From assembly GCA_964488095.1 (NCBI GenBank), contig CAZATP010000013.1:3576-67575 (forward strand): DNA of 64,000 nucleotides, read 5' to 3'. A model generated the notes under the pieces. That model did not search any database and was not told the DNA's origin. It saw only the letters and a list, made by a program, of their open reading frames with translations. The position numbers and the translations under genes are program-made. The first letter of the stretch is position 1. The number at the start of each line of letters is the position of its first letter. Origin of the DNA: an uncultured Chryseobacterium sp. (GTDB lineage: Bacteria; Bacteroidota; Bacteroidia; UBA10329). This document shows, one piece after another, positions 1-64,000 of this stretch.

Positions 1-264
1 GTCCATCTGCCCGAAATCGGAACCGGGGCCGATGGTCGGAGTGCTTTTCCCACGTCCACGCAGGTCGGGCACGAAAACGTCATAACCCTGATCGGCCAGA
101 AAGGGTGCGAATCCTTTGCCGCTCTCCGAGTAGAAGATCCTTCCGTTCTCAATGGATCCGTGGATCAACAGCACTGCCGGACCGCTTTTCTCCTTGAACC
201 AACGCTTCACGTGCAGTCGGTCCGATGGGTTGAGTTGCAGGAAAATGCTTTCGCTCTGTGCCAT
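1..264 (-). CDS. alpha/beta-fold hydrolase, N-terminal 88 aa only (gene continues beyond window start)
   Basis: Reverse-strand translation from the ATG at 262-264 gives MAQSESIFLQLNPSDRLHVKRWFKEKSGPAVLLIHGSIENGRIFYSESGKGFAPFLADQGYDVFVPDLRGRGKST... The HG oxyanion-hole context is typical of alpha/beta hydrolases. The frame stays open to position 1. Confidence 0.55.
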   Translation of the reverse strand, partial: MAQSESIFLQLNPSDRLHVKRWFKEKSGPAVLLIHGSIENGRIFYSESGKGFAPFLADQGYDVFVPDLRGRGKSTPTIGPGSDFGQMD

Positions 265-285
265 GGCGCGAAATTAGCCCTCGGT

Positions 286-843
286 TCAGTCTTCCACTTC
301 GATGGAATGGCCGTGAACGCGTCTCAGCAGGTCGAGCTGGCGGCTGAATGACCGGTAGAAGTCCTCCTTGTTCAGCCGCAGTCGCTGGAACCTGTCCGGG
401 CTCTCCGAAGCTATGATCTCGAAGCCGAGGTTCTTGTTGTAGTAGAGGGCTATCGTATTGTCATTCATCACCTTGGCCTCAACGGATTGAAGTGGTGTCT
501 GGTTGAAGAAATACTCGAGTATCAGCACGGAGGCACAGACTGGCAGAGGCGTTCCCTGATAGTCCTTTGTCCGGATGAACAGGCCCGACTGGCCGTTTCT
601 TTCCGTCCAATCAATGGCGGAGAAATGGATGAGGCCATGAAATTCACCCTCTGTGCGGATGAGGAAGTAAAAGTCGCATTTCGCATCCAGCGATCTGAAC
701 CACCGCTCCTGAGCCTCTTGGGAGATGTGCTCCCTATAATCCATAAAACGGTTGATGCTCTCGTCATTGCGCCACTGGCGCAGCATCTCGATATGATGGG
801 CCTCCAGTCTCACCAACTCTATGCCGTATCCCCTGATGGTCAT
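286..843 (-). CDS. GNAT family N-acetyltransferase
   Basis: 185-aa ORF with acetyltransferase-like core (…NDNTIALYYNKNLGFEI…). Its start overlaps the stop of the upstream GT2 gene (ATGA), implying co-transcription. Confidence 0.6.
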   Translation of the reverse strand: MTIRGYGIELVRLEAHHIEMLRQWRNDESINRFMDYREHISQEAQERWFRSLDAKCDFYFLIRTEGEFHGLIHFSAIDWTERNGQSGLFIRTKDYQGTPLPVCASVLILEYFFNQTPLQSVEAKVMNDNTIALYYNKNLGFEIIASESPDRFQRLRLNKEDFYRSFSRQLDLLRRVHGHSIEVED

Positions 844-1763
844 TCCCTGATCTCGCCTATCAGATATTGTGGCCGGTTCCAGTCTTTCACATACATGCGG
901 CTCACATATTCACCGATGATGCCAAGGCAGAAGAGAATGAGACTGGTACTGAAGAAGATGGCCACAATGATGGAGGTGTAGCCCAACGCCACATCGGCAT
1001 AGAGTTTCTCATAAATGAAATAGAGACCTATGCACATGGTGATGAACGAGAACAGCAGTCCGGCATAGGTCATCATGCGGAGTGGTAGCACCGTGTAGTT
1101 CACCACATAGTTGAGCGTCATGATCACCAGCCTGAAACTGCTGTAGCCCGACCTTCCATCGCTCCGTTCGCCATGTTTCACATTGACCTGTGCCACCGAG
1201 CTGGCATGCCAGCTCAGCACTTCGTCCAGCAGCATGTGGCGGTGATAGTTCTGCATCAGGCCTTTGCATACAGAACCTTTGACGAGACGGAACGATGAGC
1301 CGTTGCCTGATGTGCTTCCGATGATGCCGAACCCCCAGTTGAATAGGCGGCTGCCCATGTTGCGCACAGCCGAGTGATGCTTCTTCGGGAAGATGCCATA
1401 GACCATGTCGGCCCCGGTCTCCGACTGGCGGGAGATGAGAGCGGGTATCTCCTCTGGCAGATGCTGCAGGTCATCATCCATGGTGATGATCCAGTCGCCC
1501 TGCGCATGATGAATGCCGCACAGCGTGGCCGATTGTTGTCCGCTGTTCCGTGCCAGACGTATGCCTTTCACCTTTCCTTTAAAGCGGTCGAGCAGCGGCA
1601 GAATGACCGGCCATGTGGCATTCGGTCCCGCGTCATCCACCAGAATCACCTGAGCTGTCCGGCCGTCACGTTCCAACACATTGAAAATGCGCCCGACCAG
1701 TTCAGTGAGCGCATCCTTGCCCCCGAAAACAGGTATCACCACCGAATAGTCGTAGATTCTCAC
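840..1763 (-). CDS. family-2 glycosyltransferase with two C-terminal TM helices (polyprenyl-phosphate sugar transferase, ArnC/GtrB/DPM1-like)
   Basis: N-terminus YSVVIPVFGGKDAL…VILVDDAGPNAT…DDDLQH is the GT-A/GT2 signature. The C-terminus carries hydrophobic helices typical of bactoprenol-P glycosyltransferases. Confidence 0.7.
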   Translation of the reverse strand: MRIYDYSVVIPVFGGKDALTELVGRIFNVLERDGRTAQVILVDDAGPNATWPVILPLLDRFKGKVKGIRLARNSGQQSATLCGIHHAQGDWIITMDDDLQHLPEEIPALISRQSETGADMVYGIFPKKHHSAVRNMGSRLFNWGFGIIGSTSGNGSSFRLVKGSVCKGLMQNYHRHMLLDEVLSWHASSVAQVNVKHGERSDGRSGYSSFRLVIMTLNYVVNYTVLPLRMMTYAGLLFSFITMCIGLYFIYEKLYADVALGYTSIIVAIFFSTSLILFCLGIIGEYVSRMYVKDWNRPQYLIGEIRE

Positions 1764-1806
1764 AGGGGGTGAAAATACAGAAGTTGCAGTGGCCGTAAGA
1801 ATGCCC

Positions 1807-2874
1807 TCAGTCCTCGTATTCGGCCCAGATCACGGACTTCATGGCGGGCAGGTCGGCTATCATGGTGGCCCATGAAAGTCCGACACCGAAACCTGACAGC
1901 AACATACGTTTGGGCGCTTGGCACAGCTCATCCCTTAGGCAATGGGCCAAGGTGACGGGAATGGAGGCGGTGCCCGAGTTACCGAGGTCCTTCAGGCTGG
2001 TTGCCGTCTGCGATTCGGTGAGTCCGGACCGCTTGCGCACCATTTCGTTGATGACGCGGTTGGCCTGATGGAACACGGCATGGTCAACAGAGTCGAGACT
2101 GAACCCGATGGAAGCCGCGAGTCTGGACACCTGCTGCGGCCAGCTCTGGGCCGCCTGCTGATAGACGTCAATGCCGTTGAGGATCAGATCGATCGGTCTG
2201 CGTACGATTCCTGCTCCATGGTCGGTGGCCTGTAGGCTCTGTTCGTTGAACGGGTTTCGATACCCACCCTCTGGGATCCAGATGGATTCTTTGGCCGCGC
2301 CATTGGTGCTGAGTGCAAAGTGCATCGGGCTGCGCTGAGCCAGGTCCTTCACTATGGCGGTGGCAGACCCCGCATCTGAAAAGAGGGGAACGGTGCTTCG
2401 GTCGTTGGGTGAGATGCAAGAAGTGGAAACATCGCCTGCCAGCAGCAGGGCCTTCGAACCATCGGGCAGTCCTTGCAGCAGAGATGCCAGCGTCCACAGG
2501 CCATAGATGTAGCCCGAACAGCCCAGGTTCACATCAAAGGCAGCACAGTCCGTGGAACATCCGAGTCTGTTCTGGATAATGGCCGCAGTGGAAGGGGTGA
2601 TGTGATCGGGGGTCTGGGTCACCAGCACAATGATGCGCAGGTCGGATGGATGCCACCCGAGTTGATCCATAAGCTGCTCTGCGGCATGCACGCAGAGGTC
2701 GGATGTGCAAGTGCCCTTTGCGGCCACACGCCTGCTCTCGATGCCCGTTGAACGGATGAACAGATCACGTTCTTTGAGCGGAATGAGTTCACAGTCAAGA
2801 TTGTGGGCCGTCCGTTTCGGAACGGATGATGCTATGCCATCGATCCGGATGTGTTGCAGCTCCGCATGATTCAT
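1807..2874 (-). CDS. 3-oxoacyl-ACP synthase III (FabH/KAS III family)
   Basis: 355 aa. Active-site cysteine context NLGCSGYIYGL, an HxxN motif…FHQAN, and GNSGTASIP are KAS III hallmarks. Its start overlaps the stop of the upstream ACP-like ORF. Confidence 0.75.
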   Translation of the reverse strand: MNHAELQHIRIDGIASSVPKRTAHNLDCELIPLKERDLFIRSTGIESRRVAAKGTCTSDLCVHAAEQLMDQLGWHPSDLRIIVLVTQTPDHITPSTAAIIQNRLGCSTDCAAFDVNLGCSGYIYGLWTLASLLQGLPDGSKALLLAGDVSTSCISPNDRSTVPLFSDAGSATAIVKDLAQRSPMHFALSTNGAAKESIWIPEGGYRNPFNEQSLQATDHGAGIVRRPIDLILNGIDVYQQAAQSWPQQVSRLAASIGFSLDSVDHAVFHQANRVINEMVRKRSGLTESQTATSLKDLGNSGTASIPVTLAHCLRDELCQAPKRMLLSGFGVGLSWATMIADLPAMKSVIWAEYED

Positions 2875-3107
2875 GCAGGAAGATGCTGCGAAACGTGGTG
2901 ATGGAGGTCGCCCAATGTTCGGATCCGCGCGAACTCGGATGCAGAGATTTGAACGCCATAGAGGTCATCCACACGGGCAATAATGAGCAGCGCCAGCATG
3001 GAACTCCAGTTCGGGAGATCCCGCAGAACAGTGTCGGCTGCGAAGGGACGTTCGTCCGCTTCACGCAGTTCCGGTTCGATGGCGAGGATGAATTCGGTAA
3101 CGTTCAT
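2871..3107 (-). CDS. acyl-carrier-protein-like small protein (phosphopantetheine-binding fold)
   Basis: 78-aa ORF starting at the internal ATG (MNVTEFILAIEPELREADER…DLPNWSSM…) inside the longer six-frame ORF 2871-3443. It is acidic and helical, with a Ser in a DL..S context, and sits immediately upstream of KAS III. Size and position fit an ACP. Confidence 0.45.
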   Translation of the reverse strand: MNVTEFILAIEPELREADERPFAADTVLRDLPNWSSMLALLIIARVDDLYGVQISASEFARIRTLGDLHHHVSQHLPA

Positions 3108-3212
3108 TGAAGAGGGGGAGGGCGGGCTCGGCCCGTTGGTGCAAACATAATGGAAATCGAGGGTCCATGGTGTGTGCTTCCATGGCGTGGAGCACGGTTC
3201 TACCTTTGACCT

Positions 3213-4121
3213 ATGTCCGTGCCACTCACTTTTGCCCACATCATCAATCCCTTTTGGGTGACAGAGAGCAGTGATGCCTGGCGCGTTCAGCAGATTACGC
3301 TGCGTTCCCTTGCCGATGCCGTTGGTTTTACGCGCAAGGCGGAAGTACGTCTGCTGACGGCCCAGTTCGAGGAGGACAGGGCCATCGTCCCGGAAGGGTT
3401 CACTGCCACTGAGAACCTGAAAAGGTCCGTGGCCGACCTGCAATCGTTCTCAAGGCCGAGGAAATTCCCTCTCATTGCGGATGTGCTCCAACGGGCTGAG
3501 CAGGAGTGTGATGCGGAGTTCGTCATCTATACGAACATGGACATCATTGTGCAGCCCTATTTCTACGATGCCGTTGCCACATTGCTGAAGGATGGAGCGG
3601 ATGCACTCATCATCAACCGCAGAAGGATCCGGGACAGCGGCCAAGTGGCCACCGACCTTCCTTTGATTCTGGCGGATGTGGGATGGTCGCATCCCGGATT
3701 TGACTGTTTTGTGTTGCATCGTTCGCTCATTCCCAAACTCCGATTGGACGGCCTTTGCATCGGTGTCCCGTTCGTGGAGGCCGGACTGATGTACAACCTG
3801 ATGGCCCATTCCGAGGACTGCCGAATTCTGGAACACCTTCATCTCACCACGCATCTCGGATTGGAAGTGATGCCAGAGCGCGACAGGGAATACCATCGTT
3901 ACAATCAGCAGTGCTTCAACGCTATCATGCCCGGGTTGAAGCCGCTGCTCGTGGGGAAGCATCTGCCCTATGGCCAGCTTGGTCTCTTGGAGCGGACGTT
4001 GAAGCGCGGGCTCAATCCAGCGGTGTTCACAGGGCTGCATCTGGAACTGGAGGGTAGAACCTTTCTGCAACGTTGGCGCACACGGTGGAATGAGTTCCGA
4101 TTCAGGCTGCTGCACCGCTGA
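3213..4121 (+). CDS. hypothetical protein (possible nucleotide-sugar transferase-like fold)
   Basis: 302-aa ORF divergent from the ACP/KAS genes. No motif I can name with confidence. G+C matches its neighbours. Confidence 0.45.
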   Translation: MSVPLTFAHIINPFWVTESSDAWRVQQITLRSLADAVGFTRKAEVRLLTAQFEEDRAIVPEGFTATENLKRSVADLQSFSRPRKFPLIADVLQRAEQECDAEFVIYTNMDIIVQPYFYDAVATLLKDGADALIINRRRIRDSGQVATDLPLILADVGWSHPGFDCFVLHRSLIPKLRLDGLCIGVPFVEAGLMYNLMAHSEDCRILEHLHLTTHLGLEVMPERDREYHRYNQQCFNAIMPGLKPLLVGKHLPYGQLGLLERTLKRGLNPAVFTGLHLELEGRTFLQRWRTRWNEFRFRLLHR

Positions 4122-4167
4122 GGCGCAGTGCCCCGTCTATCTTTGCCCGGTGGACCATCAGCATTTC

Positions 4168-5190
4168 ATGCAGCGGAGCATCGACCTCGCCCAGTTGGGG
4201 CTGGGCAGCGTGGCTCCCAATCCCATGGTCGGTTGCGTGATCGTGCTCGAGGGGAAAATCATTGGAGAGGGCTATCACCGTGTTTTCGGAGGCCCGCATG
4301 CGGAGGTGGAAGCGGTCGCTTCTGTAGAGGACAAGTCCCTACTGCGCTCGTCCGTGATGTATGTGAGCCTCGAGCCCTGTGCCCATTTCGGCAAGACTCC
4401 TCCTTGTGCCAACCTCATTGTGGAAATGGGCATTCCGGAGGTGCACATCGCCACGCTCGACCCATTCGCCAAAGTGTCGGGCAGGGGTGTGGCGCTGCTC
4501 AGGGAAGCGGGCGTCAACGTTCACGTTGGACTTCTGGAACATGCAGCCCGCGCGTTGAACAGGCGTTTCCTCACGTTCCATGAACGGAAAAGACCCTACG
4601 TCATCCTGAAATGGGCTGAGACTGCAGATGGCTTCGTGGACAGCCTGCGAACGGCCACTGAGCTGCCCGCATCCATCACCGGAAAGGCGGCCAACGTGCT
4701 TTCACACACATGGCGGGCGCAGGAGGCGGCTGTGATGGTGGGCACCGGCACTGCTTTGCTCGATGACCCCTCGCTCACCGTGAGGAATGCCGCAGGTCGC
4801 AACCCGCTGCGCATCGTGCTGGACCGGGAAGGCAGACTTTCCCCGAACGCCAAACTGCTCGATCAGCAGGCTGAAACCCTCATTCTGAATGAGAAGCAAG
4901 ACCTTACTGTTGGCCTGAACCGTTGGGTCAGGCTCCGTTCCCTTGATGATCTGAACGAGGTGACGACCACGCTGTGGAGGTGCGATGTCCAGTCCGTTCT
5001 GGTGGAAGGCGGCCCTTCGTTGCATGGGCGGTTCGTGGAGGCAGGTCTGTGGGATGAGGCCCGCAGATATGTGAGCACGGACCGTTTGAAGGCGGGCATC
5101 TCAGCAGTGCGGTTTCCGTTCAATCCAGATGAGATAAGGCAGGTGGGAGACGACCGGCTCTATATCTATTCCAATCGCTGGACCGCATGA
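4168..5190 (+). CDS. ribD: bifunctional riboflavin biosynthesis protein RibD (pyrimidine deaminase / reductase)
   Basis: Internal start MQRSIDLAQLGLGSVAPNPMVGCVIV…HAEVEA…SLEPCAHFGKTPPC is the CMP/dCMP-type zinc deaminase motif set (HAE…PCxxC). The C-terminal half is RibD reductase-like (VLVEGGPSL). Confidence 0.8.
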   Translation: MQRSIDLAQLGLGSVAPNPMVGCVIVLEGKIIGEGYHRVFGGPHAEVEAVASVEDKSLLRSSVMYVSLEPCAHFGKTPPCANLIVEMGIPEVHIATLDPFAKVSGRGVALLREAGVNVHVGLLEHAARALNRRFLTFHERKRPYVILKWAETADGFVDSLRTATELPASITGKAANVLSHTWRAQEAAVMVGTGTALLDDPSLTVRNAAGRNPLRIVLDREGRLSPNAKLLDQQAETLILNEKQDLTVGLNRWVRLRSLDDLNEVTTTLWRCDVQSVLVEGGPSLHGRFVEAGLWDEARRYVSTDRLKAGISAVRFPFNPDEIRQVGDDRLYIYSNRWTA

Positions 5191-6047
5191 TCGACCTCGC
5201 CCTTTGCATTGCGTCCACCACGCTGCTGTTCGTTATTTTCAAGTATTTCAGCCACTTCAAGGTTGAGAACCTGCAGGCCATCATTGTGAATTATGTGGTG
5301 GCCGGTTCGCTGGGCCTTCTGCTCTCTGACCACAGCGGCAGTCTTGCGACCGTGACCGGACGGCCGTGGTTCATCGGGGCTATGCTTCTGGGCATTTGTT
5401 TTATCGTCACGTTCAGTCTCATTGCGATGTCCGCGCAGCGGGTCGGGGTGGGCATCACTTCGGTGGCCAACAAGATGTCGCTGGTCATCCCGGTGCTCTC
5501 GGGCGTGTTCTTTCTGGGTGAGAGCCTGGGCGGGGTGAAGATGGCCGGTGTGGCGGTGGCCGTTGTTTCGGTGGTGCTCACCATCTGGCCGCAGAAGGAA
5601 CCTACGTTTGATACGAAAGACCTGTATCTGCCCGTGCTCATCTTCTTCGGCAGCGGGAGCATCGATGCTGTGCTCAACTACATGCGCGAAAGCAGGGTAG
5701 GAGAGGAGGACTTTGCAGTGTTCACCGCGCTGCTCTTCTTCGCGAGCGCGGTCACCGGGCTACTGGTGTTCTTCTACCGAAGGTTGAGCACCGCACTGGA
5801 ATTCAACCGCACTTCCGTAATTGCTGGGGTGGCCTTGGGCATACCCAACTATTTCTCCATCTATTTCCTGCTGAAGGCGTTGGACCATCCCACGTTGGAG
5901 AGCACCGTAGTGTTCCCAGTGGTCAACACGGGCATCGTCTTGCTGAGCACGTTGGTGGCGTTCTTCCTATTTCAGGAGCGGCCTTCGCGCATCAATATGG
6001 CCGGGATAGCGTTGGCCGTGCTTGCCATCGTTATGCTATCGGTCTGA
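5187..6047 (+). CDS. DMT/EamA family transporter
   Basis: 286 aa with about ten hydrophobic helices in two internally repeated halves. Start overlaps the ribD stop. Confidence 0.65.
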   Translation: MIDLALCIASTTLLFVIFKYFSHFKVENLQAIIVNYVVAGSLGLLLSDHSGSLATVTGRPWFIGAMLLGICFIVTFSLIAMSAQRVGVGITSVANKMSLVIPVLSGVFFLGESLGGVKMAGVAVAVVSVVLTIWPQKEPTFDTKDLYLPVLIFFGSGSIDAVLNYMRESRVGEEDFAVFTALLFFASAVTGLLVFFYRRLSTALEFNRTSVIAGVALGIPNYFSIYFLLKALDHPTLESTVVFPVVNTGIVLLSTLVAFFLFQERPSRINMAGIALAVLAIVMLSV

Positions 6048-6099
6048 GATGCAGCTTTACAGGCCGAGATGGTCTCATGACCGAGAGCAACATCCGAAA

Positions 6100-7305
6100 T
6101 CAGTAGGCGGAGGTGCGCTGAATGGAAAGTTTGCCGAACGTGACCTGCCCCTTGGCATCCACGAACTGAAGCATGTACATGCCACTGCTGAGGCCTACGC
6201 CATCCACACTTACCGTGCTTGATGCGATGCCTGACCATTCACTGACCATACGGCCACTGGCATCGAACATGCGCAACCGATGGCTTTCGCTGCCCCACGA
6301 TGGCAAGGCTATGGTGGCAGCATCGGTAGTGGGATTCGGATAGATGACCAACCCGTTCTCGGTCGTTGAATTATTCGGCAGATGCTTGGCATGATAGACC
6401 ACCCCGTTGATCCACGGGGCATTTTTGTCGAAGGGGACTTTTGCCAGTGTCTGGCCGGTGGTCAGGTCAAGCACCACGTGATAATTGCTGCCATCGTGTC
6501 CCATTCCCTTGAAGAGATAGCGGCCAGGCTCTGAAGGTGTTGTCCCACCTTGAATGCCATGGAATTCGGGCAGATGCACGATAAAGTCGGTGGTAGCGGA
6601 CATCGGGTCGACATGGACAAGTTGCGCTGCCGATGCTACCGTGTCGAAGAACATCATGCTATAAATGTCGCTGTCAGCGTCATATTCCGGTGCGCTCATG
6701 CGTGAGCTGATGGGGGCGGTGCTCACTGTAGCGCCAGTCTCCACATCGATCACATAGAAAAAGTGATCCATATTCCGGTTGCTGGCGCGAAGCACATACT
6801 GACCGTTGCGCACCAGCGGGGTGGCAGAATTCACCCACATCACACCGGGAATACTGTCGATAAGGGTAATCTCGGCCGTGAAGGGGTCGAACGATACGAA
6901 GTACTCGGTGGAGTCAGCAGTGTCCCACCATACCCCGAAATAGCGGTCGCCATCAGCATCATAGGCCATGCAGTTGATCTGATGGAGCTTGGGCGTCCGG
7001 CTCAGTAGCTCACCGGTCTGCGCATCCAGAACGAAGTAGTGGTCTACGCGCGTTGAGTCGCTCCCCGTGAAGATGTAGTAGCTCTTTTCCGTGTTCAGGA
7101 AAGATAGCCCACCGATGGTTCGCACATGAGGTATATGGCTGATGGGGGCCACGGAACCTGTGTAGGGGTCGAAGCGCACCAGGAATTCCTGCTCGGTCTG
7201 AGGTGCCCATTGCAGCCCGATATACGCGCCCTGCTGCGCCAAGGCCAAATGCGAGCAAGCGAACAGCATAACAGACACACTGGCATTCAGAAGTGCGTAT
7301 CTCAT
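6100..7305 (-). CDS. secreted hypothetical protein with T9SS C-terminal sorting domain
   Basis: Signal peptide MRYALLNASVSVMLFACSHLALAQQ at the internal start. C-terminus …GMYMLQFVDAKGQVTFGKLSIQ matches the Por/T9SS CTD pattern. Confidence 0.6.
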   Translation of the reverse strand: MRYALLNASVSVMLFACSHLALAQQGAYIGLQWAPQTEQEFLVRFDPYTGSVAPISHIPHVRTIGGLSFLNTEKSYYIFTGSDSTRVDHYFVLDAQTGELLSRTPKLHQINCMAYDADGDRYFGVWWDTADSTEYFVSFDPFTAEITLIDSIPGVMWVNSATPLVRNGQYVLRASNRNMDHFFYVIDVETGATVSTAPISSRMSAPEYDADSDIYSMMFFDTVASAAQLVHVDPMSATTDFIVHLPEFHGIQGGTTPSEPGRYLFKGMGHDGSNYHVVLDLTTGQTLAKVPFDKNAPWINGVVYHAKHLPNNSTTENGLVIYPNPTTDAATIALPSWGSESHRLRMFDASGRMVSEWSGIASSTVSVDGVGLSSGMYMLQFVDAKGQVTFGKLSIQRTSAY

Positions 7306-7421
7306 AGGGATTGTCTTTGATCCATGGTAAAAGTAGGTCATTTCAATTGTGAATGGACAATGCCTTACATGCCAGAATGCGCCATGTGACTGAACACCCT
7401 ATACTGCGAGTGGTCGACCGC

Positions 7422-8459
7422 CTACTCTTTCGAAAGGTTGGCCAGCTTGGGCCTGATCCTTCCTTTCTGATAGCGCGCATTGTTCTCGCGCTGCTTTTTG
7501 CGATAGGCGCGCTGCTCCTCCTCGCTCATGCTATTCACGGTCACACACTCCGAGCTGCAGCAGCCCTGCATCTTCTCCGCGCACTTGGTGCATTGGATGA
7601 AGAGCAGATTGCAGCCCTTGTTCTTGCAGTTGGTGTGGTCGTCACAGGGTTCGCCACACTGGTGGCAGTAGGCAATGATATCATCGCTGATGCGCTCGCC
7701 CAGCCGCTCATCGAAAACGAAATTCTTGCCCTTGAACCTGTTGTCCAGTCCCTGCTCGCGCACCTGACGGGCATACTCAATTATGCCCCCATTCAATTGG
7801 TGCACCTTGCTGAAACCTTTCGCCTTGAGGTAGGCACTGGCCTTCTCGCAGCGGATGCCGCCTGTGCAGTACATCATCACGGTCCGGTCCTTGGCATCAC
7901 CGAACTCGTTCTCCACCATCGGTAGCAGTTCGCGGAAGGTGTCGGCATCGGGAAGGATGGCCTTCTCGAAGCGTCCCACCTCGGTCTCGTAGTGGTTGCG
8001 CATGTCGATGATGATGGCATCGTCCTGCTCTGCTAGGGCGTTCCAGTCCTTGGCATCGAGGTGAACGCCACCGCCTGTGCCGTCAAACTCGAAATCGGTG
8101 AGGCCATCGGCCACGATCTTCTCGCGCACCTTCACCTTCAGTTTCAGAAAGCTCTTTCCATCATCCTCAATCGCCACGTTGAGACGGCAGCCTTCGAGGA
8201 ACACAATGGTGTTCAACGCATGGCGCAGCAACGAGAGGTTCTGGCTCGGCACGCTGATCTGCCCATTGATGCCCTCGTTGGCCACATAGATGCGGCCCAG
8301 CACGCCCAGCGTGTCCATCATAATGTAGAGATGGTCGCGGAAAACGGCCGGATTGCCGATGCGCGCATACTTGTAGAACGACAGCGTGACGCGCTGCTGG
8401 CCGCTCTCTTCGAGGCGTTTCATCAGCGTGTCGTGGTCGTAGATGTTGTGCAGTCTCAT
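7422..8459 (-). CDS. trhO: rhodanese-domain tRNA U34 hydroxylase TrhO (UPF0176/YceA family)
   Basis: Rhodanese active-site CTGGIRCEK plus a C-terminal Cys-rich extension, as in TrhO. Confidence 0.75.
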   Translation of the reverse strand: MRLHNIYDHDTLMKRLEESGQQRVTLSFYKYARIGNPAVFRDHLYIMMDTLGVLGRIYVANEGINGQISVPSQNLSLLRHALNTIVFLEGCRLNVAIEDDGKSFLKLKVKVREKIVADGLTDFEFDGTGGGVHLDAKDWNALAEQDDAIIIDMRNHYETEVGRFEKAILPDADTFRELLPMVENEFGDAKDRTVMMYCTGGIRCEKASAYLKAKGFSKVHQLNGGIIEYARQVREQGLDNRFKGKNFVFDERLGERISDDIIAYCHQCGEPCDDHTNCKNKGCNLLFIQCTKCAEKMQGCCSSECVTVNSMSEEEQRAYRKKQRENNARYQKGRIRPKLANLSKE

Positions 8460-8647
8460 GGGGCGCGAAGTTACTGTCCAGCAGACCGGGAGGGATGATT
8501 TCGGTCAGTGAAGAGCAGTCAGGTACGCCTCTCTTGACGCAAGTCCAAAGGCAACATGGTCAAATGCGGAGGAAGAATGCCCTGATTGGTGACCCTGAGG
8601 CCTGAGTACGGCTCCGCACCGGAAAGCGAACGGCACTAAGTGTCCGC

Positions 8648-9382
8648 TCAGTCCTTCACGCAACGCACCGACAGACCGCTTCTCCGGTTGCTGATATAGC
8701 GGCCCACTTGTCCGTTTCCGTAGTAAAGGTTGCGGTTGCGGGCGGTGGTGGTGGTGTTCTCATTAGCTGTCCACCAGTATCCGAAGAGCTTGAACGATTG
8801 GAATGTGCCATCGTTGGAACGGAAACCACCTCCCACGGCATTGAAGCCGCTCAGGTTCGTGGCATCGGTGTTCGGGCTGTTCCAGAATGCTGTTCCGCTG
8901 GCCTTCAGATGCCCTCCAGCACTCAGGCTTGAAGGATTGGTGTCTGCACGCGCGGAAGGGTCCAGATAGGCGGTGAGCACATCCCATTCGGCCTCTGTTG
9001 GAACATGCCAGCCCTCTGGACAGACATTGCGGGCATCGCTCACCGCGTGGAAATTGTAGAGCAGTCCGAACGCCTCTGCTCCTTCCGTGTTTCCGGTGTG
9101 AGCACAATAGGCCCCTGTGGAAAGCCCGGTCCAGGCGGTGCTGGCCACCTCGGGAATCGCTTCGCCATTGCGGTAGCTCGTGGTCCTCAGGTTCTCGGCC
9201 ATCCATTCCTGACCATTGCCCAGAACCACAGTGGCGTAGCTGTTGCCATCCGCATCGGTCACGCCATTGCCGGGCGAGGTGGAAATGTTGAGGTCCTGAG
9301 GTCCGTCCTCGCTTTCGCAACTGTTGAAAAGGATGGCGCATGCGCCAATGGCGATCAACTGGGAGATTCTGCTTCTGAACAT
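8648..9382 (-). CDS. FISUMP-domain lipoprotein (Fibrobacter succinogenes major paralogous domain)
   Basis: Lipobox LFNSC after the internal start MFRSR… The domain is …YNFHAVSDARNVCPEGWHVPTEAEW…, then GGGFRSNDGTFQSFKLFGYWWTANE… and RYISNRRSGLSVRCVKD, which is classic FISUMP. Confidence 0.65.
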   Translation of the reverse strand: MFRSRISQLIAIGACAILFNSCESEDGPQDLNISTSPGNGVTDADGNSYATVVLGNGQEWMAENLRTTSYRNGEAIPEVASTAWTGLSTGAYCAHTGNTEGAEAFGLLYNFHAVSDARNVCPEGWHVPTEAEWDVLTAYLDPSARADTNPSSLSAGGHLKASGTAFWNSPNTDATNLSGFNAVGGGFRSNDGTFQSFKLFGYWWTANENTTTTARNRNLYYGNGQVGRYISNRRSGLSVRCVKD

Positions 9383-9432
9383 GGGCCGTTGGGTTGTAGC
9401 GTGGCAAAGAAAGCCAAAACGCATCGCACCTG

Positions 9433-10809
9433 CTACTTCCCGATGCAGAACCGCGAGAAGATGTTGCCCAGCAGGTCGTCCGTGGTGATCTGCCCGGTGA
9501 TCTCGCCCAAGTGATAGAGGGCCTTGCGGATGTCGATGGCCACCAGATCGCTGGGGACACCGTTCGCGAATCCGTGCAGCACCTGCTGCAGCGATTGTGC
9601 GGCCGCACTCAGCGCCTCCACATGGCGTTGGTTGGTAACGATGGTCTGGTCCTGATCAAGGGCGGTTAGGTCCACATGTGCACGCAGGTGGCTCACCAAC
9701 GCGTCAATACCTGTGCGTTCCTTGGCAGATATGGGTAGCGCACCGAAGCTTTCGAAATCTTTCCGTCTGTTTTCGGGGGCGCGGTCGATCTTGTTGGCCA
9801 CTGTGATGAGCCGTCCGTCCAGGTCGGGTATGCGTTGTCGCAAAGCGTCCAGTTCTGTGGCCACCTGTTCGGGGGTGTAGGTCGATACATCGAATAGGAA
9901 CAGCACGATATCAGCCTCCTTGGATTTCTGGAGCGTGCGTTCGATGCCAAGATGCTCGATAACATCGGTGGTCTCCCTGATGCCGGCCGTGTCCACGAAT
10001 CGGAAGCGGATGCCGTCTATCACCATCTCGTCCTCAACGGTGTCGCGGGTGGTGCCGGCAATCTCCGAAACGATGGCACGCTCCTCGTTCAGCAGCGCAT
10101 TCAGCAGGGTCGATTTGCCCGCATTCGGCTCACCGATAATGGTCACCTGCACGCCTTCCTTGATTACATTGCCCAGTTCGAACGAGCCGATGAGTCTCGC
10201 GATCACCTGTAGGATGTCGTTCACCAGAGCGGTCATGGCCCTTCGGTCGGCAAACTCCACGTCCTCCTCCGCAAAGTCCAGTTCCAGCTCGATGAGCGAG
10301 GCGAAATCCATCAACTTCTGGCGCAGGTCCAGCAATTCCCGGCTGAATCCGCCTCGCATCTGATGCATCGCCACCTTGTGGGCCGCGGCCGTTGTGGAGG
10401 AGATCAGGTCACCGATGGCCTCGGCCTGAGAGAGGTCCATTTTCCTGTTCAGGAAGGCACGCATGGCATATTCACCGGGCCGCGCCATGCGGCATCCGGC
10501 CGACCCGAGCAGTCGCAGCACCTTCTGCTGAATGAACACCGAGCCATGGCAACTGATCTCCACGCTGTCCTCGCCCGTAAAGGACCGGGGGCCTTTGAAA
10601 ACGCTCACCAGCACCTCGTCCACGGCCTCACCACCGTCCATGATCTTTCCGAAAAGGATGGTGTGCCCTTTGGCATCGGCCAGTCGTTTGCCTGCTGGGT
10701 GGCGGAAAACGCTGTCCACCAGCGCAAAGGTGTCTTTGCCCGATACCCTTATCACTGCGATGGCACCTACGCCTGCCGCAGTGGCAAGCGCCATGATGGT
10801 ATCATCCAT
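9433..10809 (-). CDS. mnmE: tRNA modification GTPase MnmE
   Basis: N-terminal MDDTIMALATAAGVGAIAVIRVSG, G-domain GEPNAGKSTLLNALL…DTAGIRET, and C-terminal …FCIGK are MnmE hallmarks. I chose the start by analogy to MnmE N-termini; the upstream ATG at 10857 is an alternative. Confidence 0.85.
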   Translation of the reverse strand: MDDTIMALATAAGVGAIAVIRVSGKDTFALVDSVFRHPAGKRLADAKGHTILFGKIMDGGEAVDEVLVSVFKGPRSFTGEDSVEISCHGSVFIQQKVLRLLGSAGCRMARPGEYAMRAFLNRKMDLSQAEAIGDLISSTTAAAHKVAMHQMRGGFSRELLDLRQKLMDFASLIELELDFAEEDVEFADRRAMTALVNDILQVIARLIGSFELGNVIKEGVQVTIIGEPNAGKSTLLNALLNEERAIVSEIAGTTRDTVEDEMVIDGIRFRFVDTAGIRETTDVIEHLGIERTLQKSKEADIVLFLFDVSTYTPEQVATELDALRQRIPDLDGRLITVANKIDRAPENRRKDFESFGALPISAKERTGIDALVSHLRAHVDLTALDQDQTIVTNQRHVEALSAAAQSLQQVLHGFANGVPSDLVAIDIRKALYHLGEITGQITTDDLLGNIFSRFCIGK

Positions 10810-10958
10810 ATGCACAAGTGAGGAGTTCATTCCGAGTGATGGCGGTGATTCGTGCAAAGATGGGCCGAGCTGACCTCTTGGAAGGTCATGAAAACGAAAA
10901 GCCCTGTTCCGAACATCGGAACAGGGCCATTTCTATGGGATCAGAGGTAAGCCTTGGC

Positions 10959-11237
10959 TTACTTCACTGCGTCAGAAAGCTCGCTACCGGCCTTGAAACG
11001 AACCACGTTCTTGGCAGCGATCTTGATTTCTTTGCCAGTCTGTGGGTTGCGTCCAGTACGGGCTTCTCTCGTAGAAACAGAGAAAGAACCGAAGCCTACA
11101 AGAGACACACGGCCATCTTTCTTCTTCAGTTCAGCAGTAGTAACACTTACGAATGCGTCAAGTGCTTTCTTAGCATCAGCTTTAGAAAGACCAGCCTCGT
11201 TTGCAATTGCTTCAATGAGTTCTGCTTTGTTTGCCAT
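10959..11237 (-). CDS. hup: HU family nucleoid DNA-binding protein
   Basis: 92 aa, MANKAELIEAIA…GFGSF…RNPQTGKEI is the HU/IHF signature. Confidence 0.85.
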   Translation of the reverse strand: MANKAELIEAIANEAGLSKADAKKALDAFVSVTTAELKKKDGRVSLVGFGSFSVSTREARTGRNPQTGKEIKIAAKNVVRFKAGSELSDAVK

Positions 11238-11430
11238 TTTGTTTTGGTTTGTTTAATGGGTTTAACAATGATTTGCCCGACAAATATAGCCGCCTCTCCA
11301 TACGGGCTGCGGGATTGAGTATGGAACAGGGCTTTTTGTTGATAAAAGCGGGGCTTTGTTCATAACCGTGGTCTGCATGCCCCGTCAATACTGACATTCA
11401 TGCATTCTCGGCTACGAAAAACACGTAAAA

Positions 11431-12393
11431 TCACCCTGTGATGGCTGTGTCTGAGATGTCGAACCCGTTCAGGAATTCCCCGACCGTCATTCTCCTTTTT
11501 CCAGAAAGTTGCACTTCCAGCAGCGAAAGTTGCCCGTCTTTGCATTGCACATGGAGGAAAGTCCGTCCATCAGAACTCAACTGGCCCGGTGCCCCGGATG
11601 CGGAATCGGCCACCACCTGCGAGCGGAAGATTTTCAGGACGAAGACTTCGTCCCCCGTTCTAATCTCGGTGAATGCGGAAGGATAGGGCGAAAGGCCGCG
11701 GATGTGGTTGAATATATCGGCCGCGCTTCTACCCCAGTCAATGCGGCAGAAATCCTTGAAGATCTTTGGAGCACCGAAAAGCTCTTCCTGGAGAATTCCG
11801 GTCTGCGGGATGGCTGCCACATTTCCGGTTGCGATTCTTCGGACCGTTTCTACCACCAGCCGTGCCCCGATGGCCATCAAACGGTCGTGCAGTTCGCCTG
11901 CGGTTTCCTCGGGCCCGATAGGCGTTTTCTCCTGAAGGATGATGTTGCCTGTGTCAATCTCCTGCTCAAGGAAGAAGGTGGTGACCCCCGTCTCCTTGGC
12001 ACCCGAGATGATCGCGTGGTTGATAGGGGCGGCACCACGGAACTGTGGGAGCAGCGAAGCATGCAGATTGAACGTGCCTTTCGCAGGCATGGCCCAAACG
12101 GCCTGAGGCAGCATTCGGAAGGCGACCACCACTTGTAGCGTGGCTTTGTAAGACCATAACTCTTCAAGGAACGCTTCGGACCGGAGGTTCGTGGGCTGTA
12201 GCACCGGAAGACCGTGTTGCACGGCAAAGGCCTTCACAGCCGAGGGTTGCAGCTTCATTCCTCGGCCAGCGGGCCTGTCGGGCGCGGTGATCACGGCCAC
12301 CACGTTGCAGCTCGCAGCCACAAGCGCGGAAAGGGAGGCCACCGCGAACTCTGGTGTGCCCATGAATATGATACGCTCATCCGCCAATGCCAT
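11431..12393 (-). CDS. fmt: methionyl-tRNA formyltransferase
   Basis: IIFMGTPEFAV…; …NLHASLLPQFRGAAPI… formyltransferase motif. Confidence 0.85.
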   Translation of the reverse strand: MALADERIIFMGTPEFAVASLSALVAASCNVVAVITAPDRPAGRGMKLQPSAVKAFAVQHGLPVLQPTNLRSEAFLEELWSYKATLQVVVAFRMLPQAVWAMPAKGTFNLHASLLPQFRGAAPINHAIISGAKETGVTTFFLEQEIDTGNIILQEKTPIGPEETAGELHDRLMAIGARLVVETVRRIATGNVAAIPQTGILQEELFGAPKIFKDFCRIDWGRSAADIFNHIRGLSPYPSAFTEIRTGDEVFVLKIFRSQVVADSASGAPGQLSSDGRTFLHVQCKDGQLSLLEVQLSGKRRMTVGEFLNGFDISDTAITG

Positions 12394-12441
12394 GGTGTGC
12401 TATGCTATGAGTAAAAGCGAGGTCTATTGGCCTTTGGACCA

Positions 12442-13779
12442 TCATTCGGAAATCACCGGAAGATTCTTCCAACGGCCGCTCCAAAGGTAGAGGGTGGCCA
12501 AAATCCCGATGCTCGTGAAATAGACCATCTCGGCCGACCAGACCAGATACAGCGGCCAATGCCAGAGGTTCACAGTGGCCCAGGTGAACGAGAAGTAAAA
12601 CAGCAGGGTGGTCACCTCTATAAGTAGGGCCATGCGTGTGGCCCCCGTTCCTGAGACCGATGCCAGCAGATTCATGGCCACGGAGAAGAAAAGGATGCAG
12701 AGTGATAACATATAGACCACGGGGATGGCACCCTCCACCAATCCGCTGTCGTCTGTGAAGATGTTGAGCAGCAGAGTAGGGGCAAGGAGATTGATTAGCA
12801 GCACCGCAGTGGAGCACCCGAGGCTCAGCAGAACGATTCTGACGATGAGTTTGCGAAGCAGCTCCGGGCGGTGCTGTCCCAGCAGATTGCTCACCAGGGT
12901 CTGCGTGGCCTGCGAGATGCCTATGAGCGGTATCATCAGCACGGAATACACGCTGCGGGCCACATTGGAAATGGCCAGTTGCCGCTCTCCCATTCCCTCG
13001 ATCAATGTGAAGAACGCCAGCCACGAGCATAGCGCCACCACGTGCTGCAGCATCACCGGAAGGCCCATGTTGAGAATGGAGAGCGTCACGGTCCTGCCGG
13101 GCAGGGGGAATCTGAAACACCTGTAGTCGAGCCCCAGTTCCCTTGCCTTCACCCATACCATGATGAAGATGAGGCTGAGCAGTTCGGCCAGCACAGAGGC
13201 CAATGCCGCGCCCTCCAGTTCCATTCTGGGGAATCCCCATTTGCCGAATACCAACAGATAATTGAACAGCACATTGGCCAAGGCCATGGCCACACTGGCA
13301 TAGGAAATGGCCTTGGTGTTGCTCACACCTGTGAGGAACGCCCTGTATGCGAGAAAGAGGAATGCTGGCAGGAATCCCAGAACGCGGATGTCCAGATAGT
13401 CGAGCAGCCCTTGACGGATGGCATCACTGGTGATGACGTGTGCGAGCACGGTGGGTGTTACCAGGGCATGGATGCCCCAGAGCAGCAGCACCATGGCCAA
13501 CATCAGGTAAAGCAGATGGTCGAACACCTCTCCGATATCCTGCTGTCGGCCTTCGCCATCCAACCGCGCCATGATGATCTGCGCACCGATGCCCAGACCC
13601 ACTGCGGCCATCAGGAAAATGAGGTAATAGATGCCGCCCAGCCCTACGGCCCCGAGCGCCACATCGCTGACCCGCCCCAGAAAAGCGGCATCGGTCACGT
13701 TGATCACAGTGAATGCCACACCGCTCATGATAAGCGGATAGCTCACCTGCCAGATGTTACGGTAGGAAATGGATTCCAT
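12442..13779 (-). CDS. MATE family efflux transporter
   Basis: 445 aa, 12 TM segments. N-terminal …YRNIWQVSYPLIMSG… is typical of the MATE/NorM family. Confidence 0.75.
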   Translation of the reverse strand: MESISYRNIWQVSYPLIMSGVAFTVINVTDAAFLGRVSDVALGAVGLGGIYYLIFLMAAVGLGIGAQIIMARLDGEGRQQDIGEVFDHLLYLMLAMVLLLWGIHALVTPTVLAHVITSDAIRQGLLDYLDIRVLGFLPAFLFLAYRAFLTGVSNTKAISYASVAMALANVLFNYLLVFGKWGFPRMELEGAALASVLAELLSLIFIMVWVKARELGLDYRCFRFPLPGRTVTLSILNMGLPVMLQHVVALCSWLAFFTLIEGMGERQLAISNVARSVYSVLMIPLIGISQATQTLVSNLLGQHRPELLRKLIVRIVLLSLGCSTAVLLINLLAPTLLLNIFTDDSGLVEGAIPVVYMLSLCILFFSVAMNLLASVSGTGATRMALLIEVTTLLFYFSFTWATVNLWHWPLYLVWSAEMVYFTSIGILATLYLWSGRWKNLPVISE

Positions 13780-13887
13780 TTCTGATGAAATGGCTGAGTG
13801 TTAGACTTGGTCCCTTCCCCAATTCAGTGGAAGGAACGGTAATGCCCTATGCGTGGCGGCCATCCGCTCAATGGCCTCCGCGCGAGG

Positions 13888-15852
13888 TCATTTCTTCGGT
13901 TTGCCCTTGAACTTGGTGGAGAAGGGCTTGGCTGCAGCCGCAGGCTTCGGACTTGCTCCGAAACGCTTGGCGAACTTGTCGCGGTTGGTTCCGGAAGCGC
14001 TTGCCGGGCGGTCATCGCGGTCGCGGCTGAAGGAAGGCTTGTAGCCACCTTCCCCGCGCGGCTTCTCGTCCCTTGGGCGGTCTTCCCTGCTGCCATAGGT
14101 CTTGCGGGGTGCGAAACCTTCGTCCTTTCTCGGATTAGGGGCATACGGCTTCTTGAAGCCGCTGCTGCCCTCGTCCCTGCGACCGAAGGATGGTTTCTGG
14201 GAGAAATCCTTGTCCGGTGCATCCTCCAGCACAATCTCCCGACCTCCACGGTCGGCATTCCGAAGTGCGGCCCTGAGGGCATCGGCATACTCGGCATCAA
14301 TCTCGAATACGCTCACGGTGTTCAACACTTCTATCTTCCCGATCTCCACATCCCTGCGGTTCAGCTGGTCGTTGAGGAAACCGATGAGTGAAGAAGGATT
14401 GACATTGTCGCGTCTGCCCACGTTGATCTTGAACTTGGACATCGGTGCACCTGTTCCACGCGCGCTGCTCAGTTTGTTGAACTGTGGCTCGCTGTCCAAA
14501 CGCTCACGCTTCACTTTGCGGTCGCGCTCACCGGCATTGAGGTCGGGAGCATTCTTATAATAGTTGAGGAACGTGCTGAACTCGTGCGTCACCAGTTTTT
14601 TGATGATGGTCTCCCTGTCAAGTCCTTCCAGCTGTTCGAGCACGGCAGGCAGGTATTTCGCCACCTGTTTCTCATCCACTTCGAGGTTGCTGATCTTGTC
14701 CATGATGTGGAAAAGCTGCTTCTCGCAGATTTCCTTGCCGCTGGGCACGGGCTGTTGCTCGAATCTGCGACCGAGCTTTTTCTCAATGGCGCGCAGCTTG
14801 TTCACCTCGCGGCTGTGCACAATGGCGATGGAGATACCGGTCTTGCCAGCACGGCCTGTTCTTCCGCTGCGGTGTATGTAGGCCTCGGCCTCGTCCGGAA
14901 GACTGTAGTTGATCACGTGGGTCAGGTCGTTCACGTCCAGACCGCGTGCCGCCACGTCCGTGGCCACAAGCAGTTGCAGATGGCGCGTGCGGAAACGGCC
15001 CATGATGGTATCGCGCTGCGCCTGCGATAGGTCGCCATGCAGTGCGTCAGCATTGTAGCCGTCCGTCATCAGCTTGTTGGCGATCTCCTGCGTCTCTCTC
15101 CGTGTGCGGCAGAAGACGATGCCGTATACATCCGGGTTGAGGTCAGCAATCCGTTTCAGGGCATCATACTTGTCTCGGGCACTTACCAGGTAGAACACGT
15201 GTTCGATGGTGGCCGCACCGGTGCTGTCCGACTTCACCTTCACCTCCACGGGGTTGTGCATGTACTTATTGGAGATGCTGCGGATCTCGGGCGGCATAGT
15301 GGCCGAGAAGAGCAGGGTGCGCTTCTCCTTCGGGGTCTCTGCCAGGATCAGGTCCAGATCGTCTTTGAAGCCCATGTTGAGCATCTCATCGGCCTCGTCC
15401 AGCACAAGGAACTGTACATCACCGAGCTTCAGAGCTCCACGGTTGATGAGGTCTACAGTGCGACCGGGAGTGCCGATCACCACCTGTGCACCGCGCTTCA
15501 GCCCGCGGATCTGGGTGTCCATGCTGGCACCGCCATACACGGCCACTGTGCGCACCGGCATGTGGGCCGAGAAGGCCTCCATGTCCTTGGCGATCTGCAG
15601 GCAGAGTTCGCGGGTGGGGCAGAGCACGATGCACTGCACGCTCATCGAATCGGTGTCCAGCTGATGCAGCACCGGAAGGCTGAACGCAGCGGTCTTCCCT
15701 GTGCCGGTCTGCGCGAGGGCAATGAGGTCGCCCTCACCGTTCAGCACCTGTGGGATGCTCTGTTCCTGAATGGGGGTGGGGGTGACGAAACTTAATCCGT
15801 CAAGGGCCTGCACCAGCTCGGGGCGCAGTCCCAGTTCTTTAAAAGAAGGCAT
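13888..15852 (-). CDS. deaD: DEAD-box ATP-dependent RNA helicase (DeaD/CsdA-like) with long basic RG/K-rich C-terminal tail
   Basis: Q-motif, AQTGTGKT, DEAD (LVLDEAD), SAT and HRSGRTGRAG are all present. The C-terminal ~150 aa are Arg/Gly/Lys/Asp-rich and low-complexity. Confidence 0.8.
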   Translation of the reverse strand: MPSFKELGLRPELVQALDGLSFVTPTPIQEQSIPQVLNGEGDLIALAQTGTGKTAAFSLPVLHQLDTDSMSVQCIVLCPTRELCLQIAKDMEAFSAHMPVRTVAVYGGASMDTQIRGLKRGAQVVIGTPGRTVDLINRGALKLGDVQFLVLDEADEMLNMGFKDDLDLILAETPKEKRTLLFSATMPPEIRSISNKYMHNPVEVKVKSDSTGAATIEHVFYLVSARDKYDALKRIADLNPDVYGIVFCRTRRETQEIANKLMTDGYNADALHGDLSQAQRDTIMGRFRTRHLQLLVATDVAARGLDVNDLTHVINYSLPDEAEAYIHRSGRTGRAGKTGISIAIVHSREVNKLRAIEKKLGRRFEQQPVPSGKEICEKQLFHIMDKISNLEVDEKQVAKYLPAVLEQLEGLDRETIIKKLVTHEFSTFLNYYKNAPDLNAGERDRKVKRERLDSEPQFNKLSSARGTGAPMSKFKINVGRRDNVNPSSLIGFLNDQLNRRDVEIGKIEVLNTVSVFEIDAEYADALRAALRNADRGGREIVLEDAPDKDFSQKPSFGRRDEGSSGFKKPYAPNPRKDEGFAPRKTYGSREDRPRDEKPRGEGGYKPSFSRDRDDRPASASGTNRDKFAKRFGASPKPAAAAKPFSTKFKGKPKK

Positions 15853-16094
15853 GGGTATGATTTGAATGTGATGGCCACAGCAGATTGCTCTGAGCCTGAT
15901 GGGAGATGATTACGCTGAAAGGTTGACAACCGACCCTTCCGGACCATCAATCCCATCAATGAGGGTGCAAAAGTAGTTAAAATCCGATAGGTTCAGCATG
16001 GTGCTGATTGCAAGCATGTTAAGGAATGTAAAAACCATGGAAACTTTTTTCATACTGAAAGTTTCCGTTGTTTCCTGTGAAGTACTTTTGCCGC

Positions 16095-16727
16095 ATGGAT
16101 CAGAAGTGCGAACAGATGCTCAAGCAGGTCGCTGACCTGTTCATGCAGTTCGGAGTGCGCAGTCTCACCATGGATGACATTGCACGTCATCTCGGCATTT
16201 CCAAGAAAACCCTCTACCAGTGTTTCGCAGACAAGGCGGAGATGGTGGAGAAGACCATGGCCGCCCATATCGATCACGACACCGCCATGGTGGAGCAGAT
16301 CCATGCCGGTGCAGCCAATGCCATTGAAGAGATGTTTCTCATCGCCCAACAGGTGGGACAGCACCTGACCCAGATCCATCCCAGCATTCTCTTTGACCTG
16401 GAGAAATACTACCCCAACGCCTACAGGCGTTTCACAGATTACAAGCACAAGACCATCCGCAATGTGATTGAACGCAACATGACCGATGGGATGGCGCAGG
16501 GGCTTTATAGGGACAACCTGAATCCACACATCATATCGGGGCTTTATGTTGGCCGCATCGATGTGTTCTTTGACCGTGAACTGTTTCCGCCCAATGAGAC
16601 CAGCCCTGCACAGGTCTACGTGGAGACCATCCGCTATCACATCCGTGGCATTGCCAGCGAGCAAGGCATCGCCTATCTGCAGGAAAAGTTCCGCAACATG
16701 GACAATACCCAACTGAATATCTTCTGA
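16095..16727 (+). CDS. TetR/AcrR family transcriptional regulator
   Basis: HTH FGVRSLTMDDIARHLGISKKTLYQCF at the N-terminus. Sits directly upstream of the TolC/adaptor/RND genes. Confidence 0.75.
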   Translation: MDQKCEQMLKQVADLFMQFGVRSLTMDDIARHLGISKKTLYQCFADKAEMVEKTMAAHIDHDTAMVEQIHAGAANAIEEMFLIAQQVGQHLTQIHPSILFDLEKYYPNAYRRFTDYKHKTIRNVIERNMTDGMAQGLYRDNLNPHIISGLYVGRIDVFFDRELFPPNETSPAQVYVETIRYHIRGIASEQGIAYLQEKFRNMDNTQLNIF

Positions 16728-18067
16728 TGATGAGACAAAAGCTCATTACCATTGCCCTGTTACTTCCGCTATGCGCTGCCGCACAGCAGAAGGAAACAGT
16801 GAAACTGAGCCTTCAGCAGGCCAAGGACCACGCCCTGCAGCACAGCTTTGAGGCCAAGGGGGCGGCCCTCGACATCCAGCAGGCCGACAAGGACATCTGG
16901 ATGGCCACGGCACGCCTGCTGCCCAGAGTGGACGGAGAGGTGAGTTTCAACAACTATCTGGATTTGCCAACCTCGCTGCTGCCTTCCGAGTTTGCTGGCC
17001 AGCCTCCGGGCGGAGAGCCCATAGCGCTCCAATTCGGGCAGCCTTACACGATGAACGTGGGCGGTTCGGCCAGCATGCCGTTGTTCAACGGCACATATCT
17101 CATCGGCCTGAAGGGTGCGAAGGGGCTGAAACAGTTGCAGGCCACCAAGAGCAAGGTGATTGGGTATGAGATCGTGGCCAAGGCAGAAGAGAACTATTTC
17201 ACCGCATTGGTGGCAGCCGAGAATGCGCGCATTCTGAAGGATAATCTGGTGAACCTGAAGAAGACCTTCACCGAGACCTCTGCCCTGTTCGAGAGTGGAT
17301 TCGCAGAGCAGATGGATGTGGACCAGATGGAGCTGTTGGTGACCACCATGGAGAACCAGATCAGCATGGCCGAGCGTCAGGCCGAGGCTGCCAAGAACCT
17401 GCTGAAATACACCATTGGTATGCCTGTGGAGACGCCTGTTGAGCTCTCTGATGGGCTCGAACTGCTCTGGCAGTCTGCCAATCCCGAACAGCTGCTGTCC
17501 AAGGAATTCAAGGCATCCAGCAATATCAATTTCAATCTGGTGAATCAGGATGTGGTGATGCACAAGTATCTCACGCAGATAGAGCAGTCGAAGTATCTGC
17601 CCACGCTGAGCGCCTTTTTCAATTACCAGCAGCAGGCGTTCGGAGACAAGTTCAACTTTTTCAGCAGTGATGGCCGTTGGTTCCCGCTCTCCCTTTGGGG
17701 CGTTACGCTCAATGTGCCCATCTGGGACAACCTCGGCAATCTGGCCTCCATCAAGAAGGCCAAGTTGGAGGAGCAGCGCAAGCGCGATCAACGCTCCTAC
17801 GTGGAGGAAGGCTTGAAACTGCGCCACCTCACCGCCAAAGACAATTTCAGCAGCAGCGTAGAACAGTTGGCCAATGCCGAGAAAGGGTTGCGGTTGGCCC
17901 GCAGCGTGCGTTCGACCGTGCTGGTCAAATACACCGAGGGTCTGAGCACCAGCATGGACCTCACGCAGGCCGAGAACCAGCTCACGCAGGCGCAGGCCGA
18001 TTACATCAACCGCCTTTTCGCTGCACTCGATGCCAAGCTGGAGCTGAGCAGGGTGTTTGAGGAATAG
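16727..18067 (+). CDS. TolC family outer-membrane efflux protein
   Basis: Signal peptide followed by two repeated OEP halves. Start overlaps the tetR stop. Confidence 0.8.
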   Translation: MMRQKLITIALLLPLCAAAQQKETVKLSLQQAKDHALQHSFEAKGAALDIQQADKDIWMATARLLPRVDGEVSFNNYLDLPTSLLPSEFAGQPPGGEPIALQFGQPYTMNVGGSASMPLFNGTYLIGLKGAKGLKQLQATKSKVIGYEIVAKAEENYFTALVAAENARILKDNLVNLKKTFTETSALFESGFAEQMDVDQMELLVTTMENQISMAERQAEAAKNLLKYTIGMPVETPVELSDGLELLWQSANPEQLLSKEFKASSNINFNLVNQDVVMHKYLTQIEQSKYLPTLSAFFNYQQQAFGDKFNFFSSDGRWFPLSLWGVTLNVPIWDNLGNLASIKKAKLEEQRKRDQRSYVEEGLKLRHLTAKDNFSSSVEQLANAEKGLRLARSVRSTVLVKYTEGLSTSMDLTQAENQLTQAQADYINRLFAALDAKLELSRVFEE

Positions 18068-18130
18068 TCATAACCCGCTCACATTCAGATAATCACACGT
18101 TTGAACCAACACCTTCACAATTCAACAAGG

Positions 18131-19267
18131 ATGAAAAACCCGAACATTTATCTCCTCGCGGCCGTGCTGCTGCTATCAGCCTGCGGTGGAAACAGCGACA
18201 CGCCCGAGGCCAAGAAGAAGCTGCTGGAGGCCAAGCAGATGGAACTGGCCAAACTGGAGGCCGAGGTGCGCGGACTGCAGGCGGAACTTCGGATGACCGG
18301 TGATTCGACCGCTTCGGATGCAGATGGCATACTGGTGGCCGTGAAGGTGCTCGGGCCAGAGACCTTTGAGCATTATTTCGAGGTGAATGGCAGTGTGGAG
18401 GCCATCGAGCAGGCCAACCTGAGCCCCGAACAGGGCGGCCAGATCAAGCGTGTGAACGTGAAAGAGGGCGATGCGGTGAAGGCCGGGCAGGTATTGGCCA
18501 CGCTCAATACGAGCGTCATCAGCAGCAGCCTGCAGGAGTTGGAGAGCGGACTGGCCCTGGCCCGTACCACCTATGAGCGGCAGGCCAAGCTATGGGAGCA
18601 GAAGATCGGCTCTGAGATGCAGTATCTGCAGGCCAAGAACCAGGTGGAGAGCCTGGAGAAGAAGCGTAGCACCCTACAGGCGCAGATGGCCATGAGCACC
18701 ATCACCGCACCTTTCAACGGAGTGGTGGATGTGGTGCATCAGAAAGAGGGCGAACTTGCCGCTCCGGGCATGCCCATCATCACGCTGGTCAATGTCTCAC
18801 AACTTAAGGTGAAAGCCGATGTGAGCGAGAACTATGCGAAGGCGGTGCGCAGAGGACAGCAGGCCGAGGTGAGGCTTCCTTCGTTCGGAACGACATTGAC
18901 CGCTCCCATCACCAACGTGGGGAGCATCATCAACCCTGCCAACCGCTCTTTCAGCGTGGAGGTTCGTGTGAGCAATCCGGACGGCACCTTGAAGCCCAAT
19001 GCCGTGGGCATTCTGCGCATTCAGGATTTCATGGCGGAGAAGGCCATGGTGGTGCCCAGCATCTGCGTGGGCAAGGACGCCAAGGGCAGCTTCCTGTTCC
19101 TGGTGCGCAGCGAGGATGGCAAGGACAAGGCCGTGAAGACCTATGTGACCACCGACCGCAGCAGTGAGGGCAACACGCTGGTTACAGCAGGACTGAAGCC
19201 CGGTGACAGCGTGATCGTGGCGGGATACAACGAGGTGGCCAACGGGAATATCGTACGAGTTCAGTAA
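18131..19267 (+). CDS. efflux RND transporter periplasmic adaptor subunit (HlyD/MFP)
   Basis: Lipobox LLSACGG, a coiled-coil hairpin region, and biotinyl-lipoyl/beta-barrel segments. Confidence 0.8.
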   Translation: MKNPNIYLLAAVLLLSACGGNSDTPEAKKKLLEAKQMELAKLEAEVRGLQAELRMTGDSTASDADGILVAVKVLGPETFEHYFEVNGSVEAIEQANLSPEQGGQIKRVNVKEGDAVKAGQVLATLNTSVISSSLQELESGLALARTTYERQAKLWEQKIGSEMQYLQAKNQVESLEKKRSTLQAQMAMSTITAPFNGVVDVVHQKEGELAAPGMPIITLVNVSQLKVKADVSENYAKAVRRGQQAEVRLPSFGTTLTAPITNVGSIINPANRSFSVEVRVSNPDGTLKPNAVGILRIQDFMAEKAMVVPSICVGKDAKGSFLFLVRSEDGKDKAVKTYVTTDRSSEGNTLVTAGLKPGDSVIVAGYNEVANGNIVRVQ

Positions 19268-19391
19268 GGGTTTCAGGTTCAGGGTTTCAAGTTGGGAGCT
19301 ATTCAGTTGCGATGCGCCCGATCCGGTAGGTTCAACTGATAGCGCATTGAACCTGAAGCATTAGGCCTTAAACGTTAAACACATTGTTTTC

Positions 19392-22300
19392 ATGTCAGAA
19401 GAACAGAATAAACCGAGCAGTTCGGGTGTGGTGAAGGAGTTCGGAATCACCTCGTTCGCTGTGAAGAACGCCACCAGTGTCATCATCGTCACGCTGATTA
19501 TCCTTTTCGGGGGCATGTTGGCCTACAACACGATGCCCAAGGAGCTTTTCCCGGAGATCGTGCTGCCGCAGATATATGTGCGCACTGTTTATCCGGGAAA
19601 CTCACCGGTGGACATCGAGAACCTGATCACCCGTCCCATTGAGAAGGAGATTAAGCCCCTGAAGGGCCTCAGCAAATTCACGTCCACCTCGGTGCAGGAC
19701 AACAGTATCATCATGGTGGAGTTCAACACGAATGTGCCGGTGAAGCAGGCGCTTCAGGATGTGAAGGACGCGGTGGACCGTTCGAAAAGTCAATTACCGA
19801 GCGATCTGGACATCGAGCCCATCGTGATGGACGTGAACCTGAGCGAGATGCCCATCATGAACATCAATCTCTCGGGCGATTACAGCGTGGACGACCTCAA
19901 GAGCTATGCCGACAAGCTGAAGGACCGCCTGGAGCTCATCCCCGAGATATCGAAGGCCGATGTGCGCGGTGCGTTGGAACGGGAGATCAACATTGTGGTG
20001 GACCTCCATAAGATGGAGCGTGTGCAGGTGAGCTTTGATGATATTGAGCAGGCCATCGCCTATGAGAACATGAACATCAGCGGTGGCAGTCTGCTCACGG
20101 ACGGCAAGCGCAGGGCCATCAGGGTGGAGGGCGAGTTCCGTACCCCGCAGGAGATTAGCAACACGATCGTGAAGGCCGAGTTCGGCAACATCATCTACCT
20201 GAGAGACATTGCCGAAGTGGTGGACGGATATGCCGAGCGCAACAGCTATGCCCGTCTGGAGGGCAAGACGGTGGTGTCGGTCGATGTGGTGAAGAAATCG
20301 GGCGAGAACCTGCTCGCGGCCACGGACCAGATCATGCGCACCTTGGATGAGGCCAAGGAGGAGGTGTTCCCAAGCGACCTGAAAGTGACCATCACCAACG
20401 ATCAGAGCGATCAGGTGAAAGGACAGCTGCTCAATCTGGAGAACAGCATCTACTCTGGAGTGATCCTGGTGGTGGCGGTGCTCTATTTCTTCCTCGGGCT
20501 GCGCAACGCACTCTTTGTGGGCATCGCCATCCCGTTGTCCATGCTCATGAGCTTCATGATCTTGGCAGCGATGGGGGTCACCATCAACATGATCGTCCTG
20601 TTCGGCCTCATCCTGGCATTGGGCATGCTGGTGGATAATGGTATCGTGGTGGTGGAGAACGTGTACCGTCAGTTGCAGGAGGGCAAGTCGGTGATCCAGG
20701 CCACCAAAGAAGGCGTGGGCGAGATCGCCATCCCTATCATCACCAGCACACTGACCACCTTGGCCGCCTTTGCCCCGCTGCTCTTCTGGGAGGGTGTCAT
20801 GGGCGAATTCATGGGCTATCTGCCACTGACGCTCATCGCAGTGCTCGGCAGTTCGCTCTTCGTGGCGCTCATCATCAACCCTGTGGTGGCCATCTTCTTC
20901 ATGCAGGATGAGAAGACCGAGGTGAAGCCCACGCAAAAGCGGCTCTGGATCTGGACAGGGTTGTACGCCCTTCTGGGGGTGCTGTTCTTCTTCGGGGGCT
21001 TCAGCAGCGTGGCGATGCTCTCGTTCACCATGGCGGTGCTCATCCCACTGCACCATTATGCGCTCACTCCGGTGGCCGATTGGTTCCAGAACAGCGCCTT
21101 GGTGAAACTGGAGAACGTTTATCTCAGACTGCTTCAGGGTTCGTTGGTCAAATGGAGGCCCTATGCCCTGTTCCTCGGTTCCATTTTCCTGCTGGTGTTC
21201 TCCATTGTGATGGTGGGCATCGTTTCGCCACCGGTCGAGTTCTTTCCCGAGAACGACCCGAAATACATCAACGTGTTCATCGAGATGGAGCAGGGCACCG
21301 ACCTTGAGGCCACCAACGAACTGGTGCTCGATATTGAAGAGGAGGTCAACACCATTCTTCAGCCCTACCGTGTGGCCGTCAATTCGGTGGTCACCAACAT
21401 TGGAGAGGGCAGCAGCGACCCTATGGATGGGGCGCAGGCGGGCGAAACGCCCAACAAGGCCAAGATCACCATCTCGTTCGTGGAGTTCGAGTTCAGGGAA
21501 GGCATCAGCTCCAGCGAGGTGATGCGCAGGCTGAGCGAGGACATCACCAGGCGCGCAGGCGTTTCCGTCAATGTGCAGAAGAACAACGAGGGTCCCCCGG
21601 TGGGCAAGCCCATCAACATCGAGGTGAGTGGCGATGATTTCGACAAGCTCGTGGTGCTCTCAGAGCAGATCAAGAGCGATGTGGAAGAGGCCGACATACC
21701 CGGCATAGAGGGGCTGCGCCTTGACCTGGAGACCGGCAAGCCCGAACTGGTGGTGCAGGTGGACCGTGCCCGTGCCCGTGCGTTCGGCATCAGCACCGGG
21801 CAGATCGGAGGCGCATTGCGCACCGCCCTCTTCGGTAAGGAGGTGAGCAAGTTCAAGGAGGGTGAGGACGAGTATCCCATCATCATCAAGCTGCAGGACG
21901 ATTTCCGCTATGAGCTCACCACGCTGCTCAATCAGAAGGTCACCTTCCGCGATATGACCACCGGCCGCATCAAGCAGGTGCCCATTTCGGCCGTTGCCGA
22001 TGTGAGCTATACCTCGGGCCTCGGATCGGTGAAGAGGCGCGACCAGAACCGAACCATCACCGTGTGGTCCAACGTGATCGAGGGCTACAATGCCAACGAA
22101 ATCAATGCTCAGATCAAGGCCAGGTTCGCGGGCTATGCCGTGCCAGAGGGCTTCACCGTGCGTTTCACAGGTGAGAGCGAGGAGCAGGACAAGGCGGCCG
22201 CCTTCCTGGGCAAGGCCTTCCTCATTGCCGTAGCGCTCATCCTGCTCATCCTGGTGGCCCAGTTCGACTCGGTCATCAAGCCGCTCATCATCATCGGATC

Positions 22301-22832
22301 GGTCATCTTCAGCACCATCGGGGTCTTCATCGGCATCGCCACCTTCAACATGACCATCTCGGTGATGATGACCGGCATCGGCATCGTGTCGCTGGCAGGC
22401 ATCGTGGTCAACAACGCCATCGTGCTCATCGACTACATCGACCTGACCCGCGCCCGCAGACGCGAGGAGCTCGGCCTTGCCGAGGGCATGATCCTCCCGA
22501 TGTCCGAGACACTGGGCTGCATTGTGGAGGCCGGCCGAACCCGCCTGCGCCCTGTGCTGCTAACGGCCATCACCACCGTGCTCGGCCTCATCCCCTTGGC
22601 TACGGGCATGAACATCAACTTCTATACCCTTGCCAGCGAACTCGATCCCAACATCTACTTCGGGGGCGACAACGTGGCCTTCTGGGGGCCGATGGCATGG
22701 ACCGTGATCTTCGGTCTAAGTTTCGCCACCTTCCTCACTCTGGTCATCGTTCCGGTGATGTATCTGCTGGTAGAGCAGTTCAGGCTGTTGTTCATCAACA
22801 AGGAGCGTATCGCTTCTGTGGATGGACGTTGA
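19392..22832 (+). CDS. efflux RND transporter permease subunit (AcrB/HAE1 family)
   Basis: 1146 aa with 12 TM segments and two large periplasmic loops, completing the TetR-TolC-MFP-RND operon. Confidence 0.9.
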   Translation: MSEEQNKPSSSGVVKEFGITSFAVKNATSVIIVTLIILFGGMLAYNTMPKELFPEIVLPQIYVRTVYPGNSPVDIENLITRPIEKEIKPLKGLSKFTSTSVQDNSIIMVEFNTNVPVKQALQDVKDAVDRSKSQLPSDLDIEPIVMDVNLSEMPIMNINLSGDYSVDDLKSYADKLKDRLELIPEISKADVRGALEREINIVVDLHKMERVQVSFDDIEQAIAYENMNISGGSLLTDGKRRAIRVEGEFRTPQEISNTIVKAEFGNIIYLRDIAEVVDGYAERNSYARLEGKTVVSVDVVKKSGENLLAATDQIMRTLDEAKEEVFPSDLKVTITNDQSDQVKGQLLNLENSIYSGVILVVAVLYFFLGLRNALFVGIAIPLSMLMSFMILAAMGVTINMIVLFGLILALGMLVDNGIVVVENVYRQLQEGKSVIQATKEGVGEIAIPIITSTLTTLAAFAPLLFWEGVMGEFMGYLPLTLIAVLGSSLFVALIINPVVAIFFMQDEKTEVKPTQKRLWIWTGLYALLGVLFFFGGFSSVAMLSFTMAVLIPLHHYALTPVADWFQNSALVKLENVYLRLLQGSLVKWRPYALFLGSIFLLVFSIVMVGIVSPPVEFFPENDPKYINVFIEMEQGTDLEATNELVLDIEEEVNTILQPYRVAVNSVVTNIGEGSSDPMDGAQAGETPNKAKITISFVEFEFREGISSSEVMRRLSEDITRRAGVSVNVQKNNEGPPVGKPINIEVSGDDFDKLVVLSEQIKSDVEEADIPGIEGLRLDLETGKPELVVQVDRARARAFGISTGQIGGALRTALFGKEVSKFKEGEDEYPIIIKLQDDFRYELTTLLNQKVTFRDMTTGRIKQVPISAVADVSYTSGLGSVKRRDQNRTITVWSNVIEGYNANEINAQIKARFAGYAVPEGFTVRFTGESEEQDKAAAFLGKAFLIAVALILLILVAQFDSVIKPLIIIGSVIFSTIGVFIGIATFNMTISVMMTGIGIVSLAGIVVNNAIVLIDYIDLTRARRREELGLAEGMILPMSETLGCIVEAGRTRLRPVLLTAITTVLGLIPLATGMNINFYTLASELDPNIYFGGDNVAFWGPMAWTVIFGLSFATFLTLVIVPVMYLLVEQFRLLFINKERIASVDGR

Positions 22833-22920
22833 TCGGACGCATTGAACTTGCGGTTGAGGGCCTTCAGCTCCGGACACCACTGCCACGTTCAGGCACCACT
22901 GCCATCCGAGCACGTTACAT

Positions 22921-23499
22921 TTGCCCTGTATGAAGATGATCAACGGAATGAGCGCAAGGACGAGATGGGCCATTGGGGTGCTGCTTTTCATGGCCTATGG
23001 CTACATGGCCGCAGTCGTTATGAGCGGCCTGATGGCCGATCTGCAGGCCGCTGCCCCTGATGCCGCCTGTGCCAAGCCCCTCGACCTGCACATCTTCGGT
23101 TTCACCATGGTCGAGGCCGACCGCGCACTGCAATGCATGGGCGATGCCGGGCGGGCGGTCTATCGTGCGGGCGAGCAGCGGCAGGATGTGGCCTATCCCA
23201 TCGTTTATGGCCTGTTCCTGCTGTTCACCATCTGGGCCCTGTCGGGCATCATCACCAGGGCGGGGCTCCGTTCCGTACTGATGCTGCTGCCTGTGCTCAC
23301 TGTGCTGCTAGACTTCTGGGAGAATGCCCTTATCGTGGAGCTCATAGACCAGTTTCCCCAGCTGATGGGGCCTACCGTGGCCCGCTGCTCCATGGCCAAC
23401 AGTCTGAAGTGGGGCTTTGCCTTCGCCTCCATGATTAGTGTGCTGATGCTCGCAGGGGCCCATGCTCATCGCCAGTGGAAGTCACGCACCATTAGTTGA
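22921..23499 (+). CDS. hypothetical membrane protein
   Basis: 192-aa ORF with 4-5 hydrophobic helices. No motif recognised. Start uncertain (several in-frame Met within the first 10 codons). Confidence 0.4.
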   Translation: MPCMKMINGMSARTRWAIGVLLFMAYGYMAAVVMSGLMADLQAAAPDAACAKPLDLHIFGFTMVEADRALQCMGDAGRAVYRAGEQRQDVAYPIVYGLFLLFTIWALSGIITRAGLRSVLMLLPVLTVLLDFWENALIVELIDQFPQLMGPTVARCSMANSLKWGFAFASMISVLMLAGAHAHRQWKSRTIS

Positions 23500-23532
23500 G
23501 CATTCCCCCAACCGATAGACCCGAACCTGTTC

Positions 23533-23862
23533 ATGACCGCCTACGAACTCATCCACGCCCTGCCACAGCGTCTCCATGCTGATAAGGCCCTTAAAGGGGG
23601 CCACGAGGCACGTGTGCATTTCATCTTCACGGGCGATGGCGCCTGTGAGCTCACCGCAGTGCTCGGCAATGGGGTATGCACCGTGACCGATGGACTGGAG
23701 GGCAGCCCCGACTGCGTGGTCAAGGCCAAGGCCAAGGACTGGGCCGACCTCGAGTTTGGCCGCATCGATGCCAAGATGGCCCTGCTGTTCGGCAAGATCA
23801 AAGTGTCCAGACCTGCCAGGATGATGACCTTCATCGGCCTGTTCAAGGGCGCGCGCGAGTGA
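23533..23862 (+). CDS. SCP2 sterol-binding domain protein
   Basis: 109 aa, with …VTDGLEGSPDCVVKAKAKDWADLEFGRIDAKMALLFGKIKV…, the SCP2 C-terminal signature. Confidence 0.6.
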   Translation: MTAYELIHALPQRLHADKALKGGHEARVHFIFTGDGACELTAVLGNGVCTVTDGLEGSPDCVVKAKAKDWADLEFGRIDAKMALLFGKIKVSRPARMMTFIGLFKGARE

Positions 23863-23925
23863 TTGGGCCATCCTACCGCTCAGGCAGGTTTGTCGCTAAT
23901 TTGGCATCCCTCAGATCGATCATTC

Positions 23926-24162
23926 ATGTGGACGGAAAAGAACGGACAGCTGGTGGGCACCTTCGAGTTTGATGACTTCAATTCTGCCTTCGGTTTCATG
24001 ACCCGCGTGGCCCTGGTGGCCGAGCAGCGAAACCACCACCCCGACTGGACCAACCGCTACAACCGCGTGGAGATACGTCTCTGCACCCACGATGCGGGCA
24101 ACATCATCACCAACCGCGACCGCGAGATGGCCTCCATCATAGAGAGCATATACCACGCATGA
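23926..24162 (+). CDS. pterin-4a-carbinolamine dehydratase (PCD/DCoH)
   Basis: Internal start MWTEKNGQLVGTFEFDDFNSAFGFMTRVALVAEQRNHHPDWTNRYNRVEIRLCTHDAGNIIT has the conserved E…HHP…W core of PCD. Confidence 0.7.
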   Translation: MWTEKNGQLVGTFEFDDFNSAFGFMTRVALVAEQRNHHPDWTNRYNRVEIRLCTHDAGNIITNRDREMASIIESIYHA

Positions 24163-24581
24163 ACTTCGAATCCCTCTTCACCCTTGCCAATGCCGCGGTC
24201 ATGCCTGCATGGCTGCTGCTAGTGTTCAGTCCCGATGGCCAATGGACCCGAAGGGTGGCTCATTCATTCCTGTATCCTTACCTTCTGGGCGTTTGCTACC
24301 TGGTGCTCATCGTCACCACCTGGGGCGGTGATGGCGGCATGGGGTCGTTGGCCGAGGTGAGGCAGGGGTTTTCGCGCGATGGGGTGCTGCTGCTCGGTTG
24401 GGTGCACTATCTGGTGTTCGACCTTTTCATCGGTGCTTGGACCGTGCGCGATGCCCAGCGGCATGGCATTGTGCATTTCGCCATCATCCCCTCGCTCGTG
24501 CTCACCTTGATGCTCGGCCCCATCGGTCTCATGACCTATGGTGCTGTGCGATGGATGCACCTGCGCTCGTGGCGCCTGTGA
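24159..24581 (+). CDS. small integral membrane protein (DUF4281/ABA4-like)
   Basis: 140 aa, four TM helices. Overlaps the PCD stop. Confidence 0.5.
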   Translation: MNFESLFTLANAAVMPAWLLLVFSPDGQWTRRVAHSFLYPYLLGVCYLVLIVTTWGGDGGMGSLAEVRQGFSRDGVLLLGWVHYLVFDLFIGAWTVRDAQRHGIVHFAIIPSLVLTLMLGPIGLMTYGAVRWMHLRSWRL

Positions 24582-24633
24582 GGGCCTCCACTGCGATGCC
24601 TATTTTCGCACCTCCTTTGAAAAATCCGCAGGC

Positions 24634-26133
24634 ATGAGAAAGATACTGGTCGCCAACAGGGGCGAGATCGCATTGCGCATCATGCGCTCGGCCAAGGAGA
24701 TGGGCATTGCCACTGTGGCAGTTTACAGCGAGGCCGACCGCAATGCCCTGCATGTGCGCTATGCCGATGAGGCCGTGTGCATCGGTCCCGCGCCCTCGTC
24801 CCAGAGCTATCTCGTAGGGGCCAGGATCATCGAGGTGTGCAAGCAACTGGGGGTGGACGGCATTCACCCCGGCTATGGTTTCCTCTCCGAGAATGCGGCC
24901 TTTGCCGATGCCGTGGAGCAGGCCGGCATCACGTTCATCGGCCCATCGGCCAAGTCGATGGACATCATGGGCGATAAGCTTTCTGCCAAGGCCGCGGTGC
25001 GCCAGTACGGCATTCCCATGGTACCTGGCACCGAAGGGGCAGTGAGCGATGTGCAGGAGGCCATTGCCGTGGCCCGTCAGATCGGGTTCCCCATCCTCAT
25101 AAAGGCATCGGCAGGTGGTGGGGGCAAGGGCATGCGGGTGGTAGAGCGCGAGGAGGACGTTGCCGAGCAGATGGGCATGGCCATCAGCGAGGCCACATCG
25201 GCCTTCGGCAATGGGGCCGTTTTCATAGAGCGGTACGTAGGCTCTCCCCGCCATATTGAGATACAGGTGCTGGCAGACAAGCATGGCAACGTGGTGCATC
25301 TGTTCGAGCGCGAGTGTTCCATACAGCGCAGGCACCAGAAGGTGGTGGAAGAGGCCCCCTCGTCCATCCTCACCCCCGAACTGCGCCACCGCATGGGCGA
25401 ATGTGCCAAGGACGTGTGCCGTGCCTGCGATTATGTAGGGGCCGGTACGGTCGAGTTCCTCGTGGATGAGCACCTCAACTTCTACTTTCTGGAGATGAAC
25501 ACCCGCCTGCAGGTGGAGCACCCGGTCACCGAGCTTATCACAGGGGTTGACCTTGTGAAGATGCAGATAAGGGTGGCAAGAGGGGAGAAGCTGCCCTTTG
25601 CACAGGAGGACCTCAAGATCACCGGACATGCCATCGAGTCGCGGGTCTATGCCGAGGACCCCACGAACAACTTCCTGCCCGACATCGGAACACTGGTGCG
25701 CTATCAGCGGCCTCAGGGCCCGGGTATCCGCGTGGATGACGGTTTTGAGGAAGGCATGGACGTGCCCATCTACTATGATCCTATGATCGCCAAGCTGGCC
25801 GTGTATGCCAACACCCGCGAAGAAGCCTGCGACCGCATGATCCGCGCCATTGACGAGTATCGCATCAGTGGGGTGCAGACCACTTTGCCGTTCTGCAAAT
25901 TCGTGATGGGTCACGAGGCCTTCCGCACGGGCAGGTTCGACACCAACTTCGTGAAGCTGCATTTCAGGCCCGAACTGCTTCAGAGCGAGAACAGCGATGA
26001 GATGGAAATGGCGGCCATAGCCGCGGCCATGCTCCGGCCCAAGAGTGTTGCTGCACCGGTGGCCATAGGTTCCAATGGCCACGCGGCCGGCCATGAGATC
26101 TCGTCATGGAAATTGAACCGAACAAGGAACTGA
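24634..26133 (+). CDS. accC: biotin carboxylase (AccC-type) with ~50-aa C-terminal extension
   Basis: MRKILVANRGEIALRIMRSAKEMGI…, an ATP-grasp, and EMNTRLQVEHPVTE are present. The internal start is chosen because the upstream 32 codons overlap the previous gene and are Cys-rich junk. Confidence 0.85.
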   Translation: MRKILVANRGEIALRIMRSAKEMGIATVAVYSEADRNALHVRYADEAVCIGPAPSSQSYLVGARIIEVCKQLGVDGIHPGYGFLSENAAFADAVEQAGITFIGPSAKSMDIMGDKLSAKAAVRQYGIPMVPGTEGAVSDVQEAIAVARQIGFPILIKASAGGGGKGMRVVEREEDVAEQMGMAISEATSAFGNGAVFIERYVGSPRHIEIQVLADKHGNVVHLFERECSIQRRHQKVVEEAPSSILTPELRHRMGECAKDVCRACDYVGAGTVEFLVDEHLNFYFLEMNTRLQVEHPVTELITGVDLVKMQIRVARGEKLPFAQEDLKITGHAIESRVYAEDPTNNFLPDIGTLVRYQRPQGPGIRVDDGFEEGMDVPIYYDPMIAKLAVYANTREEACDRMIRAIDEYRISGVQTTLPFCKFVMGHEAFRTGRFDTNFVKLHFRPELLQSENSDEMEMAAIAAAMLRPKSVAAPVAIGSNGHAAGHEISSWKLNRTRN

Positions 26134-26195
26134 GTGCGCTCTGCAAGGCAGGCCCCCACCGTCCGATTGGCGCGGTAATTGACTGGAGGGGCACC

Positions 26196-26873
26196 ATGCT
26201 GCGTTCTGCATTCCACCTGACCTTCCTGCTGCTGCCCTCCCTGCTCGCTGCGCAGGAACAGGCAGGGGACGACAACATCATCGGCAAGAAGAAGCTCAAG
26301 GCCATTCTTGACACCCCGGCCGACTCGGTGCAGACCATCAGCCAGGGCCATGTGCTCATTCAGGGCAAGCTCTATGAGGCGCTCATCATCAATGGCGACA
26401 CCATTCCGCTGGTCTCGTTGCCGCCTGTGAATGCGGTGGCAAAACGCACTTTTCCCAGCAAGAAGGCGCAGCGGAAATACGAGAAGCTGGTGGTGCACGT
26501 GAAAAAGGTGCTGCCCTATGCCAAGCTGGCCGGCAAGCGGATGAAAGAGGTGGAGGCGGAGCTCGCCACCCTGAGCCCCAAAGACCGCAAAAAGCGCCTC
26601 AAGGAACTGGAGAAGGAGATCAAACGCGATTATGAGGGCGAGCTCAAAAGGCTCACCTTCACACAGGGACGCATCCTCATCAAACTGCTGGACCGCGAGA
26701 CCGGGCAGGTGAGCTACGATATCGTCAAGGAGTTCCGAGGCGGATTCACCGCGTGGTTCTTTCAGGGCATCGCCAAGATGTTCAACTATGACCTCAAGGA
26801 GGACTATGATCCCGAGAAGGACGACCGCCTCATAGAGAGCATCGTGCAGAAGATCGAGGCCGGGGAATTGTAG
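26196..26873 (+). CDS. secreted hypothetical protein (DUF4294-like)
   Basis: Signal peptide MLRSAFHLTFLLLPSLLAAQ, then a Lys-rich helical region. Confidence 0.5.
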   Translation: MLRSAFHLTFLLLPSLLAAQEQAGDDNIIGKKKLKAILDTPADSVQTISQGHVLIQGKLYEALIINGDTIPLVSLPPVNAVAKRTFPSKKAQRKYEKLVVHVKKVLPYAKLAGKRMKEVEAELATLSPKDRKKRLKELEKEIKRDYEGELKRLTFTQGRILIKLLDRETGQVSYDIVKEFRGGFTAWFFQGIAKMFNYDLKEDYDPEKDDRLIESIVQKIEAGEL

Positions 26874-27049
26874 GGAGGCGCTCAGGGTTACAGCAATTCA
26901 GCTCTTCAGGTGCTAAAGCCTGTCCCCTCAGATCGGGTGGACGCAGTCAGATGCACTTTTCAGAGCATTTGGAAGACCTGATGACCTGACCGCCTGACAA
27001 CCGGGTGTGCCAACCTTAATTTTCCGATGTTTGTCCAAAGCCGATTCCC

Positions 27050-28603
27050 ATGTCGAAAGGTGATGAACTGCATCGGTTGATCCACTCGCTGGAACTCAAC
27101 GAGAAACGTTATTTCAAGCTGCAGTCATCGCTGCAGAAGAAGAACAGCAACCTGACCCAGCTTTTCGATTTCCTCTGTACGGTCGAGGCGTATGACGAGG
27201 AGGCGGTGCGCTCCCAGTTCGCGGGAGAGAAGTTCCTCGACCAGCTGGCCGTCACGCAGAACCATCTCTATGAGTTCATCCTCAAGTCGATGCGGTCGTA
27301 CCACCTCAAGCGGTCCACTGAGTTCAAGCTGCAGGGCATGATGCAGGATACGCAGTTCCTGTTCGAGAAGGGACTCAAGGCCCAGGCAGAGACCGTGCTG
27401 CGCAGGCTGCGCAAGGTGGCCGAGAAGCACGACAACTTCCTTATCCTGCTGCAGGTGGTGGAGTATGAGACCAAGCTCATTGCCGAAGGTTTCTTCGTGG
27501 GCAAGGACGAATCTGACCTGGACGCACTCTCAGAGCAATACTATGAGCTGCTCGGGCTGTTGCAGAACGAGCGTGAGTATATGGACCTCCAGTTCAAGGT
27601 GTTCAACAACTACTACAAGATCGGTGTGGAGCGGAAGAACGAGGGCTATAAGACCAACGACCAGATCATCAACCAGTTCGCACTGCGGCACTACGACAAG
27701 GCGCTCACCTACCGGTCGAGGCTGGCCTTTCTCAACATCCACGCGCAGTATCAGAAAATCAACGGCAATTGGGAGGAGGCCTACCGCTATCGCAAGCAGC
27801 TGCTGGAGCTGGTGGGCGAACACTTTGGCACCTCGTTCGAGTCGGACACCACCAAGCGCTATTTCGTGGCCATCAACAATCTGGTGCCCATCTGCATGAA
27901 GTTGGGCAAGTATGACGAGGTGGCCAAGTTGCTCAATGAACTCGACACCATTGAGGAGCGCTCGCTGGCCACGCACTATTCCGTGGAGCTGGGACAGCGC
28001 ATCCGCATGCAGGGCATGATAGGCCGCCTGGCCCTTTACACCCGCCTCGGCATGCAACAGGAGGGTCTTGCCATGGCCGCAGACATCGTGGCCCGCAAGG
28101 ACGAGGTGGAGCATTATCCGCGCAGGTATGTGGTGATGCACCTCTATTTCAACCTGGCCTATTTCCTCTTCAGCGTGGGCAAATTCTCGGACGCCCTGCG
28201 CTATTGCAACAAGATCCTGAACGACAACGACATCCGCGACATCGAGGACCTCCACGCCTCCACGCGTCTGCTGGCCATGATGCTGCAGTATGAGCTGGGC
28301 CGCAGCGAACTGTTGGAATACCTCGTGCGCTCGGCACGCAGATATCTGGTGAAGCTGGAGGGGCTCTATCCGTTCGAATCCATCCTGCTGGCGTTCCTGC
28401 GCAGGTCGTCATCGCTCACCGCGGCCGAGACCAAACGCGAACTCACCAACCTGCGCAAGGAACTCGTGGCCGTGGGCTACGAGCCGGGCGACCGCAATGC
28501 CCTCTCCACGCTCGACCTGCTCTCGTGGGTCGATTCCAAGATCGAGGGCCGCCCCATGACCGATATTCTGAAAGCCAAGAATGAACTCAGACGAACCCCT
28601 TAG
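27050..28603 (+). CDS. hypothetical protein (alpha-helical; no recognised domain)
   Basis: 517-aa ORF with native G+C and codon periodicity. Its stop overlaps the hutH start by 23 nt. Confidence 0.5.
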   Translation: MSKGDELHRLIHSLELNEKRYFKLQSSLQKKNSNLTQLFDFLCTVEAYDEEAVRSQFAGEKFLDQLAVTQNHLYEFILKSMRSYHLKRSTEFKLQGMMQDTQFLFEKGLKAQAETVLRRLRKVAEKHDNFLILLQVVEYETKLIAEGFFVGKDESDLDALSEQYYELLGLLQNEREYMDLQFKVFNNYYKIGVERKNEGYKTNDQIINQFALRHYDKALTYRSRLAFLNIHAQYQKINGNWEEAYRYRKQLLELVGEHFGTSFESDTTKRYFVAINNLVPICMKLGKYDEVAKLLNELDTIEERSLATHYSVELGQRIRMQGMIGRLALYTRLGMQQEGLAMAADIVARKDEVEHYPRRYVVMHLYFNLAYFLFSVGKFSDALRYCNKILNDNDIRDIEDLHASTRLLAMMLQYELGRSELLEYLVRSARRYLVKLEGLYPFESILLAFLRRSSSLTAAETKRELTNLRKELVAVGYEPGDRNALSTLDLLSWVDSKIEGRPMTDILKAKNELRRTP

Positions 28604-30065
28604 CATCGAACAGTTGGAAGCGCTCCTCCAGGGCCGTTTCCGCATCTCCATCTCTGACCTTGATGCCCAGCGCATCGGGGCTGCCGTGGACTATCTGCAC
28701 GCCAAGGTGTCCGATGAGCATGCCGTCTATGGGGTGAACACCGGTTTCGGGTCGCTCCATAGCACACGCATCAAGGGCGATGACCTCGGTGCGCTGCAGG
28801 TCAATCTCATCCGGTCGCACGCCTGCGGCACCGGGCGCATGGTGCAGCCCGAGGTGATCCGGCTCATGCTCGCCCTCAAGGCCCAGAACATGCGCTATGG
28901 CAACAGCGGGGTGAGACTCACCACCGTGCAGCGCCTGCTCGACCATCTGGAGGCCGATGTGCTGCCGGTGATCTATGAGCAGGGTTCGCTCGGGGCCAGT
29001 GGCGACCTCGCCCCATTGGCCCACCTCAGCCTGCCGCTCCTCGGTGAGGGCATGGTGCATTACGGGGGGCAGATGAGGCCTGCGGCCGAGGTGATGGCCC
29101 AACTGGGCTGGCTGCCGCTCCAACTGGGCATGAAAGAGGGCCTGGCACTCCTCAACGGCACACAGTTCATGTCGGCCCACGGGGCCTATGCCCTCATCCA
29201 CGCCCAGCGCCTGGTGTGGCTGGCCGACCTCATCGGTTCCCTCTCGCTCGATGCGATAGGAGGGAGGATGGACCCCTTCGATGCCCTGGTGCAGCAGGTG
29301 CGGCCCCATCCCGGGCAGATCGCCTGTGCGGCCCGTGTGCGCCAGTTCCTTGATGGCAGCGAGCTCATGGCCCAGACCAAGCATCATGTGCAGGACCCCT
29401 ATTCCTTCCGGTGCATGCCACAGGTGCATGGCGCCTCGGCCGATGCCGTCACCTATGCCCGCAGCGTGGTCGAGCGCGAGATCAACTCCGTGTCCGACAA
29501 TCCCCTCATCTTCCCCGATGAGGACCGCATCATCTCCGCGGGCAATTTCCACGGCCAGCCCCTCGCCATCACCTTCGATTTCCTCGCCATCGCCCTGGCC
29601 GAACTGGCCAACATCTCCGAGCGCAGGACCTTCCAGCTCGTCTCGGGCCGCAACGGCCTGCCCGACTACCTCGTCAACAGCCCCGGCCTCAACTCCGGTT
29701 TCATGATCCCGCAATACACGGCCGCAGGCATCGTCAGTCAGAACAAACAGCTCTGCACCCCCGCCTCGGTCGACTCCATCGTCAGTTCCAACGGACAGGA
29801 GGACCACGTGAGCATGGGCGCCAATGCGGCCACCAAGCTGCTGCAGGTGGTGGACAATGTGTATCAGGTCCTCGCCATAGAGCTCTTCACAGCGGCACAG
29901 GCCCTCGAATTCCGTAGGCCCGCCAAAAGTTCACCCCTCATCGAGCAATGGATGCACAGCTATCGGCAGCTCGTTCCCTTCCTCACGGCCGATGTGCAGA
30001 TGCAGCCCCACATGCTCGCCTCCAAGCAGTTCCTGATGGAAGCGGAGGTGGAAGAGGGCATATAA
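28581..30065 (+). CDS. hutH: histidine ammonia-lyase (MIO-dependent aromatic amino-acid lyase family)
   Basis: GVNTGFGSL…, the MIO precursor triad in SLGASGDLAPLAHL, and a Ser-His (LIRSHACGTG) selectivity pair that favours HAL over TAL/PAL. Confidence 0.75.
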   Translation: MNSDEPLSIEQLEALLQGRFRISISDLDAQRIGAAVDYLHAKVSDEHAVYGVNTGFGSLHSTRIKGDDLGALQVNLIRSHACGTGRMVQPEVIRLMLALKAQNMRYGNSGVRLTTVQRLLDHLEADVLPVIYEQGSLGASGDLAPLAHLSLPLLGEGMVHYGGQMRPAAEVMAQLGWLPLQLGMKEGLALLNGTQFMSAHGAYALIHAQRLVWLADLIGSLSLDAIGGRMDPFDALVQQVRPHPGQIACAARVRQFLDGSELMAQTKHHVQDPYSFRCMPQVHGASADAVTYARSVVEREINSVSDNPLIFPDEDRIISAGNFHGQPLAITFDFLAIALAELANISERRTFQLVSGRNGLPDYLVNSPGLNSGFMIPQYTAAGIVSQNKQLCTPASVDSIVSSNGQEDHVSMGANAATKLLQVVDNVYQVLAIELFTAAQALEFRRPAKSSPLIEQWMHSYRQLVPFLTADVQMQPHMLASKQFLMEAEVEEGI

Positions 30066-30076
30066 ACACACAGGCG

Positions 30077-30144
30077 TGTAATACCCCCAAAAATTGAACA
30101 GTTAGCTTCTCTTAGCCAACTGTTCAATTTTTGGGGGTATTACA
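30077..30144. repeat. perfect 27-bp inverted repeat (arms 30077-30103 / 30118-30144, 14-nt loop)
   Basis: TGTAATACCCCCAAAAATTGAACAGTT …agcttctcttagcc… AACTGTTCAATTTTTGGGGGTATTACA, read directly. Lies 12 nt after the hutH stop, with no U-tract on either strand. Confidence 0.85.
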
Positions 30145-30345
30145 AACGGTGGGTGCTTATGCGCTGGGTTGCGCTGAATAGTACTGCAAGCCCATTTCCC
30201 AAAGAGCATTTCACGTTTAGAGGAGTGGGGTAGAGGCTGACAGAATGCCGATCGGCCCAACTGACAGCCCTGCTACGAGAACTGCCATGGAAGTCAACAT
30301 CTGCCACACTGGTGGGCCTCCGCTGCCCGAACGCAAATGTTTTAC

Positions 30346-30390
30346 CTGAAATGAAAAACCCGTTGTAAACACTTGGTTCACAACGGGTTT
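30346..30390 (-). terminator. rho-independent terminator downstream of tRNA-Arg
   Basis: On the minus strand, an 11-bp stem AAACCCGTTGT/ACAACGGGTTT with a 13-nt loop is followed by TTTTTCATTT. Confidence 0.6.
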
Positions 30391-30403
30391 ATTCACTCAT
30401 CTG

Positions 30404-30477
30404 TGACCCTGTAGGGATTCGAACCCCAAACCTCCTCATCCGTAGTGAGGTGCTCTATCCAGTTGAGCTACAGAGCC
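30404..30477 (-). tRNA. tRNA-Arg (anticodon ACG), 74 nt, CCA not encoded
   Basis: Manual fold on the minus strand: acceptor GGCTCTG/CAGGGTC (two G-U pairs), D-arm GCTC-AACTGGATA-GAGC, anticodon stem CCTCA/TGAGG with loop CTACGGA, T-arm TGGGG-TTCGAAT-CCCTA, discriminator A. Confidence 0.85.
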
Positions 30478-30500
30478 GTCCCAATGGGGGCGCAAATATA

Positions 30501-33500
30501 CTATTCGTCCTCTTTGTTCTCAAACGACCTCACAAAATTCCTTTTCTGGATTTCCGTGCTCAGCACGTAGGTGAAATTGGGGGCATCCTTCTCGCCTTTC
30601 TGGGTGCGCTTGTCGTCCTTGGTGTTCCGGATCTCGGTGTTGAAATCATCACTTCCGGCAATGGCCCCGAGGATGCCGCGCTGGTAGTTGAAGAAATACC
30701 AGATGTTGTCGCTAGGCTCGAGGTAGATGGTGAGAATATCCCCATTGCGCTTCTTCTTGAGTTCGATCAGTCCGAACATCATCTTGTTCACCTGATGGTC
30801 GCCAATAGAGGCCACGCCCACGAAGCCTTTGTAGCGGTATGAGCCGTTCTTCGCATCCCATGTCAGTTTCACATCCGTGAGCATGATGGTCTTGTTGAGC
30901 TCCTTGGGCACTTTCTTGAAGCTCCCATACAGGTTGAGTTCCTGAATGAGCTTGGTGGTCTGCTCCTTGCCCACAAGTTCGATGAGCGACTTCTCATACT
31001 CCGTTCCGAAGAAAATGCCCTCGAGCGGAGGGAAGTGGTTGGAGAGCTTCTCTGCCATCAATCGCTTGCACTCATCGTTGAAGAAGAAGTCCAGCCCCAT
31101 CATGATGTTGAACGAAGTGGAGTCGTTGTTCATGTTATGCCTCACGGTTCCCAAGGTGGTCAGTTCGATCTGGCCGAAGTCGAGGCCCATCTGCAGTTTG
31201 CCCTGTCCCTGAGCTATGCAGTTCTCGCTGAGGCTCACATAATTGCCGCCCACCACAGCGCCCTTCAGCTTTTCCTTGTTGGAGATGCGGTATTCCTTGC
31301 TCTCGTTGTCATAGTGCAGGTATCCACCGGCCGCAACGATGTCTATATCATTTGGCTTTAGCTTGTTTGAAAGGAAGGTCGGGTAGACCTTGGTGCTGTC
31401 CTTGGCGATGACCACACCGGATGAGATGGGCTTGCCATTGGCATCTTTCGGGTCTTCCGGAATGGGGATGTAGATGTTGGTGGGGTCTATCTCTTCCTTG
31501 AATGCCAGCCAGTCGCGGGAGATGCCCGGGCAGTCGTGGCGGATGCGGGTGCTTCCCTCGTAGCTCAGGTGCTGTCTGCTGGCAAAAAGCTTGGCCTTGC
31601 CCTTGTAGTCGAAGTTGGGGCTGAGGGTGAATCCCTTGTCCTCGGCAATGATGCCTTCGCCATAGGTCTGTTTCACAGAGTCCACGCGGATATCGTTGAA
31701 AACGATGTTCTGCTTGAGTCCGGTAACGTCCGTGTAGTCATACTTGGCAGAGGCGGTGTATTTCCATTTGCCCGCTATGTTCACGGTTGCATCATAGAAC
31801 GTATGGAACTTGGTGGTGCGGTTGGCCACGATGCGCGCTTCCAGCAGGGGGTCCATCACGGCCTCGGCCCTCACGGTCACGTTGCCCTCGTTGGGGTGCA
31901 CAATGGCGTCCGCCACATTGATGTAGCCCACCTCAGAGGCGGAGATGGTGTTGGTGGCCAGGTCGAAGATGGCCGAGCGCGAGCGGAACTCGAGCGAGTC
32001 CTGCTGTGGGTGTGTGCTCACATAGCGTGAACCCTCGCCCTCGGTGCTCACGATGTCGATGTTCTTCTGGTCGATGTTCCATTTGAACTCATCGATGTAG
32101 CAGATGTAGCGGTTCACGGGGAAGTCCACGAAATCGCCACCGGTGTTGCTCCTGAACTTGCCCTGACGTGTCTTGAGGTCGATGTCCATCTTCACGTTCT
32201 CCGTGCGGAAGGCGAAGGCGTCAGACCCCGGGCCGCGCAGCTTGAAGGCGGCCTTGTCAGCATGGAAGTCATCGTGCTTGAAGTTGAACACCTTGGAACG
32301 CATGTCAGAGTCTGCGAAATCGATCTGCCCGTCACCGTCAAGTCCCTTCGGTGAAAGGTCGAGCATGCCGTGCATGGCCACCTCGCCATTGTACATGTCG
32401 AACGCATTGGAGGTCTTGTGGGCATAGAAGTGGTCCTCCTTCGGCATCCAATGCACGCGGATGTCCTTTCCTTTCACTGGCGGATACTGCACCCCGGATG
32501 CCTGCGCTGCGATGGTGAAATCCTGAGCGATACCGTTCACAGAATCAGGATAGAACAGGAAATCGTTCGATTTGGACACCGAGGTGAGGTATTCCAACTG
32601 GCCATCGCCCCGCAGACCCTCGTGGCTGAGCTTGATGGTGGCCTTGTAGTTGCCCTTCCCTGCAAAAACCGGATATCCGCCTGCAGGGGTCTCCCGCACG
32701 AAACCGAGTGAGAAATCGGGCTGTAGGCGCAGTGTTTCATCGAAGTTCGGGAAAATGCCGCCCGATACGAACTCGCCCTCGAAGGCGAGGCCCTCCTTGG
32801 TGAAATTGTCGAGCGAGTCGATGCTGAAGGGCTTGAGGTGCATGTAGAACTCCTCTTTGCGGTAGGCCCCGTCCTGAATGGCGCGGCTGTCATAGTACAC
32901 GTAGGAGTCTTCCAGACTGTTGAAGATGGGATAGCGCGGATGGTCCTTCAGTCCCGACTTGTTGTCCGGGCGGTCCACCAGCAGTTCGCCTTTCAGGTCG
33001 CGCAGCAGTGTTTTGACCTTCTTGAGCTTCTGCCGGCCATTGTCATCCATCGGTCCATCGGGCACGGAGAGTCGGAGGGAGTCGATCTTGGTGAGGTCGA
33101 TCTTGAAATCGTCATAGTGGAAGTAGAATTCCTTTCCGTAGAAGTCAAGACGACCTGCCAGCACCTTGCCGTCAAAGGCGAAGTCGCGGTTCTTTTTCAC
33201 GGTCAGTTCCTGGTCGTAGGGATAGATGATCACGTTCTGCGAGTCGGAGAGGAACACGCGGCCCACCCCGTTGAGGCCGAGGTCCCAGTTCAATAGGTTC
33301 AGTTTCCCGTTAGGCAGACCTTTGATAACTGACTCGAACTGCAGCACATCATAGTCGGCCTTCTTGCTGCGCGATAGCACATAGTGGTGCAGCTTGGATT
33401 TGACATCCGCCTCGTCCTTGTCATAGTTGTAGTCCAGATAGCCTCCGTTGGCCAGGTTGATGAGGAACACCTTGGTGTCGCTCAGGTCGGCCTTCATCAG

Positions 33501-34934
33501 GCTGGCGGCCTCGTCCAGACGGATGTTCTGACGGCCGTTCTTCACGCAGTAGTCGCGTATCTTCCACAGCGGGTGGATGTCGGCCATGCCCTTGACGCGC
33601 TCATAGCGGAACTCATCGTAGTAGGTCTCCGATTCGAACATGGCCCCGCTCTGGTCGCCTCCGCTCTTGTTCTCAAACTCCAGCCAGTCCTCGCCCAGTT
33701 TCCAGGTGATGGCCTCCACCTGCAGTTCCAATTTGTGATAGGAGTCGTAGAACGGGCTTCTACCGGGGCCTTCCTTGTCCTTGGTGAACACCACGGCATG
33801 GTTCTCCACGTTGTAGTTCATCTGAATGCCCGGATGGAAGATGGAGTCGCCTTCGTAGTACATGGCCAGTTTCACGCGGTCGGAAAGCACCTTGTCCTTG
33901 CGGATGACGAAGGCCTTGGAGCGCGCCACGATGAAGGGCTCCACCTTCTTGGAGATGTGGTTCTTCTTCTTGAAGATGAACCGCGCCTCCTGATCGGCCG
34001 TTCCTGCACCCAGGAATTTCACCCCGTGCTGCGAGAATCCGCCCTCATAGTCGATGTCCTTGAAGATCTCCTTGATCACGATGCGCTTGTCATACGAGTC
34101 GAAACGGGGGTAGGAGGCCTTGTCGTCCTTCACATCGGCCAGTATCTTCTCGGTGATGGTGCCGATGTGGGGCTTGGAGAGGTATTTCGGATGGTGGAAA
34201 GTGACCGAGTCGATGCGGTAGCCCGGTTTGCTCACATCGATCACGTAGCCATTCAGGTCGGCATAGGTCTCGGTGGCGGGGAATCCTGCGCGGGTCCAGT
34301 CCACGCGGCCACCCTTGCCCTGCCATTGCTGGCGGGTGGGGTAGTACACGCCCGAGGTGCCGTAGATGATGGAGCTGTCGCCCTTGCTCAGGGCCTTGAG
34401 GTCCATTTTGCCGAAGATGACCTTGGGGATGCTGTCATACTCCAGCGTGAACTGGTCGCTGCCGGCCACCCATTTCACGCTGCGCGAGTCGAACAGCACC
34501 AGCTCGGTGAAGAGGCCCCGGCACATCTCCAGATAGTCGGTGAACTGCTTGCGCGAGAGCTGCGTCACCACCTTCTCCAGCCCGTCATGGAAGGCATCGA
34601 AGTCCGATGCCGGCCGCGAGCTCTGGGCAAAGGCGATTAGGGCATAGATGTAGTTCTCAAAATCGACCGCCTTCTTCTTCTTGGTCACCATCAGGTTGCT
34701 CACCTTATAGACCCTGTCCTTCTGCACCGGTGAGAAATGGCCGCTGTTCCAGATGGGGATCACGGTCTCCTCAAAGAACTTCTTGGCCTTCTTCTCATCG
34801 CCCTGGGCGAAGAGGGCCTGCAGCTCCACGATATAGGTTTCGCTGTTGGGGGTGAAGGGTTTCATCTGCTGGGCGTGGGCCATGGGGGCCACGAAGAGCA
34901 GAAGCAGAAGGAGGGCAGCAGCAGACCGGATCAT
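30501..34934 (-). CDS. very large secreted hypothetical protein (1477 aa)
   Basis: Uninterrupted ORF with native G+C and signal peptide MIRSAAALLLLLLFVAPMAHAQQ. No catalytic motif recognised, and no T9SS CTD at the C-terminus. Its 3' end lies 23 nt from tRNA-Arg. Confidence 0.7.
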   Translation of the reverse strand: MIRSAAALLLLLLFVAPMAHAQQMKPFTPNSETYIVELQALFAQGDEKKAKKFFEETVIPIWNSGHFSPVQKDRVYKVSNLMVTKKKKAVDFENYIYALIAFAQSSRPASDFDAFHDGLEKVVTQLSRKQFTDYLEMCRGLFTELVLFDSRSVKWVAGSDQFTLEYDSIPKVIFGKMDLKALSKGDSSIIYGTSGVYYPTRQQWQGKGGRVDWTRAGFPATETYADLNGYVIDVSKPGYRIDSVTFHHPKYLSKPHIGTITEKILADVKDDKASYPRFDSYDKRIVIKEIFKDIDYEGGFSQHGVKFLGAGTADQEARFIFKKKNHISKKVEPFIVARSKAFVIRKDKVLSDRVKLAMYYEGDSIFHPGIQMNYNVENHAVVFTKDKEGPGRSPFYDSYHKLELQVEAITWKLGEDWLEFENKSGGDQSGAMFESETYYDEFRYERVKGMADIHPLWKIRDYCVKNGRQNIRLDEAASLMKADLSDTKVFLINLANGGYLDYNYDKDEADVKSKLHHYVLSRSKKADYDVLQFESVIKGLPNGKLNLLNWDLGLNGVGRVFLSDSQNVIIYPYDQELTVKKNRDFAFDGKVLAGRLDFYGKEFYFHYDDFKIDLTKIDSLRLSVPDGPMDDNGRQKLKKVKTLLRDLKGELLVDRPDNKSGLKDHPRYPIFNSLEDSYVYYDSRAIQDGAYRKEEFYMHLKPFSIDSLDNFTKEGLAFEGEFVSGGIFPNFDETLRLQPDFSLGFVRETPAGGYPVFAGKGNYKATIKLSHEGLRGDGQLEYLTSVSKSNDFLFYPDSVNGIAQDFTIAAQASGVQYPPVKGKDIRVHWMPKEDHFYAHKTSNAFDMYNGEVAMHGMLDLSPKGLDGDGQIDFADSDMRSKVFNFKHDDFHADKAAFKLRGPGSDAFAFRTENVKMDIDLKTRQGKFRSNTGGDFVDFPVNRYICYIDEFKWNIDQKNIDIVSTEGEGSRYVSTHPQQDSLEFRSRSAIFDLATNTISASEVGYINVADAIVHPNEGNVTVRAEAVMDPLLEARIVANRTTKFHTFYDATVNIAGKWKYTASAKYDYTDVTGLKQNIVFNDIRVDSVKQTYGEGIIAEDKGFTLSPNFDYKGKAKLFASRQHLSYEGSTRIRHDCPGISRDWLAFKEEIDPTNIYIPIPEDPKDANGKPISSGVVIAKDSTKVYPTFLSNKLKPNDIDIVAAGGYLHYDNESKEYRISNKEKLKGAVVGGNYVSLSENCIAQGQGKLQMGLDFGQIELTTLGTVRHNMNNDSTSFNIMMGLDFFFNDECKRLMAEKLSNHFPPLEGIFFGTEYEKSLIELVGKEQTTKLIQELNLYGSFKKVPKELNKTIMLTDVKLTWDAKNGSYRYKGFVGVASIGDHQVNKMMFGLIELKKKRNGDILTIYLEPSDNIWYFFNYQRGILGAIAGSDDFNTEIRNTKDDKRTQKGEKDAPNFTYVLSTEIQKRNFVRSFENKEDE

Positions 34935-35110
34935 GCGATAAGGGGTTTTTGAAGGCTGACAAAGTTGGTGAAAACCCCGCAGCGGGGGAGGCGGCCAAGC
35001 CCCGTTGGGAGGCTTGCGCGGGCCTATTTATCAACAATTGGCGGGGTGGGGGGTGTGGATTGTACAAGCATTATGGCGAACTTTGACCGCTGAATCAAAT
35101 CAAAGCGAAT

Positions 35111-36337
35111 ATGATTACCAAGGTTAGAATCCGTAACTACAAGACGCTAGAGGATACCGAGCTGACGCTTGGAAGAATCAATGTCATTATCGGAGTGAAC
35201 GGAGCGGGGAAATCAAACTTGGCTGAAGCGATTGCCCTTGGGGTTGCAGGTGCCCAAGGTAAACTAGATTCGGAATATCTGACTGCAAGAGGCATTAGAC
35301 TCACTCACCCGAAGTTCATGCGTTCTGGATTTGGCCCCATCAACTCAGATCCTATCCGAATCGATTTGACCAACGACCAGAATACGTTGAAGCCTGTCAT
35401 TAACGTTGAATTGAACAATGACGGAAAACCGTATTCAAAATGGGTAAATCCCATATTGGATAGTGATAGAAAATTTCTTGAAAAGATGTTGGTGTCAATT
35501 TTCAAACCTGGGGAGCCCGATTTGTCTGAACACCCAGAAAATATTCATGAGGGCTTGTTGGATTTAAAGCGTACCGTTGTGGAGAAAAACAAGGATATGT
35601 TTGATGATCCAGAATTCGCTGATTTCATGAGATCAAGCCTTCCAGAATTCGTTAAAAATTTAGTGGAAAGAGGCAGTGAAATTGAGGATTTCGTGATTTA
35701 CAAACCAGAAGAAACGTTTTTGAGGAAATTCGATTCGCAAGGGCAGTTGGAGCCTCTTGGAATGCGAGGTGAAGGATTGCTAAAACTATTGACTGTTTTT
35801 AGCAGTGAGAAGCCAGAGATTTTGGGTGAGTTAAGGAAACATCTTAAGCTGTTTGACTGGTTTGAGGATATTAAACTAAAAGATCAGTTGATAGAAAAGG
35901 AAGTGTACTTCGATATTCAAGATAAATATCTCAATCCTGAATTGGGCTATTTTGACCAACGAAGTTCAAACGAGGGATTCCTCTATCTCGCGTTCTACAT
36001 AAGTCTGTTCCTGAGTGAAACTGCCCCGAAGAATTTTGCAATTGATAATGTTGATAATGCCCTTAACCCGAAACTCTGCACACGCTTAGTGAAGTTGCTG
36101 ACAACCTTGGCTAAGGAATATGGAAAGCAGGCCATTATTACCACTCACAATCCTGCAGTTCTAGATGGGCTTGATTTGAATGACCCAGAGCAAAAGTTGT
36201 TTGTCGTCAGTAGGAAGCGCAACGGTGCCACAAGAATATCAGAAGTGAAAGTGAAGCCTACATCTGATAAGTTGATGAAACTGTCTGAAATGTTCATGTC
36301 AGGAATGTTGGGCGGCCTTCCTAAGAATTTTGCGTGA
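35111..36337 (+). CDS. ABC/SMC/RecF/OLD-type P-loop ATPase (AAA_21/AAA_15-like), putative defence-system ATPase
   Basis: N-terminal IRNYKTL…INVIIGVNGAGKSNLAEAI is the Walker A. C-terminal …FAIDNVDNALNP… is Walker B-like with N in place of the catalytic E, followed by ITTHNP (H-loop). The gene is strongly AT-rich relative to its flanks. Confidence 0.75.
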   Translation: MITKVRIRNYKTLEDTELTLGRINVIIGVNGAGKSNLAEAIALGVAGAQGKLDSEYLTARGIRLTHPKFMRSGFGPINSDPIRIDLTNDQNTLKPVINVELNNDGKPYSKWVNPILDSDRKFLEKMLVSIFKPGEPDLSEHPENIHEGLLDLKRTVVEKNKDMFDDPEFADFMRSSLPEFVKNLVERGSEIEDFVIYKPEETFLRKFDSQGQLEPLGMRGEGLLKLLTVFSSEKPEILGELRKHLKLFDWFEDIKLKDQLIEKEVYFDIQDKYLNPELGYFDQRSSNEGFLYLAFYISLFLSETAPKNFAIDNVDNALNPKLCTRLVKLLTTLAKEYGKQAIITTHNPAVLDGLDLNDPEQKLFVVSRKRNGATRISEVKVKPTSDKLMKLSEMFMSGMLGGLPKNFA

Positions 36338-37011
36338 TGAATGTTGGCATTATCTCGGAAGGTTATACAGACCAGCTTGTTCTGGACAATATAATCATTG
36401 GGTATTTTGGCTCAGATGATTGTGTTGATGTGAAATATTTGCAGCCCCTTCGAGATGAAACTGACCTCTCAGCGCATGATGGCGGTGGTTGGGCGAACCT
36501 GATTGATTACTGTTCGGCTGAGGAGAGAATCAATTCTGCGTTGACTACAAGTGATTATATAGTGATTCATTTGGACACGGACATTCTCTCGAATCTGCAA
36601 ACTGATGTGACTGGGAATGAATCAGTGGAAGAGCTGGTCGAGAAGGCGAAGAATGTTTTGATAGAAAGAATAGCAGGCGACCTGTACAGCCAGAACGCGG
36701 AGAAGATTCTATTCGCTATTTCAGTTCACTCTATTGAGTGCTGGATATTGGTTTTGCTGGAGGACCAGCCGAAGAGGCGTAATCAAACTGTAAATTGTTT
36801 GGATAGAGTGAATAGAAAACTCAGTCCAAGGGGATATTCAATCGATCCGCGAAACAAAAACCATTTCAAGGACGAGTACCATGAACTTTCAGAGGAATTC
36901 TCTAACAAGAGAACACTGAAAAGAGTTAAGGCCAGCAATGATAGTTTGAGCATCTTCTTTGATGCCATGGACGAAAAGTGGTCGTCATTTGACTCTTGCG
37001 TAGATACCTAA
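36334..37011 (+). CDS. small partner protein of the ATPase; TOPRIM-like E…DxD pattern (DUF4276/RloB/AbiLii-like candidate)
   Basis: Start ATGATGAATG overlaps the ATPase stop. N-terminal VGIISEGYTDQ, then IVIHLDTDIL, resemble the TOPRIM Glu plus DxD arrangement. The gene shares the low G+C of the ATPase gene. Confidence 0.55.
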   Translation: MMNVGIISEGYTDQLVLDNIIIGYFGSDDCVDVKYLQPLRDETDLSAHDGGGWANLIDYCSAEERINSALTTSDYIVIHLDTDILSNLQTDVTGNESVEELVEKAKNVLIERIAGDLYSQNAEKILFAISVHSIECWILVLLEDQPKRRNQTVNCLDRVNRKLSPRGYSIDPRNKNHFKDEYHELSEEFSNKRTLKRVKASNDSLSIFFDAMDEKWSSFDSCVDT

Positions 37012-37078
37012 GCAATTCTTCGCCTTCTTCATCTACCATATCATCCGCGCCAGCCGCAAGTTCGCGAAGCACTGAACC

Positions 37079-37723
37079 TCACCCCCCCACGAACACCCCC
37101 CGTTTCACCTCGTCCTCGGCAAAGAGCACATCGGCAGCGAGCTGAATGCGCTGCACGAAGCTCCACATGTGAAGGAAGGCGCGTTTGCGCTGCGCGGTGA
37201 GGCGGGTGCGCACGCGCTTCTTGTATTCGTGCTGCACCTCGGCATCGGTGAGGGCGTTGGCGGTGTCGAGCAGGGCCTGTGTGTGGGCGGGGGTCATGCC
37301 CTTGGCGGAGAGCTCGGGGGCGTGGTCGAGGGCCAGGAGGTGCATGGTGCGCACGGCAACGGCATAGTGGGCCGGGGCATAGCGGAACTTGACGAGGCGC
37401 TCGAAGCCGAACACCCGGAGGTCGTCCTTGGCGGTGAAGGCGAGGCTGGCATAGTAGCGCAGGTCGCGCACGGCAGCCGCGCAGGCGGCCATCTGCTCGC
37501 CCGTGACGGCCGCGCTGATCTGCTGGTCGTCCACGGTGGTCTCGTCCGTGGGCATGGTGAGGGCATCCTCGATGGCCTGCAGCCAGGCATCGCGGAAGGC
37601 GGGGCCGAGGTCGGGGTCGTAGGCCTCGAACTCGGGCAGGAACTCCTCATAGACCTTGCACATGCGCGAGGCGATGGTGAGGGCGCGGGCATCGGTGTGG
37701 CTGTAGGGGCGGGTGTTGCTCAT
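37079..37723 (-). CDS. hypothetical protein, paralogous to the N-terminal domain of the 38540-39535 product
   Basis: 214 aa. Alignable by eye to the downstream paralogue (…DPDLGPAFRDAWLQAIEDAL… vs …DSDFASPDFETDWQAAIDASL…; …AKGMTPAHTQALLDTANALTD… vs …AKGFTPTMLAEINTLTDN…). Confidence 0.55.
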   Translation of the reverse strand: MSNTRPYSHTDARALTIASRMCKVYEEFLPEFEAYDPDLGPAFRDAWLQAIEDALTMPTDETTVDDQQISAAVTGEQMAACAAAVRDLRYYASLAFTAKDDLRVFGFERLVKFRYAPAHYAVAVRTMHLLALDHAPELSAKGMTPAHTQALLDTANALTDAEVQHEYKKRVRTRLTAQRKRAFLHMWSFVQRIQLAADVLFAEDEVKRGVFVGG

Positions 37724-37984
37724 GGCGATGGGGTGTTTGTTGCGCTACGCACGTTGGTCAGCGGGTTGCAGGTGTTCGGCACGGCTCATCCTGCCGCAGA
37801 TGGCAGCATGCATGCCACGGATGGTGCTGTTCGTGCATAGGGCGGATGATTGCAGGGCACGGAAACAATATTACAAGACAAATTTATGAAGCCCCACTGA
37901 TCCGACAATAAACAGCATCCTTTCGTCATAAGAGTGCATGCTTGGTCTGGCAGGTCGCACCGATCCGATGCCGTACATCAGTTG

Positions 37985-38236
37985 TGCAAAGTGTTTTCCT
38001 TGGCCTGCAATGTATCTCCCTTCTTGTGCAATGTATGTTCCCAGAGCTGCAATGTTCATCCTGTTGTTTGCTATGTATGTCCTTTGCTATGCTATGTATC
38101 ATCCCAACTATGCATGGTTTATTCCTTGGCCTGCAATGTAATTCCCATGGCATGCTATGTATGTCCTATTCACTGTAATGTCTGTCCTTTGGTCTGCAAG
38201 ACACTATCCTTTTGATGCAGCGTGATTCCCTGCCTG
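37985..38236. repeat. tandem array of about 11-12 head-to-tail 21-bp repeats, consensus TGCAATGTATnTCCyyTnnnn
   Basis: Units at 37985, 38006, 38027, 38048, 38069, 38090, 38111, 38132, 38153, 38174 and 38195, plus a degenerate unit at 38216. Each begins TGC(A/T)ATGT and has TCC at unit positions ~12-16. The array is AT-rich. All three forward frames stay open because of repeat composition. Confidence 0.85.
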
Positions 38237-38384
38237 TTGTTGCGGTCATCTGCCGCATGGGCCAAAAAAAAACCGGAACAGTAAAGAAGTTGGGTGAAGC
38301 GGGATTTCCAGATTATTGCTTGCGGCAATGAGAACGCTGCGCTAAGTTGCTTCGGTTCCCGAAACAAGTTCGGGACAGGCTGTT

Positions 38385-38428
38385 CCTCCCTCGCAATGAC
38401 GGCCATCGGAGCGTCATTGCGAGGGAGG
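38385..38428. other. perfect 17-bp inverted repeat (extendable to ~20 bp with one G-U), 10-nt loop
   Basis: CCTCCCTCGCAATGACG gccatcggag CGTCATTGCGAGGGAGG, about 110 bp downstream of the stop of the minus-strand gene 38540-39535. No adjacent U-tract. It produces mirror-image spurious ORFs on both strands (LPRND…AVIAREE). Confidence 0.75.
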
Positions 38429-38539
38429 AACGAGGAGTGAAGCAATCTCAAACATTGCCCCAACATCTTTATCAGTCCGAAAAAAAACCGCACCCCGCGC
38501 CAAGGCGGGATGAGGTGGGTGGCGCTGTGCGCTGACCGC

Positions 38540-39535
38540 TCAGGGCATGGGCGGCATGGGCGGCATCGGTGGTGGTGAGGATGGCGGCAGGGAGGCATTG
38601 ACCACGGTGGGCTGCTTGGTCTGCTCGCGGGTGAAGGGGATCTGAATCAGCGCAAACCCTGCTGCGCTCACCTTCAGGTTGTAATTGCCCGGGGCCACCT
38701 GTGCCAGACCGAAGTTGCCGTCCTGGTCGGTGGTGGTGGTCATGTTCAGCTCCACGTTCTGCACGGTGGCGCCTGCCACAGGCACGCCCATGCTGCTCAC
38801 ATTGCCCACCACGCTATAGACGCTCGGGTTCTCCGTTCTGCGCGGGAAGAGGAAGATGTTGTATAGCAGCGGATTCTCGGCATAGATCACCTCTGATGCT
38901 TCTCTCACCCGCTGGCTGAAGCCCCATGTGGTGTTGTGCGTCACCACCCGTGCGTTGGTGTCGATGGGCGAGAGGGTGTTGAAGCTGTCCTGCGTGGCAT
39001 CGAGGGCGATGAAGTTGTCGGTCAGCGTGTTGATCTCTGCCAGCATGGTCGGGGTGAACCCCTTTGCGGCCAGGGCAGCGGCATGCTGGTTGGCCGCTTT
39101 GAACATCGACTTCATGAAGACGCGCATGCCCTCCTGCGAACCGTAGACCTCCTGATAGTCATCGAACCCGAACTTGTCGAACACCCTGCGGTTCTGTTCC
39201 GAGGCCGATGGCGGGAACGCCTTGTTGGCGAAATACTTCACCTCTTTCACCTTGAGGGTGATGGCCTTCATGGCCGTGTTCACATGTGCGGTATGGATGC
39301 CCAACTGGTCGTCCCGCGTTTCGGCCGTTCCCACCATCAGACTGGCATCGATGGCCGCCTGCCAATCGGTCTCAAAGTCGGGGCTGGCGAAATCGGAGTC
39401 GAACGCGGTGAAATCGCCCTGATAGGTGATGAAAAGATGGCGATGCATGGATGCGAAAGTCAGCATTGCTGCATCAGATAGATTGTACTGGCGTTTTTCC
39501 ATAGCTTTTAGATTGAGTTTAGAATGAAAAGACAC
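38540..39535 (-). CDS. hypothetical protein: N-terminal domain paralogous to 37079-37723, then a CarboxypepD_reg-like beta-sandwich and a Pro-rich tail (PPSSPPPMPPMPPMP)
   Basis: …VVGNVSSMGVPVAGATVQNVELNMTTTTDQDGNFGLAQVAPGNYNLKVSAAGFA… is a carboxypeptidase-regulatory-like fold motif. The C-terminal PMP repeats are encoded by GGCATGGGC repeats. Confidence 0.6.
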   Translation of the reverse strand: MSFHSKLNLKAMEKRQYNLSDAAMLTFASMHRHLFITYQGDFTAFDSDFASPDFETDWQAAIDASLMVGTAETRDDQLGIHTAHVNTAMKAITLKVKEVKYFANKAFPPSASEQNRRVFDKFGFDDYQEVYGSQEGMRVFMKSMFKAANQHAAALAAKGFTPTMLAEINTLTDNFIALDATQDSFNTLSPIDTNARVVTHNTTWGFSQRVREASEVIYAENPLLYNIFLFPRRTENPSVYSVVGNVSSMGVPVAGATVQNVELNMTTTTDQDGNFGLAQVAPGNYNLKVSAAGFALIQIPFTREQTKQPTVVNASLPPSSPPPMPPMPPMP

Positions 39536-39699
39536 GCAATTTTATGAATAACGAACAAATGGATGAAAACATGCATAAATATCAGAAGTAAAATGGCGGC
39601 CCTCTTCCCGTGCATCTGCATAATGTGAACAAGCACGATCGCCCACACCCACAGAGGTGAAAACTGACTAAGTTTGTACAGAACTCAAACACAGACCCC

Positions 39700-40419
39700 A
39701 TGAAGAACAACGTCCTCTCTCTGATCGGAATTGCAGTGGTCATTTCATTCCTCCTTGCCTCCTGTGGCTCGGTAGAGATCACGAAGCGCAGGCACCTGCC
39801 GGGCTACCATGTGGACCTTGGCCACAAGCATCAGCAGCCCCGTGCAGCCACCGTTGCCGCGAGTGCGGAACGGAGTGCGGACATGGCCGCCATGGAGCCC
39901 ACCGGACACACGGCCGTGCTGCCGCAGGCTGCTGCCGAACCGGTGCTGACCGCTTTGCCCTACGAGGCGTCTGCGGCCCATCTGTCGGGAACGGCCGCCC
40001 CATCGCGGGTGGAAGCGCTCACCCGGACCCACATCGTGGAGCCCCTTGCCGATCTGCGAGGCGAGAAGATAGGCCGCGAGCTGCGCAGGTCGGTCTTTGC
40101 CGAGGAGGGCGATGAGAAGCATGGCTGGAGCGTGTCGGCCATTATGTCGTTCGGCTTCGGTGTGCTGGCGTTCATCCTGATGTTCGTGGCCATCGTGTCG
40201 ATGATCGGTCTGGGGACGCTGTGGTTCCTTCCGGCCATCCTCGGGTTCATGTTCGGGCTGGCCGCGCTGGTCACAGGGGCCATCGGCCTGCGGCAGACGC
40301 GTGCCGGAGGACGCAAGGGACGCGGCTTTGCCATAGCGGGGCTCATCTCGGGCATCATCGGCATGGTCATCAGTCTGGTGTCGCTGCTCATCGGTTTCGT
40401 GCGTTCCATCAACAATTGA
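39700..40419 (+). CDS. lipoprotein / membrane-anchored hypothetical protein
   Basis: Lipobox LLASCGS. Ala/Pro-rich linker, then two to three C-terminal TM helices rich in Gly. Confidence 0.5.
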   Translation: MKNNVLSLIGIAVVISFLLASCGSVEITKRRHLPGYHVDLGHKHQQPRAATVAASAERSADMAAMEPTGHTAVLPQAAAEPVLTALPYEASAAHLSGTAAPSRVEALTRTHIVEPLADLRGEKIGRELRRSVFAEEGDEKHGWSVSAIMSFGFGVLAFILMFVAIVSMIGLGTLWFLPAILGFMFGLAALVTGAIGLRQTRAGGRKGRGFAIAGLISGIIGMVISLVSLLIGFVRSINN

Positions 40420-40517
40420 ACGGTCCTTGCGGCAGGTGCAAAGTCCCGTCCGAATGAACTTCGGGCGGGACTTTGTGTTTCAGCCATGCGCTACCTTGCG
40501 CGTCCTTTCCACTGGGC

Positions 40518-41771
40518 ATGAACAATCGCAGTCTGCAGCTCGTCCGCGAGAACATCTTCGTGGCCCTCACCTCCATCCGGGGGCAGTGGCTGCGCACCAT
40601 TCTCACCATGCTCATCATCGCCATCGGCATCACGGCCCTGGTGGGCATCCTCACTTCGATTGACGGCATCCGCGGCTCCATCAACAATAATTTCACGAGC
40701 ATGGGGGCCAACACGTTCACCATCCGCAACAAGGGTTCGAATGTGCGGGTGGGCAATGCGGGGGTCACGCCCAAGGCATTTGAGCGGGTGCACTATAGGG
40801 AGGCGCTGCAGTTCAAGGAACAGTTCAGGTATCCGGCCCGGGTGTCGGTGTCGGCCATGGCCAGTTTCTCGGCCAAGCTGAAGCATGCCTCCAAGAGCAC
40901 CCAGCCCAACATCAATGTGATGGGGTGTGACGATGCCTATTTCGCGGTGAGCGGCTATGAGATAGCCCGGGGGCGCAACTTCTCGGAGCATGAGCAGCGG
41001 TTCGGCATCCCGGTCATCGTCATCGGGGCCGAGGTGGCCAAGGCCATATTCGACAAGAATGTGGACCCGCTGGGCAAACTCATTCTGGTGGGGGCCTACC
41101 GTTACAAGGTCATCGGGGTGCTGGCCGAGAAGGGAAGCAGCATGAGTTTCGGGGGCGACAAGACCTGCATGATACCGCTGGCCAACGCGCGGCAGAACTA
41201 CCTGAAGCCCAACACCTCGTTCACCGTCAGCGTCCTTGCGCCCGGTGCCGACCGGTTGGACGAGGCCATCAGCGAGGCGGTGGGCACCTTCCGCGTGGCC
41301 CGCGGACTCCCTGCCAAGGAACCCAACAACTTCGACATCATCCGCAGCGACAACCTCTCGCGCATCTTGGGCGACAACCTCTATCAGGTGCAGGTGGCAG
41401 GGCTGCTCATCGGCATCGTCACCCTTATGGGCGCGGCCATCGGTCTGATGAACATCATGCTGGTGAGCGTTACGGAGCGCACCCGCGAGATAGGCGTGCG
41501 CAAGGCCCTCGGGGCCACCAAGGCGTTCATCCGGTTGCAGTTCCTTGTGGAGGCGGTGGTCATCTCGGTGATCGGTGGTGCCGTGGGCATCGTGCTGGGC
41601 ATCGCCATCGGCAACGTGGTGTCCAGCTTCATCGGGGGCGGCTTCATCATCCCGTGGTTGTGGATCACCGTGGGCGTGGTGCTGTGTTTCGTCACCGGGG
41701 TGGTGAGCGGCATTTATCCTGCCATCAAGGCCTCGAACCTCGACCCGATCGAGAGTCTGAGGTTTGAGTGA
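40518..41771 (+). CDS. ABC transporter permease, FtsX/MacB-like (no cognate ATPase gene adjacent)
   Basis: N-terminal TM, a large periplasmic domain, and the C-terminal FtsX 3-TM bundle …ERTREIGVRKALGATK…. Confidence 0.75.
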   Translation: MNNRSLQLVRENIFVALTSIRGQWLRTILTMLIIAIGITALVGILTSIDGIRGSINNNFTSMGANTFTIRNKGSNVRVGNAGVTPKAFERVHYREALQFKEQFRYPARVSVSAMASFSAKLKHASKSTQPNINVMGCDDAYFAVSGYEIARGRNFSEHEQRFGIPVIVIGAEVAKAIFDKNVDPLGKLILVGAYRYKVIGVLAEKGSSMSFGGDKTCMIPLANARQNYLKPNTSFTVSVLAPGADRLDEAISEAVGTFRVARGLPAKEPNNFDIIRSDNLSRILGDNLYQVQVAGLLIGIVTLMGAAIGLMNIMLVSVTERTREIGVRKALGATKAFIRLQFLVEAVVISVIGGAVGIVLGIAIGNVVSSFIGGGFIIPWLWITVGVVLCFVTGVVSGIYPAIKASNLDPIESLRFE

Positions 41772-41808
41772 ATTGTTTTAAGAGTTCTACTCCAAAACCA
41801 TTTTCTCC

Positions 41809-42240
41809 ATGAAACCCATCGCCACACTCCTCATCGCCCTGCTGACATTCAACTTGTGCATGGCGCAGAACACATTTACTACTGTGACAAGCGAGAAGGT
41901 TCCTGTACAAGGTGATGAGCTGAAACCGGGTTTCTTTACGCTAGTGGAAAAAATGCCTGCCTATCCAAGTGGCGACAATGCGCTGATACAGTGGATCAGC
42001 AATGAAATGACCTACCCCAAGGAGGCAAAGAAAAAGAGGATAGAGGGAGTGGTTTATGTGAATTACGTGGTAGGCGTAGATGGATCCATTGATTCTGTAT
42101 CGGTGTTACGTAGTGTCCATCCGCTCTTGGATGAAGAAGCGGTACGTGTGATAAGTCTTATTAAAGGATACACGCCCGGCTATCAGCGCGGCAAGCCTGT
42201 GCGGGTACAGTTCACCATTCCGCTGCGGTTCAAACTGTAG
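41809..42240 (+). CDS. TonB C-terminal-domain protein (energy transducer TonB family), signal peptide
   Basis: …PAYPSGDNALIQWISNEMTYPKEAKKKRIEGVVYVNYVVGVDGSI…YTPGYQRGKPV…QFTIPLRFKL is the TonB_C fold. The gene is noticeably AT-richer than its neighbours. Confidence 0.6.
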   Translation: MKPIATLLIALLTFNLCMAQNTFTTVTSEKVPVQGDELKPGFFTLVEKMPAYPSGDNALIQWISNEMTYPKEAKKKRIEGVVYVNYVVGVDGSIDSVSVLRSVHPLLDEEAVRVISLIKGYTPGYQRGKPVRVQFTIPLRFKL

Positions 42241-42329
42241 GACTAATTCACATCCTGGCATACATCCTGTCGCTTATCGCGAACAGCGAATAGCCAACAG
42301 ATCAAAAACAGGTCACCTCCCGAACCAAC

Positions 42330-45300
42330 TCACTCCACCACAACGACCCTCGTCATGTCAACGCCACCCGCGGTGGTGAGCCGCACAGGATAGATGCCTG
42401 CCGCCATGCGCACATCGGTCGTGATCGTATGTGTGCCGCCTGCCATACGGCCATCGTGCAACACGTGTACCGACCTGCCTTGCGTATCGAACAGCTCCAG
42501 ACGCACCGGTCCTTCCTTTGGCAGAGAGATGCGGATACTGGCCTGCCCATTGCTTGGATTCGGAAATACGCTGAGGCCTGCGCCAGTTCCCAATTCGGAG
42601 ATGGACGTGTGGATGAATCCCTGCTCGGTCTGTGGCAGAACGACCTCATCAATCCAAGCGGCATCGGCACCTCCTGTGCAGCACTCCGCATCTTTGAAGT
42701 ATTCCCATAGGAAGGTGTGCTCACCTGCGGAGACCGGGTAACTCACCACGTCCCAAGCTACTTCGCCCGTCCATTCGCCCATCAGCGCACCGTCCATGTG
42801 GAAACGGAGGAAATCCCAGCCCTCCTCGCAGGAGACTTTTCTCGCGAAGCTGATGGTCTGACCTTCCAATATCGAGTCGATGGTGAGTTCGAGCATGGTG
42901 CTCATGCCGTCTCCAACGGCCCCCGACTGGCTGCAATACGATCCCTCGTAGGGCTGCTGGTCGGTGGTGAACCATTCGGCAGCGCCATAGGAGCTCCATT
43001 CGTGCTGGTCGAAGGCGTTCGATTCCCAGTCCTCGATAACAAGGTTGAATGCCTCATTGAAGGAACAATCGGTGGCATAGACCCCGGTCTGTGCCTCGAA
43101 CTCCAGCGACACGGTGCTGCCCGCAGGTATCTGATTCGCCACCGTCACCACCATCTGCACCACGAGCGATTGCCCTGCATTCAATTGGGAGAGCTGCACG
43201 GTCGGGTCCAGCATATTCAGATAGGCGCCCGCGTTGTTCAATTGTGCAAGTATGTCGTTGGCGGCAGCATGTCCCGTGTTGCTCAGCTCGAAGCGCAGGG
43301 TGGCCGTCTCACCGCTCTCCAGCCTTCCGTTGCCATTTCCTGCGCTGTCATCGATATCGAAACTGCCACAGCTGAGCACCGGTGCGTTCACAAGGAGGCT
43401 GAAGCTGGAGGTCCAGGTATTGCCGTCTGTGTCGGTGATGGTGAGGGTGAAGACCGCCACATGCTGGTCGGGCACATCATCGGCCACTTGCACCGCATAC
43501 GCCCCGGTCTGCAACAGCGAATTGCCGTCCGTGATGTCACCCCAAACGTGGTGGTCGTCCGTGATGGTGATATACGGACTGCTGGTGCTGAGCGTGGCCT
43601 CCACGCCATTGGCGGTGCTCAGGCCGAGGTTGGCCAGTGATACGTTGAGCAGGGCCGACTCATTGTAGTCCAGCATCTGATTGTTGTTGGCCAGCAGATC
43701 GTTCACCACATGCAGGTTGCTGCTGACGAACGGCCCTTCGGCAGGCACTACTGCAATGTCACCCAAATAGGAAGTGTGGTTGAAAGCCGTTCCTGTGACC
43801 ACGATAGGGTCGAGCGATGTTAGCGGGGCGATATCGATGGTCACAGAGCCGCCCACCATGTATCCCGTGCCGATGATCTCCCCATTCACCGTAAGGGCCA
43901 CAAAGGCATCGGGCGTGGGGGAGCTGAAGGCGATCTGCTGCGTAACGAGCGGTGTGCTCATCGCGTGGTTCACCATGAGCGTGGCCGGGTTGGCGGTGCG
44001 CATGTAGGCGGTAGGGTCGCCAAAGAGCACCCAGGTGTCCATGATGTCCACCCCGCCATCGCCATAATCGTCAAGCGTCTTCATGATGCCGTTCACCCCG
44101 ATACCACCAATGCTGCGCTGGATATTGTCCGCATAGGAGCGGGTAAGGATGTCGGTCATCTCCATCTGGCCCGACATGGGCGGTGCCCAGCTCTGGTTGA
44201 TGGTGGCCCCATAGAATCCGATGGAACCTGCGGGCTGGCCGTTGTGCTCTGCACGCGCCATGCTCTCGGCAATGCAGGTACCTCCGAAGAACACCCCGTT
44301 CTGGCAGGCCACCGCCACCCAGAAGGGGTATTTGCCCACGTTGACCAGGTTGTCAGCATCCGTATTGGAGAATCCAGAAGTGCCGCACTGGTTCATCGAG
44401 CCATGGCCTGTGTAGTTCACGAAACTCAGTCCTTGGTCCACGGCCTGCGCCACCATCTGATAGGTCGGGTGCTCTGGGGCATCGGTGCCGCCCTGCGAGC
44501 CTTCATACATCTCCGCATAACTGGTGTAGGTGAAGCTCATCAGTTTCTCACCGATAAGGCGCGAATGCTCGTAGTCGATCAATCCGTTGTGCCCATACCC
44601 ATCGCCCTCCTCAGAGGCAATGCCCATGGCCTGCGCATACCAGCCCGCACCCCCGTTGCCATTGTCCGTTTGGGCAAATTTCTCGTAGGCCAAGGTGCGG
44701 TTCACCATGGTGGTGACGTGCGCTGCCGTCTCCGCAGAGAACCGTCCCACGATAACCTCCGGATAGGCATCATCGCCAAGGATGTATCCGAATGCATTGT
44801 CAGAAAAGCCATAACTGGTCTCGAAAGCGGGGATGTGCTCAAAATCACCCACGATGAGCAGGAAGGTCAGGCCATTGGTGGCGTAGTAGTTGGCCACATA
44901 GTCTTTGAGCTGCTGGGCCGTGGTGCCGACCGAGGCGAAGGTCACCATCTCTGTGGCAATGCCCTTCTGCTTTTTCCACGCCACGAAAGGCGCCATCTGC
45001 TGCACATAGGCCGGATGGCACACGATGAGCAGCTTGCCCTCGTCCGACACCGGTGTGTAGCGCGAGCCATCGGCACCGTGATTCAGGAAATGACGGTCGT
45101 ACGTGTGCAGGAATTCTGAAGGGATACGCGTTGGGTCATCCGCCCGTTCGAGGGTATTGATGCCCCCGCTGCCCGTGGTGCGCACCTCCACCGTGATGTC
45201 CTGATAAACGCGCATCACACGGGTCACAGGGTTGTACTGCACCGGATGGAATACCACAGTGAGGCCACGATGGTCGCGCAGAATGAACGGGCTGCGCACA

Positions 45301-45755
45301 GCGGCCGGAGTAGCGGGGAAGAACGCGTCCTGCTGATAGGCCGGGCCATAGGTGTAGGGCACAGTCGCAGGGTCGGTGTTCCTGTACAGATTGCCCTTGG
45401 ACGGAGCCACGTTCACATCCTGATACTCCACATACCGCGCATCTACAACTTCCACTGCCGATGTCCCGTGGTCAGGTATGATGATGGATGAGGTCAACTT
45501 CGGCAGGTCGGGTAAACCGCGCTCCAGCATAGGTGTGCCCTTGCTCAGCACAGGGATGATGGCAGTGCCTTGTGGTGTGCTCACCTGCTGCTGGCGCAAT
45601 TCGCCTATGGTTGCCTTTAACACCACCACACCTTCTTGCTCACTGAGCACTTCGATATTGGTGATTCCTGAGTTCTCAAGTTCAACCGACTGCTGGGCAT
45701 TCATGCTGCCGAACGACAGCGAAACGGTGATGAGGGACAGCAGAAGTTTTTTCAT
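42330..45755 (-). CDS. peptidase C25 (gingipain-like cysteine protease) family protein with T9SS C-terminal sorting domain
   Basis: Signal peptide MKKLLLSLITVSLSFGSMNAQQ. A gingipain-like propeptide and catalytic region are followed by beta-sandwich modules. The C-terminal …LSVFPNPSNGQASIRISLPKEGPVRLELFDTQGRSV… matches the T9SS CTD. Confidence 0.8.
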   Translation of the reverse strand: MKKLLLSLITVSLSFGSMNAQQSVELENSGITNIEVLSEQEGVVVLKATIGELRQQQVSTPQGTAIIPVLSKGTPMLERGLPDLPKLTSSIIIPDHGTSAVEVVDARYVEYQDVNVAPSKGNLYRNTDPATVPYTYGPAYQQDAFFPATPAAVRSPFILRDHRGLTVVFHPVQYNPVTRVMRVYQDITVEVRTTGSGGINTLERADDPTRIPSEFLHTYDRHFLNHGADGSRYTPVSDEGKLLIVCHPAYVQQMAPFVAWKKQKGIATEMVTFASVGTTAQQLKDYVANYYATNGLTFLLIVGDFEHIPAFETSYGFSDNAFGYILGDDAYPEVIVGRFSAETAAHVTTMVNRTLAYEKFAQTDNGNGGAGWYAQAMGIASEEGDGYGHNGLIDYEHSRLIGEKLMSFTYTSYAEMYEGSQGGTDAPEHPTYQMVAQAVDQGLSFVNYTGHGSMNQCGTSGFSNTDADNLVNVGKYPFWVAVACQNGVFFGGTCIAESMARAEHNGQPAGSIGFYGATINQSWAPPMSGQMEMTDILTRSYADNIQRSIGGIGVNGIMKTLDDYGDGGVDIMDTWVLFGDPTAYMRTANPATLMVNHAMSTPLVTQQIAFSSPTPDAFVALTVNGEIIGTGYMVGGSVTIDIAPLTSLDPIVVTGTAFNHTSYLGDIAVVPAEGPFVSSNLHVVNDLLANNNQMLDYNESALLNVSLANLGLSTANGVEATLSTSSPYITITDDHHVWGDITDGNSLLQTGAYAVQVADDVPDQHVAVFTLTITDTDGNTWTSSFSLLVNAPVLSCGSFDIDDSAGNGNGRLESGETATLRFELSNTGHAAANDILAQLNNAGAYLNMLDPTVQLSQLNAGQSLVVQMVVTVANQIPAGSTVSLEFEAQTGVYATDCSFNEAFNLVIEDWESNAFDQHEWSSYGAAEWFTTDQQPYEGSYCSQSGAVGDGMSTMLELTIDSILEGQTISFARKVSCEEGWDFLRFHMDGALMGEWTGEVAWDVVSYPVSAGEHTFLWEYFKDAECCTGGADAAWIDEVVLPQTEQGFIHTSISELGTGAGLSVFPNPSNGQASIRISLPKEGPVRLELFDTQGRSVHVLHDGRMAGGTHTITTDVRMAAGIYPVRLTTAGGVDMTRVVVVE

Positions 45756-45841
45756 GGGGTATTGGTTTGTGGGCGGCAATCGGAAGCGTTTCGTCAAGGA
45801 CGGTGAAACTTCCAAGCAGTTGCGGGCTTCAGTGAATGGGG

Positions 45842-47149
45842 TCAATCAAAGACCGCAACGGTGATGCCTTCCGTCTCAGAGGGCCAGTTGCGCACGTTCA
45901 ACGTCCGGCCATTCATCGTCAGCGTGATGGACTCCGGTTCTGCCGTGGGGAAGAACATGTCCACCCCGGCCAGGAACGGGAAATTGGCGAAGAGGCCAAC
46001 GGCATTGCCATCCGTCTGGCCGTTGCCATTGTCATAGAGGAAGAACGCGATGGAGGTGTTCTCTTCTGAGGCGAATTCAGGAGTGCTCAGCTCAAGGCCG
46101 TTCACGTTCAGGTCGTCCCTTCCCGAAATGACCGCATTGCTGCTGGCAAAGGCGATGACCACCGCCTGCGCATCATTCTCGGGCAGACTGGCCAACAGCA
46201 GCCCCGCCAGCGATGACGGGGGCGGCATGGCCCGCAGATAGACCAGATTGTCGGAGGTGAGGAACGGCTCGCGGTAGTAGTGCAGCTTGCGGCCATTGGC
46301 CTCGGCAGGGGTCACCTCAAACTCATAGTGCTGTCCTTCCAATGCATTGAAACAGCCCCATTGGCCATATTCATTGGTGGTATAGGTGACCACAGGCTCC
46401 TCCGAGCTGCGGAATCCCGTGGCGGCCTCCACGGTGTACACCTTCACGATGGCGTTCACCAGCGGTTCGTTCTCGCCCAGCGTGAGCACCTTGCCACCCA
46501 CGGCCCGGATGCCATCGCTGACAACGGTGGTCGATGCGGGCGATGCGCCTTGGAAGAACTCGAACATGGCCGCGAACGTCTCTGCCGAGGTCGCCACCTC
46601 ATAGTGGTCCTTGGCGGCCAGTTGCAGATTCGAGGCCCCGGGAATGTCGGCCCCGGCCGCCACGGCATCATAGGGCGACCATATATTCAGGGTAGGTACT
46701 TCGCCATTCGGTCCCGCAGGCCCGGTCTGCGGGTTGGAGCCGATGTGCACGTAGTGCGCCACCTTCGCGGCCCGTGTGGCGTCAGAGAGGTAATCGTAGC
46801 CCAGACCGCCACCCGCGCTGTGACCCACGAGGTTCACCTGCGCGGCTCCGGTGCGCTCCAGCACACCTTCGATGAACGCGTCCAGCAGGGCAGGGGAGGA
46901 GCCTCCACCGCCCAGACTGTTCCAATCATACACGTAGACGGACTGCCCGCAGTAATCATTCTGCACGAACCGTTTCACCTGTCCGGCATACGTGTCGCCC
47001 GAGGCCAGGAAACCGTGGCACATCACGATGGGGGTGAGGGTGGTGTCGCAGGCAGCGGTCTGGTCGCCCGGGTTGAGAGGCGTCTCATCATCAGAACAGG
47101 CGGAGATGCCAAGTACAAAAAGAAACAGGAGGAGGTTCAGTTTTTTCAT
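45842..47149 (-). CDS. lipase/esterase lipoprotein (alpha/beta hydrolase, GHSAGG nucleophile elbow)
   Basis: Lipobox LGISACSD, with …VNLVGHSAGGG…. Stop/start abuts the C25 protease gene. Confidence 0.6.
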   Translation of the reverse strand: MKKLNLLLFLFVLGISACSDDETPLNPGDQTAACDTTLTPIVMCHGFLASGDTYAGQVKRFVQNDYCGQSVYVYDWNSLGGGGSSPALLDAFIEGVLERTGAAQVNLVGHSAGGGLGYDYLSDATRAAKVAHYVHIGSNPQTGPAGPNGEVPTLNIWSPYDAVAAGADIPGASNLQLAAKDHYEVATSAETFAAMFEFFQGASPASTTVVSDGIRAVGGKVLTLGENEPLVNAIVKVYTVEAATGFRSSEEPVVTYTTNEYGQWGCFNALEGQHYEFEVTPAEANGRKLHYYREPFLTSDNLVYLRAMPPPSSLAGLLLASLPENDAQAVVIAFASSNAVISGRDDLNVNGLELSTPEFASEENTSIAFFLYDNGNGQTDGNAVGLFANFPFLAGVDMFFPTAEPESITLTMNGRTLNVRNWPSETEGITVAVFD

Positions 47150-47190
47150 CGTCTTGATTTTCAGGTGGTCAATTTATACAAATACTGTTC

Positions 47191-47204
47191 GCGGACGCGT
47201 CCGC
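47191..47204. promoter_or_regulatory. perfect 14-bp palindrome GCGGACGCGTCCGC in divergent promoter region
   Basis: Read directly. Lies between the lipase gene (minus, start 47149) and the ABM/methyltransferase genes (plus, start 47243). A second short inverted repeat GCGCGCT…AGCGCGC follows. Confidence 0.5.
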
Positions 47205-47242
47205 CCAAAGTCCGTTAGCTTCGCGCGCTCAAAACAGCGCGC

Positions 47243-47533
47243 ATGATCGTCCGCATCGTAAGACTCACTTTCAGGCCCGAGCACGTGGAGGATTTCCTCC
47301 ACATTTTCGAGGAGAGCAAACGGCTGATCCGAGGTTCTGACGGCTGCCATGGCGTGCGGCTGATGCGCGATGTGCAGCAGCAGAATGTGTTCTTCACCAT
47401 CTCCGAATGGCAGTCGGAGGCCCATTTGGAGCGTTATCGGGAGTCGGAGCTTTTCCGCAGCACGTGGGCGCGCACCAAAGTGCTGTTCGCAGTGCCACCG
47501 TTGGCCCATTCCATCAGCGATACTGGCCGATGA
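47243..47533 (+). CDS. antibiotic-biosynthesis-monooxygenase (ABM) domain protein
   Basis: 96 aa. Ferredoxin-like beta-alpha-beta pattern MIVRIVRLTF…FFTISEWQSEAHLERYRES…. Confidence 0.55.
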   Translation: MIVRIVRLTFRPEHVEDFLHIFEESKRLIRGSDGCHGVRLMRDVQQQNVFFTISEWQSEAHLERYRESELFRSTWARTKVLFAVPPLAHSISDTGR

Positions 47534-48927
47534 TGCCTGCCGGACCATCACGTAAGGAGATTCTGGAGCGCGTCTCCGCTGGAACAGGTCTTCTGGACGA
47601 TGCCGCGCGGCAGGAGTTCATTTCCGCACACGACCTTCCGGTGCCCGTCAGCATCCGAATGAACCCGCTCAAATGGTTCGGCCGGCCAGCGTTGGAGCCA
47701 GTGCCCTGGTGCCCCGATGCCTATTATCTGGAACAGCGACCCACGTTCACCTTCGACCCGCGGTTCCACGCAGGGGCCTACTACGTGCAGGAAGCGGGCT
47801 CCATGTTCCTGGAGCAGGCCATCCGCGCCACCGGCCTGGCGGGCAGCGGGTGCGTGGTCCTCGATCTCTGCGCAGCCCCCGGGGGCAAATCGACCCATGT
47901 GCTTTCCCTCTTGGGCAGGGACGCCCTGTTGGTGAGCAACGAGGTGGTGCGGCCTCGGGCGCGCATTCTCTGCGACAACATCACCAAGTGGGGGCATGCG
48001 AATGTCTGCGTCACCGGGAGCGACCCTGCCCTGTTCGATGGGCTGCCCGAGTTCTTCGACCTCGTGGTGGTCGATGCACCCTGTTCAGGCGAGGGGCTTT
48101 TCCGCAAGGATGCCGATGCCATGCAGCATTGGTCCGAAGAGGCCGTGGCCCATTGCGCTGTGCGTCAGTTGGACATACTTGGGCATGCGTGGAACGCCCT
48201 GCGGCCGGGAGGATATCTGGTCTACAGCACCTGCACCTACAACCGCTTGGAGAACGAGGAGAATGTGGCCCGTGTACTGGAGTGGGGCGGAAGCTGCATC
48301 CCCATTCCCGTTGAGGAGCAGTGGGGCATCACCACGGTTCAGGAGCACGGGGTGGTGGCCTATCGGTTCATGCCACACCGCACCAAGGCCGAGGGTTTTT
48401 TCCTGTCGTTGATACGGAAGAACGGGGATGCAGGGGGCTTCCGGCCAGCGGCACCGCGCGGATTCTGGAAATCCCTTCCGCAGAAGGAAACGGAGGACTG
48501 GATGCCGAGAGGGCAGGAGGGCCTGCGACTCATCAAGATGGACGACCGCGTGGTGGCCATCCCGCCCCTGATGGAAGACCTGTTCCCGGCCATCTCGCGC
48601 AGCGTCTATCCGTTGCAGTTCGGCACAGAGGTGGCCCGGTCCGTGAAAGGACAGGTGGTGCCATCGCATGCATGGGCGGCATCCGGGCACTTGAACGATG
48701 ATGCATTCCCTTGTATGGAAGTGGGTCTTTCCGAGGCGGTGCAGTATCTGCGGGGAAATCCCATCCCCGCTCAGGGAGCGAAAGGTTTCGGACGGGTGAG
48801 CTACGATGGGCTGTCGCTCGGATTGGCCAAAGGCGCTGGCAACCGATGGAACAATCTCTACCCGGACCAGCTGCGCATCCGCGACATGCGCACCCCCCTC
48901 TCTGAGGTCATTCTTCCGCCTCTGTGA
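47530..48927 (+). CDS. rRNA cytosine-C5 methyltransferase (NOL1/NOP2/Sun family; RsmF/RsmB-like)
   Basis: SAM-binding DLCAAPGGKST, the catalytic DAPCSGEG, and …YSTCT… are present. Internal start MMPAGPS overlaps the ABM stop. Confidence 0.75.
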   Translation: MMPAGPSRKEILERVSAGTGLLDDAARQEFISAHDLPVPVSIRMNPLKWFGRPALEPVPWCPDAYYLEQRPTFTFDPRFHAGAYYVQEAGSMFLEQAIRATGLAGSGCVVLDLCAAPGGKSTHVLSLLGRDALLVSNEVVRPRARILCDNITKWGHANVCVTGSDPALFDGLPEFFDLVVVDAPCSGEGLFRKDADAMQHWSEEAVAHCAVRQLDILGHAWNALRPGGYLVYSTCTYNRLENEENVARVLEWGGSCIPIPVEEQWGITTVQEHGVVAYRFMPHRTKAEGFFLSLIRKNGDAGGFRPAAPRGFWKSLPQKETEDWMPRGQEGLRLIKMDDRVVAIPPLMEDLFPAISRSVYPLQFGTEVARSVKGQVVPSHAWAASGHLNDDAFPCMEVGLSEAVQYLRGNPIPAQGAKGFGRVSYDGLSLGLAKGAGNRWNNLYPDQLRIRDMRTPLSEVILPPL

Positions 48928-49921
48928 CCACCTGCTTACGCCCGAGCACTTCTTCCGCGAAATTCACGGAGGCTCGGAGCACGGCATCCACATTGCCACC
49001 GCGCATGTCATTGGTTATCACGTGGCCTGTGGCATCCGAGAACTCCACAAAGCGCTTGCGGTCGGGCGCGGTGCCGAGCTGCGGCATCATCTCGCGCATC
49101 GCCTGCACGGAAACGGTGCGGTCCTGCTCGGTCTCATTCTTATAGTAGCAGCCCACGAAAACGGGCTGCATGATTCTTTGGAATGTCCCGGAGTGCATCG
49201 TGGCATCGAGCACCGATTGCACGGTGACAATGGATTCCAATCGATAACTGGTCTGCCAGTAGCGCTGAATCTCCTCGCTCGCCTCAAACCCTCGGCTCCT
49301 GCCGCCCGAAAGGAGCCTTGCCAGTTGCAGTCCCCACGGTCCTGTGATGAGTTTGGCGTTCGGGTCGAAGATGGCGATGTTGGGCGAGTAGCACACCACC
49401 GCTGTAATCTCGGGGTCGTGGGCCGCCAGGTAGAGTGCCCAGGTGGCCCCGGTGCTGGAACCCATCACGATGACCTTCTTCCCGATGACCTTCCCGATGG
49501 CGATGGCCTCTTTCGCTGACTGCAGGTAGTTCTCGGGCGTCAGTCCGATCAGTGCATCCACGGTGTCCAGCCCGTGGCCGAAGAGCCTGGGTTCGAACAG
49601 GTTCATCCCGAAGGTCCGGGCGAATGCGGTGGTCACCGGGCGTCCTTCCACCTTGCTGGCAGAGAAACCGTGCAGGAACACCACAGCGAATTCCGTCCGC
49701 GCCACCGTGTCGTTGGCCCAGGTGATACTCGCCTCATTGTCGGGCTTCAGCGACACATGCTTCGATTCGCGCTCCCGCAGCATCGCATCAAGCTCATGCA
49801 GGTTTGTTCGGAGTTCCAGAGGCGTGGCGTCCAGTTCTGCTTCGCTGGCGCGCGGGCCGAGCAGATAGATGGCAACAACGGCCACCACCAGGGCCAGTAG
49901 GACTTTGACGGCCTTGCTCAT
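48908..49921 (-). CDS. alpha/beta hydrolase (esterase/lipase-like; GSSTG nucleophile elbow), N-terminal membrane anchor/signal
   Basis: 337 aa, with …VFLHGFSAS… and …VIVMGSSTGATWALYLA…. Confidence 0.65.
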   Translation of the reverse strand: MSKAVKVLLALVVAVVAIYLLGPRASEAELDATPLELRTNLHELDAMLRERESKHVSLKPDNEASITWANDTVARTEFAVVFLHGFSASKVEGRPVTTAFARTFGMNLFEPRLFGHGLDTVDALIGLTPENYLQSAKEAIAIGKVIGKKVIVMGSSTGATWALYLAAHDPEITAVVCYSPNIAIFDPNAKLITGPWGLQLARLLSGGRSRGFEASEEIQRYWQTSYRLESIVTVQSVLDATMHSGTFQRIMQPVFVGCYYKNETEQDRTVSVQAMREMMPQLGTAPDRKRFVEFSDATGHVITNDMRGGNVDAVLRASVNFAEEVLGRKQVVTEAEE

Positions 49922-49927
49922 GCGCTG

Positions 49928-51187
49928 TTATTCCGGTAGGCCAACGCGCAGGGTCACCTCCTCGATGCGCGTGCCTTCCATCTTGTCGATATGGAAATCG
50001 AAATGGTCGATATGGATTTCCTCGCCCTCTTGCGGGATGCTCTGGTGATGGGTGATGATGAAGCCTGCCAATGTGCCATAATCCTCCGATTCCTCTATCC
50101 CGAGGTCGAACTCCTCATTGAGGTAGGTCACATCGTGACGGCCTGAGAGCCTGAAGACGTTCGGGCTTACCTGTTCTTCCAGCAGGTCTTCCGTGTCATG
50201 CTCATCGTCAAAATCCCCGAAGATCTGCTCGATGATGTCCTCCAGGGTGATCATGCCGGCCGTTCCACCGAACTCATTCAGCACCACGGCCACGCTGCGG
50301 TGCTGCTGTGCGAACTGCTTGAGCAGGTCCTTGGCCTTTGTGCTCTCCGGCACCAGACTGATGGGCCGGATGATGCTGTGGATGTTCTTGGGGTTCTGGA
50401 AAAGTTCGAACGAGTGCACGTAACCGATGATGTTGTCAATCTCATCGCGGTAGATGAGCATCTTGGAATAACCTGTGTCGATGAGTTTCTGGCGCAGTTC
50501 CTCCACGGGGCTGTTGATGTCCATGGCCTCAATCTCCGTGCGCGGCACCATGCACTCGCGCACTTTCAGCTCTGAGAAGGCCAGTGCGTTCCGGAAAATG
50601 CGCACCTCGTTCTCCACATTGTCCTCCTCCGTTCCGCTGGTGCTGAACTCGTTGACGAACTGGTCCAGGTCGCCCCTTCCGAAACTGATCTTCTCCTCGT
50701 TCACCCGCATCTTGAAAACGGCCGAGACCAGCTTGTTCGAGAAGCGGTCGATCACCCAGACGATGGGGTAGAGGAGGGTGTAGATGACCTTGGCCGGAAT
50801 GGCGAACAGGGTCAGCATCCGGTTCGGGTTGATGCGGAAGAAGGCCTTGGGGATGAACTCAGCCGTGACCAGTACGATGAGCGTGGCCACGACCGTCTGC
50901 AGCAGCAGAATGGCCATGTTGCTGTTGATGTAGGGCTGCATCAGCGGTTCCAGCACAGAGGCCATGAGGATGCCGTAGACCACGAGCGCAATGTTGTTGC
51001 CCACCAGCATGGTGCTGATGAAACTGGACGGACGCTCAAGGAAACCCGAGATGATGTTGGCGGCCGTGCTCCCTTTCTTGCGTTCCACCTCCAGCTTGAA
51101 GCGGTTCGCAGAGATGAAGGCGATCTCCATGCCCGAGAAGAAGGCCGATAGCAGCAGGCAGACCAGTATGGCGATGGTCAGGCTCAT
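49928..51187 (-). CDS. CNNM(DUF21)-CBS pair-CorC_HlyC 'hemolysin family' membrane protein (GldE-like)
   Basis: N-terminal four TM helices with …FFSGMEIAFISAN…, two CBS domains, and a C-terminal CorC/HlyC transporter-associated domain. Confidence 0.8.
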   Translation of the reverse strand: MSLTIAILVCLLLSAFFSGMEIAFISANRFKLEVERKKGSTAANIISGFLERPSSFISTMLVGNNIALVVYGILMASVLEPLMQPYINSNMAILLLQTVVATLIVLVTAEFIPKAFFRINPNRMLTLFAIPAKVIYTLLYPIVWVIDRFSNKLVSAVFKMRVNEEKISFGRGDLDQFVNEFSTSGTEEDNVENEVRIFRNALAFSELKVRECMVPRTEIEAMDINSPVEELRQKLIDTGYSKMLIYRDEIDNIIGYVHSFELFQNPKNIHSIIRPISLVPESTKAKDLLKQFAQQHRSVAVVLNEFGGTAGMITLEDIIEQIFGDFDDEHDTEDLLEEQVSPNVFRLSGRHDVTYLNEEFDLGIEESEDYGTLAGFIITHHQSIPQEGEEIHIDHFDFHIDKMEGTRIEEVTLRVGLPE

Positions 51188-51402
51188 GCTTGTCGGTCAC
51201 TTTCTTTCGCCTCCTTCTCCATACGCAGGCGCATTCTTCTTCGGAAAGCATAGAACACGGCTGCCATGAACGCGCCCAGAAAGAACCACTGCGCGGTTTC
51301 CATACCGTAGGTGTTGAAGTGGTAGACACCCATCACCAGCGAGAAAAGGCCGATGGCCAGCCATGCGAACTCAAGGATTCTCAGTACTCTCAGCATCTTC
51401 AA
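51184..51402 (-). CDS. small two-helix membrane protein (72 aa), overlapping both neighbours
   Basis: ORF only. Hydrophobic helices plus a basic C-terminal tail. Overlaps the LptC-like gene by 32 nt and the CNNM gene by 4 nt. The start is uncertain. Confidence 0.35.
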   Translation of the reverse strand: MKMLRVLRILEFAWLAIGLFSLVMGVYHFNTYGMETAQWFFLGAFMAAVFYAFRRRMRLRMEKEAKESDRQA

Positions 51403-51976
51403 TGTTTATGGTGCCTTTGATGTTCTTGATGCGGTATTTCGTGAAATCCTGATTGGATTCCAATCCGTGGCCGAAGATAACCTCATCCTCGGTGGTGATC
51501 TTCACGAATTCCTCGGTGGTGATGCTCTCGGTCTCCTTGTTCCAGACCAGATGTTCGGTGTTCAGCGTCTCGTTGCGCTCGTTCACCACGATCACGTTCT
51601 CCCGCGCTTCCATCACCCCCGTCTGCTCAAAATTGACCGCCCGCTGGGCCCGAAGCTCAGAGCTCACGTTGTTCCGATTGTCGAAGAAGCGCATGTGAAC
51701 CCCTCCGGACATTTCAAGCCGGGGATTCATGCCTGCATACCTGTCCATCTGCTTCGCATCCAGGATCACACGCACAATGGCAGAGTCTGAATAGATGACG
51801 CGGGCATCATAGGCCGTCTCCACAGGCATTTCGGGCGCGTCATTCACAATGGCCGCTATCTGGTCCGGATCGTTGACGCATCCGGTCAGGAAAATGGCCA
51901 AAAACAGAAAAAGGCGAGGAGGCCAATGACCTCCTGCCTTTTTTCCGGAATCGTTATGAGCGGGTTCAGTTGGCAA
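51371..51976 (-). CDS. LptC-like periplasmic lipoprotein (LPS export system)
   Basis: Lipobox FLTGC. Beta-jellyroll-like segment …NVIVVNERNETLNTEHLVWNKETESITTEEFVKITTEDEVIFGHGLESNQDFTKYRIKN resembles the LptC/OstA-like fold. The N-terminal n-region is unusually long, so the true start may differ. Confidence 0.45.
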   Translation of the reverse strand: MPTEPAHNDSGKKAGGHWPPRLFLFLAIFLTGCVNDPDQIAAIVNDAPEMPVETAYDARVIYSDSAIVRVILDAKQMDRYAGMNPRLEMSGGVHMRFFDNRNNVSSELRAQRAVNFEQTGVMEARENVIVVNERNETLNTEHLVWNKETESITTEEFVKITTEDEVIFGHGLESNQDFTKYRIKNIKGTINIEDAESTENP

Positions 51977-53318
51977 AGCGCGCCTTTGTGTCCACAGCTA
52001 TCCAGCCGCCCACCGTCACGGTCTGACCTTCCTGAATGCCGAGGAAGAAACAGTCCTTCTGGCTTGGGAAATACCCGCGCACCTTTGAGATCTGCTTGTT
52101 GGCCTCCTCGGCCACGCTGGAGTCTATGCTCTTCGCCCGGATGAACATGTCCTCTGCGGCCCAGTACCCGTAGGCCTGTGAACAGGCATCGGAACCACAG
52201 GCACGCGATTGGCTGAAATACAGCCCACCTATGTAGACGAGCGGTTCGCCCCAGGATGGCTTCAGGGAGGCAGCCTCCTGAGCTTTCACCCGTGCTGAGG
52301 AGTAGGCCCCTTTAGAGCCCAGGATCTTCGCTTGGGTCAAAAGATATTCAGCCCTTGTCGCTGGGTCCTTCTCCAGCTTCGCGGCCTCTTCCAGATACTT
52401 CATGGCCTCCGTGCTCTTGTCCACCTTCATGTATCCTTCATACATGCTATAGGCCGCTGTGGCCGATGGGTTGATCTTGTACAGGCTTTCGGCCACCTCC
52501 AGATAGAAGGGGTTGGAGGTCCATTTGCGCTTGGACATCATGTTGGCCACTTTCTCCAGAAGAGCTGCGTCAGACGGTGAAGCGGCCACTTTCGGGCGCA
52601 TCAGTTGCACATATTGATCTTCTTGGGCAATGCGCTCAAAGTTCTGGTCCACAACTTCCTGTGCCTGCAGATAGAACTTATAGTTCTTGTCGGCCTCGCC
52701 TTTCGCCAGATTGAAACTGATGACTCCACTCACCTCGTCATAGAGTTCGAAGAGGGTCTCCATTTCCAGTTTCTTGTCGGTGAGCTGTTTCATGGCCGCC
52801 TGATAGAGGCGCAGCACGGCCGTGGATTCCGTCTCGTTCTTACCCAGTGTCAGGGCCTTGCGAAGCGTGGTGTAGGTGTCCGACATATCGTCACCTGCAT
52901 ATTGGTACTGGTCTATGCCTTTGCGGCCCAGTGCATAGGCCTCGTCATCCGGATAGAGCTGAATCCGCTTGTCGTAGACCATCATCAGCGTGTCCACATA
53001 GGCTTTCATCACAGGGGCATTGTCCTTGTTCTTGTCGATGAAGTGCCCAATGATGGTGGGGCCGTTGATGTAGGCATTCTTGATGCTCGGTGTGCTTGCC
53101 GGGCAGTTCAGGAAGGCATACCTCCAACCTACGATGGCATCGTCATAGTTCTTCTGCTTGAAATACTCACGATAGAGGGAGATGTTCTGCAGGCACTCGC
53201 TCTGGTCGCCCTGTGCGAATGCACTGCCACTTGCCAGCATCATGGCCGATACCGTGGCGATGTTCTTCAATCCTTTCACTTTCAGGTCACTCAATTTGTT
53301 GAACATGGTAAACTGCAT
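51966..53318 (-). CDS. TPR-like secreted hypothetical protein
   Basis: Signal peptide …ATVSAMMLASGSAFAQ. Helical repeat composition rich in A/K/E/Y/L. Confidence 0.5.
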   Translation of the reverse strand: MQFTMFNKLSDLKVKGLKNIATVSAMMLASGSAFAQGDQSECLQNISLYREYFKQKNYDDAIVGWRYAFLNCPASTPSIKNAYINGPTIIGHFIDKNKDNAPVMKAYVDTLMMVYDKRIQLYPDDEAYALGRKGIDQYQYAGDDMSDTYTTLRKALTLGKNETESTAVLRLYQAAMKQLTDKKLEMETLFELYDEVSGVISFNLAKGEADKNYKFYLQAQEVVDQNFERIAQEDQYVQLMRPKVAASPSDAALLEKVANMMSKRKWTSNPFYLEVAESLYKINPSATAAYSMYEGYMKVDKSTEAMKYLEEAAKLEKDPATRAEYLLTQAKILGSKGAYSSARVKAQEAASLKPSWGEPLVYIGGLYFSQSRACGSDACSQAYGYWAAEDMFIRAKSIDSSVAEEANKQISKVRGYFPSQKDCFFLGIQEGQTVTVGGWIAVDTKARFAN

Positions 53319-53328
53319 TTATGGTTTG

Positions 53329-54678
53329 TCAATCGTATTTGCGTTTGATGAACCAACGGTCGTTAAGTGTGAATCCGAGTCTGAACACCCAGTAATCCTC
53401 CAAAAGCAGATTGTTAGATATGGTACCACGCTGGCCCCATTCCACCGAAACGTTGATCATGCTCTGAACGAAGAGGTCATTCCCGGCCTTCCGTCTTGCC
53501 ATCGGCAGTCCGAAGCCAATAGTCATGCCATACTCGGAAAGCTGGTTGCCACGGATTGAATATTCACTGCCTCCATAGAATCCACCGACACGGTACTGAA
53601 TGCGTTTGAAGTAGCCGAGAAAGCCACGGTTGAGTGCATCCCCACCGGGTTTGAACTCAACTCCGCCCCTGACAATCCAAGAGTCGGAGAGGGAATCTGA
53701 ACCGCCCTGAGGATTCACATACTGACTCCAGAGCTGCTGATTGAATTCTGCACCGAACATCCAACGGTCACCAATCTTCCACGTCAGTCCCACTCCATAT
53801 TTCCATGGCATTTTGATGCTGCTGCCACTGTTCTCGGTGAAAAGAATTGTATCTCTGAAAATATCAGCGTCAAAGGTGGAAAGCAGATAGGTGCGTGAAA
53901 GCCTGCTGGTGGATGCTCCTACCTGCATGGGGTGTGCGAAGGTGACACCGGCCACAAGCGCATGGCGACCTGCGATCCGTGCAGAATACTGCAGCCCATA
54001 ATCAAGATAGATTCCCCCAACGTTGGTAATGTTGTCCGTGCGAACGTTGAACAGCCCACTGGAAGGGAATTCCACGCGCTGCAACTGGTTCAGTTTCCCG
54101 AAGAGGTAGGAGACGTTAATACCGACCGACAGGTTCTTAAATGGCCTCATTCCGATGCCGATGAACACCTGATTGAGACCGCCATCACCTTGGAACTTGT
54201 AGCGGATGTCCCCGTTGCTGGTGTCGGAATTAGCATACTGCTTCATGTCCGTCACCGAATACTTGCTGCTACTGTACTCTCGGATGCCGAACGCACCGCC
54301 CCACCATTTCGTGATCGGGAAGCCGAGGGTGAGATAGGACAGATTGAAGCGGTTCACCTGCTCCTGCTGTGATGCCGACCTCAAGGTGCCCACGCTGGCA
54401 TAGGCGCCCACATCGAACGAAGTGAATCTCAAAGAAGTATAGGATGCCGGATTCAGGAAATTGACCACGAAAGGAATGCTGTCCTCGCGGATGGCCACGC
54501 CCATGTTGCCCAGACCGGTGGAGCGCACGTTGGCACCGGCCACATTGTTGCCCACACCATAGCGCGCATAGGGTGAGTTGGTGACAGGCTGTGCGATGGA
54601 GGTGTATGCCTGACCAACGAGGAGCAAGGACACCGACAGCAGGGCAGGGTGCCTAAGAGTTATGGAGAAGAATCTCAT
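53329..54678 (-). CDS. putative outer-membrane beta-barrel protein
   Basis: Signal peptide MRFFSITLRHPALLSVSLLLVGQAYTSIAQ. Alternating hydrophobic beta-strand pattern, ending in an aromatic-rich C-terminus (…WFIKRKYD). Confidence 0.5.
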   Translation of the reverse strand: MRFFSITLRHPALLSVSLLLVGQAYTSIAQPVTNSPYARYGVGNNVAGANVRSTGLGNMGVAIREDSIPFVVNFLNPASYTSLRFTSFDVGAYASVGTLRSASQQEQVNRFNLSYLTLGFPITKWWGGAFGIREYSSSKYSVTDMKQYANSDTSNGDIRYKFQGDGGLNQVFIGIGMRPFKNLSVGINVSYLFGKLNQLQRVEFPSSGLFNVRTDNITNVGGIYLDYGLQYSARIAGRHALVAGVTFAHPMQVGASTSRLSRTYLLSTFDADIFRDTILFTENSGSSIKMPWKYGVGLTWKIGDRWMFGAEFNQQLWSQYVNPQGGSDSLSDSWIVRGGVEFKPGGDALNRGFLGYFKRIQYRVGGFYGGSEYSIRGNQLSEYGMTIGFGLPMARRKAGNDLFVQSMINVSVEWGQRGTISNNLLLEDYWVFRLGFTLNDRWFIKRKYD

Positions 54679-55369
54679 GTAATCCCCGAAGGACAAGAAT
54701 AGGGTCTGCAAAGATGGGTCTTTTGAATGCACTTTCAAAGAATGGGAAATCACCGCCCGTACCTACGGTTTTCAGGCCCGGGAACAGCTCGGAAAAGCGG
54801 TCTACCATACCATCGATCTCTGTGAGAATGCCAAGCTGAACCCCACTTCTGATGCATGAGGGAGTGTCGTTGCCGATGAGGTCGGGCGTGGGACCGGGTG
54901 GCAGGAGAGGCAGTTTGTCCGTGTGCTCGGACAAGGCCCGGAATCTCATGCGCATGCCCGGTGAAATACCACCGCCCAGATAAGCCCCTTCGCGCGATAC
55001 CAGCTCATAGGTGATGCATGTGCCCATGTCTATCGCCAGCACGGGGCTTTCCGGAAAATGGGTCCGGGCCCCTATCGCAGCGCATATACGGTCTATGCCA
55101 AGAGTTTCGGGCGTTCCGTAATTGTTGAGGATGGGAAACGGGGTTTTGGAATGAACGAGCAGCGCGTCCCTTTCCCGAATGATGCTCAGAAGTCGGTCAT
55201 CCAGCTTCACCACACTGGCTATGGCCAAGCGGTTGGCCAGTGGATCCATCAGCAACGAAAGGATGAATTCCGCCTCTGATGGTCCGGTCAGAAGCTCACC
55301 TGACGGACCATCCGTGGTGAACCACTGTGCTTTGGTAAGCGTGTTTCCTATATCGATGGTAAGATGCAT
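54653..55369 (-). CDS. coaX: type III pantothenate kinase
   Basis: MHLTIDIGNT…, …GIDRICAAIGA…, and …LAIDMGTCITYE… match the CoaX acetate/sugar-kinase-fold motifs. Confidence 0.8.
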   Translation of the reverse strand: MHLTIDIGNTLTKAQWFTTDGPSGELLTGPSEAEFILSLLMDPLANRLAIASVVKLDDRLLSIIRERDALLVHSKTPFPILNNYGTPETLGIDRICAAIGARTHFPESPVLAIDMGTCITYELVSREGAYLGGGISPGMRMRFRALSEHTDKLPLLPPGPTPDLIGNDTPSCIRSGVQLGILTEIDGMVDRFSELFPGLKTVGTGGDFPFFESAFKRPIFADPILVLRGLHEILLHNS

Positions 55370-55396
55370 GTTGAGCAATGAGAGCGGGGCCGGTCT

Positions 55397-56710
55397 TCAG
55401 TGAGCAACTGTGCCGTAGAGGTCGAAATACTCCGCTCCGGTGATGTGCACATTCACGAAGTCACCGATACGCAAATAGTTGCCTTCCGCTCGCACAAGGA
55501 CCTCATTGTCCACTTCCGGGGAGTCGAATTCACTGCGTCCCACAAAGTACTCGCCTTCCTTACGGTCGATGATCACGCGCAAGGTCTTTCCAATGCGGGC
55601 CTGGTTCAGTTCTTCAGAGATCTCCTGCTGTGCCTCCATGATGGCCTCAGCCCTGCGTTTCTTTTCTTTGGATGAGACATTGTCGTCCAGAAGATGCGCA
55701 TGGGTGTTCTCCTCGTGCGAATAGGTGAAGACGCCCAGCCGTTCGAAACGCATCTCCTTCACCCAGCTCAGCATCGTCTCAAAGTCCTTTTTGGTCTCGC
55801 CCGGATAGCCCACGATGAGCGAGGTGCGGATGGCGATACCAGGCACCTTGGAGCGTATCTCCCCGATAAGACGGTCGGTCTTCTCCTTGGTGGTGCCTCT
55901 TCGCATGGATTTGAGCACAGGGTCGGAGATGTGCTGCAAAGGCATGTCGAGATACTTGCAGATCTTCGGCTCGCGGGCCATCACTTCGAGCACATCCTCT
56001 GGGAATCCTGTCGGGAAGGCATAGTGCAGCCGTATCCATTCTATGCCCTCGACTTTGCAGAGCTCTTTGAGCAGGTCGGCCAGTTTCCGCTCGCCATAAA
56101 GGTCGATGCCATAATAGGTGCTGTCCTGAGCGATCAACATCAGTTCTTTCACGCCCTTCGCGGCCAACTGACGTGCATTTTCCACCAGTTGCTCAATCGG
56201 GGTGGAAACGTGCTTGCCGCGCATCAGCGGAATGGCACAGAAGGAGCAGGGACGGTCGCAGCCTTCAGAGATCTTGAAGTAAGCGTAGTGCGAGGGCGTG
56301 GTGAGCAGGCGTTCGCCCACTAGTTCGTGCTTGTAGTCCGCACCGAGCGCCTTGAGCAGCCGTGGCAGGTCGCGTGTGCCGAAATACTGGTCGATGTTCG
56401 GAATCTCTTTCTCGAGGTCGGGCTTGTAACGCTCAGACAGACAGCCGGTAACGAAAACCTTCTCCACCAGCCCGTCCTGCTTGGCCTGCGCATATCGCAG
56501 AATGGTGTCGATGCTCTCCTGCTTGGCATTGTCGATGAATCCACATGTGTTGATGACCACGATGTTGGCATCGTCCTCGGTTGATTCATGTGTGGCGTCC
56601 AGTCCGCTTCCTTTCAACTGACCGAGCAGCACCTCGCTGTCATAGATGTTCTTGGAGCAGCCCAGCGTGACAACGTTGATGCGGTTCTTCTTGAGAGTCT
56701 TTGTTTTCAA
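55397..56710 (-). CDS. rimO: ribosomal protein S12 methylthiotransferase RimO
   Basis: MTTase N-terminal Cys triad (…GCSKN…NTCGF…), the radical-SAM CDRPCSFC, and a C-terminal TRAM domain. Confidence 0.85.
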   Translation of the reverse strand: MKTKTLKKNRINVVTLGCSKNIYDSEVLLGQLKGSGLDATHESTEDDANIVVINTCGFIDNAKQESIDTILRYAQAKQDGLVEKVFVTGCLSERYKPDLEKEIPNIDQYFGTRDLPRLLKALGADYKHELVGERLLTTPSHYAYFKISEGCDRPCSFCAIPLMRGKHVSTPIEQLVENARQLAAKGVKELMLIAQDSTYYGIDLYGERKLADLLKELCKVEGIEWIRLHYAFPTGFPEDVLEVMAREPKICKYLDMPLQHISDPVLKSMRRGTTKEKTDRLIGEIRSKVPGIAIRTSLIVGYPGETKKDFETMLSWVKEMRFERLGVFTYSHEENTHAHLLDDNVSSKEKKRRAEAIMEAQQEISEELNQARIGKTLRVIIDRKEGEYFVGRSEFDSPEVDNEVLVRAEGNYLRIGDFVNVHITGAEYFDLYGTVAH

Positions 56711-56755
56711 GGAAAATGGGGAATTCGAAAATGGAAAATGTAAAGAAAGTATGGC

Positions 56756-57706
56756 TCACTTGAACAGACTGTCCACGAACTCCTTGCCGTTGAAGATCTG
56801 CAGGTCGTCCATCTTCTCGCCCACACCGATATACTTCACGGGAATCTTGAACGTGTCCGAGATGCCGATGACCACCCCTCCTTTGGCTGTGCCATCGAGC
56901 TTGGTGAGGGCCAGTGCGTTGACATCGGTGGCCAAGGTGAACTGCTTGGCCTGTTCAATGGCATTCTGACCCGTGGATGCATCCAGCACAAGGAGTATCT
57001 CGTGCGGTGCGCCCGGCACGATGCGGTCCATCACTTTACGGATCTTCGATAGCTCGTTCATCAGCCCCACCTTGTTATGCAAACGGCCAGCGGTGTCAAT
57101 GATGACTACGTCCGCGTTCTTCGCTACGGCACTCTGAAGCGTGTCATACGCCACAGAAGCGGGGTCCGCGTTCATCCCTTGATTGATAACGGGAACGCCC
57201 ACCCTTTCGCCCCAGAGGATGAGCTGCTGCACGGCTGCTGCGCGAAAGGTATCTGCAGCACCCAGCACCACGTTCAGCCCTGAAGATTTGAAACGGTGCG
57301 CCAACTTGCCGATGGTGGTGGTCTTGCCCACACCGTTCACGCCCACCACCATGATGACATAGGGTTTCCGTCCTTCGGGAATGACCACCGTTTTATCTGC
57401 CCCGCTTGCATTCTCCTGCAACAGTGAGGTGATCTCTTCCCGCAGGATACGGTTCAACTGGTCTGTACCGAGATATTTGTCGCGGGCCACCCGTTCCTCT
57501 ATGCGCTTGATGATCTTGAGAGTGGTCTCCACGCCCACATCGCTGGTCACGAGCACTTCTTCAAGGTTGTCGAGCACCTCATCGTCCACGGAACTTTTGC
57601 CGACAACCGCCTTCGCCAGTTTCGAGAACACGCTCTCGCGGGTCTTGTCCAGACCTTCGTCCAAACGTTCCTTTTTCTCCTTCGAGAAGAAATCGAACAG
57701 TCCCAT
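56756..57706 (-). CDS. ftsY: signal-recognition-particle receptor FtsY (short form lacking the acidic A-domain)
   Basis: Start at MGLFDFFSK. NG domain with GVNGVGKTTTIGKLA, DTFRAAA, DTAGR and TKLDG. Confidence 0.85.
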   Translation of the reverse strand: MGLFDFFSKEKKERLDEGLDKTRESVFSKLAKAVVGKSSVDDEVLDNLEEVLVTSDVGVETTLKIIKRIEERVARDKYLGTDQLNRILREEITSLLQENASGADKTVVIPEGRKPYVIMVVGVNGVGKTTTIGKLAHRFKSSGLNVVLGAADTFRAAAVQQLILWGERVGVPVINQGMNADPASVAYDTLQSAVAKNADVVIIDTAGRLHNKVGLMNELSKIRKVMDRIVPGAPHEILLVLDASTGQNAIEQAKQFTLATDVNALALTKLDGTAKGGVVIGISDTFKIPVKYIGVGEKMDDLQIFNGKEFVDSLFK

Positions 57707-57794
57707 GGGCTTCCGTTTTGAGGCCGCGAAGTTCGTCATTATCACGAGAGGACGTTCAGCACTGAACCAGGGGGCGATGCCCCATGCTGGGAAT

Positions 57795-58562
57795 TCAGTC
57801 CCTGTAGGGAGGCTGCCCCACGAGTTCATCCACTCTGACGATGTTCCTTCCACTTTCGCGCAGTGCACGGATCACCTTCCTTAAGGCTTCAGGGGTGTGT
57901 GGATTGGTGTCGTGAAAGAGCAGCAGGCTGGCATTTCCCAGACGGGGCATCACCCTGTCAAGGATCTGCTGCTCGGATCTTGCCACCCCGTCCCGTGAGC
58001 GCAGGTCCCAACCGATCACGGCATCGCCCTCGGCCTCAACGGCCTTCATGATCTTGGGATTCATCACCCCGAACGGAGGACGGAAGAAACGCGGTTGTTT
58101 TCCGATGATCCTTGCCAAGCTGTTGCGCCCCTTGATGATCTCATCGCTCACCTGCGAGAGGGAGAACATCCCGAACCGATGCGTATGGTGGTAGGTATGA
58201 TTCCCGACCAGATGCCCTTCCTCCAGCATCTGTTCCACCAGTTCCGGATGAGCCTCTGCATGCCGGCCGATGCAGAAGAATCCCGCATGCACATGCTCTT
58301 CTCTCAGTACCCTCAGAATCTGTTGAGTATGAACAGGGTGTGGCCCATCATCGAAAGTGATAGACACATTTTTTCCGTTTCCCTTCCAGTAGGTTCTGCC
58401 AAAGAACTGCGATCCTATGTCGAACACGCCCCATCCCAGAACGATCACGTAGCAGAACGCCAAGGGAAGGAATGCCCAAGATCCCACGATTCCCATGGTC
58501 ACGGCCGGAACCAGTGCGGCAAGCACAGCCAGTGTGATCATGTTCAGTGAGCGGTAATTCAT
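57795..58562 (-). CDS. polysaccharide deacetylase (NodB-homology) family protein with N-terminal TM anchor
   Basis: …ITFDDGPHP…, …HTYHH…, and …LLLFHD… are NodB motifs. Confidence 0.75.
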   Translation of the reverse strand: MNYRSLNMITLAVLAALVPAVTMGIVGSWAFLPLAFCYVIVLGWGVFDIGSQFFGRTYWKGNGKNVSITFDDGPHPVHTQQILRVLREEHVHAGFFCIGRHAEAHPELVEQMLEEGHLVGNHTYHHTHRFGMFSLSQVSDEIIKGRNSLARIIGKQPRFFRPPFGVMNPKIMKAVEAEGDAVIGWDLRSRDGVARSEQQILDRVMPRLGNASLLLFHDTNPHTPEALRKVIRALRESGRNIVRVDELVGQPPYRD

Positions 58563-58565
58563 GGC

Positions 58566-59522
58566 TCAGGGACGCTTCACTAAAATGATGGAAGCCTGCG
58601 GGCCGAAGGCATGATGCACGGCCACATGGTTCAATTCCGGTCTTGCATTGATGTATTCAATGGCCAACCACATTCCGAAGCCCTGAGCGGTGAAATACTC
58701 ACCGCACAGATCCGTGTAGCAGACGTTCGGGGCTACTCCCAACGCGTTGGATGAGTTGGTAAGAATGAGGTCCGCATCGATGAACAGTTCCTTCAGTCGG
58801 TCGTGCTGGCCATCGTGCACCATTTCTATCCTTCCGACCTGAGCCACGGTCTGGGCCTTCGGCTCTGTTGATACATGGAAGAACGCGCTCCCTTCTCCCA
58901 AAACTGGCAGAGTATGGTGGAACTTTTCGGCCAACGCGGTGATCATGGCCTTCTCATCAACAGTCATTTCGTCAATGGCACCCACAAGCACCTGCTGCGC
59001 ATCGTCCTCGGCCAAGAGCAGTCGGGCATCCAAGAGGGCATAGGCCAATGACAGGTTGCCCTGCGTGTGGGTCATGTTATAGTTGCGGTTGCCCAAAAGG
59101 AGCGCCAGCTGCCCTGCGATGCTGTTGTGTGTGCTCTGAATGAACGCGGTGGGCGATTGTGTGCCCTCCGAGCTCCCATACATCGCCCCCACGAATTTCA
59201 GGGTGTCCTGAATGCAGCCCAGCCCCGTGCCTACGATGATGGCATCTGCCTCTGCGTCACCGGCCCTTCTCAAAGCCTCTACGCCAGTAGCCACGCCCAT
59301 CTTCAGCACATTGCTCATCCTGCGGATCTGCGCAGGCGACACGAAAGCCTTGTAGTCGGGGTGATGCAATGCAGCATCATCACCGATGGGCCGTAGGCTT
59401 TCAGTGGAATTCTCCTTGAGAAACGAGTCTTGGAAGGAGATGCAGACGGAGGAGTTGATGAACACCTTGTTGTTATTCGTTTTCTGTGAGAACTGATGGC
59501 AAAGGTCTGTAATAGCTTTCAC
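58566..59522 (-). CDS. beta-ketoacyl-synthase N-terminal-like domain protein (KS-like, probably non-canonical)
   Basis: 318 aa. Thiolase-fold-like segments (…IIVGTGLGCIQDT…, …GEGSAFFHV…) without a clear full KS catalytic triad. Confidence 0.55.
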   Translation of the reverse strand: MKAITDLCHQFSQKTNNNKVFINSSVCISFQDSFLKENSTESLRPIGDDAALHHPDYKAFVSPAQIRRMSNVLKMGVATGVEALRRAGDAEADAIIVGTGLGCIQDTLKFVGAMYGSSEGTQSPTAFIQSTHNSIAGQLALLLGNRNYNMTHTQGNLSLAYALLDARLLLAEDDAQQVLVGAIDEMTVDEKAMITALAEKFHHTLPVLGEGSAFFHVSTEPKAQTVAQVGRIEMVHDGQHDRLKELFIDADLILTNSSNALGVAPNVCYTDLCGEYFTAQGFGMWLAIEYINARPELNHVAVHHAFGPQASIILVKRP

Positions 59523-59688
59523 TGCCGATCCATATAGATGTCAAGGCACATGGGACACGGCTGCGCTCGCGATGTTTCAATGGTTCGGCTTGAGACACTG
59601 CTCAAACGGCCAGAGTTCATAGAGTCTGATATCCTGTCCTTTAGCACACTAAAAGTGCAAGGACAGAGGGACACGCCTACTCGTCCAT

Positions 59689-59732
59689 TGAAGTACTCGC
59701 CAATAACTGTCCAACGATTGGGGAGTACTTCA
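59689..59732. promoter_or_regulatory. 16-bp near-perfect inverted repeat (TGAAGTACTCGCCAAT / ATTGGGGAGTACTTCA, one mismatch) with 12-bp spacer
   Basis: Read directly, in the 480-bp AT-rich divergent intergenic region between the KS-like gene and the radical SAM gene. Confidence 0.5.
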
Positions 59733-60002
59733 GTATTATGCAAGTCGTTGGTGTGCAAATACTTATTGAGGCATCGGTGATGAGAACCAGGGTGAAGTGA
59801 ACGACCTGCAGCGATATGCCCCGGACGGCAGGTGTACAACTCATCTGTGTAAACCGTTTTTCCACACTTGAGCGGATCTAAATTCGGGGGCTGGAAGGCA
59901 TTGAATAGTATGATGTTGTCCCAATATATGATTCTGTTGGTACAGGTCATCCATGATACATCTCATTGATTCTTGCAACACCTCCGTCATTCTGAACTCC
60001 GC

Positions 60003-62183
60003 ATGCAGACCGGTCTGAGCCAACGTGTGCTCCTCATCGCCCCACCGTTCACGCAGTTGAACACGCCCTATCCCGCCACGGCCTACCTGAAGGGATATCT
60101 GAACACACAGGGCGTGCAGAGCGAGCATATGGACCTCGGCATAGCCACCATCCTGAGGTTGTTCTCCGAAAAGGGGCTGGAACAGATGTTCGCGGTGGCA
60201 GCAAAGGGCATATCTGAGGCCTCGCCCAATGCGCAGCGTATCTACGGGCTGCGAGAGGAGTATCTGCGCACCATCGGTCCGGTGATACGTTTCTTGCAGG
60301 AGGATGGTGCCACGCTCTCTCATCGCATCTGCGGAAGAGGATTCCTGCCCGAGGCTGCGAGGTTCGCGCAGCTCGAAGACCTCGAATGGGCATTCGGCAC
60401 CATGGGCATCCGAGATCAGGCAAGACACATGGCCACGCTCTATCTGGAGGACCTGAGCGACCTCATCGTGGAGGTGGTCGACCCGCATTTCGGATTCAGC
60501 CGCTATGCCGAGCGGCTCGGCCTGTCCGCCCATTCGTTCGATGAATTGCATGCTGCTCTCCGAGCTCCCGATAGCCTGATCACTGAGATGATGCTCGGAC
60601 TTCTTGAGGAGCAGCTGCAATCATCCCAACCTTCATTGGTCTGCATATCCGTGCCGTTTCCCGGTAATCTGTTCGCAGCGTTCAAATGCGGGCAGTGGCT
60701 GAAAACGCATTGCCCCAAGGTGAAAGTGGCCATGGGAGGTGGCTATCCGAACACCGAATTGCGCTCGCTCAAGGATACGAGGGTCTTCGACTTCGTGGAC
60801 TTCATCACCTTGGATGATGGTGAAACCCCGCTCATGCAGCTGCTGGCGCATTTGGATGGGAAATTGCCGTTCGAACAGCTCAAGCGGACATTCGTATCGG
60901 TGGGCGGAAGAGTGGCCTACTTCAACGGCAGCACCGTGTCCGATGTGAGACAGGAGAAGGTGGGCACGCCCGACTACACAGGCCTTCCGCTGCGGCAATA
61001 TCTGTCTGTTCTGGAGGTCACCAACCCCATGCACCGCCTGTGGAGTGATGGCAGGTGGAACAAGCTCACCATGGCCCATGGCTGCTATTGGGGCAAGTGC
61101 ACCTTCTGCGATGTGAGTCTGGATTACATCCAACGCTATGAGACGGGCTCGGCCACGCGCATCGTGGACCGCATGGAGGAACTCATTGCTCAGACCGGTG
61201 AGCGCGGGTTCCATTTTGTGGACGAGGCCGCACCGCCTGCACTCATGCGGTCAGTGGCGATGGAGATTCTCCGCAGAGGCCTTGTCGTTTCGTGGTGGAC
61301 GAACATCCGCTTCGAGAAGAGTTTTCATGCTGACCTGTGCCGACTGCTGGCCGCATCGGGCTGCATAGCCGTGTCGGGCGGCCTGGAGGTGGCGTCAGAC
61401 CGATTGCTGAAGCTCATTGCTAAGGGAGTTACGGTGGAGCAGGTGACGCGAGTCAACGATCATTTCAACCGGGCAGGCATCATGGTGCATGCCTATCTGA
61501 TGTATGGATTTCCAACGCAGACCGCGCAGGAGACGGTCGATTCGCTGGAGGTGGTGCGTCAGATGTTCGCGGCAGGGGTGCTGCAATCGGCCTTCTGGCA
61601 TCGTTTCGCCATGACGGCCCATAGTCCCGTGGGACTGAACCCCGATGCTTTTCAAGTGAACAGCCTTACAACTGAACCAGGCACCTTCGCCAACAACGAA
61701 CGGCCACATGTTGACCCGACCGGAGCCGACCATGACCGCTTTGCCGAGGGACTCAGACGTTCACTTTTCAATTACATGCATGCCATCGGACTGGATGAAC
61801 CGTTGCACAAGTGGTTCGATCACAAAGTGCCCAAGACCTCGCTGTCGCCCCATCTCATTGAAGGTTTTCTTGCCGAACCGGAGTTCCGTGAAACGAAACC
61901 CAACCATGTGCTGCTATGGACGGGGGGCGCATTGCACTATGACGCAAAGGCCAAAGTGCTTGTCATCAATACGATGCAGGACACGTTGGAAATACCTTTC
62001 GCTCCTGCGGAGGGCCGTTGGCTGGCCGAGATGCTGCCAGCCTTGGCGCCCAGGCAGAGCATTTCCTTCACCTATGCACACCTGCAACAAGCCCACGCGA
62101 AGCAGGGGTTGCGCAACTTTCCGCAGCTATGGTTCGGCAATGCGATGGAGGCTCTGAGGGAGGCAGGGCTGTTGGTGGTCTGA
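60003..62183 (+). CDS. B12-binding-domain radical SAM protein (class B-like) with long C-terminal extension
   Basis: N-terminal Rossmann-like B12-binding region (RVLLIAPPF…), a radical-SAM Cys cluster HGCYWGKCTFCDV (Cx4Cx2C), and …GGLEVASDRLL…. Confidence 0.7.
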   Translation: MQTGLSQRVLLIAPPFTQLNTPYPATAYLKGYLNTQGVQSEHMDLGIATILRLFSEKGLEQMFAVAAKGISEASPNAQRIYGLREEYLRTIGPVIRFLQEDGATLSHRICGRGFLPEAARFAQLEDLEWAFGTMGIRDQARHMATLYLEDLSDLIVEVVDPHFGFSRYAERLGLSAHSFDELHAALRAPDSLITEMMLGLLEEQLQSSQPSLVCISVPFPGNLFAAFKCGQWLKTHCPKVKVAMGGGYPNTELRSLKDTRVFDFVDFITLDDGETPLMQLLAHLDGKLPFEQLKRTFVSVGGRVAYFNGSTVSDVRQEKVGTPDYTGLPLRQYLSVLEVTNPMHRLWSDGRWNKLTMAHGCYWGKCTFCDVSLDYIQRYETGSATRIVDRMEELIAQTGERGFHFVDEAAPPALMRSVAMEILRRGLVVSWWTNIRFEKSFHADLCRLLAASGCIAVSGGLEVASDRLLKLIAKGVTVEQVTRVNDHFNRAGIMVHAYLMYGFPTQTAQETVDSLEVVRQMFAAGVLQSAFWHRFAMTAHSPVGLNPDAFQVNSLTTEPGTFANNERPHVDPTGADHDRFAEGLRRSLFNYMHAIGLDEPLHKWFDHKVPKTSLSPHLIEGFLAEPEFRETKPNHVLLWTGGALHYDAKAKVLVINTMQDTLEIPFAPAEGRWLAEMLPALAPRQSISFTYAHLQQAHAKQGLRNFPQLWFGNAMEALREAGLLVV

Positions 62184-62186
62184 GAC

Positions 62187-62624
62187 CTACTTGGAACGGA
62201 CCTCTTCTTGATTGGTCCGTTGAGCATGCTCGCGCATCTGCATTCTGATCCAATGCTCTGCACTGATGGGCGACTCAAAAAAACGGACGGGGAAGGGGCG
62301 AGCCGGCCCTTGTTCCATATACATGTTGCCGAGGGTTCTGCCCAAGGTGGAATTGGAGACGATGCCCACACCTACCACGGTGCCCACCACATCTTCTCCC
62401 GAACTCAAGTAATCGCGGGCCGCATCCGTGATCTTGGATATCAAGGAGATGTCATAGATGCCCCCTCTATATGGATGGTCGAGGTCCAACAAGGCATTTG
62501 TGGCCTTGATCCAATCCTTGGCCTCTTCAAGGTCAATAAGCGCTCCCGGCTTCAAACTGACGAGGAAGATGTTGCCCGGAAGCATTTCAATCCTGGTCGT
62601 TCGTGTTTCGCTGCTCTTGTACAT
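62187..62624 (-). CDS. hypothetical protein (145 aa)
   Basis: ORF with native G+C. Convergent with the radical SAM gene (4-bp gap). No motif recognised. Confidence 0.4.
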   Translation of the reverse strand: MYKSSETRTTRIEMLPGNIFLVSLKPGALIDLEEAKDWIKATNALLDLDHPYRGGIYDISLISKITDAARDYLSSGEDVVGTVVGVGIVSNSTLGRTLGNMYMEQGPARPFPVRFFESPISAEHWIRMQMREHAQRTNQEEVRSK

Positions 62625-62857
62625 CCCGCCAAATCAACGAGGTCATTGAACGTACAATTATAGGTGTTGTCCATGAATGCGCCTGTGGTCACAGGTGAAT
62701 AGCGCTGTTGCATTTCTTAGGCAGCATAAGTAATGGACCGATCCTACTTCATGACACGTTGGGCCAAGGCGATCACTGGAATATCTCTGCTATCTTGCCC
62801 ACCGGTTGAATGAGACCTGATTTTTCCTGTGGTCCAGTGATACCTGTTCTATTTTGA

Positions 62858-64000
<1,143 letters not shown>

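What the first reader, a model, noticed from the sequence alone, without database searches (positions are those of the whole stretch)
1..4121. Compact KAS III – ACP-like – membrane GT2 – GNAT – alpha/beta hydrolase cassette: candidate specialised lipid/glycolipid tailoring locus
A stand-alone FabH-type condensing enzyme with its own small carrier-protein-like ORF is typical of dedicated pathways that make non-standard acyl chains (alkylresorcinol/flexirubin-type, unusual starter units, acyl-amino-acid lipids), rather than housekeeping fatty-acid synthesis. Here the two are co-directional and overlapping with a polyprenyl-phosphate-type GT2, a GNAT acetyltransferase and an alpha/beta hydrolase, with a divergent unknown 302-aa protein. 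The cluster is followed by unrelated ribD.
Basis: partly seen in the sequence, partly recalled or inferred. Interest (0 to 1): 0.55.

Follow-up and report, generated by a model that had tools for sequence, protein, structure and literature searches.

The report
Acyl-sugar decoration cassette in Bacteroidota
This is a real, conserved but uncharacterised Bacteroidota operon in which a private acyl-carrier protein and condensing enzyme sit with an ArnC/GtrB-type lipid-carrier glycosyltransferase and an N-acyltransferase, most likely to put an acylated sugar on the carrier lipid for decorating a surface glycan, not to make an unusual membrane lipid or pigment.

Summary
They form one minus-strand operon, ACP-KAS III-GT2-GNAT-alpha/beta hydrolase, with a divergent 302-aa gene (U302).

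The KAS III/ACP pair is dedicated, not housekeeping. The catalytic Cys-His-Asn triad and the phosphopantetheine serine are invariant. Both proteins score below every FabH/AcpP naming cut-off, and DarB-type models barely match.

In 81 non-redundant KAS-seeded genome loci this KAS III family has two contexts:
- Polysaccharide loci with a DegT aminotransferase and a PglD-like acyltransferase. In Flavobacterium psychrophilum this layout is predicted to make an N-3,5-dihydroxyhexanoyl amino sugar.
- The cassette seen here: ACP-KAS-(ketoreductase)-ArnC-like GT2-GNAT, found in 47 loci across Bacteroidota. It often has a TMTC-like GT-C, a Wzx-like flippase and sulfotransferases nearby.

U302 is part of the module (14/47 against 0/34 loci). 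It is a GT-A-fold glycosyltransferase family with no Pfam model. The hydrolase is lineage-specific.

Best reading (about 0.5): an acyl-ACP-fed, Arn/Gtr-like pathway that makes a polyprenyl-phosphate-linked N-acyl sugar. The sugar, the acyl chain length and the target are unknown.

Verdict: new variant of a known kind, moderate interest.

The parts
2871..3107 (-). Dedicated acyl carrier protein (78 aa). Motif W34-S35-S36-M; Ser36 is the predicted phosphopantetheine site.
   Evidence: PP-binding scores 22.0 bits against a cut-off of 20.8. AcpP models score 16 bits against cut-offs of 66-146. Ser36 is invariant in 64/64 and Trp34 in 63/64 members, and Ser36 aligns with AcpP Ser36. JGI annotates identical copies as 'acyl carrier protein'.
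1807..2874 (-). KAS III (FabH-like) condensing enzyme, 355 aa. Triad Cys119/His269/Asn299.
   Evidence: Hits Pfam ACP_syn_III and ACP_syn_III_C. FabH subfamily models score 216 and 184 bits, below their cut-offs of 249 and 292; DarB scores 21 bits against 550. The triad is invariant in 29 relatives. Closest solved structures are the uncharacterised Burkholderia FabH-like proteins 4EFI and 3GWA. In a neighbour-joining tree it falls in the cassette-specific clade, far from E. coli FabH.
840..1763 (-). ArnC/GtrB-type GT2, 307 aa. Cytoplasmic GT-A domain with a DDD motif, plus two C-terminal transmembrane helices. Predicted polyprenyl-phosphate glycosyltransferase.
   Evidence: Glycos_transf_2 scores 88 bits. 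The ArnC equivalog NF007986 aligns over residues 3-304 but scores 134 bits against a cut-off of 529. It aligns end to end with solved ArnC (9hwj, E 8e-35) and GtrB (5ekp, E 9e-33).
286..843 (-). GNAT N-acyltransferase, 185 aa, of the PseH/SpeG/RimL type. Its start overlaps the GT2 stop by 4 nt.
   Evidence: Hits Acetyltransf_3 and Acetyltransf_4. Its best named model is PseH TIGR03585, at 70 bits against a cut-off of 93. PDB matches are SpeG and PseH at about E 1e-6. It is present in 35/47 GT2-containing loci and 1/34 others.
1..264 (-). N-terminal 88 aa of a 298-aa alpha/beta hydrolase, cut by the window edge. A lineage-specific accessory gene.
   Evidence: Abhydrolase_1 scores 38.5 bits. The full gene is in L001 and contains a GAHSWGG nucleophile elbow. 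It has no specific family. It is absent from the cassette in L007 and L008 and in all other orders.
3108..3212 (.). 105-nt divergent intergenic region between the ACP operon and the 302-aa gene. Presumed to hold the promoters.
   Evidence: Position only. The sigma-70 consensus scan finds nothing, which is uninformative because the scan tests only that one consensus; from my own knowledge, Bacteroidota promoters follow a different consensus.
3213..4121 (+). U302: soluble GT-A-fold glycosyltransferase-like protein of a family with no Pfam model. Conserved N108-x-D110, R136-R138, H160-P-G-F-D164. A recurrent partner of the cassette.
   Evidence: No Pfam, NCBIfam or PDB sequence hit. The AlphaFold2 model has pLDDT 88.8. 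Top Foldseek PDB hits are WrtF, TarS, TarP, SpsA and RmlT, at probability 1.0 and TM 0.45-0.5. A homologue lies near the cassette in 14/47 loci against 0/34. The family has 1321 representative clusters. The domain is fused to GT1/GT4, sulfotransferase, TylF and TPR domains.

Best explanation
The locus is a glycan-decoration module built like the Arn and Gtr systems, but fed by its own acyl-ACP supply.

Proposed steps:
1. The private ACP is phosphopantetheinylated. The KAS III condenses a short acyl primer with malonyl-ACP to give a 3-oxoacyl-ACP. Most relatives carry an adjacent FabG-like reductase that would make the 3-hydroxyacyl form. The window's clade lacks it.
2. The PseH-like GNAT moves that acyl group, or acetyl, onto the amino group of a nucleotide-activated or carrier-lipid-linked sugar.
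3. The ArnC/GtrB-type GT2 transfers the sugar to polyprenyl phosphate at the inner face of the membrane.
4. After flipping, a GT-C enzyme puts the acylated sugar on a surface glycan or protein. That enzyme is not in this window. A TMTC-like one is adjacent in many relatives.
5. The GT-A protein U302 adds or prepares a further sugar. The alpha/beta hydrolase is a lineage-specific accessory, possibly a thioesterase or deacylase.

Shown by the analyses here: gene identities, intact catalytic residues, conserved gene order, family contexts and the U302 fold.

Inferred, not shown: acyl-ACP as the GNAT's donor, the nature of the sugar and of the amine, a short chain length, and the final target.
For: - Gene identities and intact catalytic residues.
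- The cassette order recurs in 47 of 81 non-redundant KAS-seeded loci, from Chitinophagales, Sphingobacteriales, Flavobacteriales and Bacteroidales. GNAT is present in 35/47 of these against 1/34 of the rest (Fisher 2e-11; loci are not phylogenetically independent).
- The sister context of the same KAS, ACP and SDR families is DegT + ACP-KAS-SDR-(KAS) + PglD-like acyltransferase inside polysaccharide loci. In F. psychrophilum this layout is predicted to build the N-3,5-dihydroxyhexanoyl group of Qui2NAc4N (PMC6519341).
- Pocket-lining positions are similar in the two contexts. I recalled the position list from memory, so this carries low weight.
- In a GT2-seeded metagenome sample, GT2s 43-100% identical to cassette GT2s carry KAS/ACP/SDR/GNAT next to them on 10 of the 15 contigs. 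Three of the other five have almost no sequence upstream of the GT2, and two (L093, L098) have different genes there.
- The next-nearest GT2s (at most 41% identical) sit in GT2-GNAT-DegT modules, some with a GtrA flippase, which is the layout expected for an amino-sugar-on-carrier-lipid pathway.
- A TMTC-like GT-C with TPR repeats lies near 14/47 cassettes. It is directly upstream on the same strand in the window's own no-reductase clade (L012, L018). Wzx-like flippases lie near 10/47.
- Hybrid locus L076 combines ACP-KAS-SDR, PglD, DegT, the GT2 and a large DUF6056 protein of unknown function.
- U302 homologues also sit beside DegT-Wzm-Wzt-PglD-GT2 loci and are fused to glycan-modifying domains.
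Against: - No aminotransferase or dehydratase lies in or near the cassette (DegT in 5/47 loci), so the amine acceptor is unidentified.
- The window's clade has no ketoreductase, so the acyl product is unclear.
- About six loci have ACP-KAS-SDR-GT2 with no GNAT nearby. Two or three cassette-type GT2s lack an adjacent KAS. The coupling is therefore strong but not obligatory.
- No GT-C, GtrA or Wzx gene is in the 64-kb window.
- The usual GNAT Q/R-x-x-G-x-G/A motif is not conserved. This could mean a non-CoA donor, but it proves nothing.
- A FadD-like ligase lies near 9/47 loci, which leaves a long-chain primer possible.
- Nothing has been tested biochemically, and no paper on this cassette was found.
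Confidence: 0.5

Rival explanations
1. Specialised membrane lipid or glycolipid pathway, essentially the first reader's idea. The KAS III extends a long-chain acyl-CoA on the private ACP. The GNAT makes an N-acyl amine lipid (a lipoamino acid or N-acyl amino-sugar lipid). The GT2 and U302 glycosylate it.
For: - A FadD-like long-chain acyl-CoA ligase lies near 9/47 cassettes against 1/34 other loci.
- Homologues of the aspartyl/asparaginyl beta-hydroxylase family (Pfam Asp_Arg_Hydrox) and MBOAT acyltransferases lie near some cassettes. From my own knowledge, the lipid hydroxylases LpxO and OlsC belong to that hydroxylase family.
- The window KAS has Thr, and relatives Ile/Leu, where E. coli FabH has Phe87. 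This is a lead only, because the position was recalled from memory.
- The alpha/beta hydrolase could act as a lipid acyltransferase or esterase.
Against: - Every solved full-length sequence match of this GT2 is a polyprenyl-phosphate enzyme, ArnC or GtrB, and the partial match is a dolichol-phosphate mannose synthase.
- The same KAS, ACP and SDR families serve a short C6 N-acyl sugar substituent in the only context the literature interprets.
- A KAS III alone does not iterate, and no elongating KAS I/II, dehydratase or enoyl reductase is in any locus.
- U302 and the accessory genes (Wzx, sulfotransferases, TMTC-like GT-C) belong to glycan biology.
- DarB/StlD-type chemistry is excluded by model scores.
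Confidence: 0.22
2. The GT2-GNAT pair is an ordinary acetyl-CoA-dependent amino-sugar-to-carrier-lipid module. The ACP-KAS pair serves a different acceptor, for example O-acylation of the glycan by another enzyme, and is only co-regulated with it.
For: - GT2-GNAT(-DegT) modules without ACP/KAS are common among the nearest GT2 relatives.
- Some cassettes lack the GNAT, and some cassette-type GT2s lack the KAS.
- The GNAT's best named relatives, PseH and SpeG, use acetyl-CoA; that they do is my own knowledge, while searches show only the similarity.
Against: - Translational coupling: ACP/KAS and GT2/GNAT each overlap by 4 nt, all in one operon.
- The cassette GNAT (Acetyltransf_3 type) differs in subfamily from the GNAT of the generic modules (Acetyltransf_1 type). 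It occurs almost only with ACP-KAS in the sample (35/47 against 1/34).
- Contig L100 keeps ACP-GT2-GNAT even without a KAS.
Confidence: 0.2
3. Housekeeping fatty-acid initiation: this is the organism's own FabH and AcpP.
For: The catalytic triad and the phosphopantetheine serine are intact. No other fabH or acpP is in the 64-kb window.
Against: - The KAS scores below all FabH cut-offs, and the ACP scores 16 bits against 66-146 for AcpP models.
- The cassette is patchily distributed, and the genes sit with GT2/GNAT rather than with fatty-acid-synthesis genes such as fabD or fabG.
- Flavobacterium and Mucilaginibacter isolates carry the same KAS family inside polysaccharide loci.
Confidence: 0.02

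Closest known systems
Arn pathway of lipid A modification (ArnB aminotransferase, ArnA N-formyltransferase, ArnC GT2, ArnD, ArnE/F, ArnT)
   Same: The GT2 aligns with ArnC over its full length, including the membrane helices. In Arn, an N-acyltransferase acts on an amino sugar that is transferred to undecaprenyl phosphate; this description of the Arn pathway is from my own knowledge. The nearest non-cassette GT2 relatives are paired with a GNAT and a DegT aminotransferase, as ArnC is paired with ArnA and ArnB.
   Different: The GT2 scores far below the ArnC equivalog cut-off (134 against 529). There is no ArnA, ArnB, ArnD or ArnT. The acyltransferase is a GNAT rather than a formyltransferase. 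A private ACP and KAS III are present. The sugar and the target are unknown.
Gtr serotype-conversion systems (GtrA flippase, GtrB GT2, GtrC-type GT-C)
   Same: The GT2 aligns with solved GtrB (5ekp, E 9e-33). Many related cassettes have an adjacent GT-C-type membrane glycosyltransferase (TMTC-like) and a flippase.
   Different: No GtrA or GT-C gene is in this window. Gtr systems transfer plain glucose and have no acyl-ACP or GNAT component.
Flavobacterium psychrophilum O-polysaccharide genes wfpC/wfpE (KAS), wfpD (ACP), wfpF (ketoreductase), wfpG (PglD-like acyltransferase)
   Same: The same kinds of genes and the same logic: a private ACP and KAS III (with a ketoreductase) build a short hydroxyacyl group that is amide-linked to an amino sugar (PMC6519341). 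Flavobacterium loci with this layout hold KAS proteins 42-44% identical to the window's, and they form the sister clade.
   Different: The Wfp function is itself only predicted. There the acyltransferase is a left-handed beta-helix PglD homologue, with DegT, inside an O-unit locus. Here it is a GNAT coupled to a polyprenyl-phosphate GT2, with one KAS and no reductase. No direct sequence comparison with the Wfp proteins was made.
Housekeeping FabH/AcpP of type II fatty acid synthesis
   Same: The fold, the Cys-His-Asn triad and the phosphopantetheine serine.
   Different: Scores fall below the naming cut-offs. The ACP is very divergent (W-S-S-M instead of D-S-L-D). The context is glycan-related and the distribution is patchy.
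DarB/StlD ketosynthases of dialkylresorcinol and flexirubin clusters
   Same: Both are stand-alone FabH-like enzymes in Bacteroidota secondary pathways.
   Different: Model scores of 21-23 bits against cut-offs of 450-550. No DarA and no other flexirubin-type gene is in any locus.
Nod factor genes NodF (ACP), NodE (ketosynthase), NodA (N-acyltransferase), NodC (GT2), NodB; analogy from my own knowledge
   Same: A private ACP and ketosynthase feed an N-acyltransferase that acylates an amino sugar made with a GT2.
   Different: The families differ. NodE is a KAS I/II type and NodA is not a GNAT. NodC is a processive synthase, and its model scores only E 0.007 here. The resemblance is one of logic, not ancestry.

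Membership tests
KAS III (FabH) superfamily | ACP_syn_III N- and C-terminal domains with a Cys-His-Asn catalytic triad | tested here: met
   Pfam scores of 45 and 77 bits are above their cut-offs. Cys119, His269 and Asn299 are invariant in 29 relatives and align with E. coli C112/H244/N274.
Housekeeping FabH (NCBIfam TIGR00747 / NF006829) | Score at or above the curated family cut-off | tested here: not met
   184 against 292 bits and 216 against 249 bits.
Housekeeping FabH | It is the only FabH in the genome, or a canonical copy is absent elsewhere | not testable with these tools
   Only 64 kb plus 6.3 kb of the source genome are held. No second copy is in the window or in any held locus.
Acyl carrier protein | PP-binding fold with a conserved phosphopantetheine-attachment serine | tested here: met
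   PP-binding scores 22.0 bits against a cut-off of 20.8. Ser36 is invariant in 64/64 members and aligned to AcpP Ser36.
AcpP (housekeeping ACP equivalogs) | Score at or above the curated cut-off | tested here: not met
   16 bits against cut-offs of 66-146. No cassette ACP matches E. coli AcpP at E 1e-5.
Polyprenyl-phosphate glycosyltransferases (ArnC / GtrB / DPM1 type GT2) | N-terminal GT-A domain with a DXD motif plus juxtamembrane and C-terminal transmembrane helices, aligned over the full length with characterised members | tested here: met
   Residues 5-305 align with ArnC (9hwj, 9bhc, 8vxh) and GtrB (5ekp) at E 1e-33 to 1e-35. The D-D-D motif lies in 'ITMDDDLQ'. The two hydrophobic C-terminal segments are visible in the sequence.
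ArnC proper (NF007986 equivalog) | Score at or above the cut-off, with ArnA/ArnB/ArnT partner genes | tested here: not met
   134 against 529 bits. No Arn partner genes are in the window or in related loci.
Polyprenyl-phosphate glycosyltransferases | Demonstrated transfer of a sugar from a nucleotide sugar to polyprenyl phosphate | not testable with these tools
   Needs a membrane enzyme assay.
GNAT superfamily | Acetyltransf_3/4 domain above the cut-off | tested here: met
   47 and 41 bits against cut-offs of 25 and 24.
PseH (TIGR03585 equivalog) | Score at or above the cut-off, with PseB/PseC/PseF/PseG/PseI partner genes | tested here: not met
   70 against 93 bits. No Pse genes are nearby.
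DarB / StlD ketosynthases | Score at or above the curated cut-off | tested here: not met
   21 and 23 bits against cut-offs of 550 and 450.
GT-A fold glycosyltransferases (for the 302-aa protein U302) | Rossmann-like GT-A fold with an acidic metal- or nucleotide-binding motif after beta-4 | tested here: inconclusive
   The confident model (pLDDT 88.8) matches GT2-family structures at Foldseek probability 1.0, but with TM only 0.45-0.5 and 9-15% identity. The motif is an invariant N108-x-D110 rather than DXD. No sequence model matches.

The most novel reading that the evidence does not exclude
Bacteroidota have an undescribed pathway with two new elements. First, a GNAT takes a beta-keto- or beta-hydroxy-acyl group from a private ACP and puts it on a sugar, which an ArnC-like GT2 loads onto polyprenyl phosphate. 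TMTC-like GT-C enzymes then use this acylated donor to decorate surface glycans or secreted proteins. Second, a new glycosyltransferase family with no Pfam model (U302, about 1300 representative clusters, often fused to sulfotransferases) works alongside it.
Probability: 0.35. Interest if true: 0.6.

Novelty: new variant of a known kind. Interest (0 to 1): 0.45.

Why it matters
- If the reading is right, it defines a widespread and so far unstudied way for Bacteroidota to make acylated, and in relatives probably sulfated, surface decorations through a carrier-lipid monophosphate donor. It would join two known schemes: Arn/Gtr-type periplasmic glycosylation and private acyl-ACP synthesis of sugar N-acyl groups.
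- Such decorations affect phage, immune and antimicrobial-peptide recognition.
- It gives a context-based functional hypothesis for a GT-A-fold family that has no Pfam model.
- It flags that 'FabH' and 'ACP' annotations in these loci should not be read as fatty-acid synthesis or secondary-metabolite genes.
- The components are all of familiar kinds, so the surprise for a specialist is moderate.

Tried and rejected
Considered and rejected:
- Housekeeping FabH/AcpP: scores below cut-offs, glycan context and patchy distribution.
- DarB/flexirubin/alkylresorcinol: model scores.
- Alpha/beta hydrolase as a core component: it is present only in the window's near relatives.
- Small and mid-sized genes next to the cassette in some Flavobacteriales as GtrA-like flippases or GT-C enzymes: c27, c41 and c52 are ribosomal proteins S12 and S7 and EF-G. 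c60 looks like a small secreted protein, judged from its sequence alone.
- EamA transporter downstream of ribD as a candidate flippase: this neighbourhood is conserved only in the close lineage, with ribD in between.

Led nowhere:
- No riboswitch or other RNA in the region.
- The sigma-70 promoter scan found nothing.
- Four literature searches for the cassette found nothing relevant.
- Seeding a metagenome scan on the GNAT failed twice because the alignment was too divergent. A GT2 alignment was used instead.
The closest named relative of the GNAT is a 'Flavobacteriales bacterium' MAG at 67% identity.

Full report
**1. What is in the sequence**

The ORF table and the raw sequence show five co-directional genes on the minus strand of window 1-3107.
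- ACP-like ORF, 2871-3107, 78 aa.
- KAS III, 1807-2874, 355 aa. Its ATG overlaps the ACP stop by 4 nt.
- GT2, 840-1763, 307 aa, after a 43-nt gap.
- GNAT, 286-843, 185 aa, with a 4-nt overlap on the GT2 gene.
- Alpha/beta hydrolase starting at 264, after a 21-nt gap. It runs off the window edge.

A 302-aa ORF (here called U302, 3213-4121) diverges from the ACP gene across a 105-nt spacer. ribD follows it.

Pfam and NCBIfam confirm each family. An identical metagenome contig (L001) supplies the rest of the hydrolase (298 aa, with a GAHSWGG nucleophile elbow). It also shows that the next gene is a convergent ammonium transporter. The operon therefore has exactly five genes.

**2. The KAS III/ACP pair is functional but not housekeeping**

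- The KAS keeps Cys119, His269 and Asn299, invariant in 29 relatives.
- It scores below both general FabH models: 216 against 249 bits and 184 against 292 bits.
- It scores only 21-23 bits on the DarB/StlD models, whose cut-offs are 450-550.
- Its closest solved relatives are two uncharacterised Burkholderia FabH-like proteins, 4EFI and 3GWA.
- The ACP passes the Pfam PP-binding threshold (22.0 against 20.8 bits) but scores about 16 bits on AcpP models.
- In an alignment of 64 family members, Ser36 is invariant, Trp34 is nearly so, and Ser36 aligns with Ser36 of E. coli AcpP.
- No second fabH or acpP lies in the window or in any locus I hold.
- Whether the genome has canonical copies elsewhere could not be tested.

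**3. Family context, seeded on the KAS**

A scan of species-representative genomes with a KAS alignment returned 80 loci. The best is 49% identical to the window's enzyme, and nearly all are Bacteroidota, with a few Proteobacteria. I called ORFs, clustered them, and annotated cluster representatives. Two contexts appear.

*Type A (34 loci without the ArnC-like GT2).*
- Layout: ACP-KAS-SDR-(second KAS), with a DegT aminotransferase in 22/34 loci and a PglD-like hexapeptide acyltransferase in 18/34.
- These sit inside polysaccharide loci of Flavobacterium, Mucilaginibacter, Methylovorus and others.
- This is the layout that Cisar and colleagues interpret in F. psychrophilum as synthesis of the N-3,5-dihydroxyhexanoyl group on Qui2NAc4N, transferred from the locus-specific ACP (PMC6519341). 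That function is itself a prediction.

*Type B (47 loci).*
- Layout: (second KAS)-ACP-KAS-(SDR)-ArnC-like GT2-GNAT.
- GNAT is present in 35/47 of these loci and in 1/34 Type A loci.
- Enriched neighbours: TMTC-like GT-C with TPR repeats (14/47), Wzx-like flippase (10/47), sulfotransferases (14/47), B12-radical SAM enzymes (10/47), Asp/Asn-hydroxylase-family proteins (7/47) and a FadD-like ligase (9/47).
- The loci are not phylogenetically independent, so those values are only indicative.

A neighbour-joining tree places the window's KAS in a clade of Type B cassettes that lack the reductase (mainly Chitinophagales-like MAGs). This clade sits next to the reductase-containing Type B clade and then to the first KAS of Type A. 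The 'second KAS' forms a separate deep clade.

**4. The GT2**

The GT2 aligns end to end, membrane helices included, with solved ArnC structures (E about 1e-34) and with GtrB (5ekp). It is far below the ArnC equivalog cut-off. It is therefore a polyprenyl-phosphate glycosyltransferase by homology, but it is not ArnC.

To avoid the bias of seeding on the KAS, I seeded a metagenome scan on a GT2 alignment.
- Fifteen of the 80 GT2s returned are 43-100% identical to cassette GT2s.
- Ten of those fifteen contigs carry KAS, ACP, SDR or GNAT beside the GT2.
- Three of the other five have almost no sequence upstream of the GT2. Two (L093, L098) have different genes there.
- One further variant, L100, has ACP-GT2-GNAT with no KAS.
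- The remaining GT2s (at most 41% identical) lie mostly in modules of GT2, a GNAT (22 loci) and a DegT aminotransferase (34 loci). Some also have a GtrA flippase, a hexapeptide acyltransferase or an NAD-dependent epimerase/dehydratase-family enzyme.
- That is the layout expected for a pathway that makes an amino sugar, N-acylates it and loads it onto a carrier lipid.

The nearest evolutionary neighbours of the cassette GT2 thus handle N-acylated amino sugars.

**5. The 302-aa protein U302**

- It has no sequence-model hit, and all its homologues are annotated as hypothetical.
- An AlphaFold2 model built on 49 homologues is confident: pLDDT 88.8, pTM 0.86.
- Its best PDB matches are GT-A glycosyltransferases (WrtF, TarS, TarP, SpsA, RmlT, K4CP). 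Foldseek probability is 1.0, TM 0.45-0.5 and identity 9-15%.
- Invariant residues include N108-x-D110, at the position of the DXD motif, R136-R138 and H160-P-G-F-D164.
- A homologue lies next to the cassette in 14/47 Type B loci and 0/34 Type A loci. It is usually convergent just after the GNAT.
- Homologues also occur without the cassette, divergent from DegT-Wzm-Wzt-PglD-GT2 loci.
- A profile search finds 1321 representative clusters.
- In long proteins the domain is fused to GT1/GT4 glycosyltransferase, sulfotransferase, TylF methyltransferase and TPR domains.

I read U302 as a glycan-building GT-A family that Pfam does not yet cover, and as a recurrent though not universal partner of the module.

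**6. The hydrolase**

The hydrolase matches only generic alpha/beta-hydrolase models. It accompanies the cassette only in the window's close lineage (L001, L002, L005, L006). It is absent from the 68%-identical L007 and from every other order. It is an accessory gene, and I did not establish its role.

**7. Mechanism**

Putting this together, the best-supported reading is an Arn/Gtr-like decoration pathway with a private acyl supply.
1. ACP and KAS III make a short 3-oxoacyl-ACP. Relatives with the reductase would make the 3-hydroxyacyl form.
2. The GNAT N-acylates a sugar.
3. The GT2 loads the sugar onto polyprenyl phosphate.
4. A GT-C enzyme, not in this window, transfers it outside the cytoplasm.
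5. U302 supplies another glycosyl transfer.

What the analyses show: gene families, intact catalytic residues, conserved order, contexts and the U302 fold.

What is inferred: that the GNAT's donor is the acyl-ACP, that the chain is short, which sugar and which amine are involved, and what the target is.

Weak points:
- No aminotransferase lies in the cassette.
- The window's clade has no reductase.
- A minority of loci lack the GNAT or the KAS.
- No GT-C or flippase is in the 64-kb window.
- FadD-like ligases near some loci leave a long-chain primer possible.

Positions that line the E. coli FabH acyl pocket are similar in Type A and Type B first KAS enzymes. This fits a similar primer size. 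I took the position list from memory, so I give it little weight.

**8. Rivals**

- A true lipid or glycolipid pathway remains possible, at about 0.2. What speaks against it: every solved full-length sequence match of the GT2 (ArnC, GtrB) is a polyprenyl-phosphate enzyme, and the partial match is a dolichol-phosphate mannose synthase; no elongation enzymes are present; and all accessory genes are glycan-related.
- A reading in which GT2-GNAT is an ordinary acetyl-CoA module, with ACP-KAS serving another acceptor, is also about 0.2.
- Housekeeping fatty-acid initiation and chance adjacency are effectively excluded.

**9. Novelty and verdict**

I found no paper describing this cassette. All its parts are of known kinds, and its logic combines two known schemes. 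I therefore file it as a new variant of a known kind. The added points are a GT-A family without a Pfam model and a cassette that is conserved widely across Bacteroidota yet seen almost only in uncultured genomes in my samples. Interest is moderate, at 0.45.

Noticed in passing
window 42330-45845 (-) and 6100-7341 (-): A 1171-aa protein with Propeptide_C25, Peptidase_C25 and a Por_Secre_tail domain (PorU-like type IX secretion component), and a 413-aa Por_Secre_tail cargo protein. These place the window in Bacteroidota.
   Followed up: partly
window 30501-34934 (-) and 27050-28603 (+): A 1477-aa ORF and a 517-aa ORF have no Pfam match at E 1e-5. The large one ends beside the window's only tRNA gene, at 30404-30477.
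   Followed up: no
window 28581-30065 (+), 59973-62183 (+), 16727-22832 (+): An aromatic amino acid ammonia-lyase (627 bits). A 736-aa radical SAM protein. An RND efflux set with an OEP outer-membrane protein (16727-18067) and an AcrB-type pump (19392-22832); the 388-aa ORF between them (18101-19267) was not annotated.
   Followed up: no
window 4090-5190 (+): The longest ribD ORF overlaps the 302-aa gene by 32 nt, but the ribD model match begins at residue 27, where the sequence has a Met. One JGI gene call for a relative uses a shorter 340-aa form. The true start is probably near 4168.
   Followed up: partly
related loci L011, L017, L019, L023, L039, L059, L062, L066, L083, L084 (Bacteroidales MAGs): In Bacteroidales the cassette is embedded in larger loci that variously carry sulfotransferases, a Wzx-like flippase, one or two B12-binding radical SAM enzymes and a FadD-like ligase. 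This suggests a sulfated and further modified product.
   Followed up: partly
L029, L035, L037, L038, L051, L074 and others: Up to three tandem Asp/Asn beta-hydroxylase-family genes (about 250 aa) lie next to the cassette. Their substrate, whether an acyl chain, a sugar or a protein, is unknown.
   Followed up: no
L076 (Bacteroidales MAG), about 10000-19100: A hybrid locus: ACP-KAS-SDR-x-PglD-KAS-ACP-KAS-SDR-ArnC-like GT2-DUF6056 (546 aa)-DegT. It joins both contexts of the KAS family in one place.
   Followed up: partly
metagenome loci L105-L170: A very common module of ArnC-like GT2, GNAT (Acetyltransf_1) and DegT aminotransferase. It often comes with methyltransferases, a GtrA flippase, or 680-700-aa proteins with no Pfam match that I suspect, without having tested it, are GT-C enzymes.
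   Followed up: partly
L021, L030, L044, L056 (Flavobacteriales-type MAGs): The cassette sits directly beside the rpsL-rpsG-fusA ribosomal-protein operon, an unusual neighbourhood for an accessory glycan module.
   Followed up: no
GNAT family alignment (window 286-843 and 36 relatives): The canonical GNAT pyrophosphate-binding motif Q/R-x-x-G-x-G/A is not conserved. The window has Q-G-T-P-L-P, and only one Pro is conserved above 90%. This may reflect a donor other than an acyl-CoA.
   Followed up: no

What the first reader, a model, noticed from the sequence alone, without database searches (positions are those of the whole stretch)
35080..37020. AT-rich two-gene island: OLD/ABC-type ATPase plus TOPRIM-like partner, a candidate uncharacterised anti-phage defence module
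Two translationally coupled genes (ATGATGAATG overlap) sit in a ~1.9 kb segment whose G+C is visibly far below the GC-rich flanking core genes, indicating horizontal acquisition. Gene 1 is an SMC/RecF/OLD-type P-loop ATPase with Walker A GVNGAGKS and H-loop TTHNP. Gene 2 is a 225-aa protein whose N-terminal SEGYTDQ and downstream HLDTDIL reproduce the Glu…DxD arrangement of TOPRIM nucleases. An ATPase plus small TOPRIM or nuclease partner is the architecture of OLD, PARIS (AriA/AriB), Gabija and AbiL(i/ii)-type systems. This pair has no integrase, restriction-modification or other defence genes nearby and is inserted between a conserved giant secreted protein gene and a pair of native hypothetical genes.
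Basis: partly seen in the sequence, partly recalled or inferred. Interest (0 to 1): 0.85.

Follow-up and report, generated by a model that had tools for sequence, protein, structure and literature searches.

The report
Imported ATPase–nuclease defence gene pair
A 2-kb foreign DNA segment in a Bacteroidota genome carries two tightly coupled genes, an ATP-binding sensor-type protein and a small metal-dependent nuclease. They belong to a catalogued but never-tested family of candidate anti-virus systems (PADLOC PDC-M31), so the find is real and sensible but not a new kind of system.

Summary
Genes A (35111-36337, 408 aa) and B (36337-37011, 224 aa) overlap by 1 nt (TGATG, not "ATGATGAATG"). They lie in a 2,001-bp low-GC island (35053-37053; GC 0.42 against 0.57 for the window; GC3 z about -4).

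A is an SMC/OLD-type ABC ATPase. B is an OLD-type TOPRIM nuclease: it has a four-strand core plus a helical domain and the full OLD catalytic set (E8, D12, D80xD82, S132xE134, K174).

Both genes match PADLOC's untested candidate PDC-M31 (A 1e-66; B 1e-12). They do not meet PARIS, AbiL, MADS3-4, Gabija or OLD models. A sits directly upstream of B in 47 of 49 genomic loci and 10 of 10 viral loci.

The pair occurs patchily across seven or more phyla. In two loci it is embedded between DISARM drmA and drmB. A sister genome with 92-94% identical flanks has a different low-GC, Pycsar-cyclase-like gene in exactly this slot.

One feature I found described nowhere: the Walker B catalytic Glu is an invariant Asn (AIDNxD..LNP) in every homologue examined. 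This suggests ATP binding without normal hydrolysis.

Verdict: a new member of a known kind, with defence function inferred and not shown. Interest is moderate.

The parts
35053..37053 (.). Horizontally acquired low-GC island (2,001 bp) holding the two-gene cassette. It is the variable cargo of a genomic slot between the giant secreted-protein gene and the 214-aa gene.
   Evidence: blastn against sister locus L057: homology of 94.6% ends at 35052 and resumes at 92.0% from 37054. Island GC is 0.422 against 0.568 for the window. In L057 the slot holds a different 1,447-bp segment with GC 0.419. No flanking direct repeats were found.
35111..36337 (+). Gene A: ABC ATPase of the SMC/Rad50/OLD head type (408 aa), a member of PADLOC family PDC-M31A.
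   Evidence: PDC-M31A 1.1e-66, 223.6 bits, full length. Pfam AAA_21, AAA_15, AAA_23 and SMC_N. AF2 pLDDT 79.9. Foldseek hits to 9n69, 8ee4, 9lp9, 6p74 and SMC heads at E 1e-10 to 1e-12.
35192..35215 (+). Walker A / P-loop, GVNGAGKS (residues 28-35).
   Evidence: G28, N30, G31, G33 and K34 are invariant in 43 partner-linked homologues and 58 database homologues. Coordinates.
35963..35980 (+). ABC signature-like motif, SSNEGF (residues 285-290).
   Evidence: S285, N287, E288, G289 and F290 are invariant in the 43 partner-linked homologues; among the 58 database homologues E288, G289 and F290 are invariant and S285 and N287 at least 90% conserved.
36035..36070 (+). Atypical Walker B / D-loop, FAIDNVDNALNP (residues 309-320). 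Asn313 replaces the catalytic Glu, and Asn319 replaces the D-loop Asp or the His of 'LHP'.
   Evidence: D312, N313 and N319 are 100% invariant, and the motif also appears in 9 of the 10 viral-contig copies of gene A by pattern match. It aligns to SMC 'LDEVDSPLD' and TsOLD 'EEPEMYLHP'.
36140..36154 (+). H-loop, TTHNP (residues 344-348).
   Evidence: T344, T345, H346 and P348 are invariant or nearly so.
36334..36339 (+). A/B junction, GTGATG. The A stop TGA (36335-36337) overlaps the B ATG (36337-36339), which implies translational coupling.
   Evidence: Sequence. The gap between the A stop and the B start is -1 to +2 nt in about 40 of 46 related loci.
36337..37011 (+). Gene B: standalone OLD-type TOPRIM nuclease with a C-terminal helical domain (224 aa). 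It belongs to a sister clade of PADLOC PDC-M31B.
36355..36375 (+). TOPRIM Glu motif, SEGYTDQ. E8 is the predicted metal-A ligand and D12 corresponds to the metal-B residue E404 of Bp OLD.
   Evidence: E8, G9 and D12 are invariant in 56 homologues. They follow strand 1 in the model. OLD residues from PMC6755086.
36568..36582 (+). DxD motif, HLDTD (D80, D82), at the end of strand 3.
   Evidence: D80 and D82 are invariant and T81 at least 90% conserved. Strand 3 spans residues 74-80.
36727..36744 (+). HSIECW. S132-x-E134 follows strand 4 and corresponds to T506-x-E508 (metal B) of Bp OLD.
   Evidence: E134 is at least 90% conserved and W136 is invariant. Strand 4 spans residues 124-129 and is followed by a helix at 134-141. 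OLD residues.
36856..36858 (+). K174 in the helical domain, the candidate equivalent of the catalytic K562 of Bp OLD.
   Evidence: K174 is invariant in 56 homologues. It lies in helix 171-189. The role of K562 is described. The spatial equivalence is inferred, because model coordinates could not be inspected.

Best explanation
Window 35053-37053 is a horizontally acquired two-gene cassette of the ABC-ATPase + OLD-type-TOPRIM class, PADLOC candidate family PDC-M31. It most likely acts as an anti-phage or anti-mobile-element defence module.

Gene A and gene B are co-translated. A probably forms an ATP-dependent head-to-tail dimer or a higher oligomer, and serves as the sensor and regulator. B is a two-metal phosphodiesterase whose active site is built from E8, D12, D80/D82, S132/E134 and K174.

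By analogy with PARIS (AriA/AriB) and the OLD nucleases, A would keep B inactive until an infection cue changes A's nucleotide or oligomeric state. B would then cut nucleic acid (phage or host DNA, or a tRNA), stopping the infection, possibly at the cost of the cell.

The catalytic Glu of Walker B is an invariant Asn in this family. I therefore infer that ATP binding, rather than turnover, sets the switch.

Shown here: domain identities, conservation of catalytic residues, conserved gene order and coupling, foreign origin, hotspot behaviour, and embedding in DISARM.

Inferred only: defence activity, an A-B complex, the trigger, the substrate, and lack of ATP hydrolysis.
For: - Family assignment. 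A matches PDC-M31A at 1.1e-66 over its full length. B matches PDC-M31B at 9.5e-13 and 4e-12, and all 56 B homologues hit PDC-M31B.
- A is an ABC ATPase. Walker A, the signature motif and the H-loop are invariant.
- The invariant residues E8, D12, D80xD82, SxE134 and K174 follow the order and spacing of the Bp OLD catalytic set E400, E404, D455xD457, T506xE508 and K562.
- A lies directly upstream of B in 47 of the 49 genomic loci that have room upstream of B and in 10 of 10 viral contigs with room. The gap is -1 to +2 nt in about 40 of 46 loci.
- Foreign origin. GC3 z is about -4. There is a clean cassette replacement relative to L057, whose slot holds a low-GC gene matching Pycsar cyclase models at 2.9e-13.
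- Distribution is patchy, covering Cyanobacteriota, Bacteroidota, Armatimonadota, Desulfobacterota, Acidobacteriota and Alpha- and Gammaproteobacteria, with unrelated neighbours in each.
- In L007 and L052 the pair sits between DrmA (1e-302) and DrmB (2.4e-80). This independently reproduces the guilt-by-embedding logic that defined the PDC candidates.
- Twelve IMG/VR contigs carry the pair.
Against: - No member of PDC-M31 has been tested. The PDCs are explicitly '145 untested' candidates, and the term 'PDC-M31' appears in no paper of the searchable library.
- HEC-01, the tested candidate with the same architecture, protected against none of the phages tried.
- Most instances, including this one, sit among housekeeping genes rather than in defence islands.
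- An Asn in place of the Walker B Glu could mean the ATPase is catalytically dead, which departs from AriA, where E393 is needed for turnover.
- Several lineages carry decayed copies (L045, L052, L028, L041), so selection on the pair is not universal.
Confidence: 0.65

Rival explanations
1. The pair is a selfish addiction or toxin-antitoxin-like module. B is a nuclease toxin and A its ATP-dependent neutraliser. The pair persists because losing it kills the cell or because it stabilises mobile DNA, without giving any real protection against phages.
For: The pair is small, tightly coupled and highly mobile, and usually stands alone among housekeeping genes. In Microcoleus it lies next to a PIN-type TA pair. 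The Pfam name of AAA_21 refers to a type IV TA toxin. HEC-01 showed no phage protection.
Against: Gene order (the large ATPase first) and gene sizes are unlike classical TA pairs. The pair is embedded inside DISARM operons and swaps in the same slot with a Pycsar-like gene, both of which point to immunity cargo. The related architectures PARIS, AbiL, Gabija and OLD are proven defences that also look like toxin-plus-regulator pairs, so the two readings are not exclusive.
Confidence: 0.12
2. The pair is an accessory sub-module that works only together with a methylation or restriction system, as MAD3-MAD4 do within MADS or RloA/RloB beside type I R-M. The solitary copy in this window would then be inactive or an orphan.
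For: PDC-M31 was defined from copies embedded in BREX, DISARM or type I R-M loci. Two loci here are embedded in DISARM. A has partial similarity to mad3 (PADLOC 9.3e-20). DUF4276 (Mad4) and RloB are components of such systems.
Against: In at least 18 of 20 diverse loci examined, and in this window, no R-M or DISARM genes are nearby. Both genes are nevertheless intact and their catalytic residues are conserved. The NCBIfam MAD3 score is 50.7 against a cut-off of 420, and B hits no mad4 model.
Confidence: 0.12
3. The pair is a housekeeping DNA repair or recombination pair, analogous to RecF (ABC ATPase) with RecR (Toprim) or to SbcCD.
For: A's N-terminus matches RecF, Rad50 and SMC models. RecR also contains a Toprim domain (established knowledge; also listed).
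Against: All RecF, Rad50 and SMC scores are far below their cut-offs and cover only the P-loop region. The pair is compositionally foreign. It is absent from a sister genome whose giant flanking protein is 99% identical and whose flanking DNA is 92-95% identical, where another gene occupies the slot. It is distributed patchily across phyla and occurs on viral contigs. B lacks the zinc-finger and HhH parts of RecR; it has no Pfam hit other than RloB.
Confidence: 0.03

Closest known systems
PADLOC phage defence candidate PDC-M31 (Payne et al., bioRxiv 10.1101/2024.01.29.577857; cassette CAS_00126, FAM_00005>>FAM_00304)
   Same: It is a two-gene cassette with the same order, ATPase then small partner. 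A matches PDC-M31A over its full length at 1.1e-66. B matches two PDC-M31B models at about 1e-12 with 86% model coverage. As in the defining set, some copies are embedded in DISARM.
   Different: B and all 56 of its relatives reach only 1e-12 to 1e-17 against the PDC-M31B models. They therefore form a sister clade to the RefSeq clusters from which the models were built. PDC-M31 itself is untested and has no published mechanism.
PARIS (AriA ABC ATPase + AriB DUF4435 TOPRIM; OLD class 4)
   Same: The ATPase and the TOPRIM nuclease are split over two adjacent genes. The ATPase is of the AAA_15/21 type (AriA model 5.4e-21). B's best structural match, PH0156/2p62, is also the HHpred match of a PARIS AriB. 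The likely logic is that the ATPase senses and the nuclease is then released or activated.
   Different: B hits no AriB or DUF4435 model. At 224 aa, B is smaller than AriB (about 35 kDa). AriA has a Walker B Glu (E393) and hydrolyses ATP, whereas this family has an invariant Asn there. The trigger and substrate are unknown here.
AbiL (AbiLi AAA_21 ATPase + AbiLii RloB) and RloA/RloB
   Same: It is an ATPase plus an RloB-type Toprim partner. A hits AbiLi at 7.6e-20. B hits Pfam RloB at 5e-5, as do 45 of 56 family members. Burman et al. list AbiL among the ABC-ATPase + TOPRIM systems.
   Different: The RloB score of 23.9 bits is below the gathering score of 31.5. Only 2 of 56 B homologues touch the AbiLii model, at 5e-4. 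The AbiLi match covers only part of that profile.
MADS MAD3-MAD4 (AAA ATPase + DUF4276 Toprim)
   Same: It is an ATPase plus a DUF4276-like Toprim partner. A hits mad3 at 9.3e-20. DUF4276 is hit weakly by 36 of 56 B homologues.
   Different: The NCBIfam MAD3 score is 50.7 bits against a cut-off of 420. B hits no mad4 model. No other MADS genes or methylase lie nearby.
HEC-01 (ABC ATPase + TOPRIM, Hma-embedded candidate)
   Same: The architecture is the same. A hits HEC-01A at 7e-23, and B hits HEC-01B weakly (1.2e-3; 12 of 56 relatives reach 1.6e-8). The metal-binding site is shared with Bp OLD.
   Different: It is a separate family by score. HEC-01 showed no protection in the one assay reported.
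OLD-family nucleases, class 1 and 2 (P2 Old, TsOLD, GajA/Bp OLD)
   Same: The ABC ATPase head is the same: TsOLD 6p74 is the best PDB sequence hit for A at E 1e-4 and a Foldseek hit at 1.3e-10. The Toprim plus helical-domain nuclease has the same set of catalytic residues.
   Different: In OLD the two domains are fused in one polypeptide, whereas here they are separate genes. Only 4 of 56 B homologues touch the OLD-like_TOPRIM Pfam model, at E >= 0.023. There is no GajB-like helicase partner. The Walker B Glu is replaced by Asn.

Membership tests
PADLOC PDC-M31 | Protein A matches a PDC-M31A HMM | tested here: met
   1.1e-66, 223.6 bits, residues 1-405 against profile positions 1-394 of 395.
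PADLOC PDC-M31 | Protein B matches a PDC-M31B HMM | tested here: met
   9.5e-13 and 4e-12, residues 2-188 against profile positions 4-204 of 233. All 56 relatives match, but the best is only 1.9e-17, so this is a divergent sister clade.
PADLOC PDC-M31 | The two genes are adjacent, on the same strand, in the order A then B | tested here: met
   1-nt overlap in the window. A lies directly upstream of B in 47 of 49 genomic loci and 10 of 10 viral loci.
PADLOC PDC-M31 | Some instances are embedded in BREX, DISARM or type I R-M loci (the basis of the candidate) | tested here: met
   L007 and L052 have DrmA - A - B - DrmB. The window copy itself is not embedded.
ABC ATPase (SMC/Rad50/OLD head) | Walker A, signature motif, Walker B Asp, H-loop, and the ABC head fold | tested here: met
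   Motifs are invariant. Foldseek probability is 1.00 to SMC, Rad50, PtuA and OLD heads.
ABC ATPase (SMC/Rad50/OLD head) | A catalytic Glu immediately after the Walker B Asp | tested here: not met
   Asn313 is invariant in 43 + 58 homologues, and the same motif is present in 9 of the 10 viral copies of gene A. It aligns to the E of SMC 'LDEVD' and to the corresponding E of TsOLD 'EEPE'.
TOPRIM domain (OLD-type) | A four-stranded parallel sheet with a conserved Glu after strand 1 and DxD after strand 3 | tested here: met
   AF2 strands at residues 2-6, 31-34, 74-80 and 124-129. E8 and D80xD82 are invariant.
TOPRIM domain (OLD-type) | The extra OLD catalytic residues: an acid at Glu+4, (T/S)xE after strand 4, and a Lys in the helical domain | tested here: met
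   D12, S132xE134 and K174 are conserved, matching E404, T506xE508 and K562.
TOPRIM domain (OLD-type) | Significant sequence or structure match to a curated TOPRIM model or a solved TOPRIM structure | tested here: inconclusive
PARIS | AriB (DUF4435) partner | tested here: not met
   B and its 56 relatives hit no AriB or DUF4435 model.
AbiL | AbiLii / RloB partner above threshold | tested here: not met
   RloB scores 23.9 bits, below the gathering score of 31.5. AbiLii is touched by only 2 of 56 relatives, at 5e-4.
MADS (MAD3-MAD4) | MAD3 equivalog score, and a MAD4 partner within a multi-gene MADS locus | tested here: not met
   NF047739 scores 50.7 bits against a cut-off of 420. There is no mad4 hit and no MADS neighbours.
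Gabija / OLD class 1-3 | ATPase and Toprim fused in one protein, plus a GajB helicase or a retron RT | tested here: not met
   The domains are on separate genes. There is no helicase or RT next to the pair and no retron ncRNA or other Rfam hit.
Anti-phage defence system (functional class) | Experimental protection against phage or another MGE | not testable with these tools
   No PDC-M31 test has been reported.

The most novel reading that the evidence does not exclude
PDC-M31 may be a naturally hydrolysis-dead ABC-ATPase switch. Every member carries Asn in place of the Walker B catalytic Glu, and Asn in place of the D-loop Asp or His. The ATPase would then behave like a permanent 'EQ-trap' mutant: ATP-glued dimers would hold the TOPRIM nuclease, and the system would fire when cellular ATP or nucleotide levels collapse, or when a phage protein pries the dimer apart. 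This would make it a nucleotide-state or 'guard' sensor that is mechanistically distinct from PARIS, Gabija and OLD, all of which turn ATP over.
Probability: 0.2. Interest if true: 0.7.

Novelty: new member of a known kind. Interest (0 to 1): 0.42.

Why it matters
If the pair is active, it would be the first functional evidence for PDC-M31. This is a widespread family: B has about 440 clusters at 50% identity with E <= 1e-30, and A has more than 2,000 clusters at 90% identity with E <= 0.001. The family is common in cyanobacteria and Bacteroidota, phyla where very few defence systems have been tested.

The invariant Asn at the catalytic Walker B position offers a natural experiment on whether ATP binding alone can gate a TOPRIM effector. 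That would sharpen models built on PARIS and OLD.

The precisely delimited slot, which carries this pair in one genome and a Pycsar-like cyclase gene in a sister genome, is a ready-made example of a defence hotspot in uncultured Flavobacteriales-like bacteria.

The architecture is well known, the family is already catalogued, and no phenotype has been shown, so the advance would be incremental.

Tried and rejected
- Foldseek of the B model against PDB gave no hit at E <= 1e-3.
- An HMM profile of the B family against all PDB sequences gave only a spurious designed protein at E 0.46.
- The AFDB50 fold library was unavailable, so annotated AlphaFold relatives could not be used.
- NCBIfam gave no hit above cut-off for A and none at all for B.
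- A search for flanking direct or inverted repeats, an att site, an integrase or a tRNA at the island edges found only short chance-level repeats. The one bracketing inverted repeat (11 nt; 35048-58 and 37077-87) lies in the conserved flanks. The only tRNA, Arg-ACG at 30403-30477, is 4.6 kb away.
- The sigma-70 promoter and intrinsic terminator scan found nothing above shuffled expectation. Bacteroidota promoters are not covered by that scan.
- An Rfam scan of the island found no RNA family, so a retron ncRNA is excluded.
- Exact-protein look-ups of the neighbouring gene found only short contigs from the same population, and these also carry the island, so they gave no empty site.
- An apparent DrmA-A fusion ORF in L007 turned out to be an artefact of masked N's.
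- Pfam did not confirm the cyclase domain of the alternative cargo in L057; only the PADLOC PycC models match it.
- The PADLOC hits elsewhere in the window (BrxH, DpdF, Cas3, mad2, PbeA) were rejected as generic helicase or methyltransferase cross-matches to housekeeping genes.
- The literature search for a MADS paper did not find it.
Full report
**1. The observation**

Gene A is at 35111-36337 (+, 408 aa). Gene B is at 36337-37011 (+, 224 aa from the ATG; a GTG at 36334 would add one residue).

G+C falls to 0.38-0.45 across the pair, against 0.55-0.69 on both sides. Third-position GC is 0.45 (A) and 0.48 (B), against 0.747 +/- 0.066 for 37 other genes of the window, giving z = -4.5 and -4.1. 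All the quoted motifs are present.

**2. What the proteins are**

*Gene A.* It matches Pfam AAA_21 (1.8e-16), AAA_15, AAA_23 and SMC_N. Its AlphaFold model (pLDDT 79.9) is placed by Foldseek with probability 1.00 among ABC heads of defence ATPases and SMC proteins. These include the retron-IA ATPase 9n69, Septu PtuA 8ee4/8eea, retron Eco8 9lp9, TsOLD 6p74 and cohesin/SMC/Rad50 heads, at E 1e-10 to 1e-12.

*Gene B.* It has only a sub-threshold Pfam hit, to RloB (5e-5, 23.9 bits against a cut-off of 31.5). Across 56 homologues, however, the weak hits are consistent and all fall in TOPRIM-type families: RloB in 45 of 56, DUF4276 in 36 of 56, OLD-like_TOPRIM in 4 and DUF3226 in 1. RloB and DUF4276 are described as Toprim nucleases in PMC12065111.

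The residues that are invariant or nearly so in the family are E8, G9, D12, D80, D82, E134 (within S132-I-E134), W136 and K174. They reproduce, in order and with similar spacing, the experimentally defined Bp OLD catalytic set E400, E404, D455xD457, T506xE508 and K562.

**3. Family assignment**

Against PADLOC-DB, A matches PDC-M31A over its full length (1.1e-66). B matches two PDC-M31B models (9.5e-13; 4e-12 with 86% model coverage). The next-best A hits are PDC-M25A, PDC-M07A, HEC-01A, AriA, AbiLi and mad3, at 1e-25 to 1e-20. B hits none of AriB, mad4 or GajA, and reaches HEC-01B only at 1e-3.

All 56 B relatives hit PDC-M31B, but none does better than 1.9e-17. They therefore form a sister clade of the RefSeq clusters used to build the models.

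Payne et al. define the PDCs as 145 untested candidates derived by "guilt-by-embedding" in BREX, DISARM and type I R-M loci. PDC-M31 is their cassette CAS_00126. The term PDC-M31 appears in no paper of the library. HEC-01, the tested candidate with the same ATPase + TOPRIM architecture, protected against none of the phages tried.

**4. Conservation of the pair**

In 53 loci from GTDB species representatives, A lies immediately upstream of B in 47 of the 49 loci with room upstream of B. The same holds in 10 of 10 IMG/VR contigs with room. The spacing from the A stop to the B start is -1 to +2 nt in about 40 of 46 cases (TGATG or TAATATG).

The hosts span Cyanobacteriota (a vertically inherited copy in Microcoleus), Bacteroidota, Armatimonadota, Desulfobacterota, Acidobacteriota, and Alpha- and Gammaproteobacteria. 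Outside Microcoleus, the neighbours are different in almost every locus.

The B family comprises about 440 clusters at 50% identity with E <= 1e-30, and 1,371 with E <= 1e-3, out of 1.84 billion representatives. The A family has more than 2,000 clusters at 90% identity with E <= 0.001.

**5. Context**

The window belongs to a Bacteroidota genome with type IX secretion. It carries Por_Secre_tail, Peptidase_C25 and DUF4294, and the closest relatives of the flanking giant protein are labelled Flavobacteriales or Bacteroidia. The rest of the window is housekeeping, and the PADLOC hits there are generic helicase or methyltransferase cross-matches.

The key comparison is with L057, a 1.67-Mb JGI contig whose giant protein is 99% identical to the window's. 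Nucleotide homology of 94.6% ends at window 35052 and resumes at 92.0% from 37054. The 2,001 bp in between (GC 0.422) are replaced in L057 by 1,447 bp (GC 0.419). That segment encodes one 365-aa protein, which matches six Pycsar-cyclase (PycC) models at up to 2.9e-13 and has an FTGDG motif, although Pfam gives no hit.

The same slot thus carries different foreign, defence-like cargo in near-identical backgrounds, which is how defence hotspots behave. In relatives at 84% identity, the giant gene abuts the DUF4190 gene directly, so the whole 34.9-39.7 kb stretch is variable.

Among 20 taxonomically diverse loci, two (L007 and L052) have the pair between DrmA (1e-302) and DrmB (2.4e-80), that is, embedded in DISARM. 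Most of the others have housekeeping neighbours. No repeats, integrase, tRNA, Rfam element or recognisable promoter or terminator mark the island edges.

**6. An unexpected feature**

In every A homologue examined, the Walker B region reads (F)A(I/V)D-N-(I/V)-D-x-x-L-N-P. That covers 43 partner-linked copies and 58 database proteins; a pattern search also found the motif in 9 of the 10 viral copies of gene A. D312, N313 and N319 are 100% invariant in both protein sets.

HMMER alignments put N313 on the catalytic Glu of SMC ("LDEVDSPLD") and of TsOLD ("EEPEMYLHP"). They put N319 on the D-loop Asp of SMC and on the His of TsOLD's "LHP". Walker A, the signature-like SxNEGF motif and the H-loop are intact.

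In AriA, the corresponding E393 is needed for ATP turnover. ATP binding (K39) is needed for trigger recognition and for release of AriB. I infer that this family binds ATP but hydrolyses it slowly or not at all. This has not been shown.

**7. Mechanism proposed**

A horizontally acquired operon produces A and B in coupled fashion. A is an ATP-dependent dimer or oligomer that acts as sensor and regulator. B is a two-metal TOPRIM phosphodiesterase. A restrains B until an infection-linked cue alters A, and B then cleaves DNA or RNA/tRNA, causing either direct restriction or abortive infection.

Shown here: the domain identities, conservation of the catalytic residues, conserved coupling, foreign origin, hotspot behaviour and DISARM embedding. 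Inferred only: the defence phenotype, the A-B complex, the trigger, the substrate and the absence of hydrolysis. Confidence that the pair is a defence or MGE-conflict module of this type is about 0.65. Confidence in the specific sequester-and-release model with an ATP-binding switch is about 0.3-0.4.

**8. Rivals**

- An addiction or TA-like selfish module (0.12). This is not exclusive with abortive-infection defence.
- An accessory sub-module that needs an R-M, DISARM or MADS partner (0.12).
- A housekeeping RecF/RecR-like repair pair (0.03). This is largely refuted by the presence/absence polymorphism between near-identical genomes, the foreign composition and the carriage on viral contigs.

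**9. Novelty and verdict**

The architecture is well known from OLD, Gabija, PARIS, AbiL, MADS3-4 and HEC-01/04. The specific family is already catalogued as PDC-M31. I therefore file this as a new member of a known kind. It fails the membership tests for PARIS, AbiL, MADS, Gabija and OLD.

The points of interest are that the family is untested, that its Walker B site is invariantly non-canonical, and that this locus provides a cleanly delimited hotspot with a cargo swap. Interest is 0.42.

Noticed in passing
L057:6436-7882 (gene at L057:6621-7718, minus strand), equivalent to window slot 35053-37053: A sister genome (flanks 92-95% identical) has, in exactly this slot, a different low-GC (0.42) segment. 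It encodes a 365-aa protein that matches Pycsar cyclase (PycC) models (2.9e-13) and has an FTGDG motif, but has no Pfam hit and no adjacent effector gene. It may be a single-gene cyclase-type defence candidate.
   Followed up: partly
L058:5889-13103 (relative whose giant protein is 84% identical); corresponds to the window side carrying tRNA-Arg at 30403-30477: Beyond the 3' end of the giant gene, this relative carries a Type III restriction enzyme (REase_III 8.5e-197), an N6_N4 methyltransferase, a DUF6946 protein and small unknown genes, one with a weak PDC-M32A hit. The window has only tRNA-Arg(ACG) and the histidine ammonia-lyase gene there, so the tRNA side looks like a second integration hotspot.
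   Followed up: partly
window 37079-37723 (-) and 38540-39535 (-): The two 'native hypothetical' neighbours are paralogues of each other (29% identity, E 5e-18). The longer one adds a CarboxypepD_reg domain and a Pro-rich tail. Both are absent from 84%-identity relatives, where the giant gene abuts the DUF4190 gene, so they are accessory genes too.
   Followed up: partly
window 37996-38162: A 63-nt tandem repeat (2.7 copies, 68% match) lies in a low-GC (about 0.46) intergenic stretch at 37800-38400 between the two paralogous genes. It generates several overlapping Cys-rich phantom ORFs. Its function is unknown.
   Followed up: no
L010:10727-11439 and the equivalent positions in about 15 Microcoleus loci: A 99-aa gene plus a PIN_3-domain gene (139 aa) lies immediately downstream of the A-B pair in many Microcoleus genomes. 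This looks like a VapBC-type toxin-antitoxin pair. The otherwise syntenic neighbourhood is housekeeping (oxoprolinase, M28 peptidase, EamA).
   Followed up: partly
L045:2005-2694; L052:5853-6514; L028 and L041 (B ORFs of 124 and 176 aa): Some lineages carry decayed copies. In L045, A is reduced to its first 43 residues, abutting B. In L052, B is interrupted. In two Microcoleus strains, B is shortened. The cassette is therefore not under universal purifying selection.
   Followed up: no
Proteins P0029, P0047 and P0065 (homologues of gene B): Several NCBI records name B homologues 'phage tail protein'. Nothing in the sequence, fold or context supports this, so it looks like a propagated misannotation.
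   Followed up: no
L062-L073 (IMG/VR contigs): Twelve predicted viral or prophage contigs carry the A-B pair (B identity 24-36%). It is often within a few kb of a contig end, which suggests either moron-like cargo at prophage ends or imprecise prophage boundaries.
   Followed up: partly
L035:6442-8549 and L039:6465-8681: Four small genes (TPM_phosphatase-like, DUF948, YtxH, DUF427) lie upstream of the pair in two unrelated genomes (an uncultured bacterium and Snowella). This is the only neighbourhood shared outside the Microcoleus and DISARM loci.
   Followed up: no

What the first reader, a model, noticed from the sequence alone, without database searches (positions are those of the whole stretch)
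36170..36337. Walker B catalytic glutamate replaced by asparagine in the island ATPase (…FAIDNVDNALNP…)
In ABC/OLD-family ATPases the Walker B motif is hhhhDE, with the Glu acting as the catalytic base for hydrolysis. Here the aligned residues read D-N. A natural E-to-N change should permit ATP binding but strongly slow hydrolysis, which suggests the protein acts as an ATP-bound switch or sensor rather than a turnover motor. The motif assignment is by eye and could be shifted.
Basis: inference. Interest (0 to 1): 0.55.

Follow-up and report, generated by a model that had tools for sequence, protein, structure and literature searches.

The report
Defence ATPase lacking its catalytic glutamate
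A two-gene module that was probably acquired horizontally and is a candidate phage defence encodes an ABC-type ATPase in which the glutamate that normally drives ATP hydrolysis is an asparagine in essentially every relative, so it probably works as an ATP-bound switch controlling its partner nuclease-like protein, though this has not been tested.

Summary
The motif FAIDNVDNALNP is real, but it lies at nt 36035-36070 (aa 309-320 of the 408-aa ORF 35111-36337). The coordinates given (36170-36337) cover the C-terminal tail instead.

Profile alignments to solved ABC/OLD-type ATPases put N313 on the Walker-B catalytic Glu. They put N319 on the D-loop residue, which is His in OLD nucleases and Asp in SMC. 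Among 386 homologues, position 313 is N in 379, S in 5, D in 1 and never E. Walker A Lys, the Walker B acid and the H-loop His are about 99% conserved.

The gene is the A component of PADLOC candidate system PDC-M31, which is predicted but untested. It is translationally coupled (TGATG) to a 224-aa protein with a Toprim-like E...DxD signature. B follows A in 16 of 17 loci examined, across phyla and on plasmids and viral contigs. Here the pair forms a 38-45% GC islet in a 55-69% GC genome.

The "ATP-bound switch" reading is plausible but unproven. It has precedents: Menshen NsnB has "EN", GajA is a non-hydrolysing nucleotide sensor, and Pdr5 has a degenerate site with the same E-to-N change. 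The retained H-loop His leaves room for slow hydrolysis.

This is a real, moderately interesting variant of a known kind.

The parts
35111..36337 (+). ABC-type (AAA_21/AAA_15, 'OLD-ABC'-like) ATPase, 408 aa; A component of PADLOC candidate system PDC-M31
   Evidence: ORF. Pfam AAA_21 scores 61.5 bits against a cutoff of 27, covering aa 23-352 and 1-304/304 of the profile. PADLOC PDC-M31A E=1.1e-66, full length. The fold matches PtuA, Rad50, SMC, Eco8 OLD and GajA.
35192..35215 (+). Walker A / P-loop GVNGAGKS (aa 28-35; K34)
   Evidence: G28, N30, G31, G33 and K34 are invariant. K34 is found in 382/382 ungapped sequences.
35963..35980 (+). Non-canonical signature-motif region SSNEGF (aa 285-290); N287-E288-G289 nearly invariant; register relative to LSGGQ/SDG unresolved
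   Evidence: Conservation. The Eco8 alignment puts SDG on R284-S286. The plasmid-ATPase alignment puts SDG on N287-G289. A helix starts at residue 284 in the model.
36035..36070 (+). The motif of the finding, FAIDNVDNALNP (aa 309-320). It contains the Walker B strand, D312 (nt 36044-36046), N313 in the catalytic-Glu position (nt 36047-36049) and N319 in the D-loop position (nt 36065-36067).
   Evidence: Coordinates. Register. Conservation. D-loop identity of the 'LHP' His from PMC7049728.
36137..36148 (+). H-loop ITTH (aa 343-346; H346), retained
   Evidence: H346 is found in 383/386. It is aligned to the 'TTHSP' H-loops of 6p74, Eco8 and 9n69.
36170..36337 (+). The coordinates given in the finding. 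They cover the C-terminal tail aa 354-408, which carries the highly conserved end motif LSEMFMSGMLGGLPKNF (aa 391-407, nt 36281-36331). It may be the docking element for the partner protein (inference).
   Evidence: Invariant residues D358, E360, L363, R368, G372, T374, L391, S392, G398, G401-P404 and F407. No Pfam domain, DUF3696 included, is detected there.
36337..37011 (+). PDC-M31B, 224 aa, a Toprim-like (RloB/DUF4276-like) putative nuclease. Its ATG overlaps the stop codon of A by 1 nt (TGATG). Conserved E8-G9 (nt 36358-36363), D80-T81-D82 (nt 36574-36582) and E134.
   Evidence: sequence. PADLOC PDC-M31B E=9.5e-13. Invariant columns. Sub-threshold Pfam hits among 16 members: RloB 11, DUF4276 7, OLD-like_TOPRIM 3. 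The fold search found no significant match.
35200..37000 (.). Low-GC islet (38-45% GC) containing only the A-B pair, within flanks of 55-69% GC
   Evidence: Composition profile.

Best explanation
The region encodes a mobile two-gene module, PADLOC candidate system PDC-M31. It consists of an ABC-type ATPase (A) translationally coupled to a small Toprim-like putative nuclease (B).

In A, the two residues that position and activate the hydrolytic water are both asparagine throughout the family: the Walker-B Glu (N313) and the D-loop Asp/His (N319). Walker A Lys, the Mg-binding Walker-B acid and the H-loop His are kept.

The most likely mechanism is that A binds ATP-Mg and forms long-lived ATP-bound head-to-head dimers or oligomers with little or no turnover. 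That nucleotide-locked assembly holds B inactive, possibly through the conserved C-terminal tail. A phage cue, either a trigger protein or a fall in nucleotide levels, shifts the assembly so that B is released or activated and cleaves nucleic acid.

Shown here: the motif identity and register, its family-wide conservation, the A-B pairing and coupling, and the patchy, mobile distribution. Inferred: low ATPase rate, oligomerisation, A-B binding, nuclease activity of B, and defence function.
For: Register of N313 on the catalytic Glu and of N319 on the D-loop: and PMC7049728.

Conservation: 379/386 N and 0 E at position 313; 378/386 N at 319; K34 in 382/382; D/E312 in 384/386; H346 in 383/386.

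ABC fold: the model has mean pLDDT 75, above 85 around the motifs, and its best PDB neighbours are PtuA, Rad50, SMC, Eco8 and GajA.

System identity: PDC-M31A 1.1e-66 and PDC-M31B 9.5e-13. PDC systems are untested candidates predicted by embedding in BREX, DISARM or type I RM loci (bioRxiv 10.1101/2024.01.29.577857).

A-B adjacency holds in 16 of 17 loci: Bacteroidota, Cyanobacteria, Alpha- and Gammaproteobacteria, Verrucomicrobia, two plasmids and 8 IMG/VR viral contigs. The start of B overlaps the stop of A by 1 nt. The pair forms a GC islet.

B keeps E8, D80-T81-D82 and E134. DUF4276 and RloB are described as Toprim members with the same E/DxD residues (PMC12065111).

Functional precedents: GajA has no ATPase activity and gates its Toprim nuclease by nucleotide binding (PMC8136825). 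AriA sequesters AriB and its Walker-B E393A mutant is ATPase-defective (PMC11464382). Pdr5's non-catalytic site has E-to-N, and a D-loop D-to-N change confers MgATP-dependent dimerisation on the TAP1 NBD (PMC7756269). Menshen NsnB has 'EN' in place of 'DE' (PMC12065111).
Against: No biochemical or genetic data exist for any member, and no paper mentions PDC-M31.

The H-loop His is about 99% conserved. Degenerate transporter sites that lose the Glu often lose the His too (PMC7756269). Its retention here may mean that some hydrolysis, or at least gamma-phosphate sensing, is still selected.

The Toprim assignment of B is weak. All Pfam hits are below threshold and Foldseek found nothing significant; the best hit had E=0.016 and was flavodoxin-like.

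The related ATPase-Toprim candidate HEC-01 gave no defence in assays.

One Acinetobacter subclade has Ser and one sequence has Asp at position 313. The constraint may therefore be 'not Glu' rather than 'Asn'.
Confidence: 0.55

Rival explanations
1. A is still a working ATPase motor. Hydrolysis proceeds without the Walker-B Glu, using the retained H-loop His (a 'linchpin' or substrate-assisted mechanism), the Walker-B Asp, or an acidic residue supplied in trans. That residue could be, for example, the invariant E288 of the opposing signature region, or could come from B or from a trigger. On this view Asn only tunes the rate or makes hydrolysis conditional.
For: H346 is conserved in 383/386 and E288 in 383/386. 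Several other acidic residues are invariant: E39, E221, D358, E360. In PARIS, ATP turnover is real and is modulated by the trigger. Ts OLD also deviates at several motifs yet hydrolyses ATP.
Against: E-to-A or E-to-Q at this position abolishes or cripples hydrolysis in related ABC ATPases (AriA E393A; transporter data). Two water-positioning residues, N313 and N319, are replaced together across the family. I could not inspect model coordinates, so no candidate substitute base has been shown to lie near the gamma-phosphate.
Confidence: 0.3
2. The module is not an anti-phage system. It could be a toxin-antitoxin or addiction cassette, or a DNA/RNA-processing pair that serves the mobile elements carrying it. 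The degenerate ATPase would then act as a regulatory or antitoxin-like subunit.
For: The module occurs on plasmids and viral contigs and as an isolated two-gene islet, without a defence-island neighbourhood in the window or in most loci. Its PDC status is only a prediction. Pfam labels AAA_21 'putative AbiEii toxin, Type IV TA system'.
Against: The closest HMM families are all defence or candidate-defence ATPases: PDC-M25A, PDC-M07A, HEC-01A, AriA, AbiLi, mad3, NsnB, GajA. Many validated defence systems are themselves carried by phages or plasmids and act like TA systems, so this rival overlaps the main explanation in mechanism.
Confidence: 0.12
3. The motif is mis-assigned or is a decaying pseudo-motif. 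A canonical DE would lie elsewhere, or the gene would be drifting.
Against: Four independent alignments agree on the register. The strand-then-D-N topology appears in the model. The ORF is intact and is 43-53% identical to hundreds of full-length homologues with invariant motifs.
Confidence: 0.02

Closest known systems
Menshen NsnB ABC ATPase (Li et al. 2025, PMC12065111)
   Same: It is an OLD-ABC/AAA_15-type defence ATPase whose Walker-B 'DE' dyad is reported to be replaced by 'EN'. 30 of the 386 members of the present family also read 'EN'. The PADLOC NsnB model hits the window protein at 6.9e-18. Some Menshen effectors carry DUF4276/RloB Toprim domains. NsnB is proposed to be a transducer that controls a bound nuclease.
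   Different: There is no DUF3696 C-terminal domain, no NsnA (DUF262) gene, and no inPIN domain on the partner. The module has two genes rather than three. NsnB is not the best PADLOC match: PDC-M31A scores 1e-66, and several other families rank above NsnB. Whether the Asn is shared by descent or arose convergently was not resolved.
PARIS (AriA ABC ATPase + AriB Toprim nuclease; PMC11464382)
   Same: It is a two-gene pair of an ABC ATPase and a separate Toprim nuclease, often carried by mobile elements. The ATPase scaffold sequesters the nuclease until a trigger releases it. AriA appears among the sequence and fold matches.
   Different: AriA keeps the catalytic Glu (E393) and turns over ATP. 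AriB is a 35-kDa DUF4435-type Toprim, whereas B here is 224 aa and RloB/DUF4276-like. The AriA HMM match is weak and partial.
Gabija GajA (PMC8136825; PDB 8u7i)
   Same: It has an OLD-type ABC ATPase-like domain that binds nucleotides, shows no ATPase activity and gates a Toprim nuclease. This is the clearest precedent for a sensor rather than a motor. It is a structural neighbour.
   Different: In GajA the ATPase and Toprim domains are fused in one polypeptide that works with the helicase GajB. I did not examine GajA's Walker-B residues.
OLD-family nucleases (Ts OLD 6p74, P2 Old; PMC7049728)
   Same: The ATPase subtype is the same, with the 'DEPExxLHP' type Walker-B/D-loop block that aligns to DNVDNALNP. 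6p74 is the best sequence hit in the PDB. OLD nucleases associate with Toprim domains.
   Different: OLD proteins are single-chain ATPase-Toprim fusions. They keep the Glu and a D-loop His and they hydrolyse ATP. Here both residues are Asn and the Toprim-like protein is a separate gene.
Degenerate nucleotide-binding site of fungal PDR transporter Pdr5 (review PMC7756269)
   Same: It shows a natural Walker-B Glu-to-Asn replacement, in a site that does not drive catalysis (mutating its residues did not affect ATPase or transport).
   Different: In Pdr5 only one of two composite sites is degenerate. That site also loses the Walker A Lys and the H-loop His, and the other site hydrolyses. Here a single-NBD protein would make every site degenerate while keeping Lys and His.
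HEC-01, AbiL (AbiLi/AbiLii) and MADS mad3/mad4: ABC ATPase + RloB/DUF4276/Toprim pairs
   Same: These have the same two-gene architecture. A hits HEC-01A, AbiLi and mad3 models at 1e-19 to 1e-23, and B hits HEC-01B weakly at 1.2e-3.
   Different: The scores are far below PDC-M31's own. NCBIfam MAD3 scores 50.7 bits against a cutoff of 420. B does not hit an AbiLii model. The Walker-B state of these families could not be examined with the tools available.

Membership tests
Pfam AAA_21 (PF13304), ABC-type ATPase | Whole-protein score above the gathering threshold with end-to-end profile coverage | tested here: met
   61.5 bits against a cutoff of 27; aa 23-352 cover profile positions 1-304/304.
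Catalytically canonical ABC ATPase | Walker A GxxGxGK[ST] | tested here: met
   GVNGAGKS at aa 28-35; K34 is invariant.
Catalytically canonical ABC ATPase | Walker B hhhhD followed by the catalytic Glu | tested here: not met
   The sequence reads NFAI-D312-N313. N313 aligns to the Glu of Eco8 OLD, 9n69, SMC and a plasmid ATPase. None of 386 homologues has E.
Catalytically canonical ABC ATPase | D-loop acidic residue (Asp; His in OLD nucleases) | tested here: not met
   N319 aligns to the H of 'LHP' and to the SMC D-loop Asp (PMC7049728). N is found in 378/386 and H in 4.
Catalytically canonical ABC ATPase | H-loop histidine | tested here: met
   ITTH, with H346 in 383/386.
Catalytically canonical ABC ATPase | Signature motif (LSGGQ / SxG) and Q-loop Gln | tested here: inconclusive
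   The region reads Q-R-S-S-N-E-G-F with N-E-G nearly invariant. Two alignments give registers three residues apart. The candidate Q-loop residue Q212 is found in 322/386 and lies in a low-confidence part of the model.
PADLOC PDC-M31 (candidate two-gene system) | Adjacent genes matching the PDC-M31A and PDC-M31B models | tested here: met
   A scores 1.1e-66 over 1-405 of the protein and 1-394/395 of the model. B scores 9.5e-13 and 4e-12. The genes overlap by 1 nt. PADLOC's own system rules and thresholds were not available.
Anti-phage defence system (functional) | Experimentally shown protection against phage | not testable with these tools
   PDC systems are explicitly untested predictions. 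No paper mentions PDC-M31.
Menshen (NsnABC) | An NsnA (ParB-DUF262) gene, NsnB with a C-terminal DUF3696, and an NsnC inPIN-effector | tested here: not met
   There is no DUF3696 hit even at E<=10. The upstream gene is an unrelated 1477-aa protein on the other strand. The partner is a stand-alone Toprim-like protein.
OLD-family nuclease / Gabija GajA | ABC ATPase and Toprim domains in one polypeptide (plus a UvrD-like helicase partner for class 2 OLD and Gabija) | tested here: not met
   The ATPase ORF ends at aa 408 without a Toprim domain. The Toprim-like protein is a separate ORF, and there is no helicase nearby.
PARIS (AriAB) | AriA-type ATPase plus a DUF4435-type AriB | tested here: not met
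   The AriA models hit only partially at 5e-21 and 7.5e-18, against 1e-66 for PDC-M31A. B does not hit an AriB model.
Toprim superfamily (for protein B) | Conserved Glu after beta-1 and a DxD after beta-3 in a beta2-beta1-beta3-beta4 alpha/beta fold | tested here: inconclusive
   E8-G9 follows strand 2-6 and D80-T81-D82 follows strand 74-80; both are invariant or nearly so. However, the Pfam hits to RloB, DUF4276 and OLD-like_TOPRIM are all below threshold, and Foldseek against the PDB gave no significant hit, with 6p74 at rank 10 and E=0.21.

The most novel reading that the evidence does not exclude
PDC-M31A would be a homo-oligomeric ABC ATPase family in which every composite ATP site has been deliberately made non-hydrolytic, with the Walker-B Glu and the D-loop residue both converted to Asn. 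This is the chemistry that eukaryotic transporters use for their single 'degenerate' site. The protein would then be a dedicated ATP-occupancy sensor that licenses a minimal Toprim nuclease when phage infection drains nucleotides. Alternatively, hydrolysis would be completed only when a trigger or the partner supplies the missing carboxylate in trans. NsnB of Menshen would share this design, which would define a class of 'EQ-like by nature' immune ABC switches.
Probability: 0.15. Interest if true: 0.7.

Novelty: new variant of a known kind. Interest (0 to 1): 0.45.

Why it matters
ABC ATPase plus nuclease pairs (OLD, Gabija, PARIS, Septu, Menshen) are among the commonest bacterial immune modules. 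An open question is whether the ATPase works as a motor, a timer or a nucleotide sensor.

This family has replaced both water-activating residues with amides while keeping everything needed to bind ATP-Mg. It is in effect a natural counterpart of the 'EQ' trapping mutants used in the laboratory. If it is confirmed to bind but not hydrolyse ATP, it would offer a clean, small (408 + 224 aa) model for nucleotide-state control of a Toprim effector. It would also link the isolated remark about NsnB's 'EN' dyad to a broader class. The N313E revertant is a direct, cheap experiment.

If the protein turns out to hydrolyse ATP normally, it would instead be informative about Glu-independent catalysis in ABC folds.

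Tried and rejected
1. Profile-profile (hhalign) comparison of the family with two outgroup ATPases aligned only the N-terminal P-loop region and said nothing about Walker B. I replaced it with a C-terminal HMM search.

2. The Foldseek search of the B model against the PDB gave no significant hit. The Toprim call therefore rests on motifs and sub-threshold HMM hits.

The viral-contig scan was more useful.

4. A literature search for 'PDC-M31' found nothing. The Krishnan et al. 2020 ABC classification (PMC7544218) is not held, so I could not check whether this clade or its Asn was already described there.

5. I looked for DUF3696, the NsnB hallmark, in the conserved C-terminal tail and found none even at E<=10.

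6. I looked for insertion scars around the GC islet. The only find was an imperfect 21-nt direct repeat (34774 and 37010, 18/21 identical), which I regard as chance. No sigma-70-like promoter or terminator exceeded the shuffle expectation.

7. The exact-sequence look-ups did not reveal the source organism.

8. I could not read model coordinates, so I did not test whether any conserved acidic residue sits near the gamma-phosphate.

9. I did not obtain sequences of NsnB, HEC-01A, PDC-M07A/M25A, AbiLi or mad3. Whether the E-to-N change arose once or repeatedly is therefore open.
Full report
**1. What is at the coordinates.**
The window carries a 408-aa ORF at 35111..36337 (+). The quoted peptide FAIDNVDNALNP is in it, at aa 309-320, which is nt 36035-36070. 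The coordinates in the finding, 36170-36337, instead encode aa 354-408, the C-terminal tail. 'PKNFA' occurs both immediately before the motif (aa 306-310) and at the very C-terminus (aa 404-408). A matching 14-nt DNA repeat lies at 36026-36039 and 36320-36333. That probably explains the slip.

**2. Is N313 really in the Walker-B glutamate position?**
The protein is a full-length Pfam AAA_21 member (61.5 bits against a cutoff of 27) with additional AAA_15, AAA_23 and SMC_N hits. Four alignments agree on the register:
- phmmer to SMC 1e69: 'AIDNVDNALNP' over 'VLDEVDSPLDD'.
- A 32-sequence family profile to the retron Eco8 OLD nuclease: 'iDnidasLnPkL' over 'IDEPEVGLHPKL'.
- The same profile to the retron-IA ATPase 9n69: 'IDEIDLHLHPQ'.
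- A C-terminal family HMM to an unrelated enterobacterial plasmid ATPase: 'AIDNIDASLNP' over 'ALNEPENSLHP'.

In every case D312 falls on the Walker-B acid and N313 on the catalytic Glu. N319 falls on the His of 'LHP' or the SMC D-loop Asp. The Ts OLD structure paper identifies that His (H283) as the D-loop residue replacing the canonical Asp (PMC7049728).

The AlphaFold2 model has mean pLDDT 75 and pTM 0.75, with pLDDT above 85 around the P-loop, Walker B strand and H-loop. It shows the expected topology: strand 23-28, then the P-loop, then a helix starting at K34; strand 308-311 ending in D312-N313; and strand 340-345 ending at H346. Its best PDB neighbours are PtuA and retron-IA ATPases, Rad50, SMC heads, Eco8 OLD, Ts OLD and GajA. 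No alternative hhhhDE exists.

**3. Is the Asn conserved?**
- Among the 120 best hits of the 90%-clustered database (43-53% identity), N313 is found in 120/120, D312 in 119/120, N319 in 120/120 and H346 in 120/120.
- Among 150 representatives of 50%-identity clusters, N313 is found in 149/150; the exception is Asp, and none is Glu.
- After adding a divergent Acinetobacter plasmid clade (33% identity), the total is 386 sequences. N is found in 379, S in 5 (one subclade of at least 83% identity), D in 1 and a gap in 1; E never appears.
- The dyad reads DN in 348, EN in 30, ES in 5, DD in 1 and NN in 1.
- K34 is found in 382/382 ungapped sequences, the Walker-B acid in 384/386, N319 in 378/386 and H346 in 383/386.
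- Outgroups keep the Glu. A Pseudomonas OLD reads 'LLIEEPEAHIH' and the plasmid ATPase reads 'IALNEPENSLHP', as do all the PDB relatives above.

The replacement is therefore a defining, selected feature of the family, and it comes paired with a second amide substitution in the D-loop.

The signature-motif region (Q-R-S-S-N-E-G-F, with N-E-G nearly invariant) is also non-canonical. Its register relative to LSGGQ/SDG is unresolved, because differ by three residues.

**4. What the gene belongs to.**
The PADLOC model PDC-M31A matches end to end (E=1.1e-66). Weaker matches go to PDC-M25A, PDC-M07A, HEC-01A, AriA, AbiLi, mad3, NsnB and GajA.

The next ORF (ATG at 36337, 224 aa, ending at 37011) matches PDC-M31B at 9.5e-13. 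Its ATG overlaps the TGA of A by one base, TGATG, which implies translational coupling.

PDC systems are 145 candidates predicted by 'guilt-by-embedding' in BREX, DISARM and type I RM loci and are explicitly untested (bioRxiv 10.1101/2024.01.29.577857). No paper in the library mentions PDC-M31.

The pair sits in a 38-45% GC islet between 55-69% GC flanks. Homologous A-B pairs lie between unrelated housekeeping genes in Arcicella, Bradyrhizobium and Pseudanabaena. They also occur in a Verrucomicrobia MAG and a Bacteroidales MAG, on an Acinetobacter mobilisable plasmid and a Pseudanabaena plasmid, and on 8 of 8 IMG/VR viral contigs, all with DN. Overall, B follows A in 16 of 17 loci with sequence available. 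The exception is L008, described in section 8.

**5. The partner.**
B evolves fast; only 12 word-index hits were found. It nevertheless keeps E8-G9, D12, D80-T81-D82, E134 and W136. In the model (mean pLDDT 84), E8 follows strand 2-6 and the DTD follows strand 74-80. This is the Toprim pattern of a Glu after beta-1 and a DxD after beta-3.

Of 16 members, 11 hit RloB, 7 hit DUF4276 and 3 hit OLD-like_TOPRIM, all below Pfam thresholds. RefSeq annotates the Pseudanabaena homologue as DUF4276. Li et al. 2025 classify DUF4276 and RloB as Toprim members with these catalytic residues (PMC12065111). However, Foldseek against the PDB found nothing significant; the best hit had E=0.016, and Ts OLD ranked 10th at E=0.21. 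I therefore treat 'Toprim-like nuclease' as probable, not established.

**6. Mechanism.**
The following statements from the literature support the inference:
- The Walker-B Glu, together with the D-loop, positions or activates the hydrolytic water (summarised in PMC7049728).
- AriA E393A is ATPase-defective (PMC11464382).
- The non-catalytic site of Pdr5 has Glu replaced by Asn, and introducing the rat-type D-loop Asn into the human TAP1 NBD confers MgATP-dependent dimerisation (PMC7756269).
- GajA binds nucleotides, has no ATPase activity, and nucleotide binding inhibits its Toprim nuclease (PMC8136825).
- AriA sequesters AriB until a trigger releases it.
- NsnB, with 'EN', is proposed to be a transducer that controls a bound nuclease.

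On this basis, the most likely working of the module is as follows. A binds ATP-Mg through the intact P-loop and D312. It forms long-lived ATP-bound oligomers because N313 and N319 cripple hydrolysis. It keeps B inactive, plausibly through the invariant C-terminal tail (L391, S392, G398, G401-P404, F407). A phage cue or nucleotide depletion then releases or activates B.

Only the sequence-level statements are shown here. Binding, oligomerisation, low turnover, nuclease activity and defence are all inferred.

The main counter-signal is the 99% retention of the H-loop His. Degenerate transporter sites frequently lose it together with the Glu. Slow, conditional or trans-completed hydrolysis therefore remains a live rival, to which I give a confidence of 0.3.

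**7. Comparison with known systems and novelty.**
The architecture, an ABC ATPase plus a separate Toprim-like protein, is that of PARIS, HEC-01, AbiL and MADS mad3/mad4. The ATPase subtype is that of OLD and GajA.

The module fails the membership criteria for Menshen: no DUF3696, no NsnA and no inPIN. It fails those for OLD and Gabija because it is not a fusion and has no helicase. It fails those for PARIS because the AriA match is weak and there is no AriB. It fails those for MAD3, with 50.7 bits against a cutoff of 420. It does meet PADLOC PDC-M31.

Walker-B Glu-to-Asn has been noted once for a defence ATPase, NsnB, in one descriptive sentence. It is also known from fungal PDR transporters. 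To my knowledge from the searchable library, three things are not described: the replacement is universal in this catalogued but unstudied family; it is coupled to a D-loop Asn; and it occurs in a single-NBD protein, so that every site would be degenerate while Lys and His are retained.

I rate this a new variant of a known kind, with interest 0.45. It is a solid, testable observation rather than a surprise to specialists.

**8. Other observations.**
- The codons for D-N-V-D-N form a perfect 9-nt tandem repeat at 36042-36059.
- An Acinetobacter subclade has 'ES' at the dyad.
- In L008 an EN-type homologue is followed by a PP-loop-like ORF and a DUF262-like ORF ('YQRDYSW') instead of B.
- About 100 enterobacterial conjugative plasmids carry a different AAA_15/21 ATPase with the converse change, 'NE'.
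- Downstream of the islet lie two paralogous genes (29% identity, E=5e-18). They are separated by a lower-GC gap containing a degenerate 63-nt tandem repeat.

Noticed in passing
window 36042-36059: A perfect 9-nt tandem repeat, TTGATAATG x2, encodes D312-N313-V314-D315-N316. The 'DN' of Walker B is therefore duplicated at the DNA level. Most homologues read D-N-I-D-A/N, so this is probably coincidental.
   Followed up: partly
window 36026-36039 and 36320-36333: A 14-nt direct repeat encodes 'PKNFA' twice in the ATPase, at aa 306-310 and aa 404-408.
   Followed up: yes
window 35759-35788 (aa 217-226 of the ATPase): The motif G217-x-x-G220-E221-G222-L223-x-K225-L226 is invariant, and its role is unknown. 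It lies at the edge of a low-confidence loop (aa 201-220). It may correspond to the 'GxG' that Li et al. report in place of the SGG motif in NsnB.
   Followed up: no
window 37996-38162: A degenerate 63-nt tandem repeat (2.7 copies, 68% matches) lies in a 46% GC gap between two minus-strand genes. It produces several spurious Cys-rich ORFs.
   Followed up: no
window 37079-37723 (-) and 38540-39535 (-): These two neighbouring genes are paralogues (29% identity over about 215 aa, E=5e-18). The longer one adds a CarboxypepD_reg domain and a Pro-rich tail encoded by a 9-nt repeat at 38544-38566. The shared N-terminal domain has no Pfam match.
   Followed up: partly
L008 5162-8581 (uncultured Bacteroidales MAG): An 'EN'-type homologue of the ATPase is followed not by B but by a 373-aa PP-loop-like ORF ('GISGGKDSAA') and a 766-aa ORF with a DUF262-like 'YQRDYSW' motif. 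This hints at a link to the Dnd, Ssp or Menshen-type neighbourhoods.
   Followed up: partly
L013 1818-3814 (Acinetobacter baumannii plasmid pOCUAc18-2) and P0280-P0284: A divergent subclade of the family sits on a small mobilisable plasmid and has 'ES' at the Walker-B dyad (VFAIESIDKSLNP). It still has the LNP D-loop, the H-loop His and a B partner.
   Followed up: yes
L015 3501-4589 (E. coli IncFIB plasmid) and L016 (Rahnella plasmid); about 100 enterobacterial plasmid records: A different 363-aa AAA_15/21 ATPase is widespread on conjugative plasmids. It has 'IALNEPENSLHP', with the Walker-B Asp replaced by Asn while the catalytic Glu is kept, which is the converse of the present case. No small partner gene is annotated next to it.
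   Followed up: partly
L009 5173-5866: The B homologue in a red-deer gut Bacteroidales MAG matches the B profile in two overlapping ORF pieces. This suggests a frameshift or an assembly error.
   Followed up: no
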